64,000 nt of DNA from Parachlamydiales bacterium (GCA_963705295.1 OY970065.1:320001-384000), one strand, 5' to 3'. Shown: positions 1-64,000, counted from the stretch's first letter. The notes: generated from the sequence alone by a model not told the origin. Program-made: numbers and translations.

Positions 1-144
1 CTCGTGAAATATCTCAAAATCACCCCTTTCTTGCATCATCCGTGTGAAGGCGACAGACATCGAACGAGGAGGAGAAATAAGATAAATAATTTTATTCTCC
101 GAGCAATAAAGCCCAGAAAAGAGCAACAACAAACTCAAAAGCAC
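1..144 (-). CDS. 5' part of a sulfotransferase-like P-loop protein with a signal peptide; runs off the window start; alternative ATG at 201
   Basis: Not in the ORF track. Manual minus-strand translation from GTG 144 gives VLLSLLLLFSGLYCSENKIIYLISPPRSMSVAFTRMMQERGDFEIFHE. The SPPRSMS...RGDFEIFHE part matches the N-terminal PRSxS motif of sulfotransferase-like proteins. Confidence 0.6.
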   Translation of the reverse strand, partial: MLLSLLLLFSGLYCSENKIIYLISPPRSMSVAFTRMMQERGDFEIFHE

Positions 145-320
145 ATGTTTCCCCAAAAAAACTCTGGGTTCATTGAAAAAATAAGAACACTGCTCCCACA
201 TCCACTCAGAATGCCAAGGAGGTTCTTATTTTTGTACAGGTAATCTATTAACTCGAGCCCAAAAAAATGTGACAATCTAACATTTAGCCTGAAAAGAGTG
301 GCAGGTTATTTTTGCCTAAG

Positions 321-348
321 TTGTTTAAAATCTTTTTTCTGATATGAT
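321..348 (+). promoter_or_regulatory. Candidate sigma70/66-type promoter of dinD
   Basis: TTGTTT (321-326), 16-bp spacer, TG-n-TATGAT extended -10 (343-348); GAGG RBS at 371-374. Confidence 0.45.
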
Positions 349-380
349 TTCCTACATTTTACGAATTTTTGAGGATGCAT

Positions 381-1265
381 ATGCAAAAAGATGATGCGAA
401 TAGCCTGATTCCCAGCAAGCTATTATTTGAAGATTTAAAAAAGCTCAATCAGCATGGGATAGAGTATTGGAGCGCAAGAGAACTGCAATCCCTTCTAGGG
501 TATTCTAAGTGGCAACGTTTTGAAAATGCGGTGGAAAAAGCCATCGAGTCGTGCAAACAGTCGGGGAACGATCCAAAGCATCACTTTACCGGCGCCGGTA
601 ACCCAATAACGAATGGAAAAGGGAGAACTCAAGTTGTTGAGGATTACCATCTTTCGCGTTTTGCCTGTTATCTTATTGCTCAAAATGGAGACTCTAGAAA
701 ACCAGAAATTGCCCGTGCTCAGAAGTACTTCGCGATTCAAACTCGACGCCAAGAGCTTACCGATGCAGCCATTGCCGATCTCGAACGTTTAGAGTTGCGC
801 AAACAGGCCTCTCAAGAGTTCAAAGCTCTCTCGGGAGCGGCTCGCGATGCCGGTGTCCAAAATAAGATGTTCGGCATCTTTCATGATGCAGGTTACAAGG
901 GCCTTTATGGAGGACTTGGTTCTGATGCAATCAAGGCTCGCAAAGGGATTGAGCCAAAAGAACAGCTGATGGATCGAATGGATAGGACAGAATTGGCTGC
1001 CAATCAATTTCGAATGACTCAAACACGAGAAAAACTTAAACGTGAAGGCGTCAAGAATCAAAGGAATGCTATTGAGGCTCATGAAACAGTAGGGAAAGAA
1101 GTTCGAGCAGCTATTTCTAAAATCGGAGGGACTCAACCTGAAAATATCCCTCCTGCCGAACACATCAAAAAAGTAGAAAAACGGCTTAAAACTTCCAAAC
1201 CCATTCTAATGCTCGATCCTAAGGATGCAGCTGGCATCGTGGATAATGAAGCAAAAGATCTTTAA
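381..1265 (+). CDS. dinD: DNA damage-inducible protein D (Bro-N domain family)
   Basis: Motifs EYWSARELQSLLGYSKWQRF, DYHLSRFACYLIAQNGD, AQKYFAIQTRRQE, GYKGLYGG, ELAANQFRMTQT; ATG 381 follows GAGG. Confidence 0.9.
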   Translation: MQKDDANSLIPSKLLFEDLKKLNQHGIEYWSARELQSLLGYSKWQRFENAVEKAIESCKQSGNDPKHHFTGAGNPITNGKGRTQVVEDYHLSRFACYLIAQNGDSRKPEIARAQKYFAIQTRRQELTDAAIADLERLELRKQASQEFKALSGAARDAGVQNKMFGIFHDAGYKGLYGGLGSDAIKARKGIEPKEQLMDRMDRTELAANQFRMTQTREKLKREGVKNQRNAIEAHETVGKEVRAAISKIGGTQPENIPPAEHIKKVEKRLKTSKPILMLDPKDAAGIVDNEAKDL

Positions 1266-1383
1266 CTGACGATGAACTGACCGAGGCTCTTTTAGCATGC
1301 ATTCTTCTCGGGTAAACCTTCTTTCTGATATAATTCGTTCTTTTTAAGGGCATTTCAAAAAGTATTCAATTAAAAATATGTTG

Positions 1384-1711
1384 CTAAAGACAACTCATCA
1401 TCCGTGAACTTACATACTGAAAATCAGCGGCTTCCAATTTCAGTTGGTTACAGTTTGTAACCGACTCACCGCCCTCTTTATTGAGCTTATTTTAAGACTT
1501 TCCAATAGTTTCTGGCTGATTGAAAATCAGTTTGTTGAGTCAATACATGGATGATATCTACGATCGAAAAGTACCACGTCTCTGTTGCCTCATCATATAA
1601 GCGGCGTATCTTGTTGTTTTCGAGTGGGATCAATTCAATTTCATAGGATGGATTCCAAATGGTATTTATCAGCTTTCGTAAAGAATTCATTTCAAAGAAA
1701 AGTCCAATCAT
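1384..1711 (-). pseudogene. Frameshifted, truncated Bro-N domain (phage antirepressor-like) gene remnant
   Basis: ORF 1487-1711 has IRRLYDEATETWYFSIVDII...ARNYWKVLK*. The family-like continuation NKLNKEGGESVTNCNQLKLEAAD follows at once in a shifted frame. Confidence 0.75.
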
Positions 1712-1785
1712 TACGACGATAAAATCTAATCAGCCCCCCTAGCTTGATGGCCAACTCAGATACACATAGGGGGCAAATCAAAATA

Positions 1786-2766
1786 CTAGTCACTTTGGAT
1801 CATCGGAAGACGATATCCTTTCATTCGAAAAGGAATTTCGGGCTCCGCTTCTTTTGATTGACATGCCGGATAGATGGTGAATGTGATCTCTAGGATATTT
1901 TCAACATCTGGTGGAAAGGATGCATGAATTGTCTGCGCGAATCTTCCATTACTATTGACGGCAAAACCAAATATATTTCCACCAAAGGGGGTAAGCGGTT
2001 TTTGAACATTTCCTAGAAAATCAAGCTGAGCTTTCTTTTCTGCCCATGGGTTAAAGAATGCGGGAAGGACAAAATTTTGAACCTTGGTTCCCTTAATTTT
2101 ATAAAAATTAAAACCTCCAAAACCTACAGGGTCACAAATTTGCCTTGAGAATCCTTTTGTTTTATTAGCTCCAATATCTAAAACTTGATAAGACCCTGGA
2201 AAAAAGAAAAATCCAAAAACTCTATCCACTAGAATTTCCATGATTTCATGACTCATGGTGATACTCAATGCATCCCCTCTTGTTAAATTTGGAAAAGTAG
2301 GAGCTCCCAGTGATATCATTGCTGCGATTCCGTAAAATTGTTTCACACTTCCAAATGGAAGAATGTCAACTGCTGTTCCTACTGGTACTTTTGGGGCATC
2401 CGGGATCCAAAATGAGGGTTGAGGTCCTGCTGGATTATCATCGGGCTGAACGATATAGTTAGCCGCGATGGTACCCATGAATAATTCTGGATGCTGCACT
2501 TCATCGACTAAATATTCAACAATGACATTATTAGATTTAAGCTTAGGAAATTGCCCACGAGGAAGCAGGGTAATATTCGTAGCCACTCCCCAGTGGGGAG
2601 CTAAATCACGAAGAGTTAGTTCTTGAACAGCTTGAACTGCTCTCTCAACATTTCTACGCGAAATTTTCGTCATTAAATCGACAACGATGGTTTCGGTTAT
2701 CACAGGTTCGGCATATCCCAAGAGAGGAAAAAGAAATGCAATGAGTAGACAAAAAAACTTTTTCAC
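1786..2766 (-). CDS. Secreted hypothetical protein with HExxE motif; possible metal-binding or metallopeptidase-like
   Basis: Signal peptide MKKFFCLLIAFLFPLLGYA; SHEIMEILVD...QICDPV...VQNFVLPAFF; AGGAGG RBS before GTG. Confidence 0.7.
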   Translation of the reverse strand: MKKFFCLLIAFLFPLLGYAEPVITETIVVDLMTKISRRNVERAVQAVQELTLRDLAPHWGVATNITLLPRGQFPKLKSNNVIVEYLVDEVQHPELFMGTIAANYIVQPDDNPAGPQPSFWIPDAPKVPVGTAVDILPFGSVKQFYGIAAMISLGAPTFPNLTRGDALSITMSHEIMEILVDRVFGFFFFPGSYQVLDIGANKTKGFSRQICDPVGFGGFNFYKIKGTKVQNFVLPAFFNPWAEKKAQLDFLGNVQKPLTPFGGNIFGFAVNSNGRFAQTIHASFPPDVENILEITFTIYPACQSKEAEPEIPFRMKGYRLPMIQSD

Positions 2767-2788
2767 AAAATCCTCCTAAATAAAATTT

Positions 2789-2817
2789 AGGATAAATGAT
2801 GGGGGGGGGGTAGTCAA
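2789..2817 (-). promoter_or_regulatory. Promoter with a C10 homopolymer in the -35/-10 spacer
   Basis: Minus strand reads TTGACT-a-CCCCCCCCCC-atcatt-TATCCT; spacer is exactly 17 bp. Confidence 0.65.
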
Positions 2818-2834
2818 GTAATAATTGAAAAACT

Positions 2835-2909
2835 TCTGGGTGAGAGGATTCGAACCTCCGACCCCCAGCACCCCATGCTGGTGCGCTAGCCAAGCTGCGC
2901 TACACCCAG
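2835..2909 (-). tRNA. tRNA-Pro (anticodon GGG); CCA not encoded
   Basis: CTGGGTG acceptor stem, GCGC D-stem, CCAGC-AT-GGG-GT-GCTGG anticodon arm, GGAGG-TTCGAAT-CCTCT T-arm, CACCCAG-A. Confidence 0.96.
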
Positions 2910-2916
2910 GAAAAAA

Positions 2917-3162
2917 TTAAAGACCTTCAAACTTGAAATCTGCTTTTTTGAACTCGTTGACACCGAGACGTGCACATTCTTCGATGATTTTCTCGAGGAC
3001 GTCGCCGGGATGAAGCTCTGCGACCGATAGATCGACGGAGATGGAGGCAGAAAAATTGACCCCTCCACGTAGACCTTTCACCTTGAAATTGGCGGTCATG
3101 GTATCTTTTTTCTTAGAAATATTTTTAAAACGTATTAGATTATTTTCAGCTATGTTATCCAT
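2917..3162 (-). CDS. Small hypothetical protein resembling a conserved chlamydial protein next to tRNA-Pro
   Basis: 81 aa; GGAG RBS; ends 7 bp before the tRNA. Confidence 0.75.
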   Translation of the reverse strand: MDNIAENNLIRFKNISKKKDTMTANFKVKGLRGGVNFSASISVDLSVAELHPGDVLEKIIEECARLGVNEFKKADFKFEGL

Positions 3163-3228
3163 ATGTGCTCCAAAAACCTAGAAATCGTAGAATCTAATAC
3201 CGTTTCTGTCAACGAGATATCGAGAGCT

Positions 3229-3903
3229 ATGAAAATAGAAAAAAGTTGGTACGAAAAACTTCAGGATGAAATAAAAAAGCCGTATATCCACGATTTGAAG
3301 AAATTTCTTGAAGATGAAAAAAAGGAAGGGAAGGTGATTTATCCCCCTGAGCCGCTTATCTTCAATGCGTTTCTCCTGACACCTTTTGATAAGGTTGAGG
3401 TCGTGATTGTGGGTCAAGATCCGTATCACGGTCCTGGACAAGCGCATGGACTTTGCTTTAGTGTTCCTCAAGGAATTAATCCGCCCCCTTCATTAAAAAA
3501 TATTTTTAAAGAAATCGAGAGTGATTTGGCCATCCCTCCTCCCTCTCACGGCTGTTTGACGAGTTGGGCCAAGCAGGGAGTTTTTCTCCTCAATGCAACA
3601 TTGACTGTACGGGCGGGTGAACCGAAATCCCATTATGGAAAAGGGTGGGAGCAGTTTACAGACGCCGTGATCGATCTTTTGGCTGCACGTCCGGATCCGT
3701 TGGTCTTCTTACTCTGGGGTAAATCGGCACAAGAAAAATGTCACCGGGTGATGGGAACACACCACGCGATCTTCCAAGCAGCCCATCCGTCTCCTTATTC
3801 AGCTGACCGGTTTTTAGGTTGTCGACACTTTGTCAAAACCAACGAGTTTTTGAAAAAAAATGGGAAAAAACCGATCGATTGGAATCTATCTTCAAAGTTA
3901 TGA
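3229..3903 (+). CDS. ung: Uracil-DNA glycosylase
   Basis: GQDPYH, GLCFSV, LLNATLTV and HPSP motifs. Confidence 0.97.
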   Translation: MKIEKSWYEKLQDEIKKPYIHDLKKFLEDEKKEGKVIYPPEPLIFNAFLLTPFDKVEVVIVGQDPYHGPGQAHGLCFSVPQGINPPPSLKNIFKEIESDLAIPPPSHGCLTSWAKQGVFLLNATLTVRAGEPKSHYGKGWEQFTDAVIDLLAARPDPLVFLLWGKSAQEKCHRVMGTHHAIFQAAHPSPYSADRFLGCRHFVKTNEFLKKNGKKPIDWNLSSKL

Positions 3904-4033
3904 ACAGTGACTTTTCTCAATGAAAATCACCACTTATCTACAAATCCACACCGCCTAAGGAGTATAAATCTAAAGTATGAATAACTACTAGAAGAGGCGT
4001 GTGGAAAATTGGTGTGTTCTTTAGAATGGGTGG

Positions 4034-4660
4034 ATGCAAGAGCTGACAGCTGAATTCTACTTTTCTCTTGAAGCGTATCTTCATAAAGAAATTTTTGAAG
4101 TGGAATGGGTATGGGACGCTCTTAAACAACTCGAAGAGTACCTCCGCCGTCAAAAGCTTGGAAAAATCGAAGTCGATGTTCCGTCCTCTGTTCATCTGAT
4201 CCATCCTGAGCTCATTTCGATAGGAGAAGGAACGGTGATTGAACCGGGAGCCTATATTCAAGGTCCTGTCGTCATTGGACCCAGAAATATGATACGGCAT
4301 GGAGCTTATATCCGAGGAAATGTGCTCACGGGAGAAAATTGCATCATAGGTCATTCGACAGAGGTGAAACATTCTATTTTTCTAAATCATGCCTCTGCTG
4401 CCCATTTCAATTATGTGGGAGATTCGATTTTGGGGAATCGGGTCAATTTAGGGGCTGGGACAAAACTCGCCAATTATCGGCTCGACCATCAAGATGTCCA
4501 TGTCCGCTTTCAGGGAAAAAAAATACCCACAGGTTTGAAAAAATTGGGAGCTATCATCGGAGATGGTGCGCAACTCGGATGCAATGCCGTTGCCAATCCA
4601 GGAACCTTGATTGCCCCTAAAACTTTTTGCTATCCCTTAACTACAATAAAACAACTATGA
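4034..4660 (+). CDS. Hexapeptide-repeat acetyltransferase (short chlamydial GlmU-like)
   Basis: Left-handed beta-helix repeats, HFNYVGDSILG, NLGAGT, KLGAIIGD. Confidence 0.85.
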   Translation: MQELTAEFYFSLEAYLHKEIFEVEWVWDALKQLEEYLRRQKLGKIEVDVPSSVHLIHPELISIGEGTVIEPGAYIQGPVVIGPRNMIRHGAYIRGNVLTGENCIIGHSTEVKHSIFLNHASAAHFNYVGDSILGNRVNLGAGTKLANYRLDHQDVHVRFQGKKIPTGLKKLGAIIGDGAQLGCNAVANPGTLIAPKTFCYPLTTIKQL

Positions 4661-5562
4661 CAACAACTGAATTTCAAAGAACATCGCATTTCTATTTCCA
4701 CCGAGATAAGATTGAACAAGAGATCGCCAAGAGTATTTTAGGGCTTGGAGAAAAGACCAAGCTGCGCGACGCCTGTGAATATGCTCTGAAAAGCGGCGGG
4801 AAAAGATTTCGGCCTTTGCTCGTGATGTTGATTGCCGAGGGGCTTGGAAATGGACTCAATGTGCTCGATGCGGCTCTTTCTGTTGAGTTTTTCCACACAG
4901 CTTCACTCATTGTCGATGATTTGCCTGCAATGGATAATGAAGAGGAGAGGAGAAATCAGCCGACCGTTCATAAAATCTATGGAGATTCGATCGCTCTTCT
5001 TGCCAGCTACGCTCTCATCTGCGCAGCCTTTGAAAAAATCCATCGGAGCACCATCAAGATGCGTGAGGCTGGATCTCCCTATCAAGAAATGGCCGATTCT
5101 GCAGGTATTTTAGCCCTAGAATATGCAACCCATTGTGCAGGAATTTCTGGAGCAACCGGTGGACAATTTTTCGATCTCTTTCCCCCTAACCTCACCCTAG
5201 AAACCCTCCGGCAGATCATCTACAAGAAAACGGTAACCCTTTTTGAAGTTTCGTTTATTTTCGGTTGGCTTTTTGGTGGCGGCGACCCCTTAAGACTCGA
5301 TCACGTCAAGAAAAGCGCATACCACTTCGGCATGGCTTTCCAAGCCGCCGATGATATGGGAGATTTAGCCCAAGATGAAAAGAATCAGCGGGAAATCAAT
5401 CTCGCCAAACATATCGGAAAAGACCGCGCCTTAGCCGTCTTTGAAGAAGAACTCAAACTCTTCAAAATCACCCTCATGGAGCTCGGCCTCGACACACCCT
5501 CCTTCAAGAAGATGTGCGACATGCTCCATCAGTTAGCCGAGCGGAATTTCTCATCCCTCTAA
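4657..5562 (+). CDS. ispA: Polyprenyl synthetase / geranyltranstransferase
   Basis: GGKRFRP, HTASLIVDDLPAMD, GGQFFD, GMAFQAADD. Confidence 0.92.
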   Translation: MTTTEFQRTSHFYFHRDKIEQEIAKSILGLGEKTKLRDACEYALKSGGKRFRPLLVMLIAEGLGNGLNVLDAALSVEFFHTASLIVDDLPAMDNEEERRNQPTVHKIYGDSIALLASYALICAAFEKIHRSTIKMREAGSPYQEMADSAGILALEYATHCAGISGATGGQFFDLFPPNLTLETLRQIIYKKTVTLFEVSFIFGWLFGGGDPLRLDHVKKSAYHFGMAFQAADDMGDLAQDEKNQREINLAKHIGKDRALAVFEEELKLFKITLMELGLDTPSFKKMCDMLHQLAERNFSSL

Positions 5563-5568
5563 GAAAGT

Positions 5569-6447
5569 ATGAAAATATTACTGACCGGTGCGAATGGATA
5601 TATCGGTTCACAACTTCTTCCTTTGCTGGCACAAAAGAATCATGAAATTTTTGCCTTAGTTCGTGATCGCCGATCTATGGGTGTAATCGATCAAACGCAT
5701 CTCATCGAAGGAGATCTCCTCAACCCTAGAACATTAGAAGCTATTCCTGATGATATCGAGGCTGCTTATTATCTTGTCCATTCTATGAAATCATTCAAGG
5801 GGAACTTTTCTGAACTAGAAGCGACATGTGCCGATAATTTTCAAAAAAGACTCTCGCGAACAAAAGCACGTCAAATTATCTACTTGAGTGGTATTGCCAA
5901 TGAACCTCATTTATCAAAGCATCTTGCTTCACGAAAATATGTCGATGAGATTCTTCGGAAAGGAACTGTTCCTGTAACAACCTTAATGGCAGGTATTATT
6001 CTAGGAAAAGGAAGCGCCTCTTTTCAAATTATTTCTGACCTAGCAGAAAAGCTGCCGATCATGATAGCTCCCAGATGGGTGAATAATCTGACGCAGCCTA
6101 TTGCCATCGAAGATATCCTCGACTATCTTTTGCGGATCTTAAATCATTCAGCTTGTTTAGGTGAGCAATTTGAGATTGGAGGACCTGATATTTTGAGTTA
6201 TAAGGAACTTCTTTTAAAATACGCGCATATCCGCGGCTTGAAACGGACTATCTTCACAGTTCCACTCCTCACTCCACGGCTATCATCATATTGGCTTTAT
6301 TTCGTCACAAGTGCGAGTTTTCCAATCGCTTGTTCCTTAGTGGGCAGTCTAATCAACAACTCTGTATGCAAAGATAATAGAATCAAAAATCTGATTCCGA
6401 AAAACCTTCTTAGTGTAGAAGAAGCTATTAAAAAAGCAATTTCATGA
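5569..6447 (+). CDS. Atypical SDR / NAD(P)-binding oxidoreductase (YbjT-like)
   Basis: TGANGYIG, AAYYLVHSM, SKHLASR, QPIAIED. Confidence 0.85.
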   Translation: MKILLTGANGYIGSQLLPLLAQKNHEIFALVRDRRSMGVIDQTHLIEGDLLNPRTLEAIPDDIEAAYYLVHSMKSFKGNFSELEATCADNFQKRLSRTKARQIIYLSGIANEPHLSKHLASRKYVDEILRKGTVPVTTLMAGIILGKGSASFQIISDLAEKLPIMIAPRWVNNLTQPIAIEDILDYLLRILNHSACLGEQFEIGGPDILSYKELLLKYAHIRGLKRTIFTVPLLTPRLSSYWLYFVTSASFPIACSLVGSLINNSVCKDNRIKNLIPKNLLSVEEAIKKAIS

Positions 6448-6451
6448 AAAC

Positions 6452-7504
6452 TTATACCTCAACAGGTTCGGGGGCGGCTTCAGCGGCTTTGACAACAGGG
6501 ACTTTTTGTGCGGCTGCTAGGGTGATGGCTTTTTCGATCTCGTCGGCGAGTTTGGGGTTTTTCTTGAGCTCGTCGCGGACGGTTTCTTTTCCTTGACCGA
6601 GACGGTTGCCACCGTAGCTAAACCAGGCGCCTTTTTTCTCGATGATGCCGTAGTCGGAGCCAAGATCGATGATCGAGCCGAGGCGGGAGATTCCTTCATT
6701 GAAAAGGATGTCGAACTCGGCGGTTTGGAAAGGGGGTGCGAGTTTATTTTTAACGACTTTCACTCGGACGCGGTTGCCAACTTCAGAATTATCGGCTCCT
6801 TTAATGCCACCAATGCGGCGGATATCCATCCGAATAGAGGAATAGAATTTTAGGGCTTTTCCCCCTGTGGTCGTTTCAGGATTTCCAAACATGACACCGA
6901 TTTTTTCTCGCATCTGGTTAATGAAAATAGCGCACGTGTTGCTCTTGGAGAGGGTTGAGGTGAGTTTGCGGAGGGCTTGCGACATCATCCGAGCCTGAAG
7001 ACCCATGAATTGGTCGCCGATCTCTCCTTCGAGTTCATTTTTGGGAACAAGCGCTGCAACCGAGTCGATAACAATCACATCGACGGCGTTGGAGCGGGCA
7101 AGCATTTCAGCGATATTTAAAGCTTCTTCTCCAGAACTGGGTTGAGAAATCATGAGTTCATCGACATTCACCCCAATTTTTGCAGCATAGCCGGGATCGA
7201 GGGCATGCTCGGCATCGATGTAAGCAGCAAGACCGCCCGTTTTTTGAGCATTCGCAACAATGTGTGTGGCAAGGGTTGATTTTCCTGAAGATTCAGGACC
7301 GTAGATTTCAACGACACGACCACGTGGGACTCCACCGATTCCCAAAGCGACATCGAGTGCCACAGAACCTGTTTTGATGACACTGAATTCGCGGGAAGAA
7401 GAGTGTTGCCCGAGCGTCATGACCGAACCTTCTCCAAATTGTTTTTCAATGAGTGAAATGGCCGCTTCTAATGCTTTCTTTTTTCCAATATCGTGTTGAG
7501 TCAT
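6452..7504 (-). CDS. recA: Recombinase A
   Basis: [33 protein letters not shown]. Confidence 0.99.
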
Positions 7505-7560
7505 AAATTCTCCTTTTTTATAGCTTGACGGGTAATAGCTTTATCGGTCAAGAAAAAGAA

Positions 7561-8481
7561 ATGAATTTGATTGGAGATATTGGGGGAACGAAAGTTCACC
7601 TCGCGCTGGTTGAAAAAAATCGTTTTGTCAAAGAGGAAATATTTCCGAGTCGTCATTATCGGAACTTGAGCGAGATTATTGGGCAATTTCTTGATGGGAA
7701 GGTTGAAAAAGCATGTCTGGCCGTAGCTGGACCTATTGCAAATCGAAAATGCCACCTCACGAATTTGCCATGGGAAATCGATGCAGACGAATTAGAAAAA
7801 CATCATGGAATTTCTCGCGTGGATCTTTTGAACGACTTAGAAGCCGCCAGTTGGGGCCTTGGGCAATTGAAATCTCAAGATCTAGTGACGTTGAATGAAG
7901 GTCAAAAGCAACCGGGAAATCAGGCTGTAATGGCCATCGGGACAGGGCTTGGCATGTCGGCCCTTTATTGGGACAGCAAAACTCACCACCCTTTTGCTTC
8001 CGAAGGAGGACATGTCGATTTTGCTCCGCGCACCCTCCAAGATAAGCAGCTATGGGATTATTTACATAAAAAGTATGGCCATGTTTCAACAGAGAGAATT
8101 GTCTCTGGACCCGGTCTTGAACATCTCTACTGGTTTATGGTTGAAAAAACGAATTCAAAAGACATTTTCGAAGGGGAAGAAATCCCGAAACTGATTCTCG
8201 AAAGTCAATCGAATCTCTGCCGAGAAGTGGTTTCTTGGTTTGCAGAACTTTGCGGCGCGGCAGCAGGAAATGTCGCCCTTCAGTTTCTGGCAAAAGAAGG
8301 AGTTTATCTGGCAGGAGGAATCCCTCCAAAAATGGTCAAAATTTTGCAGCAAGGGTTTTTCATGCGAGCTTTTCTTGATAAAGGTCGTTTCCACGATCTT
8401 CTCTCCAAAATCCCCATCCATATTGTTCTAAACGAAAAACTGTCCCTACTCGGCGCTGCTGAGTATTGCAAGAAAAATTAG
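7561..8481 (+). CDS. glk: Glucokinase
   Basis: GDIGGT, LLNDLEA, GTGLG, SEGGHVDFAP, ERIVSGPGL, GVYLAGGI. Confidence 0.95.
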   Translation: MNLIGDIGGTKVHLALVEKNRFVKEEIFPSRHYRNLSEIIGQFLDGKVEKACLAVAGPIANRKCHLTNLPWEIDADELEKHHGISRVDLLNDLEAASWGLGQLKSQDLVTLNEGQKQPGNQAVMAIGTGLGMSALYWDSKTHHPFASEGGHVDFAPRTLQDKQLWDYLHKKYGHVSTERIVSGPGLEHLYWFMVEKTNSKDIFEGEEIPKLILESQSNLCREVVSWFAELCGAAAGNVALQFLAKEGVYLAGGIPPKMVKILQQGFFMRAFLDKGRFHDLLSKIPIHIVLNEKLSLLGAAEYCKKN

Positions 8482-9626
8482 TCTTTTTGAAAAAGTTCAA
8501 GGTACGATCGATATTCGTACGTTCTACCGTACTTTTTTTTCGGATCTCTTTTAACAAGAATTTCTAAATCGATAAGTCGATGAATGATTTTTTGTGCGCC
8601 TGCTCTTGTTGTAACGCCTGTCCATTCTTGAATTTTTGCAACATCGACAATGGGTTGACGAAACAAATTGCGTAGTATTTCGATAGCCGTTGTAGCTGCT
8701 GTTTTCCCAAGTTTATGTACTTTTGCCATGTCTTTTTCGCGAATTCTATTGATATCGGAAGCTATTTGAATAGCGGAGGTTGCAGTCGAAATCACGCTTT
8801 CAAGGAAAAAATCAATCCATCCTTCTACATTGGATGGTTCATTATGATAAGCTTGCAAACGGTCATAATATAAATTTTGATATTTCTTAAAAAATTCGGA
8901 AAAATAAAGAAGTGGAAGCTCCAGCAGCTTTTCTTGCCATAAAAAAAGAGTTATCAATAGCCTGCCTGTACGGCCATTTCCATCTGTAAAGGGGTGTATT
9001 GTTTCAAATTGTGCATGGAGTAAAGCAGCTTTAACTAGGGGAGGATAACCATCATTTTTAGAATGGATAAATTTTTCTAAATCTCCAAGTGCTTTTGGTA
9101 TTTCATCCGGAGGAGGAGGAACAAATCGTGCATTGGAAGGAGAAGTGCCGCCGATCCAATTTTGAGTATATCGAAAATCTCCAGGATATGAATGTTGAGT
9201 GGAACGGGCTCCATCCATTAATTCTTGATGCAATTCACGAATAAAACGAACTGACATGGGAAGCGTTTGAAATCGATTCATCCCATAATTCAAAGCGCGA
9301 ATGTAGTATATAATATCATCCACATCGGGTGCCAAGGCTGAGCGAGGGATAATTTCTGCTTCGATCGCGTCGACCATTGTTGCTTGTGTCCCTTCAATTT
9401 GACTCGAAGAAGCGGCTTCTTTTTTAACAAACATTTGAAGAAAGAAATCTTGGTCTGGAAGTAATTGACTAATCCCGTCCAATTTCCCAATCAGACGCAT
9501 CGCTTCACCGAGTTTTTTTTCTAGCTCTGGAGTAAGCAAAATGAAATTTTCTGGAGGAAAATTCAATGGAATAAAAGCCTTATAGCCAGCAGGTTGCAAG
9601 CGAAAATCGCCGAGTTTTTTCCACAT
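8478..9626 (-). CDS. Fic family protein with a C-terminal HTH-like region
   Basis: Canonical HPFTDGNGRTGR motif and SSQIEGT inhibitory-helix-like motif. Confidence 0.92.
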   Translation of the reverse strand: MWKKLGDFRLQPAGYKAFIPLNFPPENFILLTPELEKKLGEAMRLIGKLDGISQLLPDQDFFLQMFVKKEAASSSQIEGTQATMVDAIEAEIIPRSALAPDVDDIIYYIRALNYGMNRFQTLPMSVRFIRELHQELMDGARSTQHSYPGDFRYTQNWIGGTSPSNARFVPPPPDEIPKALGDLEKFIHSKNDGYPPLVKAALLHAQFETIHPFTDGNGRTGRLLITLFLWQEKLLELPLLYFSEFFKKYQNLYYDRLQAYHNEPSNVEGWIDFFLESVISTATSAIQIASDINRIREKDMAKVHKLGKTAATTAIEILRNLFRQPIVDVAKIQEWTGVTTRAGAQKIIHRLIDLEILVKRDPKKKYGRTYEYRSYLELFQKD

Positions 9627-9634
9627 AATTTTTA

Positions 9635-9687
9635 TTTTGTATACATCTCCCAAAGAATGTATACGAAAGTGCTGTTTTTGTATATAT
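9635..9687. promoter_or_regulatory. Candidate operator upstream of fic
   Basis: TTTTGTATACAT (9635-9646) and ATGTATACGAAA (9657-9668) are inverted at 11/12; a third TTTTGTATA copy lies near 9676. Confidence 0.4.
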
Positions 9688-9716
9688 TAACATTTAAGTT
9701 ATTGATTGTCAGGTAA

Positions 9717-10376
9717 TTAAAAGTCGGGATGCCAGCGGCGGAAAAAGTAAGGGTGATTGATTTCGGCAAGGCGTGTTTTGAGATCGGAAAGAACGACGCC
9801 TTTGCCGGCTCGGCTTTCGATGAGCGTATGAGAAGAAAGTGCGATGATGACATGTCCTTTCCAGACGATCAGATCGAGGGGTTTTAGAGGGGTATAAGGA
9901 GGAAGTTCTTGTCCAAAGTGGATGAGGTCGGAGGTGTTGCGGGGTGTAAAGCCAAGAGTCGCTTGGTAGAGAAGGCCGGAGCAATCGAGGCCTCGGCAGA
10001 GGGAGTCATCGGAAGGTTCGAGAGATGGATAGAGCTGGAGCATTTCTGGAATACCGTCTTTCCAATTTCCACCCCAGAAATACCGAGTTCCAAGGGAGTT
10101 TTGCAACCAGGGGAGGATGGACGAGCTTGGGGGGAGTTTCTTTTCAGCTGGAACGCCGGTGGTTAAGAATCTCTGATCAACATAGAGTGGAATTGAAGAT
10201 GGATAGGCCGGGGTGGTGACCTGAACGATGGTGTCTGAAAAGGGTTGGATGCAAGTGAATTCAGTACCGGGAAGGGCAATGGTTTCGATTTCGGTGAGAA
10301 AGCCACGATGGTCTTTCTTGAAAGAAAGTTCGGGCGTATTAAATATAGGGGTTGGATATTTCGCTATCGTTGACAT
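9717..10376 (-). CDS. NlpC/P60 cysteine endopeptidase; no signal peptide
   Basis: YFWGG...GLDCSGL...GHVII...LIES, consistent with a Cys-His-Glu triad. Confidence 0.85.
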   Translation of the reverse strand: MSTIAKYPTPIFNTPELSFKKDHRGFLTEIETIALPGTEFTCIQPFSDTIVQVTTPAYPSSIPLYVDQRFLTTGVPAEKKLPPSSSILPWLQNSLGTRYFWGGNWKDGIPEMLQLYPSLEPSDDSLCRGLDCSGLLYQATLGFTPRNTSDLIHFGQELPPYTPLKPLDLIVWKGHVIIALSSHTLIESRAGKGVVLSDLKTRLAEINHPYFFRRWHPDF

Positions 10377-10398
10377 AATCGTTTTATCTTTTTAGAGT
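10370..10398 (+). promoter_or_regulatory. Promoter of oppA, predicted leaderless
   Basis: TTGACA (10370-10375), 17 bp, TAGAGT (10393-10398), 6 nt, ATG 10405; no SD sequence. Confidence 0.65.
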
Positions 10399-10404
10399 CA
10401 TAAC

Positions 10405-11928
10405 ATGAAAAAATTGTTGTTCGTTGTTTGTATATTATTGATGGCCTGTTCATCAAAGCAAGAAAATGTTTTGCGTGTCAACATTGGAAGTGAGCCATCG
10501 ACGTTAGATCCACGGAAAGCAAGAGATTTGAATTCGATGACGCTGGTGAGGATGTTCTTTGATGGACTGACCCGGATCAATCAGCAGGAGGAAGCCGAGC
10601 TTGCTTTAGCGGAGAAGGTGGAGATTTCGGAAGACAAGAAAATTTATACGTTCACACTGCGGCCAGCATTGTGGTCCAATGGGGAAGCGGTGAAAGCAAC
10701 CGATTTCGTTGCAGCCTGGACGAAAGTTTTAGAGCCTCATTTCCCTGCTGATCAAGCGTTTCAACTCTATGTTCTCAAAAATGGCAAGGCTGCAAAAGAG
10801 GGAAAAGTCTCTGTCGATCAGGTTGGAGTAAAGGCGCTTGATGATCAAACACTCCAAGTCGAGCTGCAATATCCGATACCTTATTTCTTGGAACTGACGG
10901 CACTGCCGATTTTTTTCCCAATTCTTTCCAATCCTGAAATTTGCAATGGCCCTTTTCTCTTGAAAGAATGGAGACATGGTAATTTTTTGCGAGTGGTCAA
11001 AAATCCAAATTATTGGGATGCAGCTCATGTCAAATTGAATGAAATCGAACTGATGATGGTGAGTGAAGAGACCGAACTGAAGATGTTTGAAAAAGGAGAG
11101 CTCGACTGGGCTGGATCGCCGCTCTCGACACTCCCTGTCCAGGCGCTGGGACATTTGAAAGGGGTTCATGTAAAGCCATTTCTCGGGACGTATTTTTTCA
11201 GGACAAATATCGATGCGCAGCCGTTTCAACACCCTCTTATCCGGAAGGCTTTTACTCTGGCCCTCAAACGGTCCGACATCGTCCAATATATCACTCAGGG
11301 TGGACAACTTCCTGCCACAGGCCTTGTCCCTCCTTTTTTAGGAATAGCGACTATGCCATATTTTAAAGACGGAGATATTGAATTGGCAAAGACGGTGTTT
11401 GAGGAAGGGCTTTCAGCTTCAGGATGGACACGAGAAACGTTTCCTCCCATTACCCTTCTTTACGTTTCTAAAGAGCGGAATCATCTGATTGCTCAAGCGG
11501 TTCAACAACAATGGCTCGACCATTTGGGTGTCAAGATTCAGTTGCAGGCTGTCGAGAGAAAGGTGTTTTTCGATTCGATATCGAAAAAAAATTTCCAACT
11601 TGCAGCGGGAGATTGGACGGCCGATTTCAAAGATGGGATCAATTTTCTCGAGATTTTTAAATTCAAGTCCGGAGGATCGAATAACACTTCTTGGGAAAAT
11701 CCGGGATATCAGGAATTGCTCGACCAGGCGCTCGAAGCAAAGGAAGTGCATGAACGTCAGAAGATTTTAGGCGAATGTGAAGCGATCTTGATGCGCGAGA
11801 TGCCGATCATTCCACTTTTTCATTACACGCAACTCTATCTTTCTAAACCACATGTCAAAGATGTTGTCCTTTCCAGTTTGGGAAGTATTGACTTCAAATG
11901 GGCTTATGTGGATGAAAGAAAAGAGTGA
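10405..11928 (+). CDS. oppA: Oligopeptide ABC transporter substrate-binding lipoprotein
   Basis: Lipobox LMAC, EPSTLDP, YTFTLR...WSNGEAVKATDF, NGPFLL, KNPNYWD, MPIIPLF. Confidence 0.93.
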   Translation: MKKLLFVVCILLMACSSKQENVLRVNIGSEPSTLDPRKARDLNSMTLVRMFFDGLTRINQQEEAELALAEKVEISEDKKIYTFTLRPALWSNGEAVKATDFVAAWTKVLEPHFPADQAFQLYVLKNGKAAKEGKVSVDQVGVKALDDQTLQVELQYPIPYFLELTALPIFFPILSNPEICNGPFLLKEWRHGNFLRVVKNPNYWDAAHVKLNEIELMMVSEETELKMFEKGELDWAGSPLSTLPVQALGHLKGVHVKPFLGTYFFRTNIDAQPFQHPLIRKAFTLALKRSDIVQYITQGGQLPATGLVPPFLGIATMPYFKDGDIELAKTVFEEGLSASGWTRETFPPITLLYVSKERNHLIAQAVQQQWLDHLGVKIQLQAVERKVFFDSISKKNFQLAAGDWTADFKDGINFLEIFKFKSGGSNNTSWENPGYQELLDQALEAKEVHERQKILGECEAILMREMPIIPLFHYTQLYLSKPHVKDVVLSSLGSIDFKWAYVDERKE

Positions 11929-12401
11929 GATGGATTAAAGCGGCTCTTCTTTTTTTAGGATTTTGTTCTACCATTTGGGGTGGTACTGTCCATCTTGTCA
12001 ATGATTCCTCGATAAAATTGAGGGCAGAAATCCGTGCTGCCGATGGAACTTATTTAGGTGAAGTGATCGTCCCTCCTCAACAAAGTATGCAATGGAATAG
12101 TTATTTCGGCGCTGTGGGTCATCAGCAATATGCCGATATTTCTCAGACCCCCTATAGAGTTCTGTGGTTTTGTTCAACGGGAGAACAAAATCCTTTTTCC
12201 ATCTGTGATAATGTCTCTTCTGGATCGACGGTCACCGCCCTCTATTGTTCGGGGAATAGGGAATGTCCTCCGCAGCTAAAGCAAGAGAATCCTCCCCTTT
12301 ATGGTCAACCTCGTGAAAATTATCTTCCTGGGCAATTGCAGCAGCAGCAACAGCAGCAAACAGAGCAAGAGGCAGGGCCTCCTGAAGGGATGCAAGAGTA
12401 A
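11925..12401 (+). CDS. Secreted hypothetical protein with Cys residues and a Gln-rich tail
   Basis: Signal peptide, four Cys in the mature part, Q7 run; GTGA overlap with oppA. Confidence 0.75.
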   Translation: MRWIKAALLFLGFCSTIWGGTVHLVNDSSIKLRAEIRAADGTYLGEVIVPPQQSMQWNSYFGAVGHQQYADISQTPYRVLWFCSTGEQNPFSICDNVSSGSTVTALYCSGNRECPPQLKQENPPLYGQPRENYLPGQLQQQQQQQTEQEAGPPEGMQE

Positions 12402-12403
12402 AA

Positions 12404-13666
12404 TTACGAATCTCCGAGAGGAATTCCTTTCTCGTAGTTCACTTTTTTTAAGAATTTTCCATCTCGATCGAAAAGTGTGGCTGTTCCTTTTCCATTTTCA
12501 ATCTTCGAGATAGGCTTTTTTTCCCACTTTTTATAGTAAAGCCCTTTGACAATTGCATCGTCTTCATATTCTTCGACCAGCATCAGCTCTCCATCGAGAT
12601 ACCAAGCGAACGATTGACCGTGTTTCTTATTGTTGTGAATTTCTCTCTGGCTTTCAATCACACCATTTTCGTACCAGGTTTTTACCATCCCCTGCAACGT
12701 ATCATTTTTCCATTGAAGATACAGTTTTTTATCACCAGGGGAATGACAAGAGGTGTAGTATTCCCATTCGTCTCCGTTCTTCATCTCGTCTTTGACAGTG
12801 CACCGGGAAACTAAATGTCCTGCAGCATTGAACGTGTCAATGGTTCCATCGATAACTCCCGCATGGCATTCGATTAAATAGACAAGATGATTGTCATCAA
12901 AAACGGCTTGAGTGCCTTCCCCTTTCTCGACGTGAGCTATTTTTTCTCCTGCACGGTTAAAATATTCACCTTCCAGAAGGAGACCTTTTTCATAGGTTTC
13001 GGTATATTTGGGCTGGCTTAAGTTCCAAAAAGCTACGCATGAGCCGTGTTTTTCTCCTTCGAAGAAATCGATTTTTTCAGTGCAATTTCCCAAAGGATCA
13101 AAGACTTGGACAAGGCCATGGATCTGGTCTTTGACATGAGGGATTTCTTTAAATAGAGCGCCGGAAGGGTGGAAGTGGCGTGTCATTCCTTCTAAAAGCC
13201 CTTTCTCATAGTGGATTTTAGCAACCAGATGTCCTTCCTCATCGAAAACCAAACTATCGCCATCAAAAACCCATGTGAGTTGAGCAACAGCATTGACATC
13301 GGGCGTTCCTTCGATGACAAAAGCATCGATTTTTTTCTGTCCATTCGGGTGCCATTCGTAGAATTTTCCGTGAGCCCTTCCATTTTCGACTTCAAGGTAT
13401 TGCCACGGCCCGCCATTCGAATGGTAGGTCGTGATCTTGGATGATGTTTTTCCTTGGCTTGCTTTTCCAAAGACACGGACAACTTTTTGATACGGTTGCG
13501 GGTTCAAAAAGTCGGCTTTGTCATAGATCCCCAGCCTCTCTTTGGCGCTGATTGTTTCGGAAAACCCGTTTCGATCTAAAATTTGGATCGAACTCAGTTC
13601 ATTGGGATTTTGTGTTCTAGTCGCACATCCAGCTAAAACCACTGCTAAAAAAAGATATTTTCTCAT
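12404..13666 (-). CDS. MORN-repeat lipoprotein (YwqK-like repeats)
   Basis: Lipobox LAGC; many G..HG...W..NG repeats. Confidence 0.85.
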   Translation of the reverse strand: MRKYLFLAVVLAGCATRTQNPNELSSIQILDRNGFSETISAKERLGIYDKADFLNPQPYQKVVRVFGKASQGKTSSKITTYHSNGGPWQYLEVENGRAHGKFYEWHPNGQKKIDAFVIEGTPDVNAVAQLTWVFDGDSLVFDEEGHLVAKIHYEKGLLEGMTRHFHPSGALFKEIPHVKDQIHGLVQVFDPLGNCTEKIDFFEGEKHGSCVAFWNLSQPKYTETYEKGLLLEGEYFNRAGEKIAHVEKGEGTQAVFDDNHLVYLIECHAGVIDGTIDTFNAAGHLVSRCTVKDEMKNGDEWEYYTSCHSPGDKKLYLQWKNDTLQGMVKTWYENGVIESQREIHNNKKHGQSFAWYLDGELMLVEEYEDDAIVKGLYYKKWEKKPISKIENGKGTATLFDRDGKFLKKVNYEKGIPLGDS

Positions 13667-14286
13667 GGCATTCTTTTTATAAGTTCGAGTTGGATATTAT
13701 AGATCATTTCATCCCCTTTTTCTTTCTTTTTCTTCAGTTCAAAATTTTTAACGATAAGAAGGGGTTTAAAAGGATCTTTTCCCTCGATTGAATTCAAAAA
13801 TTTCCTAAGATCTTCATCGTTCATCTGGACAGGATTTTGCAGTTTGAGTTCGGTTTCTTGAAAATACGGGCCTTTTCTTTGAGTCTTTTCAACAAAGCGG
13901 ATCTGATTTTGCCCACTTTGTAAGAAAGCGAGTCTTTCATGCAGGGGACGTTTTTCAGGATATTGTTTGGCCAAGACCTGCACCCGTTGGAGTTCGGATA
14001 CGAGTAAAGGAATCGACTCGACCGCTTGAGATAGGTAAAGAGGGTCGCTTTTTTCGACCTGTTTCCAAACGACTTCTTCTCGTGTTTGTTTTTGCTGAAG
14101 AGTTTGAGCTTTTCGCTGCAGGATTTCAATGTGCTGTGCGGCCGATTTAAGATGAGAGTTTTCTTTTTCCAATACGACAACGACCCATCCCAAAGGGATG
14201 AGGGAAAGAGGGATGAGAAAAATACTCGTCTTTAAATTTTTCGCAAATTGAAAGAGAGTTTGTATGAGTTTTGTTCTACTGACCAT
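13663..14286 (-). CDS. Bitopic membrane protein with coiled coil, possibly GspM/PilN-O-like; start uncertain
   Basis: One N-terminal TM segment, a Q/K-rich helical region and a C-terminal alpha/beta domain. Confidence 0.6.
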   Translation of the reverse strand: MVSRTKLIQTLFQFAKNLKTSIFLIPLSLIPLGWVVVVLEKENSHLKSAAQHIEILQRKAQTLQQKQTREEVVWKQVEKSDPLYLSQAVESIPLLVSELQRVQVLAKQYPEKRPLHERLAFLQSGQNQIRFVEKTQRKGPYFQETELKLQNPVQMNDEDLRKFLNSIEGKDPFKPLLIVKNFELKKKKEKGDEMIYNIQLELIKRMP

Positions 14287-15446
14287 TGTACTTTTTGATT
14301 TTTATCAATAAATGTAGGAGCTTTTTCAACGGCATCTTGAAACCGGTGTGCAATTTCAGGGTTTTCTGCTGTAAATTCTATATCGACTTTAACGGAGTAA
14401 GGTTCGTGTTTTCCTCCTGCTTTCGGATATTGCACCAGAGTGTAGTTGAACTGGATGATATCGACAGGCTCTTGAAGCTCACTGAGCCAAGCGACGACCT
14501 CTCGAGCAGAAGGGAGATCGGGAACTAAGGGAAAAGCTTTCGCATCTTTTGAGATCTTCTGCTCCCAAGCTTCTATTTTTTTATCGAGCGATAAATTCGA
14601 AGTAAAATATTGGTTAATCCGCTGGTGAAGGAAATGTCTTCGAATCGATAAAATCCCTGTTCCAAAGGTTCCAACAATCACGGCAAGACCGAGTGAGACA
14701 GCTAGAGATTTTTTCATCCAACTCTGCTTTTTCTTCGTTTCCCTTGAAGAAACAAACGGGCCTTGCCTAAATTGACACCCGTTTTCGGCCAGACCTTCCA
14801 ATGCCAGGCCGATAGGCACCGCATATTCAAAGAGGTGTTCATAGGTATAATTTTGAAAGCCGGGGCCACCCTGTGTAGGCACCGTGAAAAAATGGCTAAA
14901 TTTATTTTTGAGATAAGCTTGCAGCCGGGGCTCATCTTCCATGGATTGAGAAAAAACAACTTTCTTTCCTTCAAGAGCAATCGCTGTATTTCCATAGTGG
15001 AGAGTCAGAAAAGGATGGTCTGGAAATAGCAGTCGAGAAAATTGAGCAAGGGCTAGTGGAGTGCATGATATTTGATCACGATCAACACCCATTGCATCGA
15101 TGTGTTTCTGAAGAGCATCCTTGGTTGTTGCAAACACAACCACCTCTCCTCCAGGATAGATAAATGGGTAAACCAAAGTTTCATCGAGGGGAAAAGGAAG
15201 GAGACTTTCTAATTGAAAAGGAAGCGCCTTCAGAATCGCTTTTTCATTCTTGAGCTCCAGGGATAAATCGCGCCGCACCACATCTTCAGCAGACAATCCA
15301 GAGATAATTTTTAAATTTTTTTCTTTAAAAAGATCTTGCGGGATTTCTGAATACTCTTCTAATTTGTCTAAAGTCAGCTGATTGTTTGCTTTAGAAAATA
15401 TAGCAACTTTAACCCGGTCTCCAACCGTTATTCCCGCATAACGCAT
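14232..15446 (-). CDS. Bitopic membrane protein, possibly GspL/PilM-like
   Basis: LPFQLESLLPFPLDET motif, large N-terminal domain, one TM near aa 248-268, C-terminal domain. Confidence 0.6.
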   Translation of the reverse strand: MRYAGITVGDRVKVAIFSKANNQLTLDKLEEYSEIPQDLFKEKNLKIISGLSAEDVVRRDLSLELKNEKAILKALPFQLESLLPFPLDETLVYPFIYPGGEVVVFATTKDALQKHIDAMGVDRDQISCTPLALAQFSRLLFPDHPFLTLHYGNTAIALEGKKVVFSQSMEDEPRLQAYLKNKFSHFFTVPTQGGPGFQNYTYEHLFEYAVPIGLALEGLAENGCQFRQGPFVSSRETKKKQSWMKKSLAVSLGLAVIVGTFGTGILSIRRHFLHQRINQYFTSNLSLDKKIEAWEQKISKDAKAFPLVPDLPSAREVVAWLSELQEPVDIIQFNYTLVQYPKAGGKHEPYSVKVDIEFTAENPEIAHRFQDAVEKAPTFIDKNQKVQWSVEQNSYKLSFNLRKI

Positions 15447-15450
15447 AAGG

Positions 15451-15478
15451 TTGGATTTTATCGGAAAAGTGTTATAAT
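15451..15478 (+). promoter_or_regulatory. Extended -10 promoter of yggT
   Basis: TTGGAT, 16 bp, TG-n-TATAAT (15473-15478), 9 nt before ATG 15488. Confidence 0.6.
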
Positions 15479-15487
15479 GGCTACACT

Positions 15488-15736
15488 ATGGTTAGATACA
15501 TCCATTATATTTTTTTAGTTTATACCGCCCTTTTGGCCGTTCGGATCATCGCATCGTGGTTTCCCTCGACACGAGGACAACCTTGGATGCAGTGGGTCGC
15601 CCGATTTACCGACCCGTATCTGAATGTGTTCCGCCGCGTGATCCCTCCCATCGGGGGAGTTCTCGACTTAAGTCCCATGCTCGCCTTTTTCGCCCTCCAA
15701 TTTCTCGAGTTTATTGCCACCTATCCCTTTCGATGA
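15488..15736 (+). CDS. yggT: YggT family membrane protein
   Basis: RIIASW...TDPYLNVFRRVIPPIGGVLDLSP. Confidence 0.92.
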   Translation: MVRYIHYIFLVYTALLAVRIIASWFPSTRGQPWMQWVARFTDPYLNVFRRVIPPIGGVLDLSPMLAFFALQFLEFIATYPFR

Positions 15737-15993
15737 TCGAGCTGAGGGTTATTTTTCGAGGAACGGTTCAAGGAGTCGGTTTCCGAGCCACCACCAAAAG
15801 AAAAGCCGATGAGCTTGGTTTAAAGGGATTTGTGCGCAATCTTTCCGATGGCAGTGTAGAACTTGTTGCTCAGGGTAAAAAAGAAGCCTTTAAGACGCTT
15901 CTCCAATTTCTCCATCAACAATTCAAAGTTGATGAGATTTCTGAGAACACCACGTCTCCTTCTAAGATCTATGCAGAATTCACGTTACTTTGA
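15733..15993 (+). CDS. acyP: Acylphosphatase
   Basis: GTVQGVGFR and GFVRNLSDGSVE. Confidence 0.93.
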   Translation: MIELRVIFRGTVQGVGFRATTKRKADELGLKGFVRNLSDGSVELVAQGKKEAFKTLLQFLHQQFKVDEISENTTSPSKIYAEFTLL

Positions 15994-16324
15994 AACTATT
16001 GACCATCTGTTCCATGAGGTCTAGGGTGAGGAGAAGATCGGAAGGGTTAGCTTGCTCAGGAGTTTCTTGCAAAGCCTCGATATATCTTTTGAACTCTGCG
16101 TAAACCTTGTCTGCTAACTTTTCCCCTTCATCCTTATGATAGACACCCGTGGTCTTGTGGTGCCAATCCATCTGACGACTCACATCAATGAACTTTTGCA
16201 TTTCCTCTTGCAAAAGGTCGATGTCTCTCGTTGAATGAACTAATTTTTTAAATTCAATGCACGTATTGCGGAAGAATCGATGGAGCTCTTCTCCTGGTTT
16301 CCCAAAATTTGTTGGTAGTGACAT
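15980..16324 (-). CDS. Hypothetical helical protein
   Basis: 114-aa ORF with GGAG RBS, filling the gap between genes. Confidence 0.7.
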   Translation of the reverse strand: MSLPTNFGKPGEELHRFFRNTCIEFKKLVHSTRDIDLLQEEMQKFIDVSRQMDWHHKTTGVYHKDEGEKLADKVYAEFKRYIEALQETPEQANPSDLLLTLDLMEQMVNSFKVT

Positions 16325-16416
16325 AATTTCTCCAGGTTATCATACGAAGATTATGGTTACAAACGAAAATTTTAATGTGTTGTTTTATTCAAGAGTAGAG
16401 ATAAAATATAATAACT

Positions 16417-18036
16417 ATGACAACTTTCACAGTAAAATTAAATAATTCCACTATCTCTTGGAATGAAGCTGAAGTTCAGCAAAAACTCGAAAGGATCGGC
16501 CACGCTGATAAAAAAGTAGGCTGGATCACAGAATATCTCAATGTCGAGTCTTCCTCTAAAATAGGTCGCATTTTCTGGACTTATGTCGGTAAGTATTTCC
16601 AGTTCTTGAGACATTTTTTCTATGGTGTCGACCTTGAGAAGTCCAAATCGATCTTGACCCAGCTCCGCCCTCAAATCAGTGACCCATTGAGAGACGTATT
16701 TGATAGAGCTTTGGCAAAGTTCGAAACAATTGCCCCGCGCCATCGATTGGAAAAGTGGAGCAGGCCTATCCAACACCCTCCCCAAAATCCTACAAAATCT
16801 CGTTCAGTAGCGGAGTTGATGGAGCATTACGATCGGTCCTGGGACCCTGTTACGGCTCAATTCCATAAGAGTGCCCCTTTCGATATCGAGAGAGTGGAAC
16901 TCTTGATGAGAAAATTTATTGAAACAATGGGAACTCCTCACGACGCTTCCGTTTGTGTTGGTTTTATTGAGAAAATAGATTTTCCTCGCGAAACAAGAAT
17001 TTTTGTCCGGGCTGATTTACACGGAGATCTAAAAAGCCCTTTAGAGAACCTCAAAACTTTAAGAAAGCAAGGATTATTAGATGAAAACTATCGGTGTAAA
17101 GCGGATGTACATCTCCTTTTCCTGGGCGACTATCTCGACAGAGGGCTCTATTGTTTGCAGCTTTTAGAACTCTTGATGACACTGAAATTACAAGATCCAG
17201 AACAGGTGACACTCCTCCGCGGAAATCATGAACATATACAGATCAATAGGGATTATGAATCTGATCCTGTGTTTAAAGCTTTTTCTGATCGATATGGGCA
17301 TGTCTTGAAAGAATTTTACGAAACTCTCCCCCTTACCATTTGTATCAGTGAAATCAATCCTGAAGGAAAAAGACACTATGTCCATTTTACTCACGGAATG
17401 TTTCCACTCTCACAAGACCCTTCTGAGCTTTTGCAAAGCACTGATGATCATGTTTTCCAATTTGTGCCTAAGAAATCAAAAGCGAGCGAGCGAGTCCACA
17501 ATCTCCTTTCGAAACCTTTAGAAGAACCCCCATCTACAGATGCTAAAGCTGTGCGGAAGTATGAAAAACGGTGTCGAGATATTGAAAGATTTGCCGAGCT
17601 CTTCGTCGAGAATCGCGAAAGAAAAGATGTCCGTCCAACATTATGTCTGTATAACTGGGGTGATGTTCAAAAAGGGAATGATCAGGCTGTCACGAAATTG
17701 GGTGATCCTTCTTCTCGAGATTGGAAAATCAGTCCTACTGATGTCAAGGTTTGCTTAAGGATTTTTGCCGTTGAACACCCCATTAAAGTGGTGTTTCGAG
17801 GACACGAACACGAACTTCGACACCATACTCTTAAAGGGAAAGTTGTTGTAACAACCCTGCCTGTCGGAATGGAATCGAAGTATGCAGAACTTTTTCCAAA
17901 TCAACTTGATACCGCGTACGTTTTGACAACAGGACGATCCATTGACAAATGGACCAAGCAAGCTTATCTTCGCAAACCAGGACAAAGTGAAGTCGTGGTC
18001 ACAAAGCATTACCCTATTCGGAGCACCGAGATTTAA
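16417..18036 (+). CDS. PPP-family Ser/Thr phosphatase (metallophosphoesterase) with a long N-terminal extension
   Basis: DLHG, GDYLDRG, RGNHE, HG, WGD and RGHE motifs. Confidence 0.88.
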   Translation: MTTFTVKLNNSTISWNEAEVQQKLERIGHADKKVGWITEYLNVESSSKIGRIFWTYVGKYFQFLRHFFYGVDLEKSKSILTQLRPQISDPLRDVFDRALAKFETIAPRHRLEKWSRPIQHPPQNPTKSRSVAELMEHYDRSWDPVTAQFHKSAPFDIERVELLMRKFIETMGTPHDASVCVGFIEKIDFPRETRIFVRADLHGDLKSPLENLKTLRKQGLLDENYRCKADVHLLFLGDYLDRGLYCLQLLELLMTLKLQDPEQVTLLRGNHEHIQINRDYESDPVFKAFSDRYGHVLKEFYETLPLTICISEINPEGKRHYVHFTHGMFPLSQDPSELLQSTDDHVFQFVPKKSKASERVHNLLSKPLEEPPSTDAKAVRKYEKRCRDIERFAELFVENRERKDVRPTLCLYNWGDVQKGNDQAVTKLGDPSSRDWKISPTDVKVCLRIFAVEHPIKVVFRGHEHELRHHTLKGKVVVTTLPVGMESKYAELFPNQLDTAYVLTTGRSIDKWTKQAYLRKPGQSEVVVTKHYPIRSTEI

Positions 18037-18632
18037 AAAGATGAGAGGCTTTCAAAGAAAAGATGGAGTTTATCGAGGGCTTTGCGACGGTGGGAGATCC
18101 GGTTTTTGAGGGTTTCATCGATTTCTGAAAACGATTTACCGTATTCGTATTTGACGAAGAGGCTATCGTAGCCGAACCCTTTCCCTCCTTTCTCTTCATG
18201 GAGGATGGTCCCTTCGCAGACGCCACGGACGCATTTTTGGAGTCCTTGGGGACTGGCGATGGCGAGCCAACATTCAAAATAAGCTTGTCGGTGGGGATCG
18301 GAGATGGGTTGCATGTCTTGAAGGAGTTTTTTTCGATTTTCAACATCGGTTGCGGTATCGCCTGCAAACCGGGCGGATAAAACACCGGGCGCACCTTGAA
18401 GGGCAGGAACGACAAGTCCGGTGTCATCGGCAAGAACCCACCGATGGAGAATTTTTGCAGCGTGTGTCGCTTTTTGGATCACATTTTCTTCGAATGTCTT
18501 ACCATTTTCAGGAAGTGGATTATAATTAGGAAAGTCGAGAAGAGAAAGGACATCGAGTTGTTTATAAGATTTGAGCATAGCGCGGAGTTCACGGATTTTG
18601 TGAACATTGCGGCTAGCAATGACTAGTTGCAT
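18033..18632 (-). CDS. rdgB: Non-canonical purine NTP pyrophosphatase (HAM1/RdgB)
   Basis: ASRNVHK, ADDTGL, PGVLSARF, GFGYDSLF, KNRISHR. Confidence 0.96.
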   Translation of the reverse strand: MQLVIASRNVHKIRELRAMLKSYKQLDVLSLLDFPNYNPLPENGKTFEENVIQKATHAAKILHRWVLADDTGLVVPALQGAPGVLSARFAGDTATDVENRKKLLQDMQPISDPHRQAYFECWLAIASPQGLQKCVRGVCEGTILHEEKGGKGFGYDSLFVKYEYGKSFSEIDETLKNRISHRRKALDKLHLFFESLSSF

Positions 18633-18641
18633 GACGTTTCC

Positions 18642-20801
18642 TCATGCTTCAAGATAACTCCGAATGGCTGTAATTGTAAACTCTTCTCCTTGGAATTGGA
18701 ATTTGTCACCTATGGAAAGACCCATCATGGTTTGTGCAAGCTTGGATTGAGAAGAAATAATTCCTTGATTGGGATCGGCATCCCAAGGACCTAAAATGGT
18801 ATAAGTGATCGTTTTGCCTTGGCCGTTTTTGCATTCGACAACGCATCCGACGTTGACTTCTTCCGTTGTGATATCACTTTTAGCGAGAATGCGAGATCGG
18901 TTGATTTGATCGGAAAGTGTTTTGAGCTCTGATTGGAGACGGTCTCTTTTTTCAAGAGCGGCTTTAAACTCGGCATTTTCACGGAGATCGCCATGGGACC
19001 TAGCAACTTCAATTTCTTTTGCATTTTGAACGGTTTCAACAGTTGCGATTTGCTGGATCCGCTCTTTCACTTTTTTGTACCCTTCATCGGTTGTCCAAAT
19101 GACATTGCTTTCGGTTGTCGCATCTTGTTTTTTTCTAAACTGCGAAAGGGATGGATGAACGACTTCAGCTAAGGAATGGAGGATTTTAAGATCGTGATCA
19201 GAAAGAGAGTGGCATTTTGAGGCGAGGAGCAAAAATTCTTGAACGGTTGCCTGATCGGCTCCTTGCATGATATCTCGGACGACGGCATACCTAGAAGCCG
19301 TTAGAATGGTGTGGAGTTTTTTGACTAGGTCTCTGTGGGCTGGGGATTGTTCTGCATGGTTGAGTAGAACAAAAAGCCCTTCAAAAAACCGATTTTTCCC
19401 TTCTTGATCTGCAAAAGGTAACTCTTTTTGAGAGACGATCTTTTGGAAATACCAAACAAAAACTTCTGGATACCTGGCAGGATGAACCCATAGATCTTCG
19501 AGTTTTCTTTTCAAGTCTTTCAAGGTTTCCGGATTTAACAGCTCGCCTAAGATGTAATCTCGAATAGGATTTTGTTCGATCGTGAAGAGGAGATTGAGAA
19601 AGAGGTCTTTCCAATCGGCCCTTGTCTTTCGAGCAACAACAAGGGTTCGTTTCTTGAAAGAGGCGATTTCAATCGATTGAATGAGGGCTTCGAGATTTTT
19701 CGAATTTTTGATGATTTCTTGGACCGGTTTGTACTCTTTTTCTCCCGACAAATCTTCTAAGAAGAAATGGAGTTGAAGCTTTTGTGCATCGGTGAGATCG
19801 GGACCAACCAAAGTCTCTTGGAGTTTTGCTTGGATAAACCCTTTGAAATCGGGGTTCTTGAGAGTTTCTGGAAAATCACGGACGAATGAATAGATCATTT
19901 GAATGAGATGATTGACATCGGCTTTGACTTCGAGTGCTTTTCGGAGACGTTCTTCATGAGACAGTTCTGCCGATCGAAGGATGAAAGGTTGTCTAAGATC
20001 TTCGGGGGCTTCGATCATCGTGTCTTTCTTGATTTTAGAGCGGGCATTTTGCCACCATTTCGCCCAATCTTCTTCAGGAATCACGAGTTCGCACAGTTCA
20101 TCTTTGATGTCGGCAGCTGTTTTTGGTCCTAAATCTCGGAGGAGCGTTCGGATCACTTCGACAGGATTTTCCTTGGCTTTCTTCTCTAAAAGATCGGGGT
20201 TGCCGAACCGGAGGGCTAAAAAGTGGTCATCGGGAATAGGAAGTAGAGTATTAAAAGCATTGGCAAAAGAAATATCTTTTCTCCCACCGACATATTCAAA
20301 TTCGATACTGAGCTGTTCTCGGATCATCGAGACATCGAGAATTTCTCCGACTCCCCATCCTCCTGTGTGGAAGACAAACTTCCCTTTTTTCATGTGGTTT
20401 AGGAGCTCAAAGTTGCTGATGGCACCTTGGAATTTTTCTTTTCCGCGGAGGCCGACTAACCGGATTTTGTCATTGAAATTGGGTTGGCTTCCGTATCTGG
20501 CTTGCACATAATCGTACACTTTTGTGTGCAAGAGGTCGTTATTGGTCGTCTCTAAGTCAATAATTAATTTAAATGTTTCGTGTTTTTGTGGGCTCTCGGG
20601 AAGGAGGTCCCATAAGAAAAGAATTTTCTCGACATGTTTGCCAAAAGGTTCAGCAAATTCCGATTTTTTGACACTGGTAAGAATTTCCTTTAACTCTTGT
20701 GGATCAATCTCATCGCTGACGCAGTACTCCTCCCAAAGACGTAAAAAAGCGGGATAATCGTGGTTAGCAATTTGATTCTGAAAATCCTTTAGGTAGGTCA
20801 T
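18642..20801 (-). CDS. greA: Transcription elongation factor GreA, long chlamydial form
   Basis: C-terminal ARSHGDLRENAEF and ISSQSKLA; about 570-aa N-terminal extension. Confidence 0.92.
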   Translation of the reverse strand: MTYLKDFQNQIANHDYPAFLRLWEEYCVSDEIDPQELKEILTSVKKSEFAEPFGKHVEKILFLWDLLPESPQKHETFKLIIDLETTNNDLLHTKVYDYVQARYGSQPNFNDKIRLVGLRGKEKFQGAISNFELLNHMKKGKFVFHTGGWGVGEILDVSMIREQLSIEFEYVGGRKDISFANAFNTLLPIPDDHFLALRFGNPDLLEKKAKENPVEVIRTLLRDLGPKTAADIKDELCELVIPEEDWAKWWQNARSKIKKDTMIEAPEDLRQPFILRSAELSHEERLRKALEVKADVNHLIQMIYSFVRDFPETLKNPDFKGFIQAKLQETLVGPDLTDAQKLQLHFFLEDLSGEKEYKPVQEIIKNSKNLEALIQSIEIASFKKRTLVVARKTRADWKDLFLNLLFTIEQNPIRDYILGELLNPETLKDLKRKLEDLWVHPARYPEVFVWYFQKIVSQKELPFADQEGKNRFFEGLFVLLNHAEQSPAHRDLVKKLHTILTASRYAVVRDIMQGADQATVQEFLLLASKCHSLSDHDLKILHSLAEVVHPSLSQFRKKQDATTESNVIWTTDEGYKKVKERIQQIATVETVQNAKEIEVARSHGDLRENAEFKAALEKRDRLQSELKTLSDQINRSRILAKSDITTEEVNVGCVVECKNGQGKTITYTILGPWDADPNQGIISSQSKLAQTMMGLSIGDKFQFQGEEFTITAIRSYLEA

Positions 20802-20899
20802 CTGAAGTCCTTCAGTAAGCATAAATGGACTCGAGTATAGAGCTCTTAACAATTAGAAGCAAATTGCAAAAAATAGCCTGCCGTCCCTACTCTTTGGGG

Positions 20900-23026
20900 A
20901 TGATTTTGGTTTTATTTCTTCTGACATGGGTTTCAACTCTTTGCGCTGTCGATGACAGCTCGTGCTTATTTTCCGATCTCGCCCTCGTCGAAGAAATCGA
21001 CCAAAAGATCGGAGACGAGCTCCCCTTTTTTTACAACGCTTCGATGATTGGAGGGTATTTCAATATGCCTTCTGCCCGGATGCCTCCGACAGGATATGGT
21101 GGGTTTGGAGCGGCCCGTGTCCATCCGTACAATGTTTATGGCGTTAGTTTTCAATATTTTGACCGGATAGAACTTTCCCTCAACTACAGGGTTTTTACCG
21201 GAATCACCGAACATAATTTTGGACATTTGGGTTTTGGCGACGATGCAGAACGGATTGGAAATTGTAAGCTGGCCATCAATCTTCCAACGGACGGTCTTGA
21301 ATATTTTCCTAATTTTGCGATTGGAGCCGAAGATTTCATTGGGACGAAAAGATTTAATTCTGAATACATTGTCGCCACGCAAAGATGGGTCCCCTATAAC
21401 GTCGAAGCGACACTCGGATGGGGAAGAAAAAGAATAAAAGGTTTTTTTGGAGGTTTGGCATGGACCCCCTTCCGGCAAACTTCACTTCCCGTTTTAAAAA
21501 ATATTTCTCTCTTGGCTGAGTACGATGCCATCGATTACAAAAATCATATCCATGAACACCCCCGGGGTCGGAGAGTGGGATCGCGGGTCAATGCGGGAGT
21601 AACGTATGTTTTAGGCGACACTCTGCAACTCAGTGTCAGTTCTCTCCGAGGGAGAAAAATAGCCGCCATGGGTTCACTCCGGTATCCGTTTGGGAGCAGT
21701 GAAGGGTTTATTCAAAAAACACACGAGCCTCTTCTTTACCGCTCTCCGGTGGATACAGAGCCCTTGGGAGTTGTCCGCCTGGATAGAGATTTTGTGCACG
21801 AGCTCGGATTTACCCTAGGACAACAAGGACTCGATCTTTATCAAGTCTATCTTTCAAGCGATGGCCATCTCTGGATTAAAATCGTCAACAACATGTACCG
21901 AGATGAAGTGATTGTACGGGAGCGGTTAGAAAGAATTCTTGCAGCGATTACTCCTTCGAACATTAAGCAAGTGACCGTTGCCATTGAAGCCGACGGAGTG
22001 CTTTGCCAAGGCTATACGTTCAAAACAGCCGATCTTTATCGGTATCGCTTGGGGGAAATCACCCCCTACGAAATGGCGACCCTTTCTCCGATGACAAATC
22101 CTCATTCGTCTCCCTCCAAGTCAGAACTCTTGTATCGAAGGAAAAAAGAAGTCTGGTTATTTACCTTCAGGCCCCGCGTGCAGACATTTTTTGGGAGTAC
22201 CACCGGTAAAATCAAATACAACTTAAGTTTGATTGCGACCCCCGAAGGATACCTGTTCGATGATATTTTCTACGAGGGACAGGTCAGTTACAATATCAAG
22301 TCGAGCATGCAGCATATCGGACATTTCGATCGGTTAAACCCGTCCGAGCTGCCGAATGTCCGGACCGATAGTGTCAAATATTTTCAAACAAACACCTTTC
22401 ATTTGGAAATGGCCTACCTTCAAAAGAGTTGGAATCTCGGGAAGGGGTGGTATTTTAGGCTGGCAGCAGGGTATTTTGAACCCGCCTATGGAGGAGGATC
22501 GACAGAACTTCTTTATTATCCAGCGCAGTCGAATTGGGCCATCGGTGTCGAAGAAGCAACAGTCTGGAAAAGACGGTATCATGGCCTTGGCTTTACAACA
22601 AAAATTCGGCGGTATCATAAAATCAAATCGAAATTTGAACATTTCATTGGGCAGCAATATTTTCTCGACCTTTATTACACCCTTAAACCGTGGGATGTCG
22701 ATCTCAAAGTCATGATTGGACAATTCCTCGCCAAAGACGTTGGAGCCCGATTCGAAATGAGCCGGTGGTTCCCCAGCGGTCTCCGAGTATCCCTTTGGTA
22801 CACGCTCACCAACGGCCGTGACCATGTCAATCATACTGTCTACCACGACAAAGGGTTTGCATTCTCCCTTCCCATCGACTTCTTCCTCCGTCAAAGCAGC
22901 CGTACCTATATTGGCTATGCGATGTCCGCTTGGCTCCGCGACGTCGGCGCAATCTCCGATACCGGCCGCAATCTCTATCCTACCATCCGCCTCGAACGGC
23001 TCGCCCTCGAGAAAAAAAGTTACTAA
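20900..23026 (+). CDS. YjbH-domain outer-membrane protein
   Basis: Signal peptide, GYFNMPSARM, GYFEPAYGG, GQFLAKDVGARFE, DKGFAFSLP. Confidence 0.82.
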   Translation: MILVLFLLTWVSTLCAVDDSSCLFSDLALVEEIDQKIGDELPFFYNASMIGGYFNMPSARMPPTGYGGFGAARVHPYNVYGVSFQYFDRIELSLNYRVFTGITEHNFGHLGFGDDAERIGNCKLAINLPTDGLEYFPNFAIGAEDFIGTKRFNSEYIVATQRWVPYNVEATLGWGRKRIKGFFGGLAWTPFRQTSLPVLKNISLLAEYDAIDYKNHIHEHPRGRRVGSRVNAGVTYVLGDTLQLSVSSLRGRKIAAMGSLRYPFGSSEGFIQKTHEPLLYRSPVDTEPLGVVRLDRDFVHELGFTLGQQGLDLYQVYLSSDGHLWIKIVNNMYRDEVIVRERLERILAAITPSNIKQVTVAIEADGVLCQGYTFKTADLYRYRLGEITPYEMATLSPMTNPHSSPSKSELLYRRKKEVWLFTFRPRVQTFFGSTTGKIKYNLSLIATPEGYLFDDIFYEGQVSYNIKSSMQHIGHFDRLNPSELPNVRTDSVKYFQTNTFHLEMAYLQKSWNLGKGWYFRLAAGYFEPAYGGGSTELLYYPAQSNWAIGVEEATVWKRRYHGLGFTTKIRRYHKIKSKFEHFIGQQYFLDLYYTLKPWDVDLKVMIGQFLAKDVGARFEMSRWFPSGLRVSLWYTLTNGRDHVNHTVYHDKGFAFSLPIDFFLRQSSRTYIGYAMSAWLRDVGAISDTGRNLYPTIRLERLALEKKSY

Positions 23027-23994
23027 AGGAGGGGGAGGATTTGGGGGATGGCGTACGAGATGATGAAGTCGGCGCCGGCTCGTTTGATGCTGAGGAGGGC
23101 TTCGTGGAACACTTTGGGGGCATCGAGCCAGCCGCGGAGGTGGGCGGCCATGACCATGGCGTATTCGCCGCTGACATGGTAGGCACATAAGGGGAGGTGG
23201 CAGGTTTCCTTGATTTTTGAAATGATATCGAGGTAGAAGAGGGCGGGTTTAACCATGAGCATGTCGGCTCCTTCTTGGACATCGAGGAGAGCTTCTCGGA
23301 CGGCTTCTCGGCTGTTGGCGGGATTCATTTGGTAGGTTTTTTTATCTCCGAATTGGAGCGTCGATCGGAGTGCGTCGCGGAAAGGAGAGTAGAGGGAAGA
23401 GGCATATTTGGCCGAGTAGGAGAGAATCCCGGTGTCATGAAACCCTTGGAGATCGAGCTTTTTTCGAATGGCCGCAATTCTTCCATCCATCATATCGCTC
23501 GGAGCCACAATGTCAGCTCCGGCTGAGGCCAAGAGGCATGCCATTTCGGTTAAGATCGCAATGGTCGATTCATTGAGAACGTAACCACTGGGGTCGACAA
23601 CACCATCATGTCCATGCGAGGTGAACGGATCGAGAGCGATGTCGGTGATCAAACAGAGGGGGGGAATTTCTTGTTTGAGTTTTTGTAGGGCACGTGGGAT
23701 AAGGCCTTTTTCATTGAGAGCGTAAGATCCTTTTTCATCTTTTAATGACGGGGTGATGACAGGAAAAAGCGCAATGGACAGAATTCCTTTTCGATGAAGA
23801 GCCTCTGCTTCGTGGACGATTTGATCGATAGAAAGCCGAGATATTCCAGGGAGACTGGGGATTTCTTCGCGGGTATTTTCTCCCTCAATAACAAAAAACG
23901 GGACGACGAAGTCAGCGGGCCTAAGAGCGGTCTCTTCGACGAGTTGCCTGATTGCTGGAGTTCGCCTGTTTCGGCGTGGTCTTATGAGGAGCAT
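23023..23994 (-). CDS. hemB: Porphobilinogen synthase
   Basis: DIALDPFTSHGHDG, APSDMMDGR, MVKPA, YHVSGEY. Confidence 0.98.
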   Translation of the reverse strand: MLLIRPRRNRRTPAIRQLVEETALRPADFVVPFFVIEGENTREEIPSLPGISRLSIDQIVHEAEALHRKGILSIALFPVITPSLKDEKGSYALNEKGLIPRALQKLKQEIPPLCLITDIALDPFTSHGHDGVVDPSGYVLNESTIAILTEMACLLASAGADIVAPSDMMDGRIAAIRKKLDLQGFHDTGILSYSAKYASSLYSPFRDALRSTLQFGDKKTYQMNPANSREAVREALLDVQEGADMLMVKPALFYLDIISKIKETCHLPLCAYHVSGEYAMVMAAHLRGWLDAPKVFHEALLSIKRAGADFIISYAIPQILPLL

Positions 23995-24050
23995 TCCAAG
24001 TACTTTACCATATTCCTTTTTTGTGTCACTCTGGAAGGAAGGAGATCGTC

Positions 24051-25700
24051 ATGATTGAGAATTATGAAGAGTTTTCGGAAAGCCAATTTAAAATTTTGAA
24101 CCGGTATGTGACACACACGACAAGCAATATCTTTGTTCTCCGCAATCTCCCTGAAGTGATTAAAGGAGCTTTATTCTCGAGATATTCGAGATCGATTTTG
24201 GGTCTGAGATCTTTATTACTAAAAGAATTTATCCTCAATGAAGAGATGGCCTTTGCGACAATTGCGGGACATGCCTCCGAAGATGCGGAAGATGAACAAA
24301 ACCTCGAAGACCAGATCATGGCCATTCGGAAGGCGCAGAATTTTTACGACAGGATTTTGGATGGATATGGAGACGACTCCATTGGTGAACTCGGTGGCGC
24401 TCATCTCGCTGCAGAAAATATCTCGATTTTAGCTGCTAAATATATTGAAGATTGCCGGATCGGTGGATCTCCCTTGGAGAAGTCGACGCGGTATATGTAT
24501 TTCGATCAAAAATTCAAGGGCGAATACCTCTTCTACCGTGAACCGATTTTGATGACATCGGCATACCGCGATCTCTATGTTTCAACGTGCAATCAACTCT
24601 TCGATACGTATTCTCGCCTCATTCCTCCACTCACAGAGGTGATGGAAAAAATTTTCCCTCGAGACCCAGCGATTTCGGATGTCGCTTACACAGCGGCACT
24701 CAGAGCCAAAGTGCTCGATTGTCTCAGAGGTCTTCTTCCTGCAAGCACGCTGACGAATATGGGTGTCTATGGAAATGGGAGATTTTTTGAAAATCTGATT
24801 CAAAAACTCAACTGTAATAATCTTGCAGAGCTGCAAGATATTGGTAAGAAATCGTTCCAAGAACTCAATAAAGCAATTCCTTCCTTCATTCGACGTGCTG
24901 AAAGTTGTCATAAATACCAAAAATTGTATTCGAATTTTTCAGAACAAGTCGAATCGGAACTCAAGAATTTAGCCAAGCAACACGATCCGTTTTTGGATAA
25001 AATGCATACATCCGGGGTTCGATTGATTGGATACGATCCTGATAGTCCTTACCGGGTTGCAGCAGCTCTTTTATTCAATCACACCGATGTGGGACTTTTG
25101 GAATTGCAAGAGTATTGTAGAAAACTTCCCGATGAAGAATTAAATCGGATTCTCGATAGCGCCTCACAATTTAGAGAAAACAGACGGCATAAATCACCAA
25201 GAGCCTTAGAACACGCCACTTTCACATTCGAGATTCTTGCCGATTATGGGATTTATCGGGATCTTCAAAGGCACCGTCTTCTGACGCAAGAGCGGCAAAT
25301 GCTCACATGCAACTTTGGATATCATATCCCCGAAGAAATCTTGAATACACCGATGGAATCGGAATATATCACTGCGATGGGACTTGCGAAAAACGCGTAT
25401 GAAATCATCGCGAAAGAATTACCCGAAGAAGCCCAATATGTTGTCCCGATGGCTTACAATATCCATTGGTATTTCCATATTAACTTGAGAGCTCTGCAGT
25501 GGATTTGCGAGCTGAGGTCGTCTCCTGCAGGCCATCCCGGTTACCGTCACATTGCTCAAGAATTTGCCAAACAAGTCTCTTCTGTTTTGCCGCCATTTGA
25601 GAGATTTTTTAAATTTGTCGATTATGACGGATATGTTCTCGGCCGTCTTGGACAAGAAATCCGAACCGAGCAGAAAAAACAACAACTGAACCCCGTATGA
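24051..25700 (+). CDS. thyX: FAD-dependent thymidylate synthase, double-domain chlamydial type
   Basis: YGDDSIGELG, LEKSTRY, RDLQRHR, ELRS. Confidence 0.9.
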   Translation: MIENYEEFSESQFKILNRYVTHTTSNIFVLRNLPEVIKGALFSRYSRSILGLRSLLLKEFILNEEMAFATIAGHASEDAEDEQNLEDQIMAIRKAQNFYDRILDGYGDDSIGELGGAHLAAENISILAAKYIEDCRIGGSPLEKSTRYMYFDQKFKGEYLFYREPILMTSAYRDLYVSTCNQLFDTYSRLIPPLTEVMEKIFPRDPAISDVAYTAALRAKVLDCLRGLLPASTLTNMGVYGNGRFFENLIQKLNCNNLAELQDIGKKSFQELNKAIPSFIRRAESCHKYQKLYSNFSEQVESELKNLAKQHDPFLDKMHTSGVRLIGYDPDSPYRVAAALLFNHTDVGLLELQEYCRKLPDEELNRILDSASQFRENRRHKSPRALEHATFTFEILADYGIYRDLQRHRLLTQERQMLTCNFGYHIPEEILNTPMESEYITAMGLAKNAYEIIAKELPEEAQYVVPMAYNIHWYFHINLRALQWICELRSSPAGHPGYRHIAQEFAKQVSSVLPPFERFFKFVDYDGYVLGRLGQEIRTEQKKQQLNPV

Positions 25701-26899
25701 AATCACCGAGTCTCTTAGGAGGAATTTTACTCATCGCAGGAAGTTGTATCGGCGCTGGCATGCTGGCTCTTCCGATCATGACTGGATTGTCGGGATTTTT
25801 CCCTTCGCTGGTGATGTTTTTACTTGCATGGGGATTTATGACCTTTACAGGCCTTTTGATGGTCGAGGTGAACAGTTCGTTTGCACAGCGGGTCAATATT
25901 GTCTCAATGGCAGAAAGAGCCTTCGGTCTTCCCGGAAAAGTGATCAGCTGGACTCTCTATATCTTTCTTTTTTATTCGCTCCTTGTCGCCTATATTTCGG
26001 GCAGTGGGAGTTTGAGTTCGACCTATTTTCAAACGGTCTTTTCGATCGACCTGCCGAAATGGGTTGGAGCTGTTTTCTTCACGCTGATTTTCGGATTTCT
26101 GGCTTATCAAGGAACTCGAACCGTCGACCATTGCAACCGATTTTTCATGGTAGGAAAAATTTTAACCTATCTGGGGATGATCGTCCTAGGAATGCAATAC
26201 ATCAATCCAAAGCTTCTCCTGAGGACCGAGCCGCAATATGCTCTTTTTTCCCTTCCTGTTCTTGTGATTGCCTTCGGGTATCACAATATGATTCCGACTC
26301 TCATGAACTATTTTCAAAATGATCCAAAAAAAGTCCGCCAAACTATTTTGGGTGGAAGCTGCTTTGCTTTGGTGGTCTACATCATCTGGGAGATTGTCGT
26401 TTTAGGGATCGTTCCTGCAGACGGAGAATGGGGCATTATCAATAGCATGAAACAAGGCCGGCAAGCCTCCGATGCCGTAGCAGGAATTTTAGGTATTTCG
26501 TGGGTAAGTAATTTTGCGGAAGGGCTTGCCTTTTTCGCTCTCCTCAGTTCTTTCTTAGCCCAAACCTTGGCCCTTGTCCATTTTCTCGCCGATGCTATGA
26601 AAGTCCAAAGAGAGAAACACGAGAGTGTTCCACTGTGCCTTTTTGCACTCGCACCGCCGCTCATTTTTGCTATCATTTATCCCGGTCTTTTTATCAAAGC
26701 GATCAATTTTGCAGGTGGTATTTGCGCTGTGATTCTCTTCGGTGTCTTACCGGCCCTCATGGCTTGGAAAAATCGGTATGTCCTTCAGCAAATCAGCCCT
26801 TATCAGGTTTTGGGCGGAAAAAAACTCTTACTCATCATCCTTTTTATCGCTCTTGGCATTGCGATTTTCCAATTGAGCACGATGATCTTCCATGTTTAA
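25697..26899 (+). CDS. tyrP: Aromatic amino acid permease (TyrP/Mtr family)
   Basis: [23 protein letters not shown], about 11 TM segments. Confidence 0.88.
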
Positions 26900-28874
26900 G
26901 CTACAAACCGATTACAAACCGCGTGGTGATCAACCCACTGCTATAAAAAAACTGGTCGAGGGGATTAACCTACCGAGGAAATCGCAAGTTCTTTTAGGAA
27001 TCACCGGTTCTGGAAAAACCTTCACCATGGCCAATGTGATCGAGCAGGTTCAAAGACCAACCCTCGTCATGGCCCATAACAAAACACTTGCCGCACAGCT
27101 CTATCAAGAATTCAAATCTTTTTTCCCCGATAATGCGGTCGAATATTTTGTCTCGTATTACGATTACTACCAGCCCGAAGCGTACATTCCTCGGACAGAC
27201 ACGTATATCGAGAAAGACATGGCGATCAACGATCAGATCGACCGGATGCGCCTTTCAGCTACCCGTTCACTCATTGAGAGGAGGGATGTGATTATCGTTG
27301 CATCCGTTTCGTGCATCTACGGTTTGGGGCTTCCCGAATACTACAGTCAGATGCAACTCTTACTCAAAGTGGGAGAGCAGCGGCGGCGCGATGATGTTCT
27401 TCTCCATCTTGTCCAAATGCAATACACCCGCAGCGATTTTGAACTCGTCCGTGCAACGTTTCGGGCCCGGGGGGATGTCCTTGAGGTCATGCCTGCATAT
27501 GAAGAAGATCTCGCCTACAGAATTGAATTTTTTGGCGATGACATTGAGAGAATCAGTGCGATCGATCCACTGACAGGCAAAGTGAAATACCGACAAGATC
27601 AAATCACGATTTTTCCTGGATCGCACCACGTCACTCCCGATGAAGTCCGGTGGAAAGCAATCGAGACTATCCGAGAAGAACTCAAAGAAAGAGCTGCTTA
27701 TTTTGAGAAGGAAGGGAAACTCATTGAACATCAGAGAATCTTAGAAAGAACCAAACACGATCTCGAAATGCTCCGTGAAATGGGAGTCTGTAAAGGAATC
27801 GAAAACTATTCGCGCCATTTTAGCGGACGAAAACCAGGAGATCCGCCTCCGTGTCTTCTCGATTATTTTCCTCCCGATTTTCTTCTTTTTATCGATGAAT
27901 CGCATCAAACCCTCCCTCAAATCCATGCGATGTACAATGGTGACCAATCACGCAAGAAAGCGTTGGTTGAATTCGGATTTCGCCTTCCGTCCGCCTATGA
28001 TAACCGTCCGCTGAAATTTGAAGAGTTTTACCGCCGCATCCATCAAGTTGTCTACGTCTCTGCAACGCCGGGACCTTGGGAAGTCCAGGAAGCCGATGGT
28101 GAAATCATCCAACAAATCATCCGGCCAACAGGTCTTCTCGATCCGATCATCGAGATCAAACCGGCAGCGACCCAAGTCGACGATGCCCTCGAAGAAATCC
28201 GGAAGGCCATAGAAAAAGGTGGACGAGTTCTCGTCACGACACTCACAAAAAAACTGTCCGAAGACCTCACCAAATATCTCGCCGAGATCGGCCTCAAAGC
28301 CCGGTACCTTCACTCCGATATTGAAACCCTCGAAAGGGTTCAAATCCTCAATGAACTCCGCCGCGGAGTGATTGACGTTCTCGTCGGCATCAACCTCCTC
28401 CGCGAAGGGCTCGATCTTCCTGAAGTTTCTCTCGTCACCATTCTCGATGCCGATAAAGAAGGATTTCTCCGCAGTGAAACAGCTCTCATTCAAACGTGTG
28501 GCCGTGCGTCACGCAACATCGACGGCCGTGTCGTCATGTATGCCGATAAAATGACCCGCTCTATCGAAAAATGTATCGCCATCACCAAAGAGAGACGGAC
28601 CCTCCAACAAGCGCACAACGAACTCCATGGAATCATCCCTCACACCGTCCGCCGCCCCGTCATCGCAGATCTCGCTCAAACCTTCGGAGAAGTCGTCCAA
28701 ACACTCAAAGAAGAAGGCGACAAAGTCCCCTCTCATCTCACCCTCGAAGAAATCAACCAAAAAATCATCGAGTATGAAAAAGAGATGAAACAAGCCGCCA
28801 AAGACCTCCGCTTCGAAGACGCCGCCCACTTCCGCGACCTCCTCCGCCACTACCAAGAGTTGCTTCTTTCTTAA
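26892..28874 (+). CDS. uvrB: Excinuclease ABC subunit B
   Basis: [41 protein letters not shown]. Confidence 0.99.
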
Positions 28875-28895
28875 GTTTCTAGCATACTTTTTATC

Positions 28896-30698
28896 ATGAG
28901 TCTTCCCCCTCTCTACTTTAATATCGTTATCATAGATCGAACCTTTGATATTCACTCCACGGATAAAAAACCTTTTCCTAACCAATGTACTCTGAAGTCG
29001 TTGAGGAAATTTGAAGAAGTCATTCAAGACGTTCAAGAAAACAAATTAGAATATACACCTCCTCTCCAAAGGGAGGGATTAACTGTCGATCAAGTGGTTG
29101 GCATTCTTTACCATAAATCAAGAACGATTTTTGATAGCTACCGGAGAAAGTATGCCTATCGATTCTGGAAAGGCAATGAGGAAAAAGAAGTTCATGCAGT
29201 TTTCATTAGAATTGAAAAACTCATGAAGCACCGAGTCTTCGACATACCTGGAAGAGTTCAGTTGCCCAATGAATTATGTATCTACATTGTTGTACAATTT
29301 TGCAATCTTCCTACGCTTGGAAAATTCGCCCGATTAACCCAGCATGCTCGGTCTCTTGTTGAAGATGTTACAACGCGCTTAGCACAAAGCTCAGGTTGTG
29401 AAAAGAATAACCCGGAAGAAGCACGAAACTTCCTCCGTAGGATTTTCCAAGAAATCAGAGGTCTCATGGAAAGGAAGATAATCCCTGATTGGTATTTTTC
29501 CTATGAGCAAAATAGACTAAATTTTAGAAATATCTTACGAGGTTTTAGATCGCTCACGGTCGATGAACTTTTTGATCTTTTTTCTTCTGTTCCGATGTAT
29601 CCTTCGATGGATGCGAAAAAAAACAAAGTTCCACCTTTGTTTATAAATCTTAGGAAATTTTTTCTCGCAAATGAAAGGTTTTTTAGAGTGCCACGGAACA
29701 TTGTGTGTGATGGTTTAGAAAATGTGACAATGGAAAAAGGGGCTGTAGCTATGGGAAAAGCTGCCGCTAATCGAGATTCAGAAGTCATGGAATTTCTTCT
29801 TCGAGCGGGGCTTCACTTCAATGACCAAGGAATCGATAAAAAAACGGCTCTCACCGGAGCATGTGAATCGGAACAAGATAATGGAAATCTAGTGAAAAGT
29901 CTTTTGGAAAGAGGCGCTGACTCTAAAACAGCAGATGCCCATGGACATCTTCCTATTCATTGTGCTTCTCTGCGCCTTCATTTAGAAAGCATGCGGCTCC
30001 TTTTAGGAGTAGAAAATCCTCCCGTGAATGTGCCGGGTGGTGAAGGTAGGTTTACACCTCTCTGCTATGTGTGCAATGCTGAAAGAGAAGATGTCGAAGC
30101 TGCAAGACTTCTCTTAGCTCATAAAGCCGATCCAAATCTTCCGGCTGGAAATGGAAGTTGTCCCATTCACTTTGCAACCCAAAGAGGATATTTTGGTATC
30201 GTCTCTTTACTTTTAAAGCATGAGGCTAACGTAAATTATCCAGGTGCTGATGGTTTAACACCCCTATGTTTTGCTTGTGCGCCGACTTACCGTTCCGATT
30301 ATTATAGAAAAAATCGAGAAGTTGTTCGCGCACTTCTGGAAGCTGGAGCAGATCCTAATATCCCCTCAAATGAAGGAAATTCGCCACTCTGTTGGGCTGT
30401 TCAAGCTGGGTGTGCGGACTTTGCCGCTTTACTCATTTCCAAAAGAGGTAATGTCCATGTTAGAGGAGAAAGAAACAAATCTGCTCTCCATTTTGCTTGC
30501 GAGAAAACAACACTGGATCATTTAGGTTGTGTTTCTCTACTCCTCCAGTTTGAAGTCAATCCAAATATCATTTCTAATGATGGAGAAACACCTTTAGATA
30601 TAATTAATAGAAACATCGATTTCAGAGGAGCGTGGATTCCATTTGAAAAAATTCTCAAGCAATATGGCGGTAAAAAAGCGTCACAAATAAACCCATAG
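28896..30698 (+). CDS. Ankyrin-repeat protein with an F-box-like motif; candidate effector
   Basis: LPNELCIYIVVQFCNLPTLGKFARL F-box-like segment; about 9 ankyrin repeats in the C-terminal half. Confidence 0.85.
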   Translation: MSLPPLYFNIVIIDRTFDIHSTDKKPFPNQCTLKSLRKFEEVIQDVQENKLEYTPPLQREGLTVDQVVGILYHKSRTIFDSYRRKYAYRFWKGNEEKEVHAVFIRIEKLMKHRVFDIPGRVQLPNELCIYIVVQFCNLPTLGKFARLTQHARSLVEDVTTRLAQSSGCEKNNPEEARNFLRRIFQEIRGLMERKIIPDWYFSYEQNRLNFRNILRGFRSLTVDELFDLFSSVPMYPSMDAKKNKVPPLFINLRKFFLANERFFRVPRNIVCDGLENVTMEKGAVAMGKAAANRDSEVMEFLLRAGLHFNDQGIDKKTALTGACESEQDNGNLVKSLLERGADSKTADAHGHLPIHCASLRLHLESMRLLLGVENPPVNVPGGEGRFTPLCYVCNAEREDVEAARLLLAHKADPNLPAGNGSCPIHFATQRGYFGIVSLLLKHEANVNYPGADGLTPLCFACAPTYRSDYYRKNREVVRALLEAGADPNIPSNEGNSPLCWAVQAGCADFAALLISKRGNVHVRGERNKSALHFACEKTTLDHLGCVSLLLQFEVNPNIISNDGETPLDIINRNIDFRGAWIPFEKILKQYGGKKASQINP

Positions 30699-30708
30699 GA
30701 AATCTGTT

Positions 30709-31089
30709 ATGAAAACAAAATCGTTTGATTTAGCTTGGATCGTTGCAAAAGATTTCAGTAAGACTGTGAAGTTTTACACCGAAGTCGTCGGCTTAAAATT
30801 AATGAAATCGAATGAAGAATATGGATGGGCTGAACTGCAAGGCCACGAAGGCGGAGCGACTCTAGGTATTTGTAAAGCAGATGAAAGAGCCTGTCCTTTA
30901 AAGGCAGGACAAAATGCTTGTCCGACCTTTACCGTCGAGGATCTTGAAAAAGCCAAAAAAGATATCCAAGGAAAAGGGGTCAAACTGGTTGGCGATGTAC
31001 AAGAAGTTCCGGGCCATGTGAAACTCCAGCTGGCCGTGGATGCCGATGGCAATCATTTCCAGCTGGTCCAGATGTTGGGCGATTATTAA
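30709..31089 (+). CDS. VOC / glyoxalase family protein
   Basis: KFYTEVVGL, FTVEDLE, DADGNHFQL. Confidence 0.9.
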   Translation: MKTKSFDLAWIVAKDFSKTVKFYTEVVGLKLMKSNEEYGWAELQGHEGGATLGICKADERACPLKAGQNACPTFTVEDLEKAKKDIQGKGVKLVGDVQEVPGHVKLQLAVDADGNHFQLVQMLGDY

Positions 31090-31269
31090 CCCAACAGGCA
31101 AAAAGGTGACAATCTGCTTGCTGCACTCCTGTCAGATCGATCCTCCTCCTCGGCCTAGCCTCCGCCCTAACCTATCGATGGGGTCCTCGTCGGTCGGACC
31201 GCTAACGCTTCGATCTGACAGGAGTTCGCTGACGCATTTTGTCACCTTTTTGCCCGTCGGGCTAATAAT
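31082..31269. repeat. 188-bp palindromic element (MITE/REP-like or structured RNA)
   Basis: Outer IR 31082-31112 / 31239-31269 (28/31); inner perfect 16-bp IR 31125-31140 / 31210-31225. Confidence 0.85.
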
Positions 31270-32953
31270 TCTTTCCCTTACATCCTTTGCAAGGTTTTGA
31301 GAGTTTCTCTGTTGAGGATGGGTCAGGGAAAGGAGCTTTTCCATTGAGACTAAAGACATAGAGTCCTCCTTCCGTAATTCCTGAAGTAAAAGGAATTCTC
31401 AGATCGGTAAATCCTACAGGAACAAAGACCTTATTTTCTGCAACAGTGATATCCCCGTAGAGAATAGGAGAAATTAAAGGAAGGTTTGTGGGTGGAAGAT
31501 TTGGAAACATCGATTCACAAACGGGAGGTGGGGCAAAACAGAGACTATATGTAGGCGGGAATTGAAAACTGAAGAGTTCGTCTCCATTTTTAGCACTAAA
31601 AGCTAAAAACCTTCCATCTGCGGTACCTGTGTAAAGAACCCCATTCGATTCTGTGATCGATCCGAGCACATTTCCAGAAAAATCTTTTCTCCACTTCACT
31701 TTTCCATTCGATGCATTCAAAGCAAAAATACTCGTCATGCACCGATTGATCTGAATATCGGCCCAATAATTCAACAAAGTTGGATCGGATGATCGGTCAT
31801 ATGCATAGTCAAATCCCACATTTAAAAGAGGTTTTTTAGTCCAGCTTAAAATGGTATAAACTGTCCCATTCACAAAGGCTGCGCTAGGATTGCCCAATAA
31901 GGTCGGAAATCCGCTACGAATCTTTTTTTGCCATATGACCTCACCCGTCGCGCGATCAAATGTTGTATAAATTCCTTTTTTACTATTGACACCAACAACA
32001 TCACGTCCTGTTCCATCTTTTTTTGTGTTAAAAAGATTAGGAGAGGAAAGGACATCTAAATCTTGATAGCCTCGAGAGATCTTTGTTCCTGTTTGATCTG
32101 CATAGACCGAGTCATTTTTTGTAAATTGGTAGCTCCATACTTTTTTGCCGGTCCTATAATCGATGGCAATGAGAGAATCGCAATCGGGATTTGCAGGAGG
32201 GAAAGTCGCATCGGACATTCCAATATAAAGCAATTTCAGTTTTGTATCGTAAGCGGGAGTTGATTCAATAGTTCCTCCTCCACCGATCTCTGGTATAAAT
32301 TGCCAGACCGGCTCGCCGGTTTCCTTGTCAAAAGCATTAAGGGAAGCGATCAGTTTTGGATCGGGATTGAGATCGCCTTCAGATGTTGTAGCAGTAGGCA
32401 CGATGACGAGGCCATCGATGAACGATGTTGCGGCAAACATACTATTGCCAGTATTTTTATTGCCCACGCGACTTTTCCAAACAATACTTCCATCTGATTT
32501 ATTCAATTTAAAAAGCATATCAAAAGGGGCTCCTTTAGAAGGGAAAAAAGAACCCGTCGCATAGAGAAAATCTCCATCTATTGCCGATTCTGTAAAAAAG
32601 GCTCCTTCTCCGGGAGTAAATTGCCAAAGTAAAGTCCCATCAGAAACCTTAGATGCTTGTAGACTGAAAGCAAAGTTGTTGTAATAGACAACGCCTTGAT
32701 CCACGATCGGATTTTTCAACGAAGGGAATCTAAAGGGTCCCACGGGAGAATCTGGGATATCGGGCAGAGACACCCAATCGAGTTTCAAATCTTTGACATT
32801 ATTAGGTCCAATTTTATTCTTCCCAGGATTGCTATTGGTGTTGCAATGATCATGGCTGGCCGATTTCCACTGAGGATTATTGGCAGTTTGATCACCCGCA
32901 CTGTAAACGGTTCCAACAAGCAAGCACATCATAATCGATTTGATTACAGACAT
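31262..32953 (-). CDS. Secreted PQQ-binding-like beta-propeller repeat protein
   Basis: Signal peptide; repeated Trp-docking motifs DGTLLWQF, DGSIVWK, TGEPVWQF, TGKKVWSY, TGEVIWQ, NGKVKWR, NGDELFSF. Confidence 0.88.
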   Translation of the reverse strand: MSVIKSIMMCLLVGTVYSAGDQTANNPQWKSASHDHCNTNSNPGKNKIGPNNVKDLKLDWVSLPDIPDSPVGPFRFPSLKNPIVDQGVVYYNNFAFSLQASKVSDGTLLWQFTPGEGAFFTESAIDGDFLYATGSFFPSKGAPFDMLFKLNKSDGSIVWKSRVGNKNTGNSMFAATSFIDGLVIVPTATTSEGDLNPDPKLIASLNAFDKETGEPVWQFIPEIGGGGTIESTPAYDTKLKLLYIGMSDATFPPANPDCDSLIAIDYRTGKKVWSYQFTKNDSVYADQTGTKISRGYQDLDVLSSPNLFNTKKDGTGRDVVGVNSKKGIYTTFDRATGEVIWQKKIRSGFPTLLGNPSAAFVNGTVYTILSWTKKPLLNVGFDYAYDRSSDPTLLNYWADIQINRCMTSIFALNASNGKVKWRKDFSGNVLGSITESNGVLYTGTADGRFLAFSAKNGDELFSFQFPPTYSLCFAPPPVCESMFPNLPPTNLPLISPILYGDITVAENKVFVPVGFTDLRIPFTSGITEGGLYVFSLNGKAPFPDPSSTEKLSKPCKGCKGKNY

Positions 32954-33025
32954 GAAATTCTCCTTTCTTTAAATATACATAAAAAAAAATTGTGTTAACA
33001 TCCAAAATTTTACAAGAGAGAAGAT

Positions 33026-34432
33026 ATGTTGCAATTTTTACGGGTCTTTTTTGCAGTGTTATTGGTATCTGTCGGTTTCGGTGCAGAAACGAGGAAGGTG
33101 CTTAAAGCGGAGTTATCATCCGGTTTTGCAAGTCCCGCCATCGATGGAATTTTGGGTTATCTTTCTGAAGAAGGGGATCAAGCTTATTTATTTTATTCTA
33201 ATTTTTATGACACTTTTAAGCCGACTCAACCGGTGGCTCAACTTTTGAATAATGTCGATGGGGAGTTGGTTGTTTCTAAAACATTGCCGTTTGATCCTAA
33301 ATATCCAGCTTCCTGGTTTGGTTGGGCTTCACAGGATTTTTCTCGATTCTCTGTTTTACAAACTGCCATCTGTAAACCTTATCCTGCCTGTGCACCATCG
33401 ATTGAGAATATGAGGATCCAAATTCTCGATAACGATTTTAACGTCGTAGGAAGTCGGATCATCAAAAACTCTAATTTTTCTGTTGTCATGGGAGGTAGCT
33501 TTAGTGAAGACAACCATTATGTCTCTTTCGCTTATGCACTGGCGGCTCCCCCACCGAGTAAGAGTTTCAATTCTGTCATCTATGTTTTCGATGCAACCGA
33601 TCCGAAACTCCCTACTGTTGCGGGACCGATCACAATTTCGGGTTACGACCCTCTTGTCAGAGGCCCTACCTTATTTACTTTGACAGATTCGAGCGGAACG
33701 GAAAATCTCTATTTATCCTTTGCAAATAGTCAAATAAACTTAAAGGCGGCCAATAAATTTTCTCTAGACGATGACCTAAGACCTCCTTATTTTAGTGAAG
33801 TTTATAAAGTGGATGTAAAAAAAGGGACAATTACTCTGCTGGATAAAAAACCTCTTCCAAAATTTGCAGAAAATACTCTTTTTGTTCGTAAAAGTGGAAA
33901 AGAAGCCCTTGTCTGTCACGGAGGACAATGTAGTATCAATCCGAAACAACCTCAGATTTATACAACCATCTTACCTGCAAATATCTGTGATTTACCCGGC
34001 AATTGCGAGGCGATTCGGGTTTTCCGTTTTGATGGAGAAAAACTGAAGCTCTTTTTCAAACAATCGAGTAATTGTTGTAGTTTTGTTGTTGCCTATCCTC
34101 CCGATAATGGGTGTACTTATTTTATTGGACAGTCGGTCGAAACTTATAGTATTCCAGCGAAACCAAAGACCCAAACCCCTTTCCAGCAAGAGTTCTGGTC
34201 ATTGCATCGCCTCGTGAGAGGAAACTCCGGTCTAAAAACAGTCCCAGAAGCAGGCCCTTTTCAAGATTTAAAAAATGCCATTACAACTTTTAGTCAGAAT
34301 GGAAAGTGGATGTTAAGAACGGGGGTTTATGGATACGTCAAAGGTAAGCCCAATAAAGACTCGATTGGAATAAAAAATGTTTTGCTTTTCAAGATTTCTA
34401 AGGAAGAAGTGACTCCTTTTTGTAATAAATAA
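33026..34432 (+). CDS. Secreted Cys-rich hypothetical protein, tandem paralogue 1 (most divergent)
   Basis: 468 aa, signal peptide, ten Cys shared with copies 2-4. Confidence 0.9.
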   Translation: MLQFLRVFFAVLLVSVGFGAETRKVLKAELSSGFASPAIDGILGYLSEEGDQAYLFYSNFYDTFKPTQPVAQLLNNVDGELVVSKTLPFDPKYPASWFGWASQDFSRFSVLQTAICKPYPACAPSIENMRIQILDNDFNVVGSRIIKNSNFSVVMGGSFSEDNHYVSFAYALAAPPPSKSFNSVIYVFDATDPKLPTVAGPITISGYDPLVRGPTLFTLTDSSGTENLYLSFANSQINLKAANKFSLDDDLRPPYFSEVYKVDVKKGTITLLDKKPLPKFAENTLFVRKSGKEALVCHGGQCSINPKQPQIYTTILPANICDLPGNCEAIRVFRFDGEKLKLFFKQSSNCCSFVVAYPPDNGCTYFIGQSVETYSIPAKPKTQTPFQQEFWSLHRLVRGNSGLKTVPEAGPFQDLKNAITTFSQNGKWMLRTGVYGYVKGKPNKDSIGIKNVLLFKISKEEVTPFCNK

Positions 34433-34499
34433 ATTCAGATGGGACGATACATTGAAAAAATTTTACTATATCTGATACTCTTAAAAAAGGAGATAACTT

Positions 34500-35903
34500 A
34501 TGTTGAATGTTTTCCGTGTATTCATTGCAATCTTGGCAGTTTCTACGAGCTTCTGTGCTGAATCAAAACCAAGGAAGGTGCTTAAAGCGGAGCTGTCTTC
34601 GGGGTTTGCGACACCATCCATCGATGGAACTTTAGGATATCTTTCTCCAAATGGCGATCAAGCTTATTTAGTTTTTGCAAATCTTTACGACACACTTGAA
34701 CCTACCCAACCGATGGCCCAACTTTTTAATAATGTGAACGGTGAGTTGGTCGTTGCTCAAACTCTGCCGTTTGATCCGAAATATCCAGCAACGTGGTGGG
34801 GTTGGGCATCTCAAGATTTTTCTAGATTCTCTGTGCTACAGTCCGGAATCTGTAGCCCAACTCCTTGCGTTATTTCCAATATGCGTATCCAAATTCTGGA
34901 TCAGAATTTTAACGTTGTCGGGAGTCGAGTCTTCAAGAATCCTAATTTTGTGGTTGTTATGGGAGGGAGCTTTAGTGAAGACAACCATTATGTGGCATTC
35001 TCTTATGCTATTCCAGCCCCTAGTCCCAGTAAAAGTTTCAATTCAAAAATATTCATTCTGGATGCAACCGATCCTAAACTTCCCACCGTGGCTGGACCCA
35101 TCACCATCTCGGGGTTTGATCCCCATGTCAAAGGACCCACGTTATTTACACTGACCGATTGTAATGGAAAGGAAAATCTCTATTTAACATTCACAAGCAG
35201 CCAAATAGACTTCAATCCGACCGTTACATTTCTCTCGGATAATGTTATGAGGCCTCCTTATTTTAGTGAAGTCTATGCGGTGAATGTAAAAAAAGGGACC
35301 ATCACCCTAGTCACTAAAAAACCGCTTCCGAAATTTGCTGAAAATTCCCTTCTTGTTCTTAAAAATAAAAAAGAAGCCCTTATTTGTCATGGAGGTCAGT
35401 GTAGTGTCAATCCTAAACAACCGAGTATTTATACGACACTTTTACCAGCCAATATTTGTGATTTGCCCGGTGATTGTCAGGCGATACGAGTCTTTCGTTT
35501 TGATGGGGAAAAACTAAAGCTGTTTTTCAAGCAGACAACGAACTGTTGTAGTTTGTTGGTTCCCTATCCTCCGCACAATGGATGTTCTTATTTTAATGCC
35601 TCATCTGTAGAAATTTATAGAGTTCCAGGCAAGCCAAAAACTCAAGCGCCTTTACCCCAAGAGTTTTGGTCTCTTTTTAAGCTTATACGAGGCAAGGCTG
35701 GTCTTGAACTTATCCCAGAAGCTGGACCTTTCCAAGACATGGCATTTACTGATACAACATTCAGTCAGGATGGGAAATGGATGCTCCGTACAGGATCTTA
35801 TGGATATGTCAATGATAATCCTGATAAGGATTCCATTGGTATAAAAAATGTTTTGCTTTTCAAGATTTCATCCCAAAAAGTAACTCCTTTTTGTGATAAA
35901 TAA
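34500..35903 (+). CDS. Secreted Cys-rich hypothetical protein, tandem paralogue 2
   Basis: 467 aa, AAGGAG RBS, signal peptide. Confidence 0.9.
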   Translation: MLNVFRVFIAILAVSTSFCAESKPRKVLKAELSSGFATPSIDGTLGYLSPNGDQAYLVFANLYDTLEPTQPMAQLFNNVNGELVVAQTLPFDPKYPATWWGWASQDFSRFSVLQSGICSPTPCVISNMRIQILDQNFNVVGSRVFKNPNFVVVMGGSFSEDNHYVAFSYAIPAPSPSKSFNSKIFILDATDPKLPTVAGPITISGFDPHVKGPTLFTLTDCNGKENLYLTFTSSQIDFNPTVTFLSDNVMRPPYFSEVYAVNVKKGTITLVTKKPLPKFAENSLLVLKNKKEALICHGGQCSVNPKQPSIYTTLLPANICDLPGDCQAIRVFRFDGEKLKLFFKQTTNCCSLLVPYPPHNGCSYFNASSVEIYRVPGKPKTQAPLPQEFWSLFKLIRGKAGLELIPEAGPFQDMAFTDTTFSQDGKWMLRTGSYGYVNDNPDKDSIGIKNVLLFKISSQKVTPFCDK

Positions 35904-35916
35904 AAGGAGATAACTT

Positions 35917-37329
35917 ATGTTGAATTTTATACGTTTGTTCATTGCGATTTTAGCAGTTTCTACGAGCTTCTGTGCTGAATCGAAACCCAGGAAGGTGCTT
36001 AAAGCGGAGTTGTCTTCGGGGTTTGCGACACCATCCATCGATGGAACTTTAGGATATCTTTCTCCAAATGGCGATCAAGCTTATTTATTTTTTGCAAATT
36101 TTTACAACACACTTGAACCTACCCAACCGGCTGCTCAACTTTTTAATAATGTGAACGGTGAACTGGTCGTTGCTCAAACTCTGCCGTTCGATCCGAAATA
36201 TCCAGCGACGTGGTATGGTTGGGCATCTCAAGATTTTTCTAGATTCTCTGTCTTAGAATCTGGAATCTGCACCCCTTTCCCCAAATGTGCTCCTACTATT
36301 GCCAATATGCGTATCCGTATTCTTGATCAGAGTTTTAACGTTGTTGGAAGTCGTGTGTTCAGCAATCCAAATTTTGATATTGTTATGGGAGGAAGTTTTA
36401 GTGAAGACAACCATTATGTGGCATTCTCTTATGCTCTTCCCGCCCCTAGCCCCAGTACGAGTTTCAATTCAAAAATCTTCATTCTGGATGCAACCGATCC
36501 TAAACTTCCTACCGTGGCTGGACCTATCACGATCTCGGGGTATGATAACTTTGGCACTGGACCCACGCTATTTACACTGATCGATTGTAATGGAAAGGAA
36601 AATCTCTTTTTTACATTCGCTAGTAGCCAAATAGACACAGAAGCGACACTTAACTTTTCCACAGATGATATTTTGAGGCCTCCTTATTTTAGTGAAGTCT
36701 ATGCGGTGAATGTAAAAAAAGGGACCATCACACTCGTCGATAAAAAACCGCTTCCGAAATTTGCACAAAATGTCGTTCTTGTTCTTAAAAATAAAAAAGA
36801 AGCTCTTGTTTGTCATGGAGGGCAATGTAGTGTTAATCCAAAACAACCGAACATTTATACGACACTTTTACCAGCCAATATTTGTGATTTGCCGGGCGAT
36901 TGTCAGGCGATACGAGCCTTTCGTTTTGATGGCGAAAAACTAAAGCTGTTTTTCAAGCAGACAACGAGCTGTTGTAGTTCGTTGGTGCCCTATCCTCCGC
37001 ACAATGGATGTTCTTATTTTAATGCCTCATCTGTAGAAAATTATGCAGTTCCAGGCAAGCCAAGAACCCAAGAACCTGCTCCACAAGAGTTTTGGTCTCT
37101 CTATAAACTTGTACGAGGCAAAGCTGGTCTCGAACTGATCCCGGAAGCGGGACCTTTCCAAGACATGAAATATACTAATACCATATTCAGTTATGATGGG
37201 AAATGGATGCTCCGTACAGGAGCATATGGATATGTCAAAGGAGATCCTGATAAGGATTCCATTGGTATAAAAAATGTTTTGCTTTTCAAGATTTCATCTC
37301 ATAAAGTGACTCCTTTTTGCAATAAATAA
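35917..37329 (+). CDS. Secreted Cys-rich hypothetical protein, tandem paralogue 3
   Basis: 470 aa; upstream AAAAGGAGATAACTTATGTTGAAT is identical to that of copy 2. Confidence 0.9.
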   Translation: MLNFIRLFIAILAVSTSFCAESKPRKVLKAELSSGFATPSIDGTLGYLSPNGDQAYLFFANFYNTLEPTQPAAQLFNNVNGELVVAQTLPFDPKYPATWYGWASQDFSRFSVLESGICTPFPKCAPTIANMRIRILDQSFNVVGSRVFSNPNFDIVMGGSFSEDNHYVAFSYALPAPSPSTSFNSKIFILDATDPKLPTVAGPITISGYDNFGTGPTLFTLIDCNGKENLFFTFASSQIDTEATLNFSTDDILRPPYFSEVYAVNVKKGTITLVDKKPLPKFAQNVVLVLKNKKEALVCHGGQCSVNPKQPNIYTTLLPANICDLPGDCQAIRAFRFDGEKLKLFFKQTTSCCSSLVPYPPHNGCSYFNASSVENYAVPGKPRTQEPAPQEFWSLYKLVRGKAGLELIPEAGPFQDMKYTNTIFSYDGKWMLRTGAYGYVKGDPDKDSIGIKNVLLFKISSHKVTPFCNK

Positions 37330-37376
37330 TGCTGGAATTGTGAAATTCTGTTACAAATAAAAAAAGGAGTTAACAG

Positions 37377-38789
37377 ATGTTGAATTTTATACGTTTGTTT
37401 ATTGCAATTTTGGCTGTTTCTACGAGCTTCTGTGCTGAATCAAAACCCAGGAAGGTGCTTAAAGCGGAGCTGTCTTCGGGGTTTGCGACACCTTCGATCG
37501 ATGGATTTGTAGGATATCTTTCTCCAAATGGCGATCAAGCGTATTTATTTTTTCAAAATTTTTACAGCACAATTGAACCTACCCAACCGGCGGCTCAACT
37601 TTTCAATAATGTGAACGGTGAACTGGTCGTTGCTCAGACGTTACCCTTTGATCTGAAATATCCGGCGACGTGGATTGGTTGGGCATCACAAGATTTTTCT
37701 AGATTCTCTGTGCTGCAGTCCGGAATCTGTAGCCCAACTCCTTGCATTGTGGCTAATATGCGTATTCAAATTCTGGATCAGAATTTTAACGTTGTCGGAA
37801 GTCGAGTCTTCAAAAATCCTAATTTTGAGGTTATTATGGGAGGGAGCTTTAGCGAAGACAACCATTATGTGGCTTTCTCTTATGCTCTTCCCGCCCCTAG
37901 TCCCAGTAAAAGTTTCAATTCAAAAATATTCATTCTGGATGCAACCGATCCTAAACTTCCTACCGTGGCGGGACCGATCACGATCTCGGGGTATGATCCC
38001 CTTGTCAGAGGACCCACGTTATTTACACTGACCGATTCTAACGGAAAGGAAAATCTCTATTTAACATTCACAAGCAGCCAAATAAACTTCAATCCGTCTT
38101 TTCCATCCATCGCATTATTCTCTGATAATGTTATGAGGCCTCCTTATTTTAGTGAAGTCTATGCGGTGAATGTAAAAAAAGGGACCATCACCCTAGTCAC
38201 TAAAAAACCCCTTCCAAAATTTGCAGAAAATACACTTCTTGTTCTTAAGAATAAAAAAGAAGCCCTTATTTGTCATGGAGGTCAGTGTAGTGTCAATCCT
38301 AAACAGCCGCAGATTTATACGACACTTAGACCAGCTAATATTTGTGATTTGCCCGGTGATTGTCAGGCCATACGAGTCTTTCGTTTTGATGGGGAAAAAC
38401 TAAAGCTATTTTTCAAGCAGACAACGAACTGTTGTAGTTTGTTGGTTCCCTATCCTCCACACAATGGATGTTCTTATTTTAATGCCTCATCTGTAGAAGA
38501 TTATTTTGTTCCAGGCAAGCCAAAAACTCAAGCGCCTGCTCCACAAGAGTTTTGGTCTCTCTTTAAACTCGTGCGAGGCAAGGCTGGTCTTGAACTTATC
38601 CCAGAAGCTGGACCTTTCCAAGATACGAAATATACTGATACCACGTTCAGTCAGGATGGGAAATGGATGCTTCGTCTAGGATCTTATGGATATGTCAAAG
38701 ATGATCCTGAGCTGGATTCCATTGGTATAAAAAATGTTTTACTTTTCAAGATTTCATCTCATGAAGTGACTCCTTTTTGTAATAAATAA
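37377..38789 (+). CDS. Secreted Cys-rich hypothetical protein, tandem paralogue 4
   Basis: 470 aa, AAGGAG RBS, signal peptide. Confidence 0.9.
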   Translation: MLNFIRLFIAILAVSTSFCAESKPRKVLKAELSSGFATPSIDGFVGYLSPNGDQAYLFFQNFYSTIEPTQPAAQLFNNVNGELVVAQTLPFDLKYPATWIGWASQDFSRFSVLQSGICSPTPCIVANMRIQILDQNFNVVGSRVFKNPNFEVIMGGSFSEDNHYVAFSYALPAPSPSKSFNSKIFILDATDPKLPTVAGPITISGYDPLVRGPTLFTLTDSNGKENLYLTFTSSQINFNPSFPSIALFSDNVMRPPYFSEVYAVNVKKGTITLVTKKPLPKFAENTLLVLKNKKEALICHGGQCSVNPKQPQIYTTLRPANICDLPGDCQAIRVFRFDGEKLKLFFKQTTNCCSLLVPYPPHNGCSYFNASSVEDYFVPGKPKTQAPAPQEFWSLFKLVRGKAGLELIPEAGPFQDTKYTDTTFSQDGKWMLRLGSYGYVKDDPELDSIGIKNVLLFKISSHEVTPFCNK

Positions 38790-38814
38790 AGGGTGGATTT
38801 CATAAACTGGATGG

Positions 38815-39522
38815 ATGAAAACCATCATTCTAGCCGGGGGCCTCGGAACCCGGCTTTCTGAAATGACGACCACAATTCCTAAGCCTATGGTTGAGATTGG
38901 GGGCAAGCCCATTCTTTGCCACATCATGGACATCTACGCCTCCTATGGGTTTTGTGAATTTGTGGTTGCGCTCGGATATAAAGCTGAAATCGTAAAGGAA
39001 TATTTTTCAAAGAACAGGGTGGAGTGGAAAATCGATTTGGTCGATACCGGAGTGGAAACCCAGACGGGAGGGCGGATCCGGCGGCTGAAGGAGTGGATCG
39101 AGAATGAGACCTTTCTGTTGACTTATGGAGACGGGGTGGGGAATGTTGATATTGAACAATTGGTTGCATTTCATAAAGAGCATGGAAAGCTGGCAACGGT
39201 GACAGCGGTTCATCCGCCGGCAAGATTTGGTGGGTTGGTGCTCGAGGGTAATCGAGTGGCAGCTTTTTCTGAGAAGAATCAAGCGATGGAGGGATGGATC
39301 AATGGGGGGTTTTTTGTTTTAGAACCGGCGGTTTTGGATTTGATTGCAGGTGATGCGACGGTTTGGGAGAGAGAGCCTTTGGAGCAGCTGGCTTTACAAG
39401 GGGAGCTGATGGCCTATTATCATGAAGGGTTTTGGCAGCCGATGGATACGGTGCGTGAGGTCCGACTCTTACAGTCTCTATGGGAATCGGGACAAGCACC
39501 TTGGAGGACGGTTTTGGTATGA
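38815..39522 (+). CDS. rfbF: Glucose-1-phosphate cytidylyltransferase
   Basis: LAGGLGTRLSE, PKPMVEIGG, VDTG..TQTGGR, TYGDGV, WINGGFF, GFWQPMDT. Confidence 0.92.
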   Translation: MKTIILAGGLGTRLSEMTTTIPKPMVEIGGKPILCHIMDIYASYGFCEFVVALGYKAEIVKEYFSKNRVEWKIDLVDTGVETQTGGRIRRLKEWIENETFLLTYGDGVGNVDIEQLVAFHKEHGKLATVTAVHPPARFGGLVLEGNRVAAFSEKNQAMEGWINGGFFVLEPAVLDLIAGDATVWEREPLEQLALQGELMAYYHEGFWQPMDTVREVRLLQSLWESGQAPWRTVLV

Positions 39523-40505
39523 CATGGAAGGATAAGAATGTTTTGGTGACAGGTGCTACAGGGCTGGTGGGATACTGGCTCTCGAAAAGGCTCATGGAAG
39601 AAGGGGCCCGTGTTGTTGCTTTTGTCCGAGATTTCGACCCTCAGAGCGAATTTTTTAGGTCCGAGCTTTACAAAAGCATGACGATTGTTCAGGGAGAATT
39701 GGAAAATTATTCTGCAATAGAAAGGGCGATCAATGAACATGAAATTAACACCGTCTTTCATCTAGGCGCTCAAACGATTGTAAGTACGGCGCTCAGAAGT
39801 CCGCTGCCGACGTTTGAATCGAATATCCGAGGGACATATCATTTGTTGGAAGCGTGTCGAAGACATTCTTCATTAGTCAAAAGAATTGTTATAGCATCGA
39901 GTGACAAAGCGTACGGAACGAGCGACATCTTGCCTTACACGGAAGAGATGACTTTAGGGGGTAAACATCCGTACGATGTTTCAAAATCGTGCGCTGACCT
40001 GATTGCTTTCTCGTATTTTCATACGTATGGACTTCCACTCGCGATAGCTCGGTGTGGAAATATTTATGGTGGAGGAGATCTTCACTTCAGTCGATTGATA
40101 CCAGGGACGATTCGGTCGCTTTATTTGAATGAGCCCCCTGTCATCCGGAGTGATGGGTTTTTTACCCGGGATTATATCTATATCCAAGATGTCGTAGAAG
40201 CGTACATTGCGGTCGCCAGAAATGTCCATCGAGACAATGTTCAAGGTCAGGCTTTTAATTTTGGTCCGAATAATCCGACCAGTGTCATGGAGGTTGTCAA
40301 TCTTTTGAAGCAGCTCATGCACCGGCACGACATTGAGCCGCATATCTTAAACTCTTCTCAAACAGAAATCCGTGATCAATATCTCAGCTCCGAAAAGGCC
40401 CTTTTGACTTTGGGATGGGAGCCACACTTTACTCTCGAAGAAGGTCTTTTAGAGACAATCCGGTGGTATGAGAAATATTTCGCCCTGTCGACTGTCCATG
40501 CCTAA
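39519..40505 (+). CDS. NDP-sugar 4,6-dehydratase (CDP-glucose 4,6-dehydratase-like)
   Basis: TGATGLVG, ASSDKAYG, PYDVSKS, RCGNIYGGGD; coupled to rfbF. Confidence 0.85.
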   Translation: MTWKDKNVLVTGATGLVGYWLSKRLMEEGARVVAFVRDFDPQSEFFRSELYKSMTIVQGELENYSAIERAINEHEINTVFHLGAQTIVSTALRSPLPTFESNIRGTYHLLEACRRHSSLVKRIVIASSDKAYGTSDILPYTEEMTLGGKHPYDVSKSCADLIAFSYFHTYGLPLAIARCGNIYGGGDLHFSRLIPGTIRSLYLNEPPVIRSDGFFTRDYIYIQDVVEAYIAVARNVHRDNVQGQAFNFGPNNPTSVMEVVNLLKQLMHRHDIEPHILNSSQTEIRDQYLSSEKALLTLGWEPHFTLEEGLLETIRWYEKYFALSTVHA

Positions 40506-41679
40506 CTGTCGATGTTGCTTTCAGCCTCTCAAGACAACGTTTTGTGATTTGGGAAATGCCCCTCTTTCCAATAGTTATCTCAAGAAGAGCGATCAAAAAG
40601 AAGCCTATTTTCCCCTCCATGCCTATGTGTGTGAAACGTGCTTTCTTGTCCAAATTGAGCAGTTTGAAAGGCCAAGTAGCATTTTTTCCGAATATCTATA
40701 TTTTTCATCGTATTCCTCATCATGGCTTGCGCATGCCAAAGAATACGCAGAGAAAATGATCGATCGTTTTTCACCGTCCTATGTGGTTGAGATCGCGAGC
40801 AATGACGGATATCTTCTCCAATATTTTAAAGATCGGGATGTTTTGGGTATTGAACCGGCCCACAATGTGGCGGCTAAGGCGATTGAAAAGGGCATTCCTA
40901 CTCTGACAGAATTTTTTGGCCGAGAGATGGCAAAAAAACTCGCGCGAAAAGCCGATCTATTGATTGCTAATAATGTGCTGGCGCATATTCCCGACTTGCA
41001 CGATTTTGTAGCAGGGCTTTCCATTCTGCTCGCTCCCTCCGGCATTCTAACTATAGAATTTCCCCATCTTTTGCAGCTCATGGAGCAGAATCAATTCGAT
41101 ACGATTTATCACGAACATTTTTCATATTTTTCATTGACAACGGCTCACCAAATCTTGGAAAGGTACGGGTTGGAAATCTTCGATGTCGAGGAACTTTCCA
41201 CCCATGGAGGATCTCTCCGTATCTATGTGCAACACCCAAAAGGTGTGATTCATGACAGTGTCTATGAGATTTTAGAAAAAGAAAAAAAATTAACGGAAAT
41301 AACTACCTACCATTCTTTTTCAAAACAGGTCGAGCAGGTGAAAGATTCCCTCCTGGAATTTCTCCATGAGATCAAAAAATCGGGAAAGAGTATTGCGGCC
41401 TATGGAGCTCCCGCTAAGGGAAATACCCTTCTCAATTTTTGCAAGATTTCGACCGATTTGATCCCGTTCACGGTCGATATCAGCCCGCATAAACAAGGCT
41501 GTTTTTTACCAGGAAGTCGGCTTCCGATTTATCCACCCTCTAAGATTGACGAAGTTCGTCCCGATTATCTCGTGATTCTTCCTTGGAATTTAAAAACGGA
41601 AATCATGAAACAGATGGACTCTATTCGGTCCTGGGGAGGGAAATTTGTGATCCCTATTCCTCAACTAGAAATTGTTTGA
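40498..41679 (+). CDS. SAM-dependent NDP-hexose C-methyltransferase family protein
   Basis: Zn ligands CRCC and CETC, EIASNDGYLL, FDTIYHEHFSY, THGGSLR, YGAPAKGNTLLN, ILPWNL. Confidence 0.88.
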   Translation: MPNCRCCFQPLKTTFCDLGNAPLSNSYLKKSDQKEAYFPLHAYVCETCFLVQIEQFERPSSIFSEYLYFSSYSSSWLAHAKEYAEKMIDRFSPSYVVEIASNDGYLLQYFKDRDVLGIEPAHNVAAKAIEKGIPTLTEFFGREMAKKLARKADLLIANNVLAHIPDLHDFVAGLSILLAPSGILTIEFPHLLQLMEQNQFDTIYHEHFSYFSLTTAHQILERYGLEIFDVEELSTHGGSLRIYVQHPKGVIHDSVYEILEKEKKLTEITTYHSFSKQVEQVKDSLLEFLHEIKKSGKSIAAYGAPAKGNTLLNFCKISTDLIPFTVDISPHKQGCFLPGSRLPIYPPSKIDEVRPDYLVILPWNLKTEIMKQMDSIRSWGGKFVIPIPQLEIV

Positions 41680-42438
41680 CCACTTCTCTAATATCTTCGT
41701 TCACTTCTTCGATGTTTAAAACAAATCCGATCCATCTGCAACAAGCATTATGGAGACGACGGCATTTATCTTGAATGGTTCCAGGGGCATAAAACCTTTG
41801 TTTATATTCTGCAGAAACAGGATGTGCAGGAGGTTTCCATTCCCCGTCTTGGTAGACGAACCCCTCTTTCATCCATTTGTAAAAATGGGAAAAAGAAAAT
41901 ACGATATACCAGGGATAACAATCCAAGCTGGTTAAAGCAACTGTTGGAGAGCGACCCATACCATTTTTTCAAGTTGCTGAAGGAAGGTTGGAAGATCGTC
42001 CAAAATCTTAAAAACGAGACAACTGATGATTTGCATGGTCTCAAAAAGGGCTGGTTGAATTTCTTCGTCTGTCCATAAAGTTTCATTCGATAGGGTGCTT
42101 TCAATTTGGGTGATATAGGTGATGTAACGAGCCACCAAACGGCCGATTTCTGCATTGGGTTGAGCGATTCTATAATTCCCATCATCCGACTTTCTGAAAA
42201 CATAGGGAGGAATGGTATTGTCAATTAAAGAAGTTGCAAATTGGCGCGCTTCTCGAATTAACTCTACTGAATTCCCAGGGCAACGAGGGCGACGGCATAA
42301 TCGATAAAGAACCCCTGCTGCGCAAGCTATTAAAATGGGCCAAACGATATTAAAAATTCTTTTGGCGAGGGTTTGATGGTGACACAGAGGATTCCAGAAG
42401 AAGTGTTGAACGACTGAATGAGAGCAGGGAGTGACCAT
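41654..42438 (-). pseudogene. Hypothetical gene split by a 1-nt frameshift at an A6 run
   Basis: ORFs 41932-42438 and 41654-41959 fuse if one A is added to the run at 41964-41969. Confidence 0.6.
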
Positions 42439-42441
42439 GCT

Positions 42442-43356
42442 CTATAGTTTAAGCCTCTTTCTGTAATTTGAAAATCTGAAAAAATTTTTGGTGATTTTAT
42501 AGAAGGAGAGAAGGGGGAGAAGAAAAGGGAACCCCTGACAGAGCAAAGCTAACATTTTGTAGAAAAATGAGGGAGCGAGGGGGAGAGCTTTTGCGGTGTC
42601 ACCGGCGAGGAGGAATCGGACGAAAAAAGAACGGCGGCATAGGTTTAAGTCGTGTTCAAGTTCGGATTTCAGAGGAAATCTGGCTAAGAGTTTTTTGAAA
42701 GCGGCTTCGGAATGGAGCAAATCTTGTGAGTTGGAAAAAGAGTCTGGATGATGGAGGAAGAGGCCACACGGTTTTTTTGAAATGACGTAGGGGAATTTTG
42801 AGGCAATTTGTAAGAGATAATCGCAGTCCCAAAAGAGAGGGTTATCGGAGTCAATAGAGACATGTTTTAAGATGTCGGAGTGAAATAATACCGTCGTTGG
42901 AACAGGGTATTGTCCGACTAGAGGGGACATTCCTTCAAATTTTCCTTCCCTTTCCCATTCATCCAAAGGAATGCGGACGATTTTTTTATCGGGAGTGGCG
43001 ATGATGGTGGATCCTGCGACAAACCCCGCTTCGGGGTATTTCTGGAACTGTCCGATCGCTGTTTCGAAAAAGTTTGGAAAGAGGATGTCGTCGTCGGAGA
43101 GGAAGGAGAAAAAGGGTGTTTTGATCAGAGATAGAGAAAATTGGTAGTTTCCGATCATGCCGATGTTGGTCTCGTGGCAGTGGTAATGGAGGCGGCTGTC
43201 TTGGAAGGATGCAACGACACCTGGTGTTTCATCACCCGATGCATTGTCGCAAACCCAGATTTCGAAGTTGGTGTAGGTTTGTGACAAAACGCTTCCGATC
43301 GCTTTTTTCAAAAGCGCAGGTCGTCTGAATGTGGGTATTAACGTGGTGATTTTCAA
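42442..43356 (-). CDS. GT2 glycosyltransferase
   Basis: IPTFRRP, VCDNASGD, FLSDDD; TTG start overlaps the wzx stop. Confidence 0.92.
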   Translation of the reverse strand: MKITTLIPTFRRPALLKKAIGSVLSQTYTNFEIWVCDNASGDETPGVVASFQDSRLHYHCHETNIGMIGNYQFSLSLIKTPFFSFLSDDDILFPNFFETAIGQFQKYPEAGFVAGSTIIATPDKKIVRIPLDEWEREGKFEGMSPLVGQYPVPTTVLFHSDILKHVSIDSDNPLFWDCDYLLQIASKFPYVISKKPCGLFLHHPDSFSNSQDLLHSEAAFKKLLARFPLKSELEHDLNLCRRSFFVRFLLAGDTAKALPLAPSFFYKMLALLCQGFPFLLPLLSFYKITKNFFRFSNYRKRLKL

Positions 43357-44801
43357 ATAATAACCTCTTTTTTCCGCAGAAGAGATGTCCTCCAAAAACA
43401 GGCCAAAAGTCCGACTAGAAAAATAAAACCGAGGAGGAAAAAGGTTTGCACCCGATTGAGATCAGATGGAAAGAACCACCGTGCCAATAAAAAAATACAA
43501 AGGGAGCTCAATGCTGGAAGAAGATTATCTTGGATGTACCACCTTTTCATCTCGGATTTTAAGATTTTCCGGTGCATGAGAGGAATGGTCACTGCAAAAT
43601 ATCCGACATTTAGAACAATCATGATCCCGGCCGCTCCGTAGGCTCCCCAGGTTTTAACAGCCCAAATCCAGGGAAGCGTTAAAACTCCAATGGCGCAGAG
43701 ATTTTGAATCAGGGTGAGCTTGGTCCACCCATGGGCTAATTGGAGGCCGTAAGGAATACTGAGAAGATTGTTGAGGGCTGTTCCTAAGACGAGCAAAGGA
43801 AGTAGATGAGGAAGATTTTGGATTCCTAAAACCGATAAAATTTCCGGAGTGAAGAAAATGAGCGAGCACGCAATGGGTATGATGAAACAGGAAACAAGTT
43901 GAGAGCTAAAATGGTAGAGATCGCTCAATCTCTGCGGATTGGAAAGTTCGTGAGAAAAACGGGGGAAAAAAGTCGCAAAGATAGGACCTGTTATATGGTA
44001 CAGTCCATTTGCTAATGAACTTGCAAAGGCATAATGCCCAAATGTTTCAAGGGGTAGGAATCGACTCAAGAAAACTTTATCGAGATTATGGAGAATCAGC
44101 ACTGTGAGAGAAATCCCTGTCATTCCTGCAGAAAACTTGGAAACCTTTTTCAAAGCAGCAAATTGAAATTTCGGTTTATTTTCCCGAGGCAAACTCTTCC
44201 ATAAAAGAAAGGCAGCAGCTAGAGATTGAGACAAATTGACAAAGGCATGCCAAATAAAAAAAGCTTCTAACGTATTGGATATCCAGGCTAAGACCATCAC
44301 CGATCCAAGCGCCCTCAAGGCGGCACAAAAAGAGACGAGATAATTGAGCGGAACCTGTTTTTCGAGTCCCATCAGAGCACCTGAATAAAATCCAAAAGGC
44401 CAAAGCGCCGCAAGGGTGATTCCCATGCACATCAGTCCATTTTGAAGATGGGAGAGGGTGAGTTTTTCAGGATGGAACCAGTGGGATGCTAGCCAAGGAG
44501 AAATCGAGATACAAACCAGCCCGATCACCCCTGCCATAGCCCAGTAGATCACTTCAACCGTCCGAACAAAGTTGTGACTATTTTCCTTTTTAGATGCCAT
44601 GAGAGCCATCTCGCGATTGGTCGTTGTTGCAAGACCGAGATCGAGTAAAATGGTTAGAACACCGGAAAGTGTGACATAAAATCCAACAAGTCCGTACGCC
44701 TCCAATCCTAAAAAACGGATGTAGAGAGGAAGAAAGGGAATTGAAAATGCGAAATACAAAAACTTTGCAGTAAAGTTAGAAATTAAATTTCTTTTAATCA
44801 T
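43353..44801 (-). CDS. wzx: Oligosaccharide flippase (Wzx-like)
   Basis: LGLEAYGL, LDLGL, LDKVFLS...FGHY; many TM segments. Confidence 0.85.
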   Translation of the reverse strand: MIKRNLISNFTAKFLYFAFSIPFLPLYIRFLGLEAYGLVGFYVTLSGVLTILLDLGLATTTNREMALMASKKENSHNFVRTVEVIYWAMAGVIGLVCISISPWLASHWFHPEKLTLSHLQNGLMCMGITLAALWPFGFYSGALMGLEKQVPLNYLVSFCAALRALGSVMVLAWISNTLEAFFIWHAFVNLSQSLAAAFLLWKSLPRENKPKFQFAALKKVSKFSAGMTGISLTVLILHNLDKVFLSRFLPLETFGHYAFASSLANGLYHITGPIFATFFPRFSHELSNPQRLSDLYHFSSQLVSCFIIPIACSLIFFTPEILSVLGIQNLPHLLPLLVLGTALNNLLSIPYGLQLAHGWTKLTLIQNLCAIGVLTLPWIWAVKTWGAYGAAGIMIVLNVGYFAVTIPLMHRKILKSEMKRWYIQDNLLPALSSLCIFLLARWFFPSDLNRVQTFFLLGFIFLVGLLACFWRTSLLRKKEVII

Positions 44802-44839
44802 GAATTTGATACTATAAACTGAATTATACTAAAATTTCT

Positions 44840-45361
44840 ATGAAATTTAATGAGACTACAATTTCTGGTGTTTATCTGATTGATCTTGAATTACTCGAAG
44901 ATGAGAGGGGTCATTTTGCAAGAACGTATTGCAAGAATGAATTTTTGCACCACGGCTTAAACCCCCATCTTGAGCAATGCAACCTGTCTTATAATCACAA
45001 AAAAGGGACTTTGCGCGGGATGCATTATCAAGAAGAACCTTATGCAGAAGCAAAGTTAATCCGGTGTGTTCGAGGGGAGATTTTTGATGTTGTCATAGAT
45101 TTGCGGCCTCAGTCTCAGACATTTGAACACTGGTGGAGTGTGGAATTGTCGTCCTCGCAGCTATTGTACATTCCTGAAGGGTGCGCTCACGGTTTTCAGA
45201 CTCTTCAAGATGGGAGTGAAGTGTTGTATCAAATGTCTTCTCCTTTTATTCCAGACGCTGCCAAAGGAATCCGGTGGGACGATCCACATTTTAAAATTGC
45301 TTGGCCGATCGAAGAAAAGATCGTCTCTAAAAAAGATCAAAATTATCCAGCCTATTTATGA
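44840..45361 (+). CDS. rfbC: NDP-4-keto-6-deoxyhexose 3,5-epimerase (RmlC family)
   Basis: DERGHF, GTLRGMHYQ, DVVIDLR, IPEGCAHGFQTL. Confidence 0.93.
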   Translation: MKFNETTISGVYLIDLELLEDERGHFARTYCKNEFLHHGLNPHLEQCNLSYNHKKGTLRGMHYQEEPYAEAKLIRCVRGEIFDVVIDLRPQSQTFEHWWSVELSSSQLLYIPEGCAHGFQTLQDGSEVLYQMSSPFIPDAAKGIRWDDPHFKIAWPIEEKIVSKKDQNYPAYL

Positions 45362-46212
45362 AAATCGTCGTTACGGGTGCTACAGGATTTATAGGAAGAT
45401 TTTGTTTGCCTCTTCTCGTCGAAAAAGGATTTGAAGTCCATGGCATCACTTCAAAGCGGCCTGTTGATATGCCGGGAATCAAAATGCATTCTCTGAATCT
45501 CCTAGAGTCTCTTGGCTTGGATGATTTTCTCCAAAAACTCCGTCCAACCCATTTACTCCATCTAGCTTGGATTACAGAGCCTGCCGTATTTTGGAATTCC
45601 CCTGATAATCACCGGTGGGTTGAAGCGAGTTTATGCCTTCTCCAGAAGTTTAAAGATTGTGGCGGAATCCGTGCTGTTGTTGCAGGAACATGCGCCGATC
45701 AAAACCCAACCACCCTGTATGGTATTTCCAAAAAAACGGTGTTCAATTTGCTGCAGCGGATTGATCTGAGCTCGGCTTGGGGGCGCATCTTCCATCTCTA
45801 CGGCCCTTACGAAAACTCGAGAAGATTTGTCCCTTCGGTCATTCTTTCTTTGCTCAAAGGAAAAGAAACATTGTGCACCCACGGAAATCAAATCCGAGAT
45901 TTTTCATTTGTCGGAGATGTTGCAAAAGTTCTCGTCGATCTCGTGATGAATTCTGTCCAAGGACCCATCGACATCGGTTCTGCAGCACCCACTTCGATTA
46001 AAAATCTTTGTTTAAAAATTGGTGAGAAAATCGGCAATCCTGAGAAAATTGTCTTTGGTGCGATTCCAACCTCTCCCGATGAACCAGCTATTTTAGTCCC
46101 TGATGTAAAACCGGTTTACAATTTTAAAACGTTAAATGAAGGCTTAGAAGAGACCATCCAATGGTGGAAATTACAACAATCATCCCAACCTATCGAAGGC
46201 CTGAAAAGCTGA
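45358..46212 (+). CDS. NAD-dependent epimerase / 4-reductase (SDR)
   Basis: TGATGFIG, LHLAW, YGISK, GRIFHLYGP. Confidence 0.88.
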   Translation: MKIVVTGATGFIGRFCLPLLVEKGFEVHGITSKRPVDMPGIKMHSLNLLESLGLDDFLQKLRPTHLLHLAWITEPAVFWNSPDNHRWVEASLCLLQKFKDCGGIRAVVAGTCADQNPTTLYGISKKTVFNLLQRIDLSSAWGRIFHLYGPYENSRRFVPSVILSLLKGKETLCTHGNQIRDFSFVGDVAKVLVDLVMNSVQGPIDIGSAAPTSIKNLCLKIGEKIGNPEKIVFGAIPTSPDEPAILVPDVKPVYNFKTLNEGLEETIQWWKLQQSSQPIEGLKS

Positions 46213-47120
46213 AAAAGGCGATCCAAACTGTTTTGGATCAGACATATCCCCACTTTAAAGTCTGTGTCTACGACAATGGTTCGGGAGATGAGACTGCTGC
46301 TGTGGTTTCGGCATTTGCCGATCGTAGGATCCACTATTTTTGTCATCCCAGGAACATCGATGCGGCTCCTAATTTTGAATATGGAATGCGGGAGGTTCAG
46401 ACCCCCTTTTTCTCTTTTCTGTCAGACGACGATCTCTTGCTGCCCGATTTTTATGCCAACGCTCTCCGAGGTTTTGAAGAATTTCCCCAGGCAGCTTTTT
46501 CTGCGGGTCGTGTGATCGACATGGCAGAGAATGGGTCCGTGATTACCATCTCGAAAAAAATTGAGAAGGAAAGAGAACTGAGAATGCCACTGGATGGTTT
46601 GTTTGAATTGATTGCGGATTACATCAATTGGACAGGGATTGTTTTCAGAAAAGAAGTGATCGATTTTTTAGACGAAGAGGTCAAACCGTTCGATGTCGAT
46701 TTTGTCCTCCGGTGTGCTGCACGGTTCCCGTACGTCGTTTCTCAGAAAAAGCATGCCATTTTCATGCATCATTCAACCTCGTATTCTGGAAATTGCGGTT
46801 TGAAGCTCGTATGGCCGAGTTGGTTGAAGATTTTAGAGAATTTGAAGAAAGTCGTTCCTCCTGAAAATCATGCACAAGTAGAAATATTGATGCGCACGCG
46901 CATGGGAGAGCTGTTAACTTCTATCGGAACTCAATCGATTCTGAAGCAAAGAGAAACGGAAGTGATGGCGATTGCCGATCTTCTCGATGTCCCTTTAAAA
47001 AGTTTCAAAGCGAAGGCGATGAAAAAAGTAATTTGTTTCTATAAAAAATATCCATCTGTCCGAAGTCTATTATCGCGTCTGATAAAAACGGCGTACGCTC
47101 TCTACAGGAAATTCCGATGA
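46161..47120 (+). CDS. GT2 glycosyltransferase, paralogue of 42442-43356
   Basis: IPTYRRP, YDNGSGD, TPFFSFLSDDD. Confidence 0.92.
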   Translation: MVEITTIIPTYRRPEKLKKAIQTVLDQTYPHFKVCVYDNGSGDETAAVVSAFADRRIHYFCHPRNIDAAPNFEYGMREVQTPFFSFLSDDDLLLPDFYANALRGFEEFPQAAFSAGRVIDMAENGSVITISKKIEKERELRMPLDGLFELIADYINWTGIVFRKEVIDFLDEEVKPFDVDFVLRCAARFPYVVSQKKHAIFMHHSTSYSGNCGLKLVWPSWLKILENLKKVVPPENHAQVEILMRTRMGELLTSIGTQSILKQRETEVMAIADLLDVPLKSFKAKAMKKVICFYKKYPSVRSLLSRLIKTAYALYRKFR

Positions 47121-48046
47121 TCTGTATCGATACACGGATGGCTTTTCATACAGGCATTGGCACGTATATCCGGAATATCATTCCGAAGCTTCCGTTTAAA
47201 AAGGTTTTAATTGCCGCGGAGAAATGGACAGACGATCCGTGTATCTTGACATCGGCGCCCATATATTCGATGGAAGAACAGCTTAAACTACCCTTTTTGA
47301 TACCGGAGTGTGATCTTTTTTGGTCGCCCCATTATAATATTCCTCTCGCACCAATCCGGGCCAAAAAACGACTCACAACGATCCATGATACGTGCCACCT
47401 CACCCATCCTCAAAATTGGCATAAAAAGCTGTATGCGAAGACGATGCTATGTAAAGCGGCTCGACTTTCCGACCATATTTTGACAAATTCAGAGTTTTCA
47501 AAAAGTGAAATCATCCGTCATACACAGGCGCCTGAGGAAAAAATCACGGTTGCCCATCTTGGCGTCGATTCTTCTCGATTTTTTCCAACGGATGAGGAGA
47601 AGGAGAAGTTTTTCCTCTATGTCGGCAGCCGGGCTCCTCATAAAAACATCGATCGGCTCCTTGAAGCATGGGAAAAAATTTCCCCCGAATGGGAACTCAA
47701 AATGAGCCCTTTTTCCGATGAAGAATTACCTTCTCTCTATCAGAAGGCTTATGCCCTCATCCATCCTTCTTTTTATGAAGGATTTGGACTGACCCCTTTA
47801 GAAGCGATGAGTTCAGGATGTCCCACCGTGGTTTCAAATCGTGCAAGTCTTCCGGAGGTGTGCGGCCCGGCAAGTCTCTATTTTGATCCTTATTCTGTGG
47901 ACGAAATAGCCTCTGCAATACGTCAACTCATCGAAAATCAAACTCTCCATATTGAATTAAAAGAAAAAGGTTTAGAAAGAAGTCGACGTTTTTCCTGGGA
48001 TAAAACGGTGCAAAAACATATCGAAATTTTGGAGAACCTTCTTTGA
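47117..48046 (+). CDS. GT4 glycosyltransferase
   Basis: GIGTY, TIHD, HKN, PSFYEGFGLTPLEAM. Confidence 0.93.
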   Translation: MICIDTRMAFHTGIGTYIRNIIPKLPFKKVLIAAEKWTDDPCILTSAPIYSMEEQLKLPFLIPECDLFWSPHYNIPLAPIRAKKRLTTIHDTCHLTHPQNWHKKLYAKTMLCKAARLSDHILTNSEFSKSEIIRHTQAPEEKITVAHLGVDSSRFFPTDEEKEKFFLYVGSRAPHKNIDRLLEAWEKISPEWELKMSPFSDEELPSLYQKAYALIHPSFYEGFGLTPLEAMSSGCPTVVSNRASLPEVCGPASLYFDPYSVDEIASAIRQLIENQTLHIELKEKGLERSRRFSWDKTVQKHIEILENLL

Positions 48047-49119
48047 AAACAGCTTTAGTCCACGATTGGCTCATGACATATGGAGGAGCTGAAAAAGTTC
48101 TAGAAGAAATCTATCAACTCTACCCGTCACCCATCTTTACTCTGATGCAAGCAGCGATTTTTCTCGATAAACCCACCGTGACATCGTTTCTCCAAAAATT
48201 CCCTCATCACCTCTATCGATACTATCTTCCTCTCCTTCCCTGGGCGATCGAACGATTTGATTTAGGCGATTTTAATCTCATTTTGTCGAGCTCTCACGCT
48301 GTTGCAAAAGGGATAAAAAAGAGGGAAGATCAGCTTCATATCTGTTATTGCCATACTCCGATGCGGTACGCTTGGGATCTCGAGGATCAATATCTCGACT
48401 CTTTAAAATTCGGACAAAAATTTTTGGCAAGGTCAGTGCTTCGGGCCTTGAGAAAGTGGGATAGAAATTCTTCTTCCAGAGTCGATCATTTTGTCGCGAA
48501 TTCCCATTATGTTGCCGATCGCATTGAGAGGTGTTATGGGAGAAAAGCCGACGTGATCTATCCTCCCGTGTCAACAGATCGATTTTTTGTATCAACTAGA
48601 AAGGAAGATTTTTACATCACCATTTCACGCCTTGTTCCTTATAAAAAAGTCGATTTGATCGTGAAGGCATTTGGGATCTTAAACGATAAGAAGTTGATTG
48701 TTGTCGGAGATGGTCCCGAAATCTCCCGTTTGAAAAAGATGGCGACCCCCAATGTGGAATTCTTAGGCCATGTGGGTGATATCGCCCCGCTTCTCAGCTT
48801 GGCAAAAGGGTTTGTTTTTGCAGCAGAGGAAGATTTTGGGATTGCACCCGTTGAAGCTGCAGCCAGTGGAACACCTGTCCTTGCGTTTGCGAAGGGAGGT
48901 GCTGCAGAAACGGTGATTGCAGGGAAGACCGGGCTGTTTTTTGATGAGCAGACTGTTACCAGCCTTGTGCATGGGATTAAAATCTTTGAGAAGCTAGAAT
49001 TTGACCCGTACCTGATTAAAACCCATGCCGAAAGGTTCAATCGGGACCGTTTTAGAAGAGAATATAAAAACTTTATTGAAGAGAAAATCGTTGAAAATAG
49101 TCATCTTAGCAGGCGGTAG
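48043..49119 (+). CDS. GT4 glycosyltransferase (WbaZ-like mannosyltransferase)
   Basis: VHDWL..GGAEKVL, YCHTPMRYAWD, EDFGIAPVEA. Confidence 0.92.
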   Translation: MKTALVHDWLMTYGGAEKVLEEIYQLYPSPIFTLMQAAIFLDKPTVTSFLQKFPHHLYRYYLPLLPWAIERFDLGDFNLILSSSHAVAKGIKKREDQLHICYCHTPMRYAWDLEDQYLDSLKFGQKFLARSVLRALRKWDRNSSSRVDHFVANSHYVADRIERCYGRKADVIYPPVSTDRFFVSTRKEDFYITISRLVPYKKVDLIVKAFGILNDKKLIVVGDGPEISRLKKMATPNVEFLGHVGDIAPLLSLAKGFVFAAEEDFGIAPVEAAASGTPVLAFAKGGAAETVIAGKTGLFFDEQTVTSLVHGIKIFEKLEFDPYLIKTHAERFNRDRFRREYKNFIEEKIVENSHLSRR

Positions 49120-50113
49120 AGGGAAACGTCTCTGGCCCATTTCAAGAGATTGTTATCCAAAACAATTTTTAAAGCTGGGAGATTCCCTCTCACTTCTTCA
49201 AAAAACAGCCAGTCGATTCAATCCAAACGATACATATATATTGACGAGTCCAGAGTATGTTTCTTTGGTGAAAAATCAACTTCCTGAGCACGCAGTGATC
49301 GAAGAGCCGACGCCGAAAAATACAGCCCCCGCTTTGGCTTTTGCTGTCAGATCGATCGAAACAATGTTCCCCTCCGATGTCATCTTGGCGGTTCCTTCAG
49401 ACCACTTCATTTCTCCGGTGGAGAAGTTGTTGGAAGCAATCCAATATGCAGAAGAGGCGGCTAAAAAAGGGAGTCTCGTCATTTTTGGAGTGAAACCGTA
49501 CAAACCTGAAACGAGTTACGGCTACATCCAAATAGAGCCTACTCTCCGCTTCGTTGAAAAACCAATTCTTGAAAAAGCGGAAGAATATGTGAAATCTGGC
49601 CGGTATCTTTGGAATAGTGGAATGGTGGCCTTCACTCCAAAAACGTTTTGGAATGAAATCGGACAGCATGCACCAGAAATGATGGGAGATTTTTCAACAA
49701 TGCCCGAAATTTCTTTCGATTTTGCTGTGTTAGAAAAAACCCAAAATTTGACCTGCATCCCCTTGGATGCGAGATGGTCCGATCTTGGAACTTGGGAGAG
49801 CATCTTTGATTTCATGGAAAAAGATCAAAACCACAATGTCAAGATTGGAAAAATCGAAGAAAAAAGGACCAAAAACAGTTTGATTTATGGGGAAAGAAGA
49901 ACCATTTCTGCTCACGGCTTTACAGATGCGCTCATCATTGAAACAGCGGATGCCCTTTTTCTTGGAAAGAAAGGGAATTCAGAGTTGCTGAAAAAAATGG
50001 CGCCTATAAAAAGACAAGGTATGGAAATGGTGATTGATGGGAAAATTCTCGAAGAAAATCAAACCCTTTTTATTTCTGCTCAAGAGGATACGCTTGAAAT
50101 TAGAAGATTGTAA
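49091..50113 (+). CDS. manC: Mannose-1-phosphate guanylyltransferase with reduced C-terminal cupin
   Basis: ILAGGRGKRLWPISR..PKQF, NTAPA, PSDH, FVEKP, WNSG, WSDLGTW. Confidence 0.9.
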   Translation: MKIVILAGGRGKRLWPISRDCYPKQFLKLGDSLSLLQKTASRFNPNDTYILTSPEYVSLVKNQLPEHAVIEEPTPKNTAPALAFAVRSIETMFPSDVILAVPSDHFISPVEKLLEAIQYAEEAAKKGSLVIFGVKPYKPETSYGYIQIEPTLRFVEKPILEKAEEYVKSGRYLWNSGMVAFTPKTFWNEIGQHAPEMMGDFSTMPEISFDFAVLEKTQNLTCIPLDARWSDLGTWESIFDFMEKDQNHNVKIGKIEEKRTKNSLIYGERRTISAHGFTDALIIETADALFLGKKGNSELLKKMAPIKRQGMEMVIDGKILEENQTLFISAQEDTLEIRRL

Positions 50114-51314
50114 ACGGTTTCTTTTAAAGTGTTTTGTTGTGCTCGGTCCTTTGGGGAATTTGCTCACACCTCAGCTCATCATGCATTCGTTTCGAACGTA
50201 TTATATTTGCCTTCTCTTTTTTCCGATTTTTTATATTCCGCTTCAGAATAGGCAATTGAAATTCATCCTCTTTTTTTCCCCTCTTTTTATTTACTGCTTT
50301 TTGTCGGCTTTTTTCATGCAAGAGAGTGGACTTGGAAATCAGCCCCTTTTCCGATTTTGTCTTCTACTATTCCAGTGTCTCTTTATCATCGGGATTTCAA
50401 GTGATGCTGCGGATGTGATGAACACAATTTTCCTTTATCTGAAGGCGTTTTTTGTTTCCCTAGCCGTTGGTTTCGTTCTTTATCTCGGTTTTTATTCCCA
50501 TCTCATACCGTACACTCTTTTAGAAAGATTTTCTGTCCTCACGCAAATAGGGTACGGGTTTCTGAGGTTTTCGCCCGGTTCTTATCCCAACGAATATGGG
50601 ATCGTTTCAAGTTTTGTTTTGTCGATTCTCACCTGGATGATTTTGGAATACCGGTCGTTCCAACCGTATTTTTCAAAGAAATTTCTCATCGGCATGTATT
50701 TCCTCACCCTCATCGCCCTTCTTCTAACAACCACACGAACCGCTTACTTGGCCTACATCTTTACCCTTCTCTGGATGGCTTGGAAAAAACGGCACATGGT
50801 CCGTGTCGTTGCTACCGCCACATCCGTTTTACTCATCATCTTTCTCTTCTTAAGCCTCTTCGGAATCGATATGACTGAGGTTTTGACGGCAGGATTTGCT
50901 TTCCGAACGATGGAAGGAGGAACCCTACAAGAGAGATGGACCAACTGGTCTAAAGCGGCTGCCGCATTTTCTCGCCACCCTTTTTTTGGAGAAGGCTTCT
51001 CAGCCCACATCGATCTGCACAACCTTTACTTCCAAATTCTCTTCGAGCTCGGCATCGTTGGATGCGCCATTCTCGTCGGCGTCATCCTCCTCTTCCTATG
51101 GGATAAAAAGGTTCTCCGCTTCACCACTCAAGAACCCTCCTTTGAGCACCGATTCATCCATACCATCACTGTCTCTGGTTTCATCCACGTCCTGCTCTTT
51201 GGAATGACCAATCACAATCTCAACCACCATCTCACCTGGCTGGTCTTATTTTTCTCTTTATCTTTAAGAAGAGAGAGGATCCTAGGAAATATTCTGGCTG
51301 ATGATTTTGGCTAG
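50094..51314 (+). CDS. O-antigen polymerase/ligase family protein (Wzy_C); start uncertain, may be 50034
   Basis: Polytopic membrane protein; YPNEYG, LTTTRTA, HPFFGEG, HNLYFQILFELGIVG. Confidence 0.85.
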   Translation: MKLEDCKRFLLKCFVVLGPLGNLLTPQLIMHSFRTYYICLLFFPIFYIPLQNRQLKFILFFSPLFIYCFLSAFFMQESGLGNQPLFRFCLLLFQCLFIIGISSDAADVMNTIFLYLKAFFVSLAVGFVLYLGFYSHLIPYTLLERFSVLTQIGYGFLRFSPGSYPNEYGIVSSFVLSILTWMILEYRSFQPYFSKKFLIGMYFLTLIALLLTTTRTAYLAYIFTLLWMAWKKRHMVRVVATATSVLLIIFLFLSLFGIDMTEVLTAGFAFRTMEGGTLQERWTNWSKAAAAFSRHPFFGEGFSAHIDLHNLYFQILFELGIVGCAILVGVILLFLWDKKVLRFTTQEPSFEHRFIHTITVSGFIHVLLFGMTNHNLNHHLTWLVLFFSLSLRRERILGNILADDFG

Positions 51315-53777
51315 TTGCATCATGTCGAGCGGTTTTTTGGAGCCGAAGACTTTGGCGAGTTTGGCGTCGGGGACGATGGATCGTTTGTTTTTTGGGTCTT
51401 GAAGTTTGTGCTTTTTGATGTAATCCCAAAGTTTTTTGGTGATGTCGCCACGCGAGGCGACTTCTTCACCGATGACGGCTTTGAGGTCGTCGGAGATTTT
51501 AAGGGAGGATCCTTTCTTAAATCCTTTTTTGCCTGCTTTTTTCACGTAGGGGGTTTTGGGATGGTTGACGTATTTGGTGTGGAGGTCTTCCAGGTTGTTT
51601 ACGATGACATCGCAGTCGGGATAATTGGTGCAGGAGAAGAACGTTTTTCCAAAGCGAGACCGACGCTGCGTCATCTTTCCGTCGCAACCAACAGCGACGC
51701 AAGGTGGCATTTCCTCGGGGGCGGCTTCCCCTTTTTTGGGAATATTGACAATCCCACGGCATTTCGGGTAATTGGTGCACCCTAAAAAAGGGCCGTAGCG
51801 GCCAAACCGGATTTTCATGGGGCCGCCATCTTTTGGGCAATGTTGATCCCAATCAAAGTCGGGAGCGTAATCTTCTTTTTTGAATTCGAGGGCTTCTAAG
51901 GAGGTGGTGTAGTCGCAATCAGGATAGTTAGAACAGCCGTAGAAATACTTATTCCGAGACCAAATTTTCTGAAGTTTATGTCCACACTTAGGACAGCTGA
52001 TGTCGGTGAGGACTTTCGGTACAAACGCCTCTTTTTCAGCAGTTTCAACCGTCGGAATAAATTCTTTCCAAAATTCAGAGATCAGTTCCTTCCACAAGAT
52101 TTTATTTTCGGCGACTTGCTCGAGCGCGTCCTCCATGGTGGCTGTGAATGTCACATCCATGATGAGTTTAAAATTATCTTCGAGCATCTTGGCAATCACC
52201 CGTCCGAGTTCGGTCGGTTTTAACGCTCCCTTCTCTTTGATGGTGTAATCCCGGCTTTGGATTTTTTGCATGATCGTCGCATAAGTCGATGGTCTTCCGA
52301 TGCCGAGTTTTTCGAGATCTTTGACGAGGGAGGCTTCTGTGTATCTTGGAGGTGGCTTGGTGAACGATTGTTCTGGCTTGATTTCGAGTTGTTTTAAAGA
52401 TTGCCCAATTTGAAGAGGAGGAAGCAAAATTTCTTGTTCCTTTTTTTCTGTCTCATGGAGCCGATCTTCTTTTTCTTCATAGACAGCCAAAAAGCCTGGA
52501 AATTTGATCGCAGATCCGGAAGATCGGAGAAGGAAACCGTTGTTGGTTTCAATATCGACCGAAATCGTATCGTAGACGGCGGGATTCATTTGGGAGGAGA
52601 TGTATCTGCGCCAAATAAGGGTGTAGAGTTTAAACTGATCGGGCGTTAAGTATTTTTGGATCGCTTCTGGAGGGTATTCAATCGTCGTCGGGCGGATCGC
52701 TTCGTGGGCATCTTGAGCGCTTTTCTTGCTACTATAATGACGTGGCTGTTCTGGAAGGTAATCCTTCCCGTAGGTTTTAAAAATATATTTCCGCGCTGCA
52801 TCCAAGGCGCTCGGATCGATCCGAACGGAGTCGGTACGCATGTAGGTGATCAAACCTTCGGCACCTTCTGGTCCAAACTCGACCCCTTCATAGAGAGTTT
52901 GTGCAATGTTCATGGTCCTGGTGGCTGAAAAACCAAAGTGGCGGCTAGCCTCTTGCTGTAAGGTGGAAGTGATAAAAGGGGCGACGGGGTTTCTCTTTTT
53001 TTCCTTTTTCTCAATATCGGTGACTTTATAATTGGCGACTTTGAGTTTTGTAACTAGATCTTCAGCGGTTTTTTCATTCGAAATTAAGAAAATATCTTTA
53101 CCCAGAATCTCTTCTTTTTCAATTTTTTTCCCGTCGACAGAATGAAGAGTCGCTGTGAAAATACCTTTGTCAGCTTTCAGGTCGACAAAGATATTCCAAT
53201 ACTCTACGGCGATAAATGCTTCGATCTCTTTTTCACGATCGACGACGAGTTTTAATGCAACCGACTGGACACGGCCCGCAGAAAGACCGCCATCGCGTGC
53301 ACCTTGTACCCGCCGGGTCAAAATGGGCGAGATTTTATAGCCGACAATCCGGTCGAGCATACGGCGGGCTTGTTGAGCATCGACTAAAGCTTGATCGATG
53401 TCGCGGGGATGTTTAAGCGCTTCTAACACAGCTTCTTTTGTAATGGAGTTGAAGGTGACCCGTTTAGCTTTTGTTTTGGGGGGTAAAATAGAAAGGATGT
53501 GCCAGGCAATGGCCTCTCCTTCTCGGTCAGGGTCGGGCGATAAATAGACCATTTCGGCTTCTTTTGCTGCCTTTTTTAACCGTTGGATGACCTCTTTTTT
53601 CTCGTCCAAAACGAGGTATTCAGGCTCAAAATCATGCTTGATATCAATGCCAAACCCCTTCCTGGGCAAATCCCGAATATGGCCCAGAGAAGATTCAAAA
53701 GCATAATTATTGCCCAGAAACTTCTTAAGAGTCTTAATTTTTGCAGGAGATTCAACAATGATTAGTGCTTTTTTCAT
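51282..53777 (-). CDS. topA: DNA topoisomerase I with a C-terminal SWIB domain
   Basis: IVESPAK, DPDREGE, SAGRVQS, ITYMRTD, Zn ribbons, SWIB-like KKLWDYIKKHKLQDP. Confidence 0.98.
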   Translation of the reverse strand: MKKALIIVESPAKIKTLKKFLGNNYAFESSLGHIRDLPRKGFGIDIKHDFEPEYLVLDEKKEVIQRLKKAAKEAEMVYLSPDPDREGEAIAWHILSILPPKTKAKRVTFNSITKEAVLEALKHPRDIDQALVDAQQARRMLDRIVGYKISPILTRRVQGARDGGLSAGRVQSVALKLVVDREKEIEAFIAVEYWNIFVDLKADKGIFTATLHSVDGKKIEKEEILGKDIFLISNEKTAEDLVTKLKVANYKVTDIEKKEKKRNPVAPFITSTLQQEASRHFGFSATRTMNIAQTLYEGVEFGPEGAEGLITYMRTDSVRIDPSALDAARKYIFKTYGKDYLPEQPRHYSSKKSAQDAHEAIRPTTIEYPPEAIQKYLTPDQFKLYTLIWRRYISSQMNPAVYDTISVDIETNNGFLLRSSGSAIKFPGFLAVYEEKEDRLHETEKKEQEILLPPLQIGQSLKQLEIKPEQSFTKPPPRYTEASLVKDLEKLGIGRPSTYATIMQKIQSRDYTIKEKGALKPTELGRVIAKMLEDNFKLIMDVTFTATMEDALEQVAENKILWKELISEFWKEFIPTVETAEKEAFVPKVLTDISCPKCGHKLQKIWSRNKYFYGCSNYPDCDYTTSLEALEFKKEDYAPDFDWDQHCPKDGGPMKIRFGRYGPFLGCTNYPKCRGIVNIPKKGEAAPEEMPPCVAVGCDGKMTQRRSRFGKTFFSCTNYPDCDVIVNNLEDLHTKYVNHPKTPYVKKAGKKGFKKGSSLKISDDLKAVIGEEVASRGDITKKLWDYIKKHKLQDPKNKRSIVPDAKLAKVFGSKKPLDMMQLAKIISQNIS

Positions 53778-53857
53778 TTATTTTTACAATAATTTAAAGG
53801 TTGATATCATCAAATGGGTATTTCATGCAACCATATATGGCAACTAGGTTCAAAGAG

Positions 53858-53972
53858 GAGAACAGGATAAACAGGATCGCCCCCTAAATAAAGATAGGGG
53901 CGGCAGGATAATAAAATTTTTTCCTATCTTGCATATCCTGCCGCCGAAGGCGATCCTGCATATCATGTTCTC
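53858..53972. repeat. Nested palindromic intergenic element
   Basis: Outer IR 53858-53881 / 53949-53972 (21/24); inner perfect 12-bp IR 53899-53910 / 53934-53945; repeated CAGGAT/ATCCTG. Confidence 0.75.
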
Positions 53973-53996
53973 TTAAAAATAGGATAGGATTGTTAG

Positions 53997-54626
53997 ATGA
54001 AATTCGTTACGGTTTTAGTTTTCTTGTTTGGGTCTTTGTTGGGAGATCCTCAAAAAATTGCTGTTTGTATGGTAGCAGGGGGTCAGAATGTCACTTCGGC
54101 ACAATCGTTGATTGAGTCGGGAAGGCGGTTTTTCTGTGTCAATCACGAGGTGACCTATTTTGTTTTTACCGATGGAGAGGTTGAAGAAGCAAAAGATGTT
54201 ACTAGGGTGGCTGTAACACCCGATCGGTTGAAGCCGATGCATATTTTCGACGAGCATCAAAAATGTTTTGAGAGATACCATTATATTTTTGCTATTCATC
54301 CCAATATGCTTTTCGTAGCTCCTGTAGGAAATGAAATTTTATCTTTGCTTGTTGCCGTTCAAGATCCGAATTTTATTGGAAAATCACCCCTCTATTTCAC
54401 GACTCGTTTCCTGGGTGGGAATAGAGAGGAATTTTTTAAACTTGTAAAAACGGTTAAAAAAGAAATCGACCAGGGGATGGCTATCAACAATTTTTCTTGT
54501 ATTGAGAAACATCTCAACCGTTATTTGACAGACCACCCGCCGACACGTGTCTTGAGTCCATCGTATTGTTATCCAGAAGATTGGAAGATCGATTTTCCAA
54601 AAACAATAGTTTCAAAATACCCATAG
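53997..54626 (+). CDS. GT6 (ABO-like) glycosyltransferase homologue, degenerate, with signal peptide
   Basis: HEVTYFVFTD, PVGNEIL, FLGG, EKHLNRYL, PTRVLSPSYCYPE are colinear with GT6 enzymes. Confidence 0.8.
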   Translation: MKFVTVLVFLFGSLLGDPQKIAVCMVAGGQNVTSAQSLIESGRRFFCVNHEVTYFVFTDGEVEEAKDVTRVAVTPDRLKPMHIFDEHQKCFERYHYIFAIHPNMLFVAPVGNEILSLLVAVQDPNFIGKSPLYFTTRFLGGNREEFFKLVKTVKKEIDQGMAINNFSCIEKHLNRYLTDHPPTRVLSPSYCYPEDWKIDFPKTIVSKYP

Positions 54627-54644
54627 GAGATATTCTAGAAATAT

Positions 54645-55700
54645 ATGAAAAACTGGATTTGTTTTTTGGTGTTGATTCCCCTTCTTATAGGCTGTGCAAA
54701 GAAAGAGAAACCGAAGGAAAAGGCAAATTTTGAGACATTGATGGGCCGTGAATATTCCGCCTGGAAATACGTCCAGACAGCTGACGATTTCGAAAATCTA
54801 AACTTCTTTAAGTCTGTTTACGAAAGAAATATTCCTTTCTTAAGCATGAAATCAAACATGCTCCATGTTCCTAAGGTTATCCATTTTATCTGGATCGGAC
54901 CCAAACCATTTCCAAGGGATTCTGTCGAGAATGTCAAATCTTGGATTGTAAAACATCCCGATTGGACCTTCAAGTTTTGGACAGATCGGGACCGCCCTCT
55001 TCCTCACAAGCAGATGCAACCTGCTCGTGTCCAAGATTTGCAATTTATCAAGGTGTATGAGTGTTATAAAAAGTCGGAAAATTATGCGGAGAAATCGGAT
55101 CTCCTTCGATATGAGATTCTCTATCAAGAAGGGGGAATCTATGTCGATCACGATGTCAAGTGTTTCCAATCGTTTGAGCCTTTAAACAGGGCGTATGATT
55201 TTTATTGTGGAATGGAACTTCCTTATAAGACGTCCCTGAGCTCCTCGGTGCTCCCAACGAACAACATCATTGGTTCTAGGCCGGGTCACATCATTTTGCA
55301 CAAATGTATGGACTGGCTCTCAGACAATTGGGATAGAATCGATAATGAATATCCCGGGAAGGATAAAGATTCTGTGATCAATCGAGTGGCGCACAGAACC
55401 TTCTTGGTTCTCGGCGAGACATTTAAGCAGCTCGCCAATAAAGAAGGGAATCGAGATATCGCTCTTCCGACGTATTATTTCAATTCTCCGAGTGACAAAC
55501 AGGCTATTTTCTCTCGTCACCTCTATCAAGGGACTTGGTTTGAAAATGAATCGGAATTCGAAAAAATGGTTCGTGAACGGCTGATAAAAATCACCAAAAA
55601 AACCAATCGGATTCTCACTATTTGTGGAATTTTTTCTTTCCTCAATATTTTTGCCCTGGTTCTTGTCTTCATGAAATATCGAAAGAGAACACAAACTTGA
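54645..55700 (+). CDS. GT32-like DxD glycosyltransferase with lipoprotein signal and C-terminal TM
   Basis: PKVIHFIWIG, HPDW, KSDLLRYEILYQEGGIYVDHD; LIGC lipobox. Confidence 0.88.
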   Translation: MKNWICFLVLIPLLIGCAKKEKPKEKANFETLMGREYSAWKYVQTADDFENLNFFKSVYERNIPFLSMKSNMLHVPKVIHFIWIGPKPFPRDSVENVKSWIVKHPDWTFKFWTDRDRPLPHKQMQPARVQDLQFIKVYECYKKSENYAEKSDLLRYEILYQEGGIYVDHDVKCFQSFEPLNRAYDFYCGMELPYKTSLSSSVLPTNNIIGSRPGHIILHKCMDWLSDNWDRIDNEYPGKDKDSVINRVAHRTFLVLGETFKQLANKEGNRDIALPTYYFNSPSDKQAIFSRHLYQGTWFENESEFEKMVRERLIKITKKTNRILTICGIFSFLNIFALVLVFMKYRKRTQT

Positions 55701-56380
55701 TCGACGATACGTTGTTATGTGATTTGTTTCGAAGGGGTTTGATTCCAGGCCCTGATGAGACCGAAGAAGCTTTTCTTAAACGGGTTGAAAAAGCGACATC
55801 TCTTGATCATCCCGAATGGCGTGAAGCGGCTCAAAAAACGGTTCATTCTTTCGGATTTAATATCGACTGGGTCCCCATGGAATATTCGAATCGGAAGCTC
55901 GCATGGTGGGAGGGGGCTGCCACTTGGCTCCAGGAGGACCACCTTCCATCCATTCAACTCAGAAACTCTTTCAAGAAAGGATCTTTTTTAGGTTATCATC
56001 GCTCCGATATCTTGGCCCATGAAGCTCTTCATGCAGCGAGAATGTGCTTTAAAGAGCCGAAATTTGAAGAAATTCTTGCCTATTCCATAGCTCCAGAAAA
56101 ATGGAAACGATTTTTCGGCCCTTTTTTCGTTCGCCCATGGGAAAGTGTTGTGCTACTCGTTAGTTTCATGATCGGCATCTTCATTCCTTGGATTCCCATG
56201 GGTCTCCTTTCCTTGGGTTTAGCAAGACTTTCTTGGCGTCAATGGATTTTTCGGAAATGCAGACGGAAATTTCCCCTAGAAATCATCCTTTGTTTAACCG
56301 ATCAAGAAATCAAAAGCCGATCGTGGAAAAAAGATCGTTCAACGGTTCGTTTAAGGTTGCTCTCCCTTCTCGATAACTAA
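55697..56380 (+). CDS. Membrane protein with HExxH motif, possible zincin
   Basis: ILAHEALHAAR...FEE and C-terminal hydrophobic segments. Confidence 0.75.
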   Translation: MIDDTLLCDLFRRGLIPGPDETEEAFLKRVEKATSLDHPEWREAAQKTVHSFGFNIDWVPMEYSNRKLAWWEGAATWLQEDHLPSIQLRNSFKKGSFLGYHRSDILAHEALHAARMCFKEPKFEEILAYSIAPEKWKRFFGPFFVRPWESVVLLVSFMIGIFIPWIPMGLLSLGLARLSWRQWIFRKCRRKFPLEIILCLTDQEIKSRSWKKDRSTVRLRLLSLLDN

Positions 56381-57172
56381 TTCTGGATGATGTTCTCTGA
56401 CCCATAGATTGATCTTTTCTTTCACTCTTTGCAGTTCATTATTGACGATGGAGGGATTTTGAATGGTTTCATCGTAGAGGAGCCGGCCAATATCGATTTG
56501 GATGACCCGATTTCCAACGTAGCCGTAATTATTTCCAACTCCTTTATCTCGATCCCAAAAACCTTTTTGACAACGGGCTCCGATGAAATCGATAACGTCT
56601 TGCACGGCTTGTTTGGCCTCGGCTATTTTTTTCTCCTCCATCAAACCATCGATCCGTGCATAGAAAATCTGAGCTTTTTCTTGGATCATGAAAACAGCAG
56701 AATCGAGATCAACATCCCACTCTCTTCCATGTCGATTTTTCAAACGGATTTTTTTCTTAAACTGGTCGGTTTTATTGAGATGCAAATAAACGAGTCCCGT
56801 CTCTTCATGGAGCTGCTCAAAAGCTCTTTTAAACGTGGCAAAGGTTTCTTGGAGCCTAAGCTGTCGATGGAACATTTTCGCGCGGGCTTTATGGAGAAAA
56901 GGGAGTGGAAGGTATTTAAGCCATGTTTTGGGTGTCAAATGCTTCATCTTGAAGAATTTTAGAACATATTTTTGATCTTCGCTGATAAAGGCATAACTCT
57001 GCGTCCCACTTCCGAGATAGGTGAAGTTCTGCGATAAAATCTGATTTAAATTTTTTGGGATGGGGTTGATTTCCCATTCCGATTGATACTTCAGGTGAGA
57101 GGAGACCTTACTAGGAGCGAATCCAACCGGTTTAAATAAACTAAAAAGAATAAAACAGATAAAAATTTTCAC
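56351..57172 (-). CDS. Kinase-like fold protein with a hydrophobic N-terminus
   Basis: [20 protein letters not shown]...NYG, IQIDIG. Confidence 0.65.
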
Positions 57173-58992
57173 AGTTCAATCCTACGCAGCCTCAAAGCAT
57201 TCCAGATGACAGAAACAGAGCTAAAGGTCATTGCTGCACTCGCAATCATGGGACTGAGGAGTATACCAAAGAAGGGAAATAAAACACCCGCAGCAATGGG
57301 AATGCATAAACTGTTATAGATAAATGCAAATGCAAGATTTTGCCGAATGTTTTTGACCGTTGCGATACTGAGCTTTCTCGACCTTGCAATTCCGCGGAGA
57401 TCGCCTTTGACGAGGGTGATGTCACCGCTTTCCATCGCGATATCGGTTCCCGATCCCATCGCAATTCCGACATCGGCCCCAGCAAGCGCCGGAGCATCAT
57501 TGATCCCATCTCCTGCCATAGCAACGATATGCCCCTCTGCTTGCAGCTCCTTGACGATTTTGTTTTTATCTTGTGGAAGAACCTCGGCTTTAATTTTATC
57601 GATCCCAAGAGCATCTCCAACCGCTTTGGCTGTGGAAAGATGATCACCCGTGACCATGACGACATCGATATGTTCTTCATGCAACGCTTTTATGGCTTCA
57701 AAAGTCGATTTCTTGATGACATCAGAAGCGGCTAATAACCCGATTATTTTCTTATTCATAGCGACAAAGAGGATGGTTTGACCTTTTTCATCGATCGGAT
57801 CGATAGAAATTCGTAAATCTTGCATCAATTTTTTATTACCAATGACGATTTCGCTCCCTTCTATTTTTCCAACCACTCCTTTTCCTGGGATTGATTCAAA
57901 ATCATCGACTTGGAGGAGCTTTAAGTTTTTCTCCTTGGCTTTGGAGACAATCGCGCTCGAAAGAGGATGTTCGCTGAGTGCCTCTAAACTTGCACTGATT
58001 TGAAGAAGAAAGTTTTCTTGTCCGGGCTGAGAAGCGATAATCTGATTGAGGTGAATTTTTCCTTCAGTCAAAGTCCCGGTTTTGTCAACAACAACGGTGT
58101 CGACTTTGGCCATCGTCTCTAAAGCTTCCGCATTTTTAATCAAAATGCCAACGGAGGCTCCTTTTCCCACAGCAACCATCACCGACATCGGCGTGGCAAG
58201 TCCCAAGGCACACGGACATGCGATGATCAAGACAGCGACAGCATTGATGATGCCGAAGGAAAAAAATGTGATCACGGCAATAATGATCACAATCGGGATG
58301 AAAAACTGAGAAATTGTATCGGCCAACTTTTGAATGTGAGCCTTGCTTCTTTGGGCTTCGCTCACCATTTGAACAATGCGAGAAAGAAGAGTTTCATCGC
58401 CGACCCGCTCAGCTCTCATGAGAAAACTACCAGTCGTATTCAATGTCCCACCGATGACTTTATCCCCGGGGGTTTTTTCATTCGGGATGGATTCTCCTGT
58501 GATCATCGATTCATCGACGACACTTTTTCCTTCTGTGACAACACCATCGGCAGGAATTTTCTCTCCAGGATGGACTCTTAAAATTTCCCCCTTTTTAACA
58601 TCCTTTTTGGGCGCAAGTTCGAGAAGTTTTTGGATAGCTTGGCTCGTCTTCGCCCTGGCTCTTAATTCCAAGATTTGTCCAAGTAAAACAAGAACCGTGA
58701 TCACACAGGCTGCCTCGAAATAAAGAGAGATTGGGAACATAAAAGGAAAAAAAACTCCTATCACACTATAGAGATAGGCCGCTCCAATCCCTAAGGAGAT
58801 CAATGTAAACATGTTCAAACCCCATCCTCTCTGAAAAAAAGGAAATCCAGCCCATAAAACAACCGGTGTCGCCAACACAAATTGGATCAGCGGAGCGGAG
58901 CCCATCATCGATAGAATTATCACAGGGATCGTTAGTACAAGCCCGATCCAAAACCGGCGTGTCATATTTCTTAATTCCGTATCTTGGCTCAT
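57169..58992 (-). CDS. copA: P1B-type heavy-metal (Cu) ATPase lacking an N-terminal metal-binding domain
   Basis: [37 protein letters not shown] and MTFSS. Confidence 0.92.
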
Positions 58993-59059
58993 AGGAAATT
59001 TTTTATAAGTCAAAAATGTGAAAAAATGCGATACAATTTTCAAAAAACTGGAGAAATCT

Positions 59060-59968
59060 ATGCATAAATTAATTTTTTTGTTTTTGATGAGTTTTTCTTT
59101 CCTGCAAGCCCATTGGGAAACATTACTCAAACCGTGTGAAGGGAGAAAACGGAATCACAAAATCGGTGAAATCGACTTCATTTATATGATCAATCTGAAG
59201 GAGAGGCCCGAAAAATGGGACACGAGTTTGAAACAACTCCTTCCTTTTGGAATTTATCCTTATCGGTTTGATGCGATCAATGGATGGAAAATGGATAAAG
59301 AGCTTTTTCAAGGCCTCGGTTGTCCCGAATTAGCAGAAGGGATGACACCGGGCAAGGTAGGATGCCTCCTCAGTCAACTTTCTGTCCTGAAGGATGCCTA
59401 TGATCGAGGATTTAAAACCATTTGGCTGATGGAAGATGACATTCAGGTATATGAAAATCCGAATCAATTATCCAAGCTCATCCCGGCCTTAGATAAACTC
59501 GTAGCCGACTGGGACATCCTCTATACCGATCCAGAAACGAAGGGATTTGATGGAAACCAAGTCCCATGTTTGACCATTAGGCCTCGACCTAATTTACTCC
59601 CCGAACCGATGGAGTTTTATTTACGTCGAAAATCGATCAATAAAACCTTCACAGAAATTGGGATGCGCTATGGATGTTATTCGATGATCATCCGTCAGTC
59701 AGGAATCAAGAAAATTTTGGATTATTTTACCAAATATCGATTTTATTTACCGCTCGATATGGAACTCTTTTTTATCCCTCGATTGAAACAAATCGTTCTC
59801 AATAAAGATTTAATTTCGACCAGGCCTGGCATACCTTCTGATACGGGTCACTCTTTGGAGGAGAATGATCAAATTAAATCTTCCGATGAGTCGCAGGAGG
59901 AATGTTCAAAAGACGACGGTATTTTGCCACCGTCCGACGAGCACAAGGAGAGCCTGCCTGCGACATGA
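59060..59968 (+). CDS. GT25 glycosyltransferase with signal peptide
   Basis: [38 protein letters not shown]-terminus [17 protein letters not shown]. Confidence 0.82.
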
Positions 59969-61154
59969 AGTGGGAGAGGTGCTCATCGGAAAGGGGATTT
60001 TGTTTATCTTCCTCTTCGATCATTTTTTTTAAGAGTTTTTTTAAAGTTTGACTGGAGATTTTTTCTCCTTTTTCATTCGTGGATGAAACCTTTTGAAAGA
60101 AATACTTCAATGGGAAAATCCCTTTTGGGCAAGACAGATATTTATCTTTGACTGCTCTCGCAATGGTCGATTCGTGTAGCTGCAGGTGCTCTGCCATTTT
60201 TTGAATGGATAAAGGTTCAAGTTCATCCTTCTTTCCAGAAAAAAAAGAGGCGTGATTTTCTAGTAAATGACGGGTGATTTGTGTCAAAATCTGTGACCTT
60301 CTGGCCAAAACTTTTTCCATCCATTTTCCACGAGCATAATGGTGAGAAAGATGGGCAAAGGAGGGGGCATGGAGAATGTACCGTGGTATGTCACTGTCAT
60401 TGATTTTGATCTGGTACTCTTGGTCGATCTGCTCGATGATGATATCGGGGATGGGTGTCGGGGACATTTTCGATGTGAACTTGGCTCCTGGATGAAAATC
60501 GAGAGGAGAAATTTCTTTTCGAAGAACTGCTTGGATATCTGAGCTCTTCAAATGGAGCTCTTTACCAATCAAAGATAACCTTCCCTGCAACAAATGGTGA
60601 AAATAGTTTTGAATCAGGAGATAACTCAAGCACTTCTCTTTTTTTTGCAGTTTCAATTGGATGAGAAGACATTCTTGGAGGGTCCGTGCACCAATCCCGG
60701 GTGGATCAAACGATTGTATGATGGCTAGAACATCGGCGTCGACTTCGGTTGTTCCTAAGAACCCTTTTTCATCGAGGTTTCCAATGATATTTTCGGCTTG
60801 TCCGAGTTCTTCCTGAGTTGAAAAAGCTGATAGTGCTTGCTGCATCAAGTGGTCATAGAGGGATATCGATGGTGAGGCGACTTCAAGAGGTGAAAATTCG
60901 GTTTGCTCTTCTGGGAAAATACCTTGAACAAATGTCTCATCGAGATGTTCTAAGATCTCAAAACCGGTTTTCTCGACATCGAGTTCTTCTTCCGATCTCT
61001 CTTCCTCAAATTGAAGCACGGGATTTTCTTCGATCTGCTGCTGAACCCAAGCCGCGAGCTCTGTCACAGGCAATTGCAACACCTGCAAGGCTTGCTGCAT
61101 TGCCAGAGACATATTCATCGATTGTTGAGGCTTTAGTTTTAATTCTAATTTCAT
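59874..61154 (-). CDS. rpoN: RNA polymerase sigma-54
   Basis: RpoN box [33 protein letters not shown]. Confidence 0.97.
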   Translation of the reverse strand: MKLELKLKPQQSMNMSLAMQQALQVLQLPVTELAAWVQQQIEENPVLQFEEERSEEELDVEKTGFEILEHLDETFVQGIFPEEQTEFSPLEVASPSISLYDHLMQQALSAFSTQEELGQAENIIGNLDEKGFLGTTEVDADVLAIIQSFDPPGIGARTLQECLLIQLKLQKKEKCLSYLLIQNYFHHLLQGRLSLIGKELHLKSSDIQAVLRKEISPLDFHPGAKFTSKMSPTPIPDIIIEQIDQEYQIKINDSDIPRYILHAPSFAHLSHHYARGKWMEKVLARRSQILTQITRHLLENHASFFSGKKDELEPLSIQKMAEHLQLHESTIARAVKDKYLSCPKGIFPLKYFFQKVSSTNEKGEKISSQTLKKLLKKMIEEEDKQNPLSDEHLSHFMSQAGSPCARRTVAKYRRLLNIPPATHRKI

Positions 61155-61187
61155 ATATAATACCACTCATATAATATAAATAATTAT

Positions 61188-62135
61188 ATGAAAATAGCCG
61201 TTTTAAGCTGTGCTGGATTAGGAGACTGCCTTTTAACCCTTATTCTTTCCCATAATCTTCATAGTCAAGGGCATGAGGTGACGACGTTCCATCCTTTCAT
61301 GACCGAGTTGCAAAGCTGGTTTCCCCATCTTCCCATCCAACCTTTCCATCCCGATTTAAATAACTTTGATCGATTTTTCATTTTTTACGAGAAATCCGAG
61401 TGGATGCTAAAAGCTCTTCATGAATGTCTTCAGAATTACCGTGAAAAGACGACCGTTTTGAATCCGATCGCCACACCCAATACCGATTATCCGTATTGGG
61501 AAGAAGGCCGTTTTGATGGCCGTCTCCTCTTTGCCGACAATCTCGCGGCTTTTTGCCGAGATCTTCTTGGTATCCAAAGTGCAACCAAAAATAACGATAT
61601 TTCTATTCCTCCAGACGTCACTCCTCGGAAATATGCAAATCGGATCATCATCCACCCCACCAGCTCTAGGCCTGGAAAGAACTGGCCCCGCTCAAAATTC
61701 TTAAAACTGGCGGAAAAACTCACCTGTTTAGGTTATGAACCGGTCTTTACTGTATCTCCCAAAGAACGGAAGGAATGGCCGGAAGCACCGGAGTTTTCAA
61801 ATTTGGAACAAGTCGCTCGGTTTGTCTGTGAATCGGGATGGATGATCGGAAACGATTCGGGCATTGGCCATTTGGCGTCGTCCCTTGGAGTTCCTACGGT
61901 TTCTCTTTTTAGGAACCGGCGGACGGCTGACTTCTGGAGGCCCTCATTTGCACCGAGTGCCATCTGTCTACCTCGAGGATGGCTGCCGAATATCAAAGGG
62001 TTTCGGTGGAGGGATCACTACTGGTATTGGAATCTATCCGTCGATGCTGTACTCAGAACTTTTCAAGAGTTTTGCGTACTTTGCGACAAGAGTGCGGGTG
62101 AGGCGGCTCTGGGGAAAGAACACGTCGTACGTTAA
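61188..62135 (+). CDS. GT9 (heptosyltransferase-family) glycosyltransferase
   Basis: GLGDCL, IHP...KNWP, IGNDSGIGHLASSLGVPTVSLF. Confidence 0.88.
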   Translation: MKIAVLSCAGLGDCLLTLILSHNLHSQGHEVTTFHPFMTELQSWFPHLPIQPFHPDLNNFDRFFIFYEKSEWMLKALHECLQNYREKTTVLNPIATPNTDYPYWEEGRFDGRLLFADNLAAFCRDLLGIQSATKNNDISIPPDVTPRKYANRIIIHPTSSRPGKNWPRSKFLKLAEKLTCLGYEPVFTVSPKERKEWPEAPEFSNLEQVARFVCESGWMIGNDSGIGHLASSLGVPTVSLFRNRRTADFWRPSFAPSAICLPRGWLPNIKGFRWRDHYWYWNLSVDAVLRTFQEFCVLCDKSAGEAALGKEHVVR

Positions 62136-64000
62136 ACCGAGTGATGTTTCGTAACTTTTTGCAATAATACCGATACCAAAATCTCGATGGTGGACGGTAT
62201 CTCCCACGGAAAATTCGACAGATTCTTCAATAGGGGAAGGTTTGGGATTAAGGTGGTGGATATATTCAGGAGGAATTTCATTCAAAAACCGACTCGGTCT
62301 CATGAGACGAGCCCCACCCCATAAAAAACGGTATTTTGCAGCCGTGAGATAGAGTCTTTCTTTGGCCCGGGTCATCCCGACGTAGCAAAGTCTCCTCTCC
62401 TCTTGCAGAGCGGCTTCATCTTCTTTTGCATTGACGTGAGGAAAAAGATCTTCTTCCATCCCGACGAGAAAAACAACCGAGAATTCAAGTCCTTTCCCAT
62501 TGTGAAGAGTCATCAGTTTGACCGTCTCGGTATACGCGTTGGTATCTACGGATGTCTTTAGAGTGAGCTCCTCGAGAAAGGCAGCTAAGTGGCCTTCTCG
62601 ATTTTCTTGTTCCCACTCGAGTGCTTTAGAAACGAGTTCTGCGAGGTTTTCCCGTCTTTCTTCATAGGTTTCGGGATCTTCTTTCAGATAATTGTCGTAT
62701 TTGGACCTCTCAATCGCTTCGGAGATCATCAAATTGAGCGGAATTCTCTCCCGGGCCATTTCACGGAGTGCGTCAATGATAGAAATATATTCTTTGAGCC
62801 CTTCCCACTGCCGGGTACTCATTTTCATAGAGGCTTTCCGTTCCACTAACGCCCGGCAATAGTCGAGAATGGGTAAAGAGGTTTCCAAGGCTCCTTCCTG
62901 GAGCTTCGCGAGCGAGGTTTCTCCAAAGCCCCGCTTCGGCAGGTTGATACTCCGAGCTAGCGCAATAAAATCCGAGGTTGTCACGGCCAAACGTAAATAC
63001 GACAAAATATCTTTGATTTCACGTCTTTGATAAAACGAAACGCCACCAATAATGACGTACGGGATGCGCAATTTTAAAAGCATATCCTCAAAGATACGAG
63101 ATTGAAAGTTGGTCCGGTAAAATATAACACAATCATTTAATGAAAACTCACTTTGATGCTTGAGCAATTTTCGACTGACAAATTCGGCTTCTCCATGGTC
63201 ATTGTCAGCGATATAAAGTTCGATCTTCTCTCCAGGGCCCAGCGTGCTCCAGAGATTTTTTTCATACCGCGACGGATTGTGTTGGATGAGTCCATTGGCG
63301 GCATTCAAAATGATCGATTTACTCCGATAATTCTGCTCGAGTGTGATCATCTGGGATCCTGGAAAATCGGTCTCAAAATTTAAAATATTATCGACATTGG
63401 CACCGCGCCATGAATAGATCGATTGATCGGGGTCGCCGACGGCAAAGATATTTTGATGCTTTTCTGCCAAACATTGGACGAGCTTATGCTGGGCATGGTT
63501 GGTATCTTGGTATTCATCAATGAGAATGAAACTCCACCGGTCTTGGTAGATTTTTAAAATCTCTGGGCTATGAAAAAGCTGAATTGGAAGGTAGAGAAGA
63601 TCGTCGAAATCGACAGCTTGGTAACTTTTTAGTCTCGCTTGATAGAGCTGATAGATCGAGCCGAGCACCGGATCTTCTCGTGCTATGTTTTCGGGAGTCA
63701 GCAAACTGTTTTTTGCCCCCGAAATTTGCATCCGCACCGTTTTCGAAAATCCTTTTTCCTCTTTGATATTCAAAGACTTCAAGCATTCATTTAAAAGCTT
63801 TTCGCTGTCATCTTCATCATAGATTGTAAAATCCCGCTGATAGCCTAAATGATGGATCGATTCGCGCAAAATTCTCGCACCAAGGCTATGGAATGTACAG
63901 GTGAGAATGAACTGCTGGGATATTTTTTCGACTCTGCTGCGCATTTCTTCTGCAGCTTTATTGGTAAACGTCACCGCCAGAATTTCATCGGATGGAATGC
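62034..64000 (-). CDS. uvrD: UvrD/PcrA helicase; 5' end lies outside the window
   Basis: TFTNKAA, DEYQD, VGDPDQSIY, LEQNYRS, KGLEF, EERRLCYVGMTRA. Confidence 0.97.
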   Translation of the reverse strand, partial: IPSDEILAVTFTNKAAEEMRSRVEKISQQFILTCTFHSLGARILRESIHHLGYQRDFTIYDEDDSEKLLNECLKSLNIKEEKGFSKTVRMQISGAKNSLLTPENIAREDPVLGSIYQLYQARLKSYQAVDFDDLLYLPIQLFHSPEILKIYQDRWSFILIDEYQDTNHAQHKLVQCLAEKHQNIFAVGDPDQSIYSWRGANVDNILNFETDFPGSQMITLEQNYRSKSIILNAANGLIQHNPSRYEKNLWSTLGPGEKIELYIADNDHGEAEFVSRKLLKHQSEFSLNDCVIFYRTNFQSRIFEDMLLKLRIPYVIIGGVSFYQRREIKDILSYLRLAVTTSDFIALARSINLPKRGFGETSLAKLQEGALETSLPILDYCRALVERKASMKMSTRQWEGLKEYISIIDALREMARERIPLNLMISEAIERSKYDNYLKEDPETYEERRENLAELVSKALEWEQENREGHLAAFLEELTLKTSVDTNAYTETVKLMTLHNGKGLEFSVVFLVGMEEDLFPHVNAKEDEAALQEERRLCYVGMTRAKERLYLTAAKYRFLWGGARLMRPSRFLNEIPPEYIHHLNPKPSPIEESVEFSVGDTVHHRDFGIGIIAKSYETSLGLTYDVFFPQSRLTRTLVAKYAKLLKSSEYSIDG

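Follow-up and report, generated by a model that had tools for sequence, protein, structure and literature searches.

A tandem array of four predicted seven-bladed β-propeller proteins with Sec-like signals and loop variation concentrated on one face in a Parachlamydiales bacterium

The window, i.e. the whole 64,000-nucleotide stretch of DNA analysed (Parachlamydiales bacterium, GCA_963705295.1, OY970065.1:320001-384000), contains four intact tandem paralogous ORFs on the + strand at 33026-38789, and their coordinates agree with those in a first-pass annotation of the same DNA. The bacterium's own genus comprises at least 18 species. The genes, their spacers and the gene cluster that follows are:

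33026-34432, + strand: paralogue A, 468 aa, 10 Cys with none in the signal peptide; the oldest copy
34433-34499, + strand: A-B spacer, 67 bp, with an AAGGAG-type ribosome-binding site
34500-35903, + strand: paralogue B, 467 aa, sister of D; blade-2 B-C loop in the short CX4C form
35904-35916, + strand: spacer before C, 13 bp; ribosome-binding site and spacing as in the A-B spacer
35917-37329, + strand: paralogue C, 470 aa; the copy used for structure modelling
37330-37376, + strand: spacer before D, 47 bp; ribosome-binding site and spacing as in the A-B spacer
37377-38789, + strand: paralogue D, 470 aa, sister of B; blade-4 B-C loop with a 3-residue insertion
38815-51314, + strand (co-oriented): sugar-nucleotide/O-antigen-like cluster with nucleotidyltransferases, 4,6-dehydratase, C-methyltransferase, GT2, GT4, a flippase and a Wzy_C protein

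The ribosome-binding site and its spacing are repeated ahead of B, C and D, so the duplicated unit took in the translation start region. A search of 32600-39200 gave no terminator-like hairpin, and Tandem Repeats Finder reported no tandem repeats in 32000-40000. Protein identity among the copies ranges from 73 to 90%: it is 73-74% to A and 86-90% within B, C and D, where B and D share 90%, and the tandem duplicates branch in the order ((B,D),C),A. The duplications are old, with dS of about 0.2-1.35 across the array and about 1.2-1.35 between A and each of the others. As read from the sequence, every N-terminus resembles a Sec signal, in which about 12 hydrophobic residues follow a basic one and lead to a small-x-small site before E; in the modelled paralogue C this region forms a low-confidence helix (residues 3-16). 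Thus, the four proteins are probably Sec-exported, and the annotation of four intact paralogues of 467-470 aa with signal peptides holds.

The proteins contain 10 (A), 11 (D) and 12 (B and C) cysteines. Ten had been listed as invariant: ten are indeed conserved, but only nine columns are strictly invariant, as the tenth cysteine, the second of a CX5-6C loop, was misplaced by the aligner because of a 3-residue indel. The additional residues are C19, which B, C and D carry within the signal peptide, and C224, shared by B and C; in paralogue B the one outside the signal peptide lies in the A-B loop of blade 4.

An AlphaFold2 model of paralogue C (pLDDT 82.5, pTM 0.85) has 28 strands in seven blades, with the N-terminal strand at residues 25-36 closing blade 7. 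The four proteins are therefore predicted to adopt a seven-bladed β-propeller fold, in line with the initial guess of a propeller from blade-turn motifs. Structural comparison by VIA-align places residues 25-463 at Z 24-26.5 against solved seven-bladed propellers; among the best 50 rows, nearly all align 283-316 residues at 2.6-3.6 A, the exceptions being ranks 45 and 49 at 7.3 and 5.3 A. The best rows are WD40-type propellers and YncE, and a Foldseek search of the PDB is concordant.

At the level of sequence the family is as unrecognisable as first reported: none of the four proteins matches Pfam or NCBIfam at E <= 1, including the lactonase-type propeller (PF10282) and YncE families, and a sequence-profile search of the PDB gave a best E of only 0.22. 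WD40 (PF00400) finds no match in the four even at E <= 1, and one sub-threshold match (17.5 bits, the cut-off being 27) among 58 relatives scanned. The PD40/TolB-like repeat (PF07676) is likewise without a match in the four; it gives four single-repeat matches of 17-23 bits (cut-off 20.9) among the 58 distant relatives, which show a likeness of blade turns only. At E <= 0.01 in Pfam, seven of these relatives yield matches, all of them weak and to repeat or low-complexity families (WD40, PD40, Beta-prop_EML_2, Cwf_Cwc_15). These searches bear on the proposal that the proteins are lactonase- or hydrolase-type propeller enzymes, with four copies acting on related substrates. Foldseek does include putative 6-phosphogluconolactonase-like propellers (3scy, 3fgb, 1ri6; E about 2-4e-8), but among many others, and they match no better than WD40 scaffolds. 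No enzyme family is matched by the four proteins or, at E <= 0.01, by the 58 relatives; the positions invariant throughout the family hold L, F, P, I, G, S and N, and neither acidic, histidine or cysteine residues nor any polar residue that would point to a catalytic site are among them. Furthermore, the usual active-site face of propeller enzymes is the face that varies here. Enzymatic activity thus appears improbable.

The differences between copies are strongly patterned. Every variable motif listed in the initial annotation is found as written in the protein alignment, and B, C and D differ at 84 of 465 ungapped columns, with a dispersion index of 1.7 in 10-column bins that none of 5000 shuffles reached. 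The differences are thus clustered beyond chance, as the term "hypervariable segments" implied, though the term itself overstates the case since there are only four copies, all of them old. Faces were assigned from DSSP strand order, with consecutive loops of a β-meander taken to alternate between faces. On this assignment, the variable positions fall in 52 of 154 D-A and B-C loop columns, as against 3 of 63 in the A-B and C-D loops and 28 of 223 in strands (Fisher p 2e-6 versus other loops; 2e-8 versus loops plus strands). Six of the seven columns that differ in all four copies likewise lie in D-A or B-C loops, and the seventh is the initial turn of strand A2. Across 21 family members, too, variability is greatest in this loop class (mean entropy 1.84 versus 1.51 bits), which also takes 95 of 142 inserted residues. 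The suggestion that variable residues map to one face is therefore supported by the modelled topology, and the D-A and B-C loops together are a candidate ligand-binding face.

Whole-gene dN/dS is 0.13-0.30; by structural class it is 0.13-0.20 in strands, 0.03-0.22 in opposite-face loops and 0.36-0.77 in variable loops, and in each of the three pairs the variable loops have a higher N:S ratio than the scaffold (p 5e-6 to 0.015). In the segments highlighted by the first-pass annotation dN/dS is 0.63-1.8 and pN is not significantly above pS (one-sided Fisher p 0.24-0.87), a test that is circular because these segments were picked for variability. Diversifying selection, which had been proposed, does not emerge: whole-gene and loop dN/dS are below 1, and pN is significantly greater than pS in no set. 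The one-face pattern could reflect relaxed constraint alone, as the long loops of any propeller tolerate change.

These data also speak to whether the array is a repertoire for antigenic variation or an arms race, in which diversity is kept by positive selection and is switched or shuffled against host recognition. The restriction of variation to one face would fit, as would the dN/dS of 1.8 for B versus D in the preselected segments, but the latter is non-significant (p 0.24). No strong gene conversion was found among the four copies by a Sawyer-type run test; the sole candidate tract, B-C codons 37-60, has p 0.01 before correction for six pairs, and a single tree dominates the informative sites (31 versus 16 and 11). 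Each copy has its own ribosome-binding site, there are no silent cassettes, the region is devoid of tandem repeats and the copies are old. No reverse transcriptase was found adjoining the array, such as would mark the target of a diversity-generating retroelement: the only RVT_1 matches in the genome (814460-815079) are broken by an in-frame stop and are separated from the array by about 460 kb. We accordingly regard such a repertoire as highly improbable.

The cysteines in the D-A and B-C loops probably form three small disulfide rings, namely a CX4-6C ring in blade 2 and, within a 30-residue loop of blade 5, a CX4C and a CX5C ring; the predicted pairs are 118-124, 299-304 and 323-329. C323 and C329 are jointly present or jointly absent in all 21 family rows, and the blade-2 pair is restricted to A-D among the same rows. 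One could instead view the proteins as abundant structural propellers of the periplasm or outer envelope, joined by intermolecular disulfides in the infectious stage and with a role like that of OmcB, OmcA and the cysteine-rich OmpA family in Chlamydia and Waddlia. The organism that carries the array is chlamydia-like and obligately intracellular, with a TopA-SWIB fusion and five loci (six matches) similar to the TLC nucleotide transporter, three of them full-length, and the four proteins combine Sec signals with 10-12 Cys. Mature B and C have 11 Cys each, an odd number that possibly leaves one free for cross-linking. Cysteine-rich envelope families are documented in relatives (PMC2878342, PMC4184618, PMC6490308). 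Genome-wide, no OmcB-type domain was matched, and the only PF01308 match is a 39-residue MOMP-like one at 309139-309255, away from the array; absence of OmcB is not established because the search lacked a positive control. Against a structural role, the short CX4-6C rings and co-varying pairs suggest intramolecular staples; six paralogues in the same genome, one excepted, have just 2-3 Cys; and a purely structural role leaves the one-face variation unexplained. The excepted paralogue has its extra cysteines within a doubtful N-terminal extension. On balance, an envelope-building function seems unlikely.

The glycan cluster downstream invites yet another interpretation, i.e. that the proteins are lectins for the bacterium's own or host surface sugars, for instance the polysaccharide made by that cluster. 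The cluster (~12.5 kb) is co-oriented and starts 25 bp past the array with no terminator-like site in between, and three other paralogues adjoin BNR/Asp-box or BNR_2 proteins. Propeller lectins have a sugar-site motif that is repeated among their blades. However, no motif repeated across blades is visible by eye in the four-copy alignment, no lectin family is matched by the four proteins in Pfam or the PDB profile search, and the other paralogues sit in different neighbourhoods. A dedicated lectin function appears unlikely.

The family itself is unnamed and patchily distributed. This 2.1-Mb genome encodes 14 paralogues with differing gene neighbours. The family is present in only two of 401 sampled genomes of the phylum; in public data it forms 223 clusters at 50% identity. 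A peptide-pattern search of GTDB species genomes found no related DNA, nor did a search of IMG/VR, and the metagenome contigs searched yielded a single distant locus. The family profile also matches metagenomic relatives, about 380-400 aa long, with E down to 1e-56; they begin at the first strand without a signal peptide, and several have Cys/Lys-rich or Asn-rich heads. The gene for one of them shares a contig of 33% GC with an ankyrin gene and with genes for Pol X and a kinase of eukaryotic type. As many relatives are without a signal peptide, the fold is not bound to export. The nearest structural relatives found are uncharacterised Klosneuvirus KNV1 and Catovirus CTV1 proteins (BFVD A0A1V0SKH3, A0A1V0SLH3, A0A1V0S9M7 and A0A1V0S9F0), with Foldseek E of 1e-29 to 9e-21 at 17-21% identity, as against 1e-11 for the next match; TM is 0.65-0.72 by query and reaches 0.84 by target for the 393-aa protein. 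As far as the accessible literature goes, no paper was found on a chlamydial cysteine-rich β-propeller family or on a propeller shared by Klosneuvirus and chlamydiae. One tentative scenario, to which we assign a low likelihood, is that protist giant viruses (Klosneuvirinae) and chlamydia-like symbionts sharing their hosts have exchanged the family as a module for host interaction; a signal peptide and disulfide-stapled loops would have been acquired here, followed by expansion to 14 copies, and the array would supply adhesins or binders of host receptors or glycans with a specificity-setting face. Were this true, the variable face would decide the range of host cells or compartments open to the bacterium.

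Taken together, we favour, with a probability of roughly 0.55, the reading that the array comprises four tandem-duplicate Sec-exported propellers with a constant scaffold, in which the loops of one face serve as the ligand-binding face, i.e. related binders of differing specificity. The mature protein, about 445 residues once the signal peptide is removed, would consist of a constant scaffold of 28 strands with short A-B and C-D loops, and of long D-A and B-C loops that ring one mouth of the central channel. After duplication, purifying selection would have kept the scaffold while the binding-face loops were altered under relaxed or weakly diversifying selection. A conserved scaffold with changed binding-face loops would thus yield four related binders of somewhat different specificity, exported to the periplasm or envelope, or beyond into the inclusion. 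Differing loops on one face are what one would expect if binding proteins had diverged towards different targets, and the proteins are most likely exported binding modules with paralogue-specific putative ligands. A receptor, adhesin or lectin role, as initially proposed, may be read from the fold and loop pattern. The array does not represent a novel type of molecular system: what had been put forward as a system amounts to a protein family rather than a multi-part assembly. For environmental chlamydiae without the classical Chlamydia envelope proteins, knowledge of envelope and secreted proteins is scant; the outcome here is a sizeable unannotated family with a confident fold, a candidate binding face and an unexpected giant-virus link. 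It offers targets for localisation, binding and host-range work and makes gene exchange within protist hosts worth studying.

Among known systems, OmcA/OmcB and the Waddlia OmpA families resemble the array in being lineage-specific, Sec-exported, cysteine-rich paralogues, some of them genome-clustered (PMC2878342). The Waddlia chondrophila OmpA family has 11 members, predicted to be β-barrel porins and carrying 13-19 Cys arranged in CxC/CC clusters (PMC2878342). The array proteins differ in being predicted propellers with 10-12 Cys and no sequence match to those porins or to OmcB-type repeats: neither Chlam_OMP (PF01308) nor Chlam_OMP6 (PF03504, OmcB-type) matches any of the four, and the modelled fold is that of a propeller instead of a barrel. 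Identity with the Waddlia OmpA family was dropped, those proteins being barrel porins that have 13-19 Cys (PMC2878342, PMC4184618).

Bacterial and eukaryotic propellers of known structure come closer in fold. YncE of Escherichia coli is a periplasmic protein. Its seven-bladed structure (PDB 3vgz, 3vh0) aligns over 308 residues at 3.2 A with Z 25.4 and 10% identity; unlike the array proteins, it has only ~320 residues and short loops, is without disulfide-stapled loops and is not part of an expanded family. One YncE entry in the PDB is titled as a complex with DNA. The WD40-type propellers (WDR5 8q1n, RACK1 5xyi, Sec12 4h5i; Z 25.8-26.3) have the same fold, including an N-terminal strand that completes the last blade. 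However, they are cytosolic eukaryotic scaffolds without the disulfides and long loops of the array proteins, in which ~140 of 445 residues lie outside the aligned core. WD40 propellers bind their partners chiefly via the face formed by the D-A and B-C loops, and this is the same face as varies among the array proteins.

The stretch from 33026 to 38789 encodes four tandem paralogues, A to D, which are intact ORFs of 467-470 aa, in agreement with the first-pass annotation. They share the same orientation and are alignable over their full length, with protein identities of 86-90% within B, C and D and 73-74% between A and these three.

Features of the window (coordinates, strand, description)
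20825-23026, +, YjbH-type exopolysaccharide outer-membrane protein, 733 aa
28896-30698, +, ankyrin-repeat protein, 600 aa, with a long non-ankyrin N-terminal half
31262-32953, -, PQQ/PQQ_2 propeller-repeat protein, 563 aa, with a signal-like N-terminus; divergent from the array
33026-34432, +, paralogue A, intact ORF, 468 aa
34500-35903, +, paralogue B, intact ORF, 467 aa
35917-37329, +, paralogue C, intact ORF, 470 aa
37377-38789, +, paralogue D, intact ORF, 470 aa
38815-51314, + and -, O-antigen-like glycan cluster, ~12.5 kb, starting 25 bp 3' of D and co-oriented at its start; genes for two nucleotidyltransferases, 4,6-dehydratase, C-methyltransferase, RmlC-like and RmlD-like proteins, two GT2, two GT4, Wzx-type flippase and Wzy_C protein
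51282-53777, -, topoisomerase I with a C-terminal SWIB/MDM2 domain (domain match)

The spacers A-B, B-C and C-D measure 67, 13 and 47 bp, an AAGGAG-type ribosome-binding site is common to B, C and D, and no terminator-like hairpins were found in 32600-39200 (shuffles average 5.8). Each N-terminus, with a basic residue, ~12 hydrophobic residues and a small-x-small site, is read as a predicted Sec signal peptide. The best-supported reading, to which we give a little better than even odds (about 0.55), is that A-D are exported propeller binders, stapled by disulfides, with a putative ligand face that has diverged between copies.

The proteins had been described as an unrecognised family, and indeed no Pfam or NCBIfam model matched A-D at E <= 1, nor did a PDB sequence-profile search yield any match below E 0.22. 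An AlphaFold2 model of C, with a 21-row family alignment as input (pLDDT 82.5, pTM 0.85), has 28 strands arranged as seven four-stranded blades, blade 7 being completed by the N-terminal strand 25-36, and places the N-terminal segment in a detached helix of low confidence. When this model was compared with 48,161 chains by VIA-align, nearly all of the best 50 rows aligned 283-316 residues at 2.6-3.6 A (Z 24-26.5), the exceptions being ranks 45 and 49 at 7.3 and 5.3 A. Seven-bladed WD40-type propellers and E. coli YncE make up these matches, and Foldseek is concordant. The seven predicted blades and the structural matches to solved propellers support the earlier guess of a beta-propeller. A less likely, rival reading would make A-D enzymes.

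Loops were classed from strand order, i.e. by topology and not by coordinates, with successive beta-meander loops alternating between faces. The D-A and B-C loops (154 residues) form what we take, by WD40 convention, to be the top face; the A-B and C-D loops (63 residues) are the bottom loops, and the strands comprise 223 residues. Among B, C and D, 52/154 top-loop residues vary as against 3/63 in the bottom loops (Fisher p 2e-6) and 28/223 in the strands; three or four different residues among A-D occur at 30, 1 and 7 positions of these classes, respectively. All four copies differ at seven columns, six of them in top loops and the seventh opening strand A2. Every variable motif listed in the annotation was recovered from the alignment, and all these segments lie within the top-loop class. 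As judged from the predicted topology, most of the variable residues probably do occupy one face. The 30-residue blade-5 loop with four Cys is an exception, being nearly constant. Across 21 family members the top-loop class has the highest entropy and 95 of the 142 inserted residues.

A rival reading is that A-D constitute an antigenic-variation repertoire, and the annotation had placed the binding face under diversifying selection. By the Nei-Gojobori method, whole-gene dN/dS is 0.13-0.30; dS is 1.2-1.35 from A to the other copies and 0.22-0.37 within B, C and D. When the pairs among B, C and D are broken down by class, dN/dS comes to 0.13-0.20 for strands and 0.03-0.22 for bottom loops, rising to 0.36-0.77 for top loops and 0.63-1.8 for the annotated segments; relative to the scaffold, top loops have the greater N:S ratio in 3/3 pairs (p 5e-6 to 0.015). 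In no case does pN significantly exceed pS, even in the segments chosen for their variability (p 0.24-0.87), and the selection claim is not supported by these values. Informative sites favour AC|BD (31, versus 16 and 11 for the alternatives), a gene-conversion run test gave a single weak candidate tract, and the array region has no tandem repeats. The sole RVT_1 match in the genome (G000:C1:814460-815079, +) is split, carries an in-frame TGA and lies ~460 kb from the array. The dN/dS and dS values, the single weak conversion candidate, absence of repeats and broken, distant reverse transcriptase together argue that A-D arose by old duplications, with the scaffold kept under constraint and one face relaxed or mildly diversifying, and are not an actively diversified array.

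Of the ten Cys described as invariant, nine columns are strictly so; the tenth is equivalent only, being displaced by an indel. C323 and C329 are jointly present or jointly absent in 21/21 aligned relatives, and 3/5 putative disulfides are short rings within top loops; these features suggest that intramolecular staples of an exported protein fit better than the cross-linking role implied by the rival reading of A-D as a cross-linked envelope component. Against staples, however, the mature parts of B and C each have one additional Cys and thus an odd number. In the 21-row alignment the blade-2 CX4-6C pair is confined to A-D, whose most broadly retained Cys are C304 and the vicinal pair C352/C353. 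A whole-genome search, run without a positive control, gave no match to an OmcB-type domain, and MOMP-like similarity is limited to one 39-residue match elsewhere in the genome.

The host genome, a single contig of 2.13 Mb (43.8% GC), is not that of Waddlia and belongs to a genus with at least 18 species genomes in a family of at least 19 genera. In keeping with a chlamydia-like bacterium, TLC nucleotide transporters are matched six times, at five loci, and the topoisomerase I-SWIB fusion in the window is a chlamydial hallmark. The host genome contains 14 matches to the propeller family. In a FastTree of 154 rows (proteins < 330 aa and duplicates of the host's own dropped) these form four clades: one joins A-D to the tandem pair E and F (136-139 kb), a second comprises G and H, and two Cys-poor clades comprise I, J, K, M and L, N, respectively. 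A-D themselves form one clade (support 100). Among the genomes surveyed, which are samples with several incomplete, the family occurs in 2/61 close relatives (the host, G000, and a same-genus genome, G006), 2/300 scored genomes of the order and 2/401 of the phylum. The single G006 copy lies directly 3' of a barrel-only inverse-autotransporter-like gene. This 314-aa ORF (L009:273-1214, +), 250 bp upstream, matches only the inverse-autotransporter beta-domain (E 7e-12) and might form a barrel whose passenger is encoded by another gene.

A further rival makes A-D a lectin for the bacterium's own or host glycans. The glycan cluster follows D. The 563-aa neighbour, which scores far under the PQQ-dehydrogenase and BamB equivalog cut-offs and has a Cys/Lys-rich C-terminal tail, appears from its signal-like N-terminus and PQQ repeats to be a second exported propeller adjoining A-D. 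Elsewhere, BNR/Asp-box proteins of ~620 aa precede paralogues I and K, G is near a BNR_2 gene, and M has both a sterol reductase and an inverse-autotransporter barrel in its vicinity. No conserved partner gene was found among the neighbourhoods compared, which would share only a loose glycan theme. The BNR/Asp-box proteins are a second paralogue family (~620-666 aa, a single BNR/Asp-box match each), with three members around K (L030:2471-9839, -; G000 ~637-645 kb) and one directly upstream of I (L028:7527-9386, -; G000 ~285-287 kb). At G000 ~130-133 kb, 3-5 kb upstream of E/F, are a thioredoxin-reductase-thioredoxin fusion (L025:1783-3129, +) and a Legionella_OMP-type porin (L025:639-1754, -).

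A word-indexed search of 5.8 billion proteins returned 14 proteins, and a full HMMER profile search across 1.84 billion representatives gave 223 matches at E <= 1e-3, of which 78 reach E <= 1e-30. A Pfam scan of 58 of these relatives gave weak, mostly sub-threshold repeat or low-complexity matches in 7 and otherwise nothing. Among the metagenomic relatives, many begin directly with the first strand, lacking a signal peptide, and some are headed by Cys/Lys-rich or Asn-rich segments. One, P0124, lies on a 33% GC contig that also encodes a 327-aa Pol X, a eukaryotic-type protein kinase, an ankyrin protein and ORFans. This contig (L024) is giant-virus-like, and 1.3 kb upstream of P0124 it encodes a 256-aa protein with ~14 tandem CNPCPHGKLK-type ten-residue units (5911-6681, +). 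In a Foldseek search of BFVD, four uncharacterised Catovirus/Klosneuvirus proteins (E 1e-29 to 9e-21; TM up to 0.72 by query, 0.84 by target) were far ahead of the next match (E 1e-11); this gap indicates, at the level of modelled structure, that the propeller family is common to the host bacterium and giant viruses of protists.

No paper on such a propeller family appeared among the titles and abstracts searched, and the family matters chiefly for chlamydial surface biology and this giant-virus link. Compared with WD40-type propellers and YncE, ~140 residues of the window propellers fall in long loops beyond the shared core. A-D represent a new sequence family with a fold, and a putative way of working, of a well-known kind.
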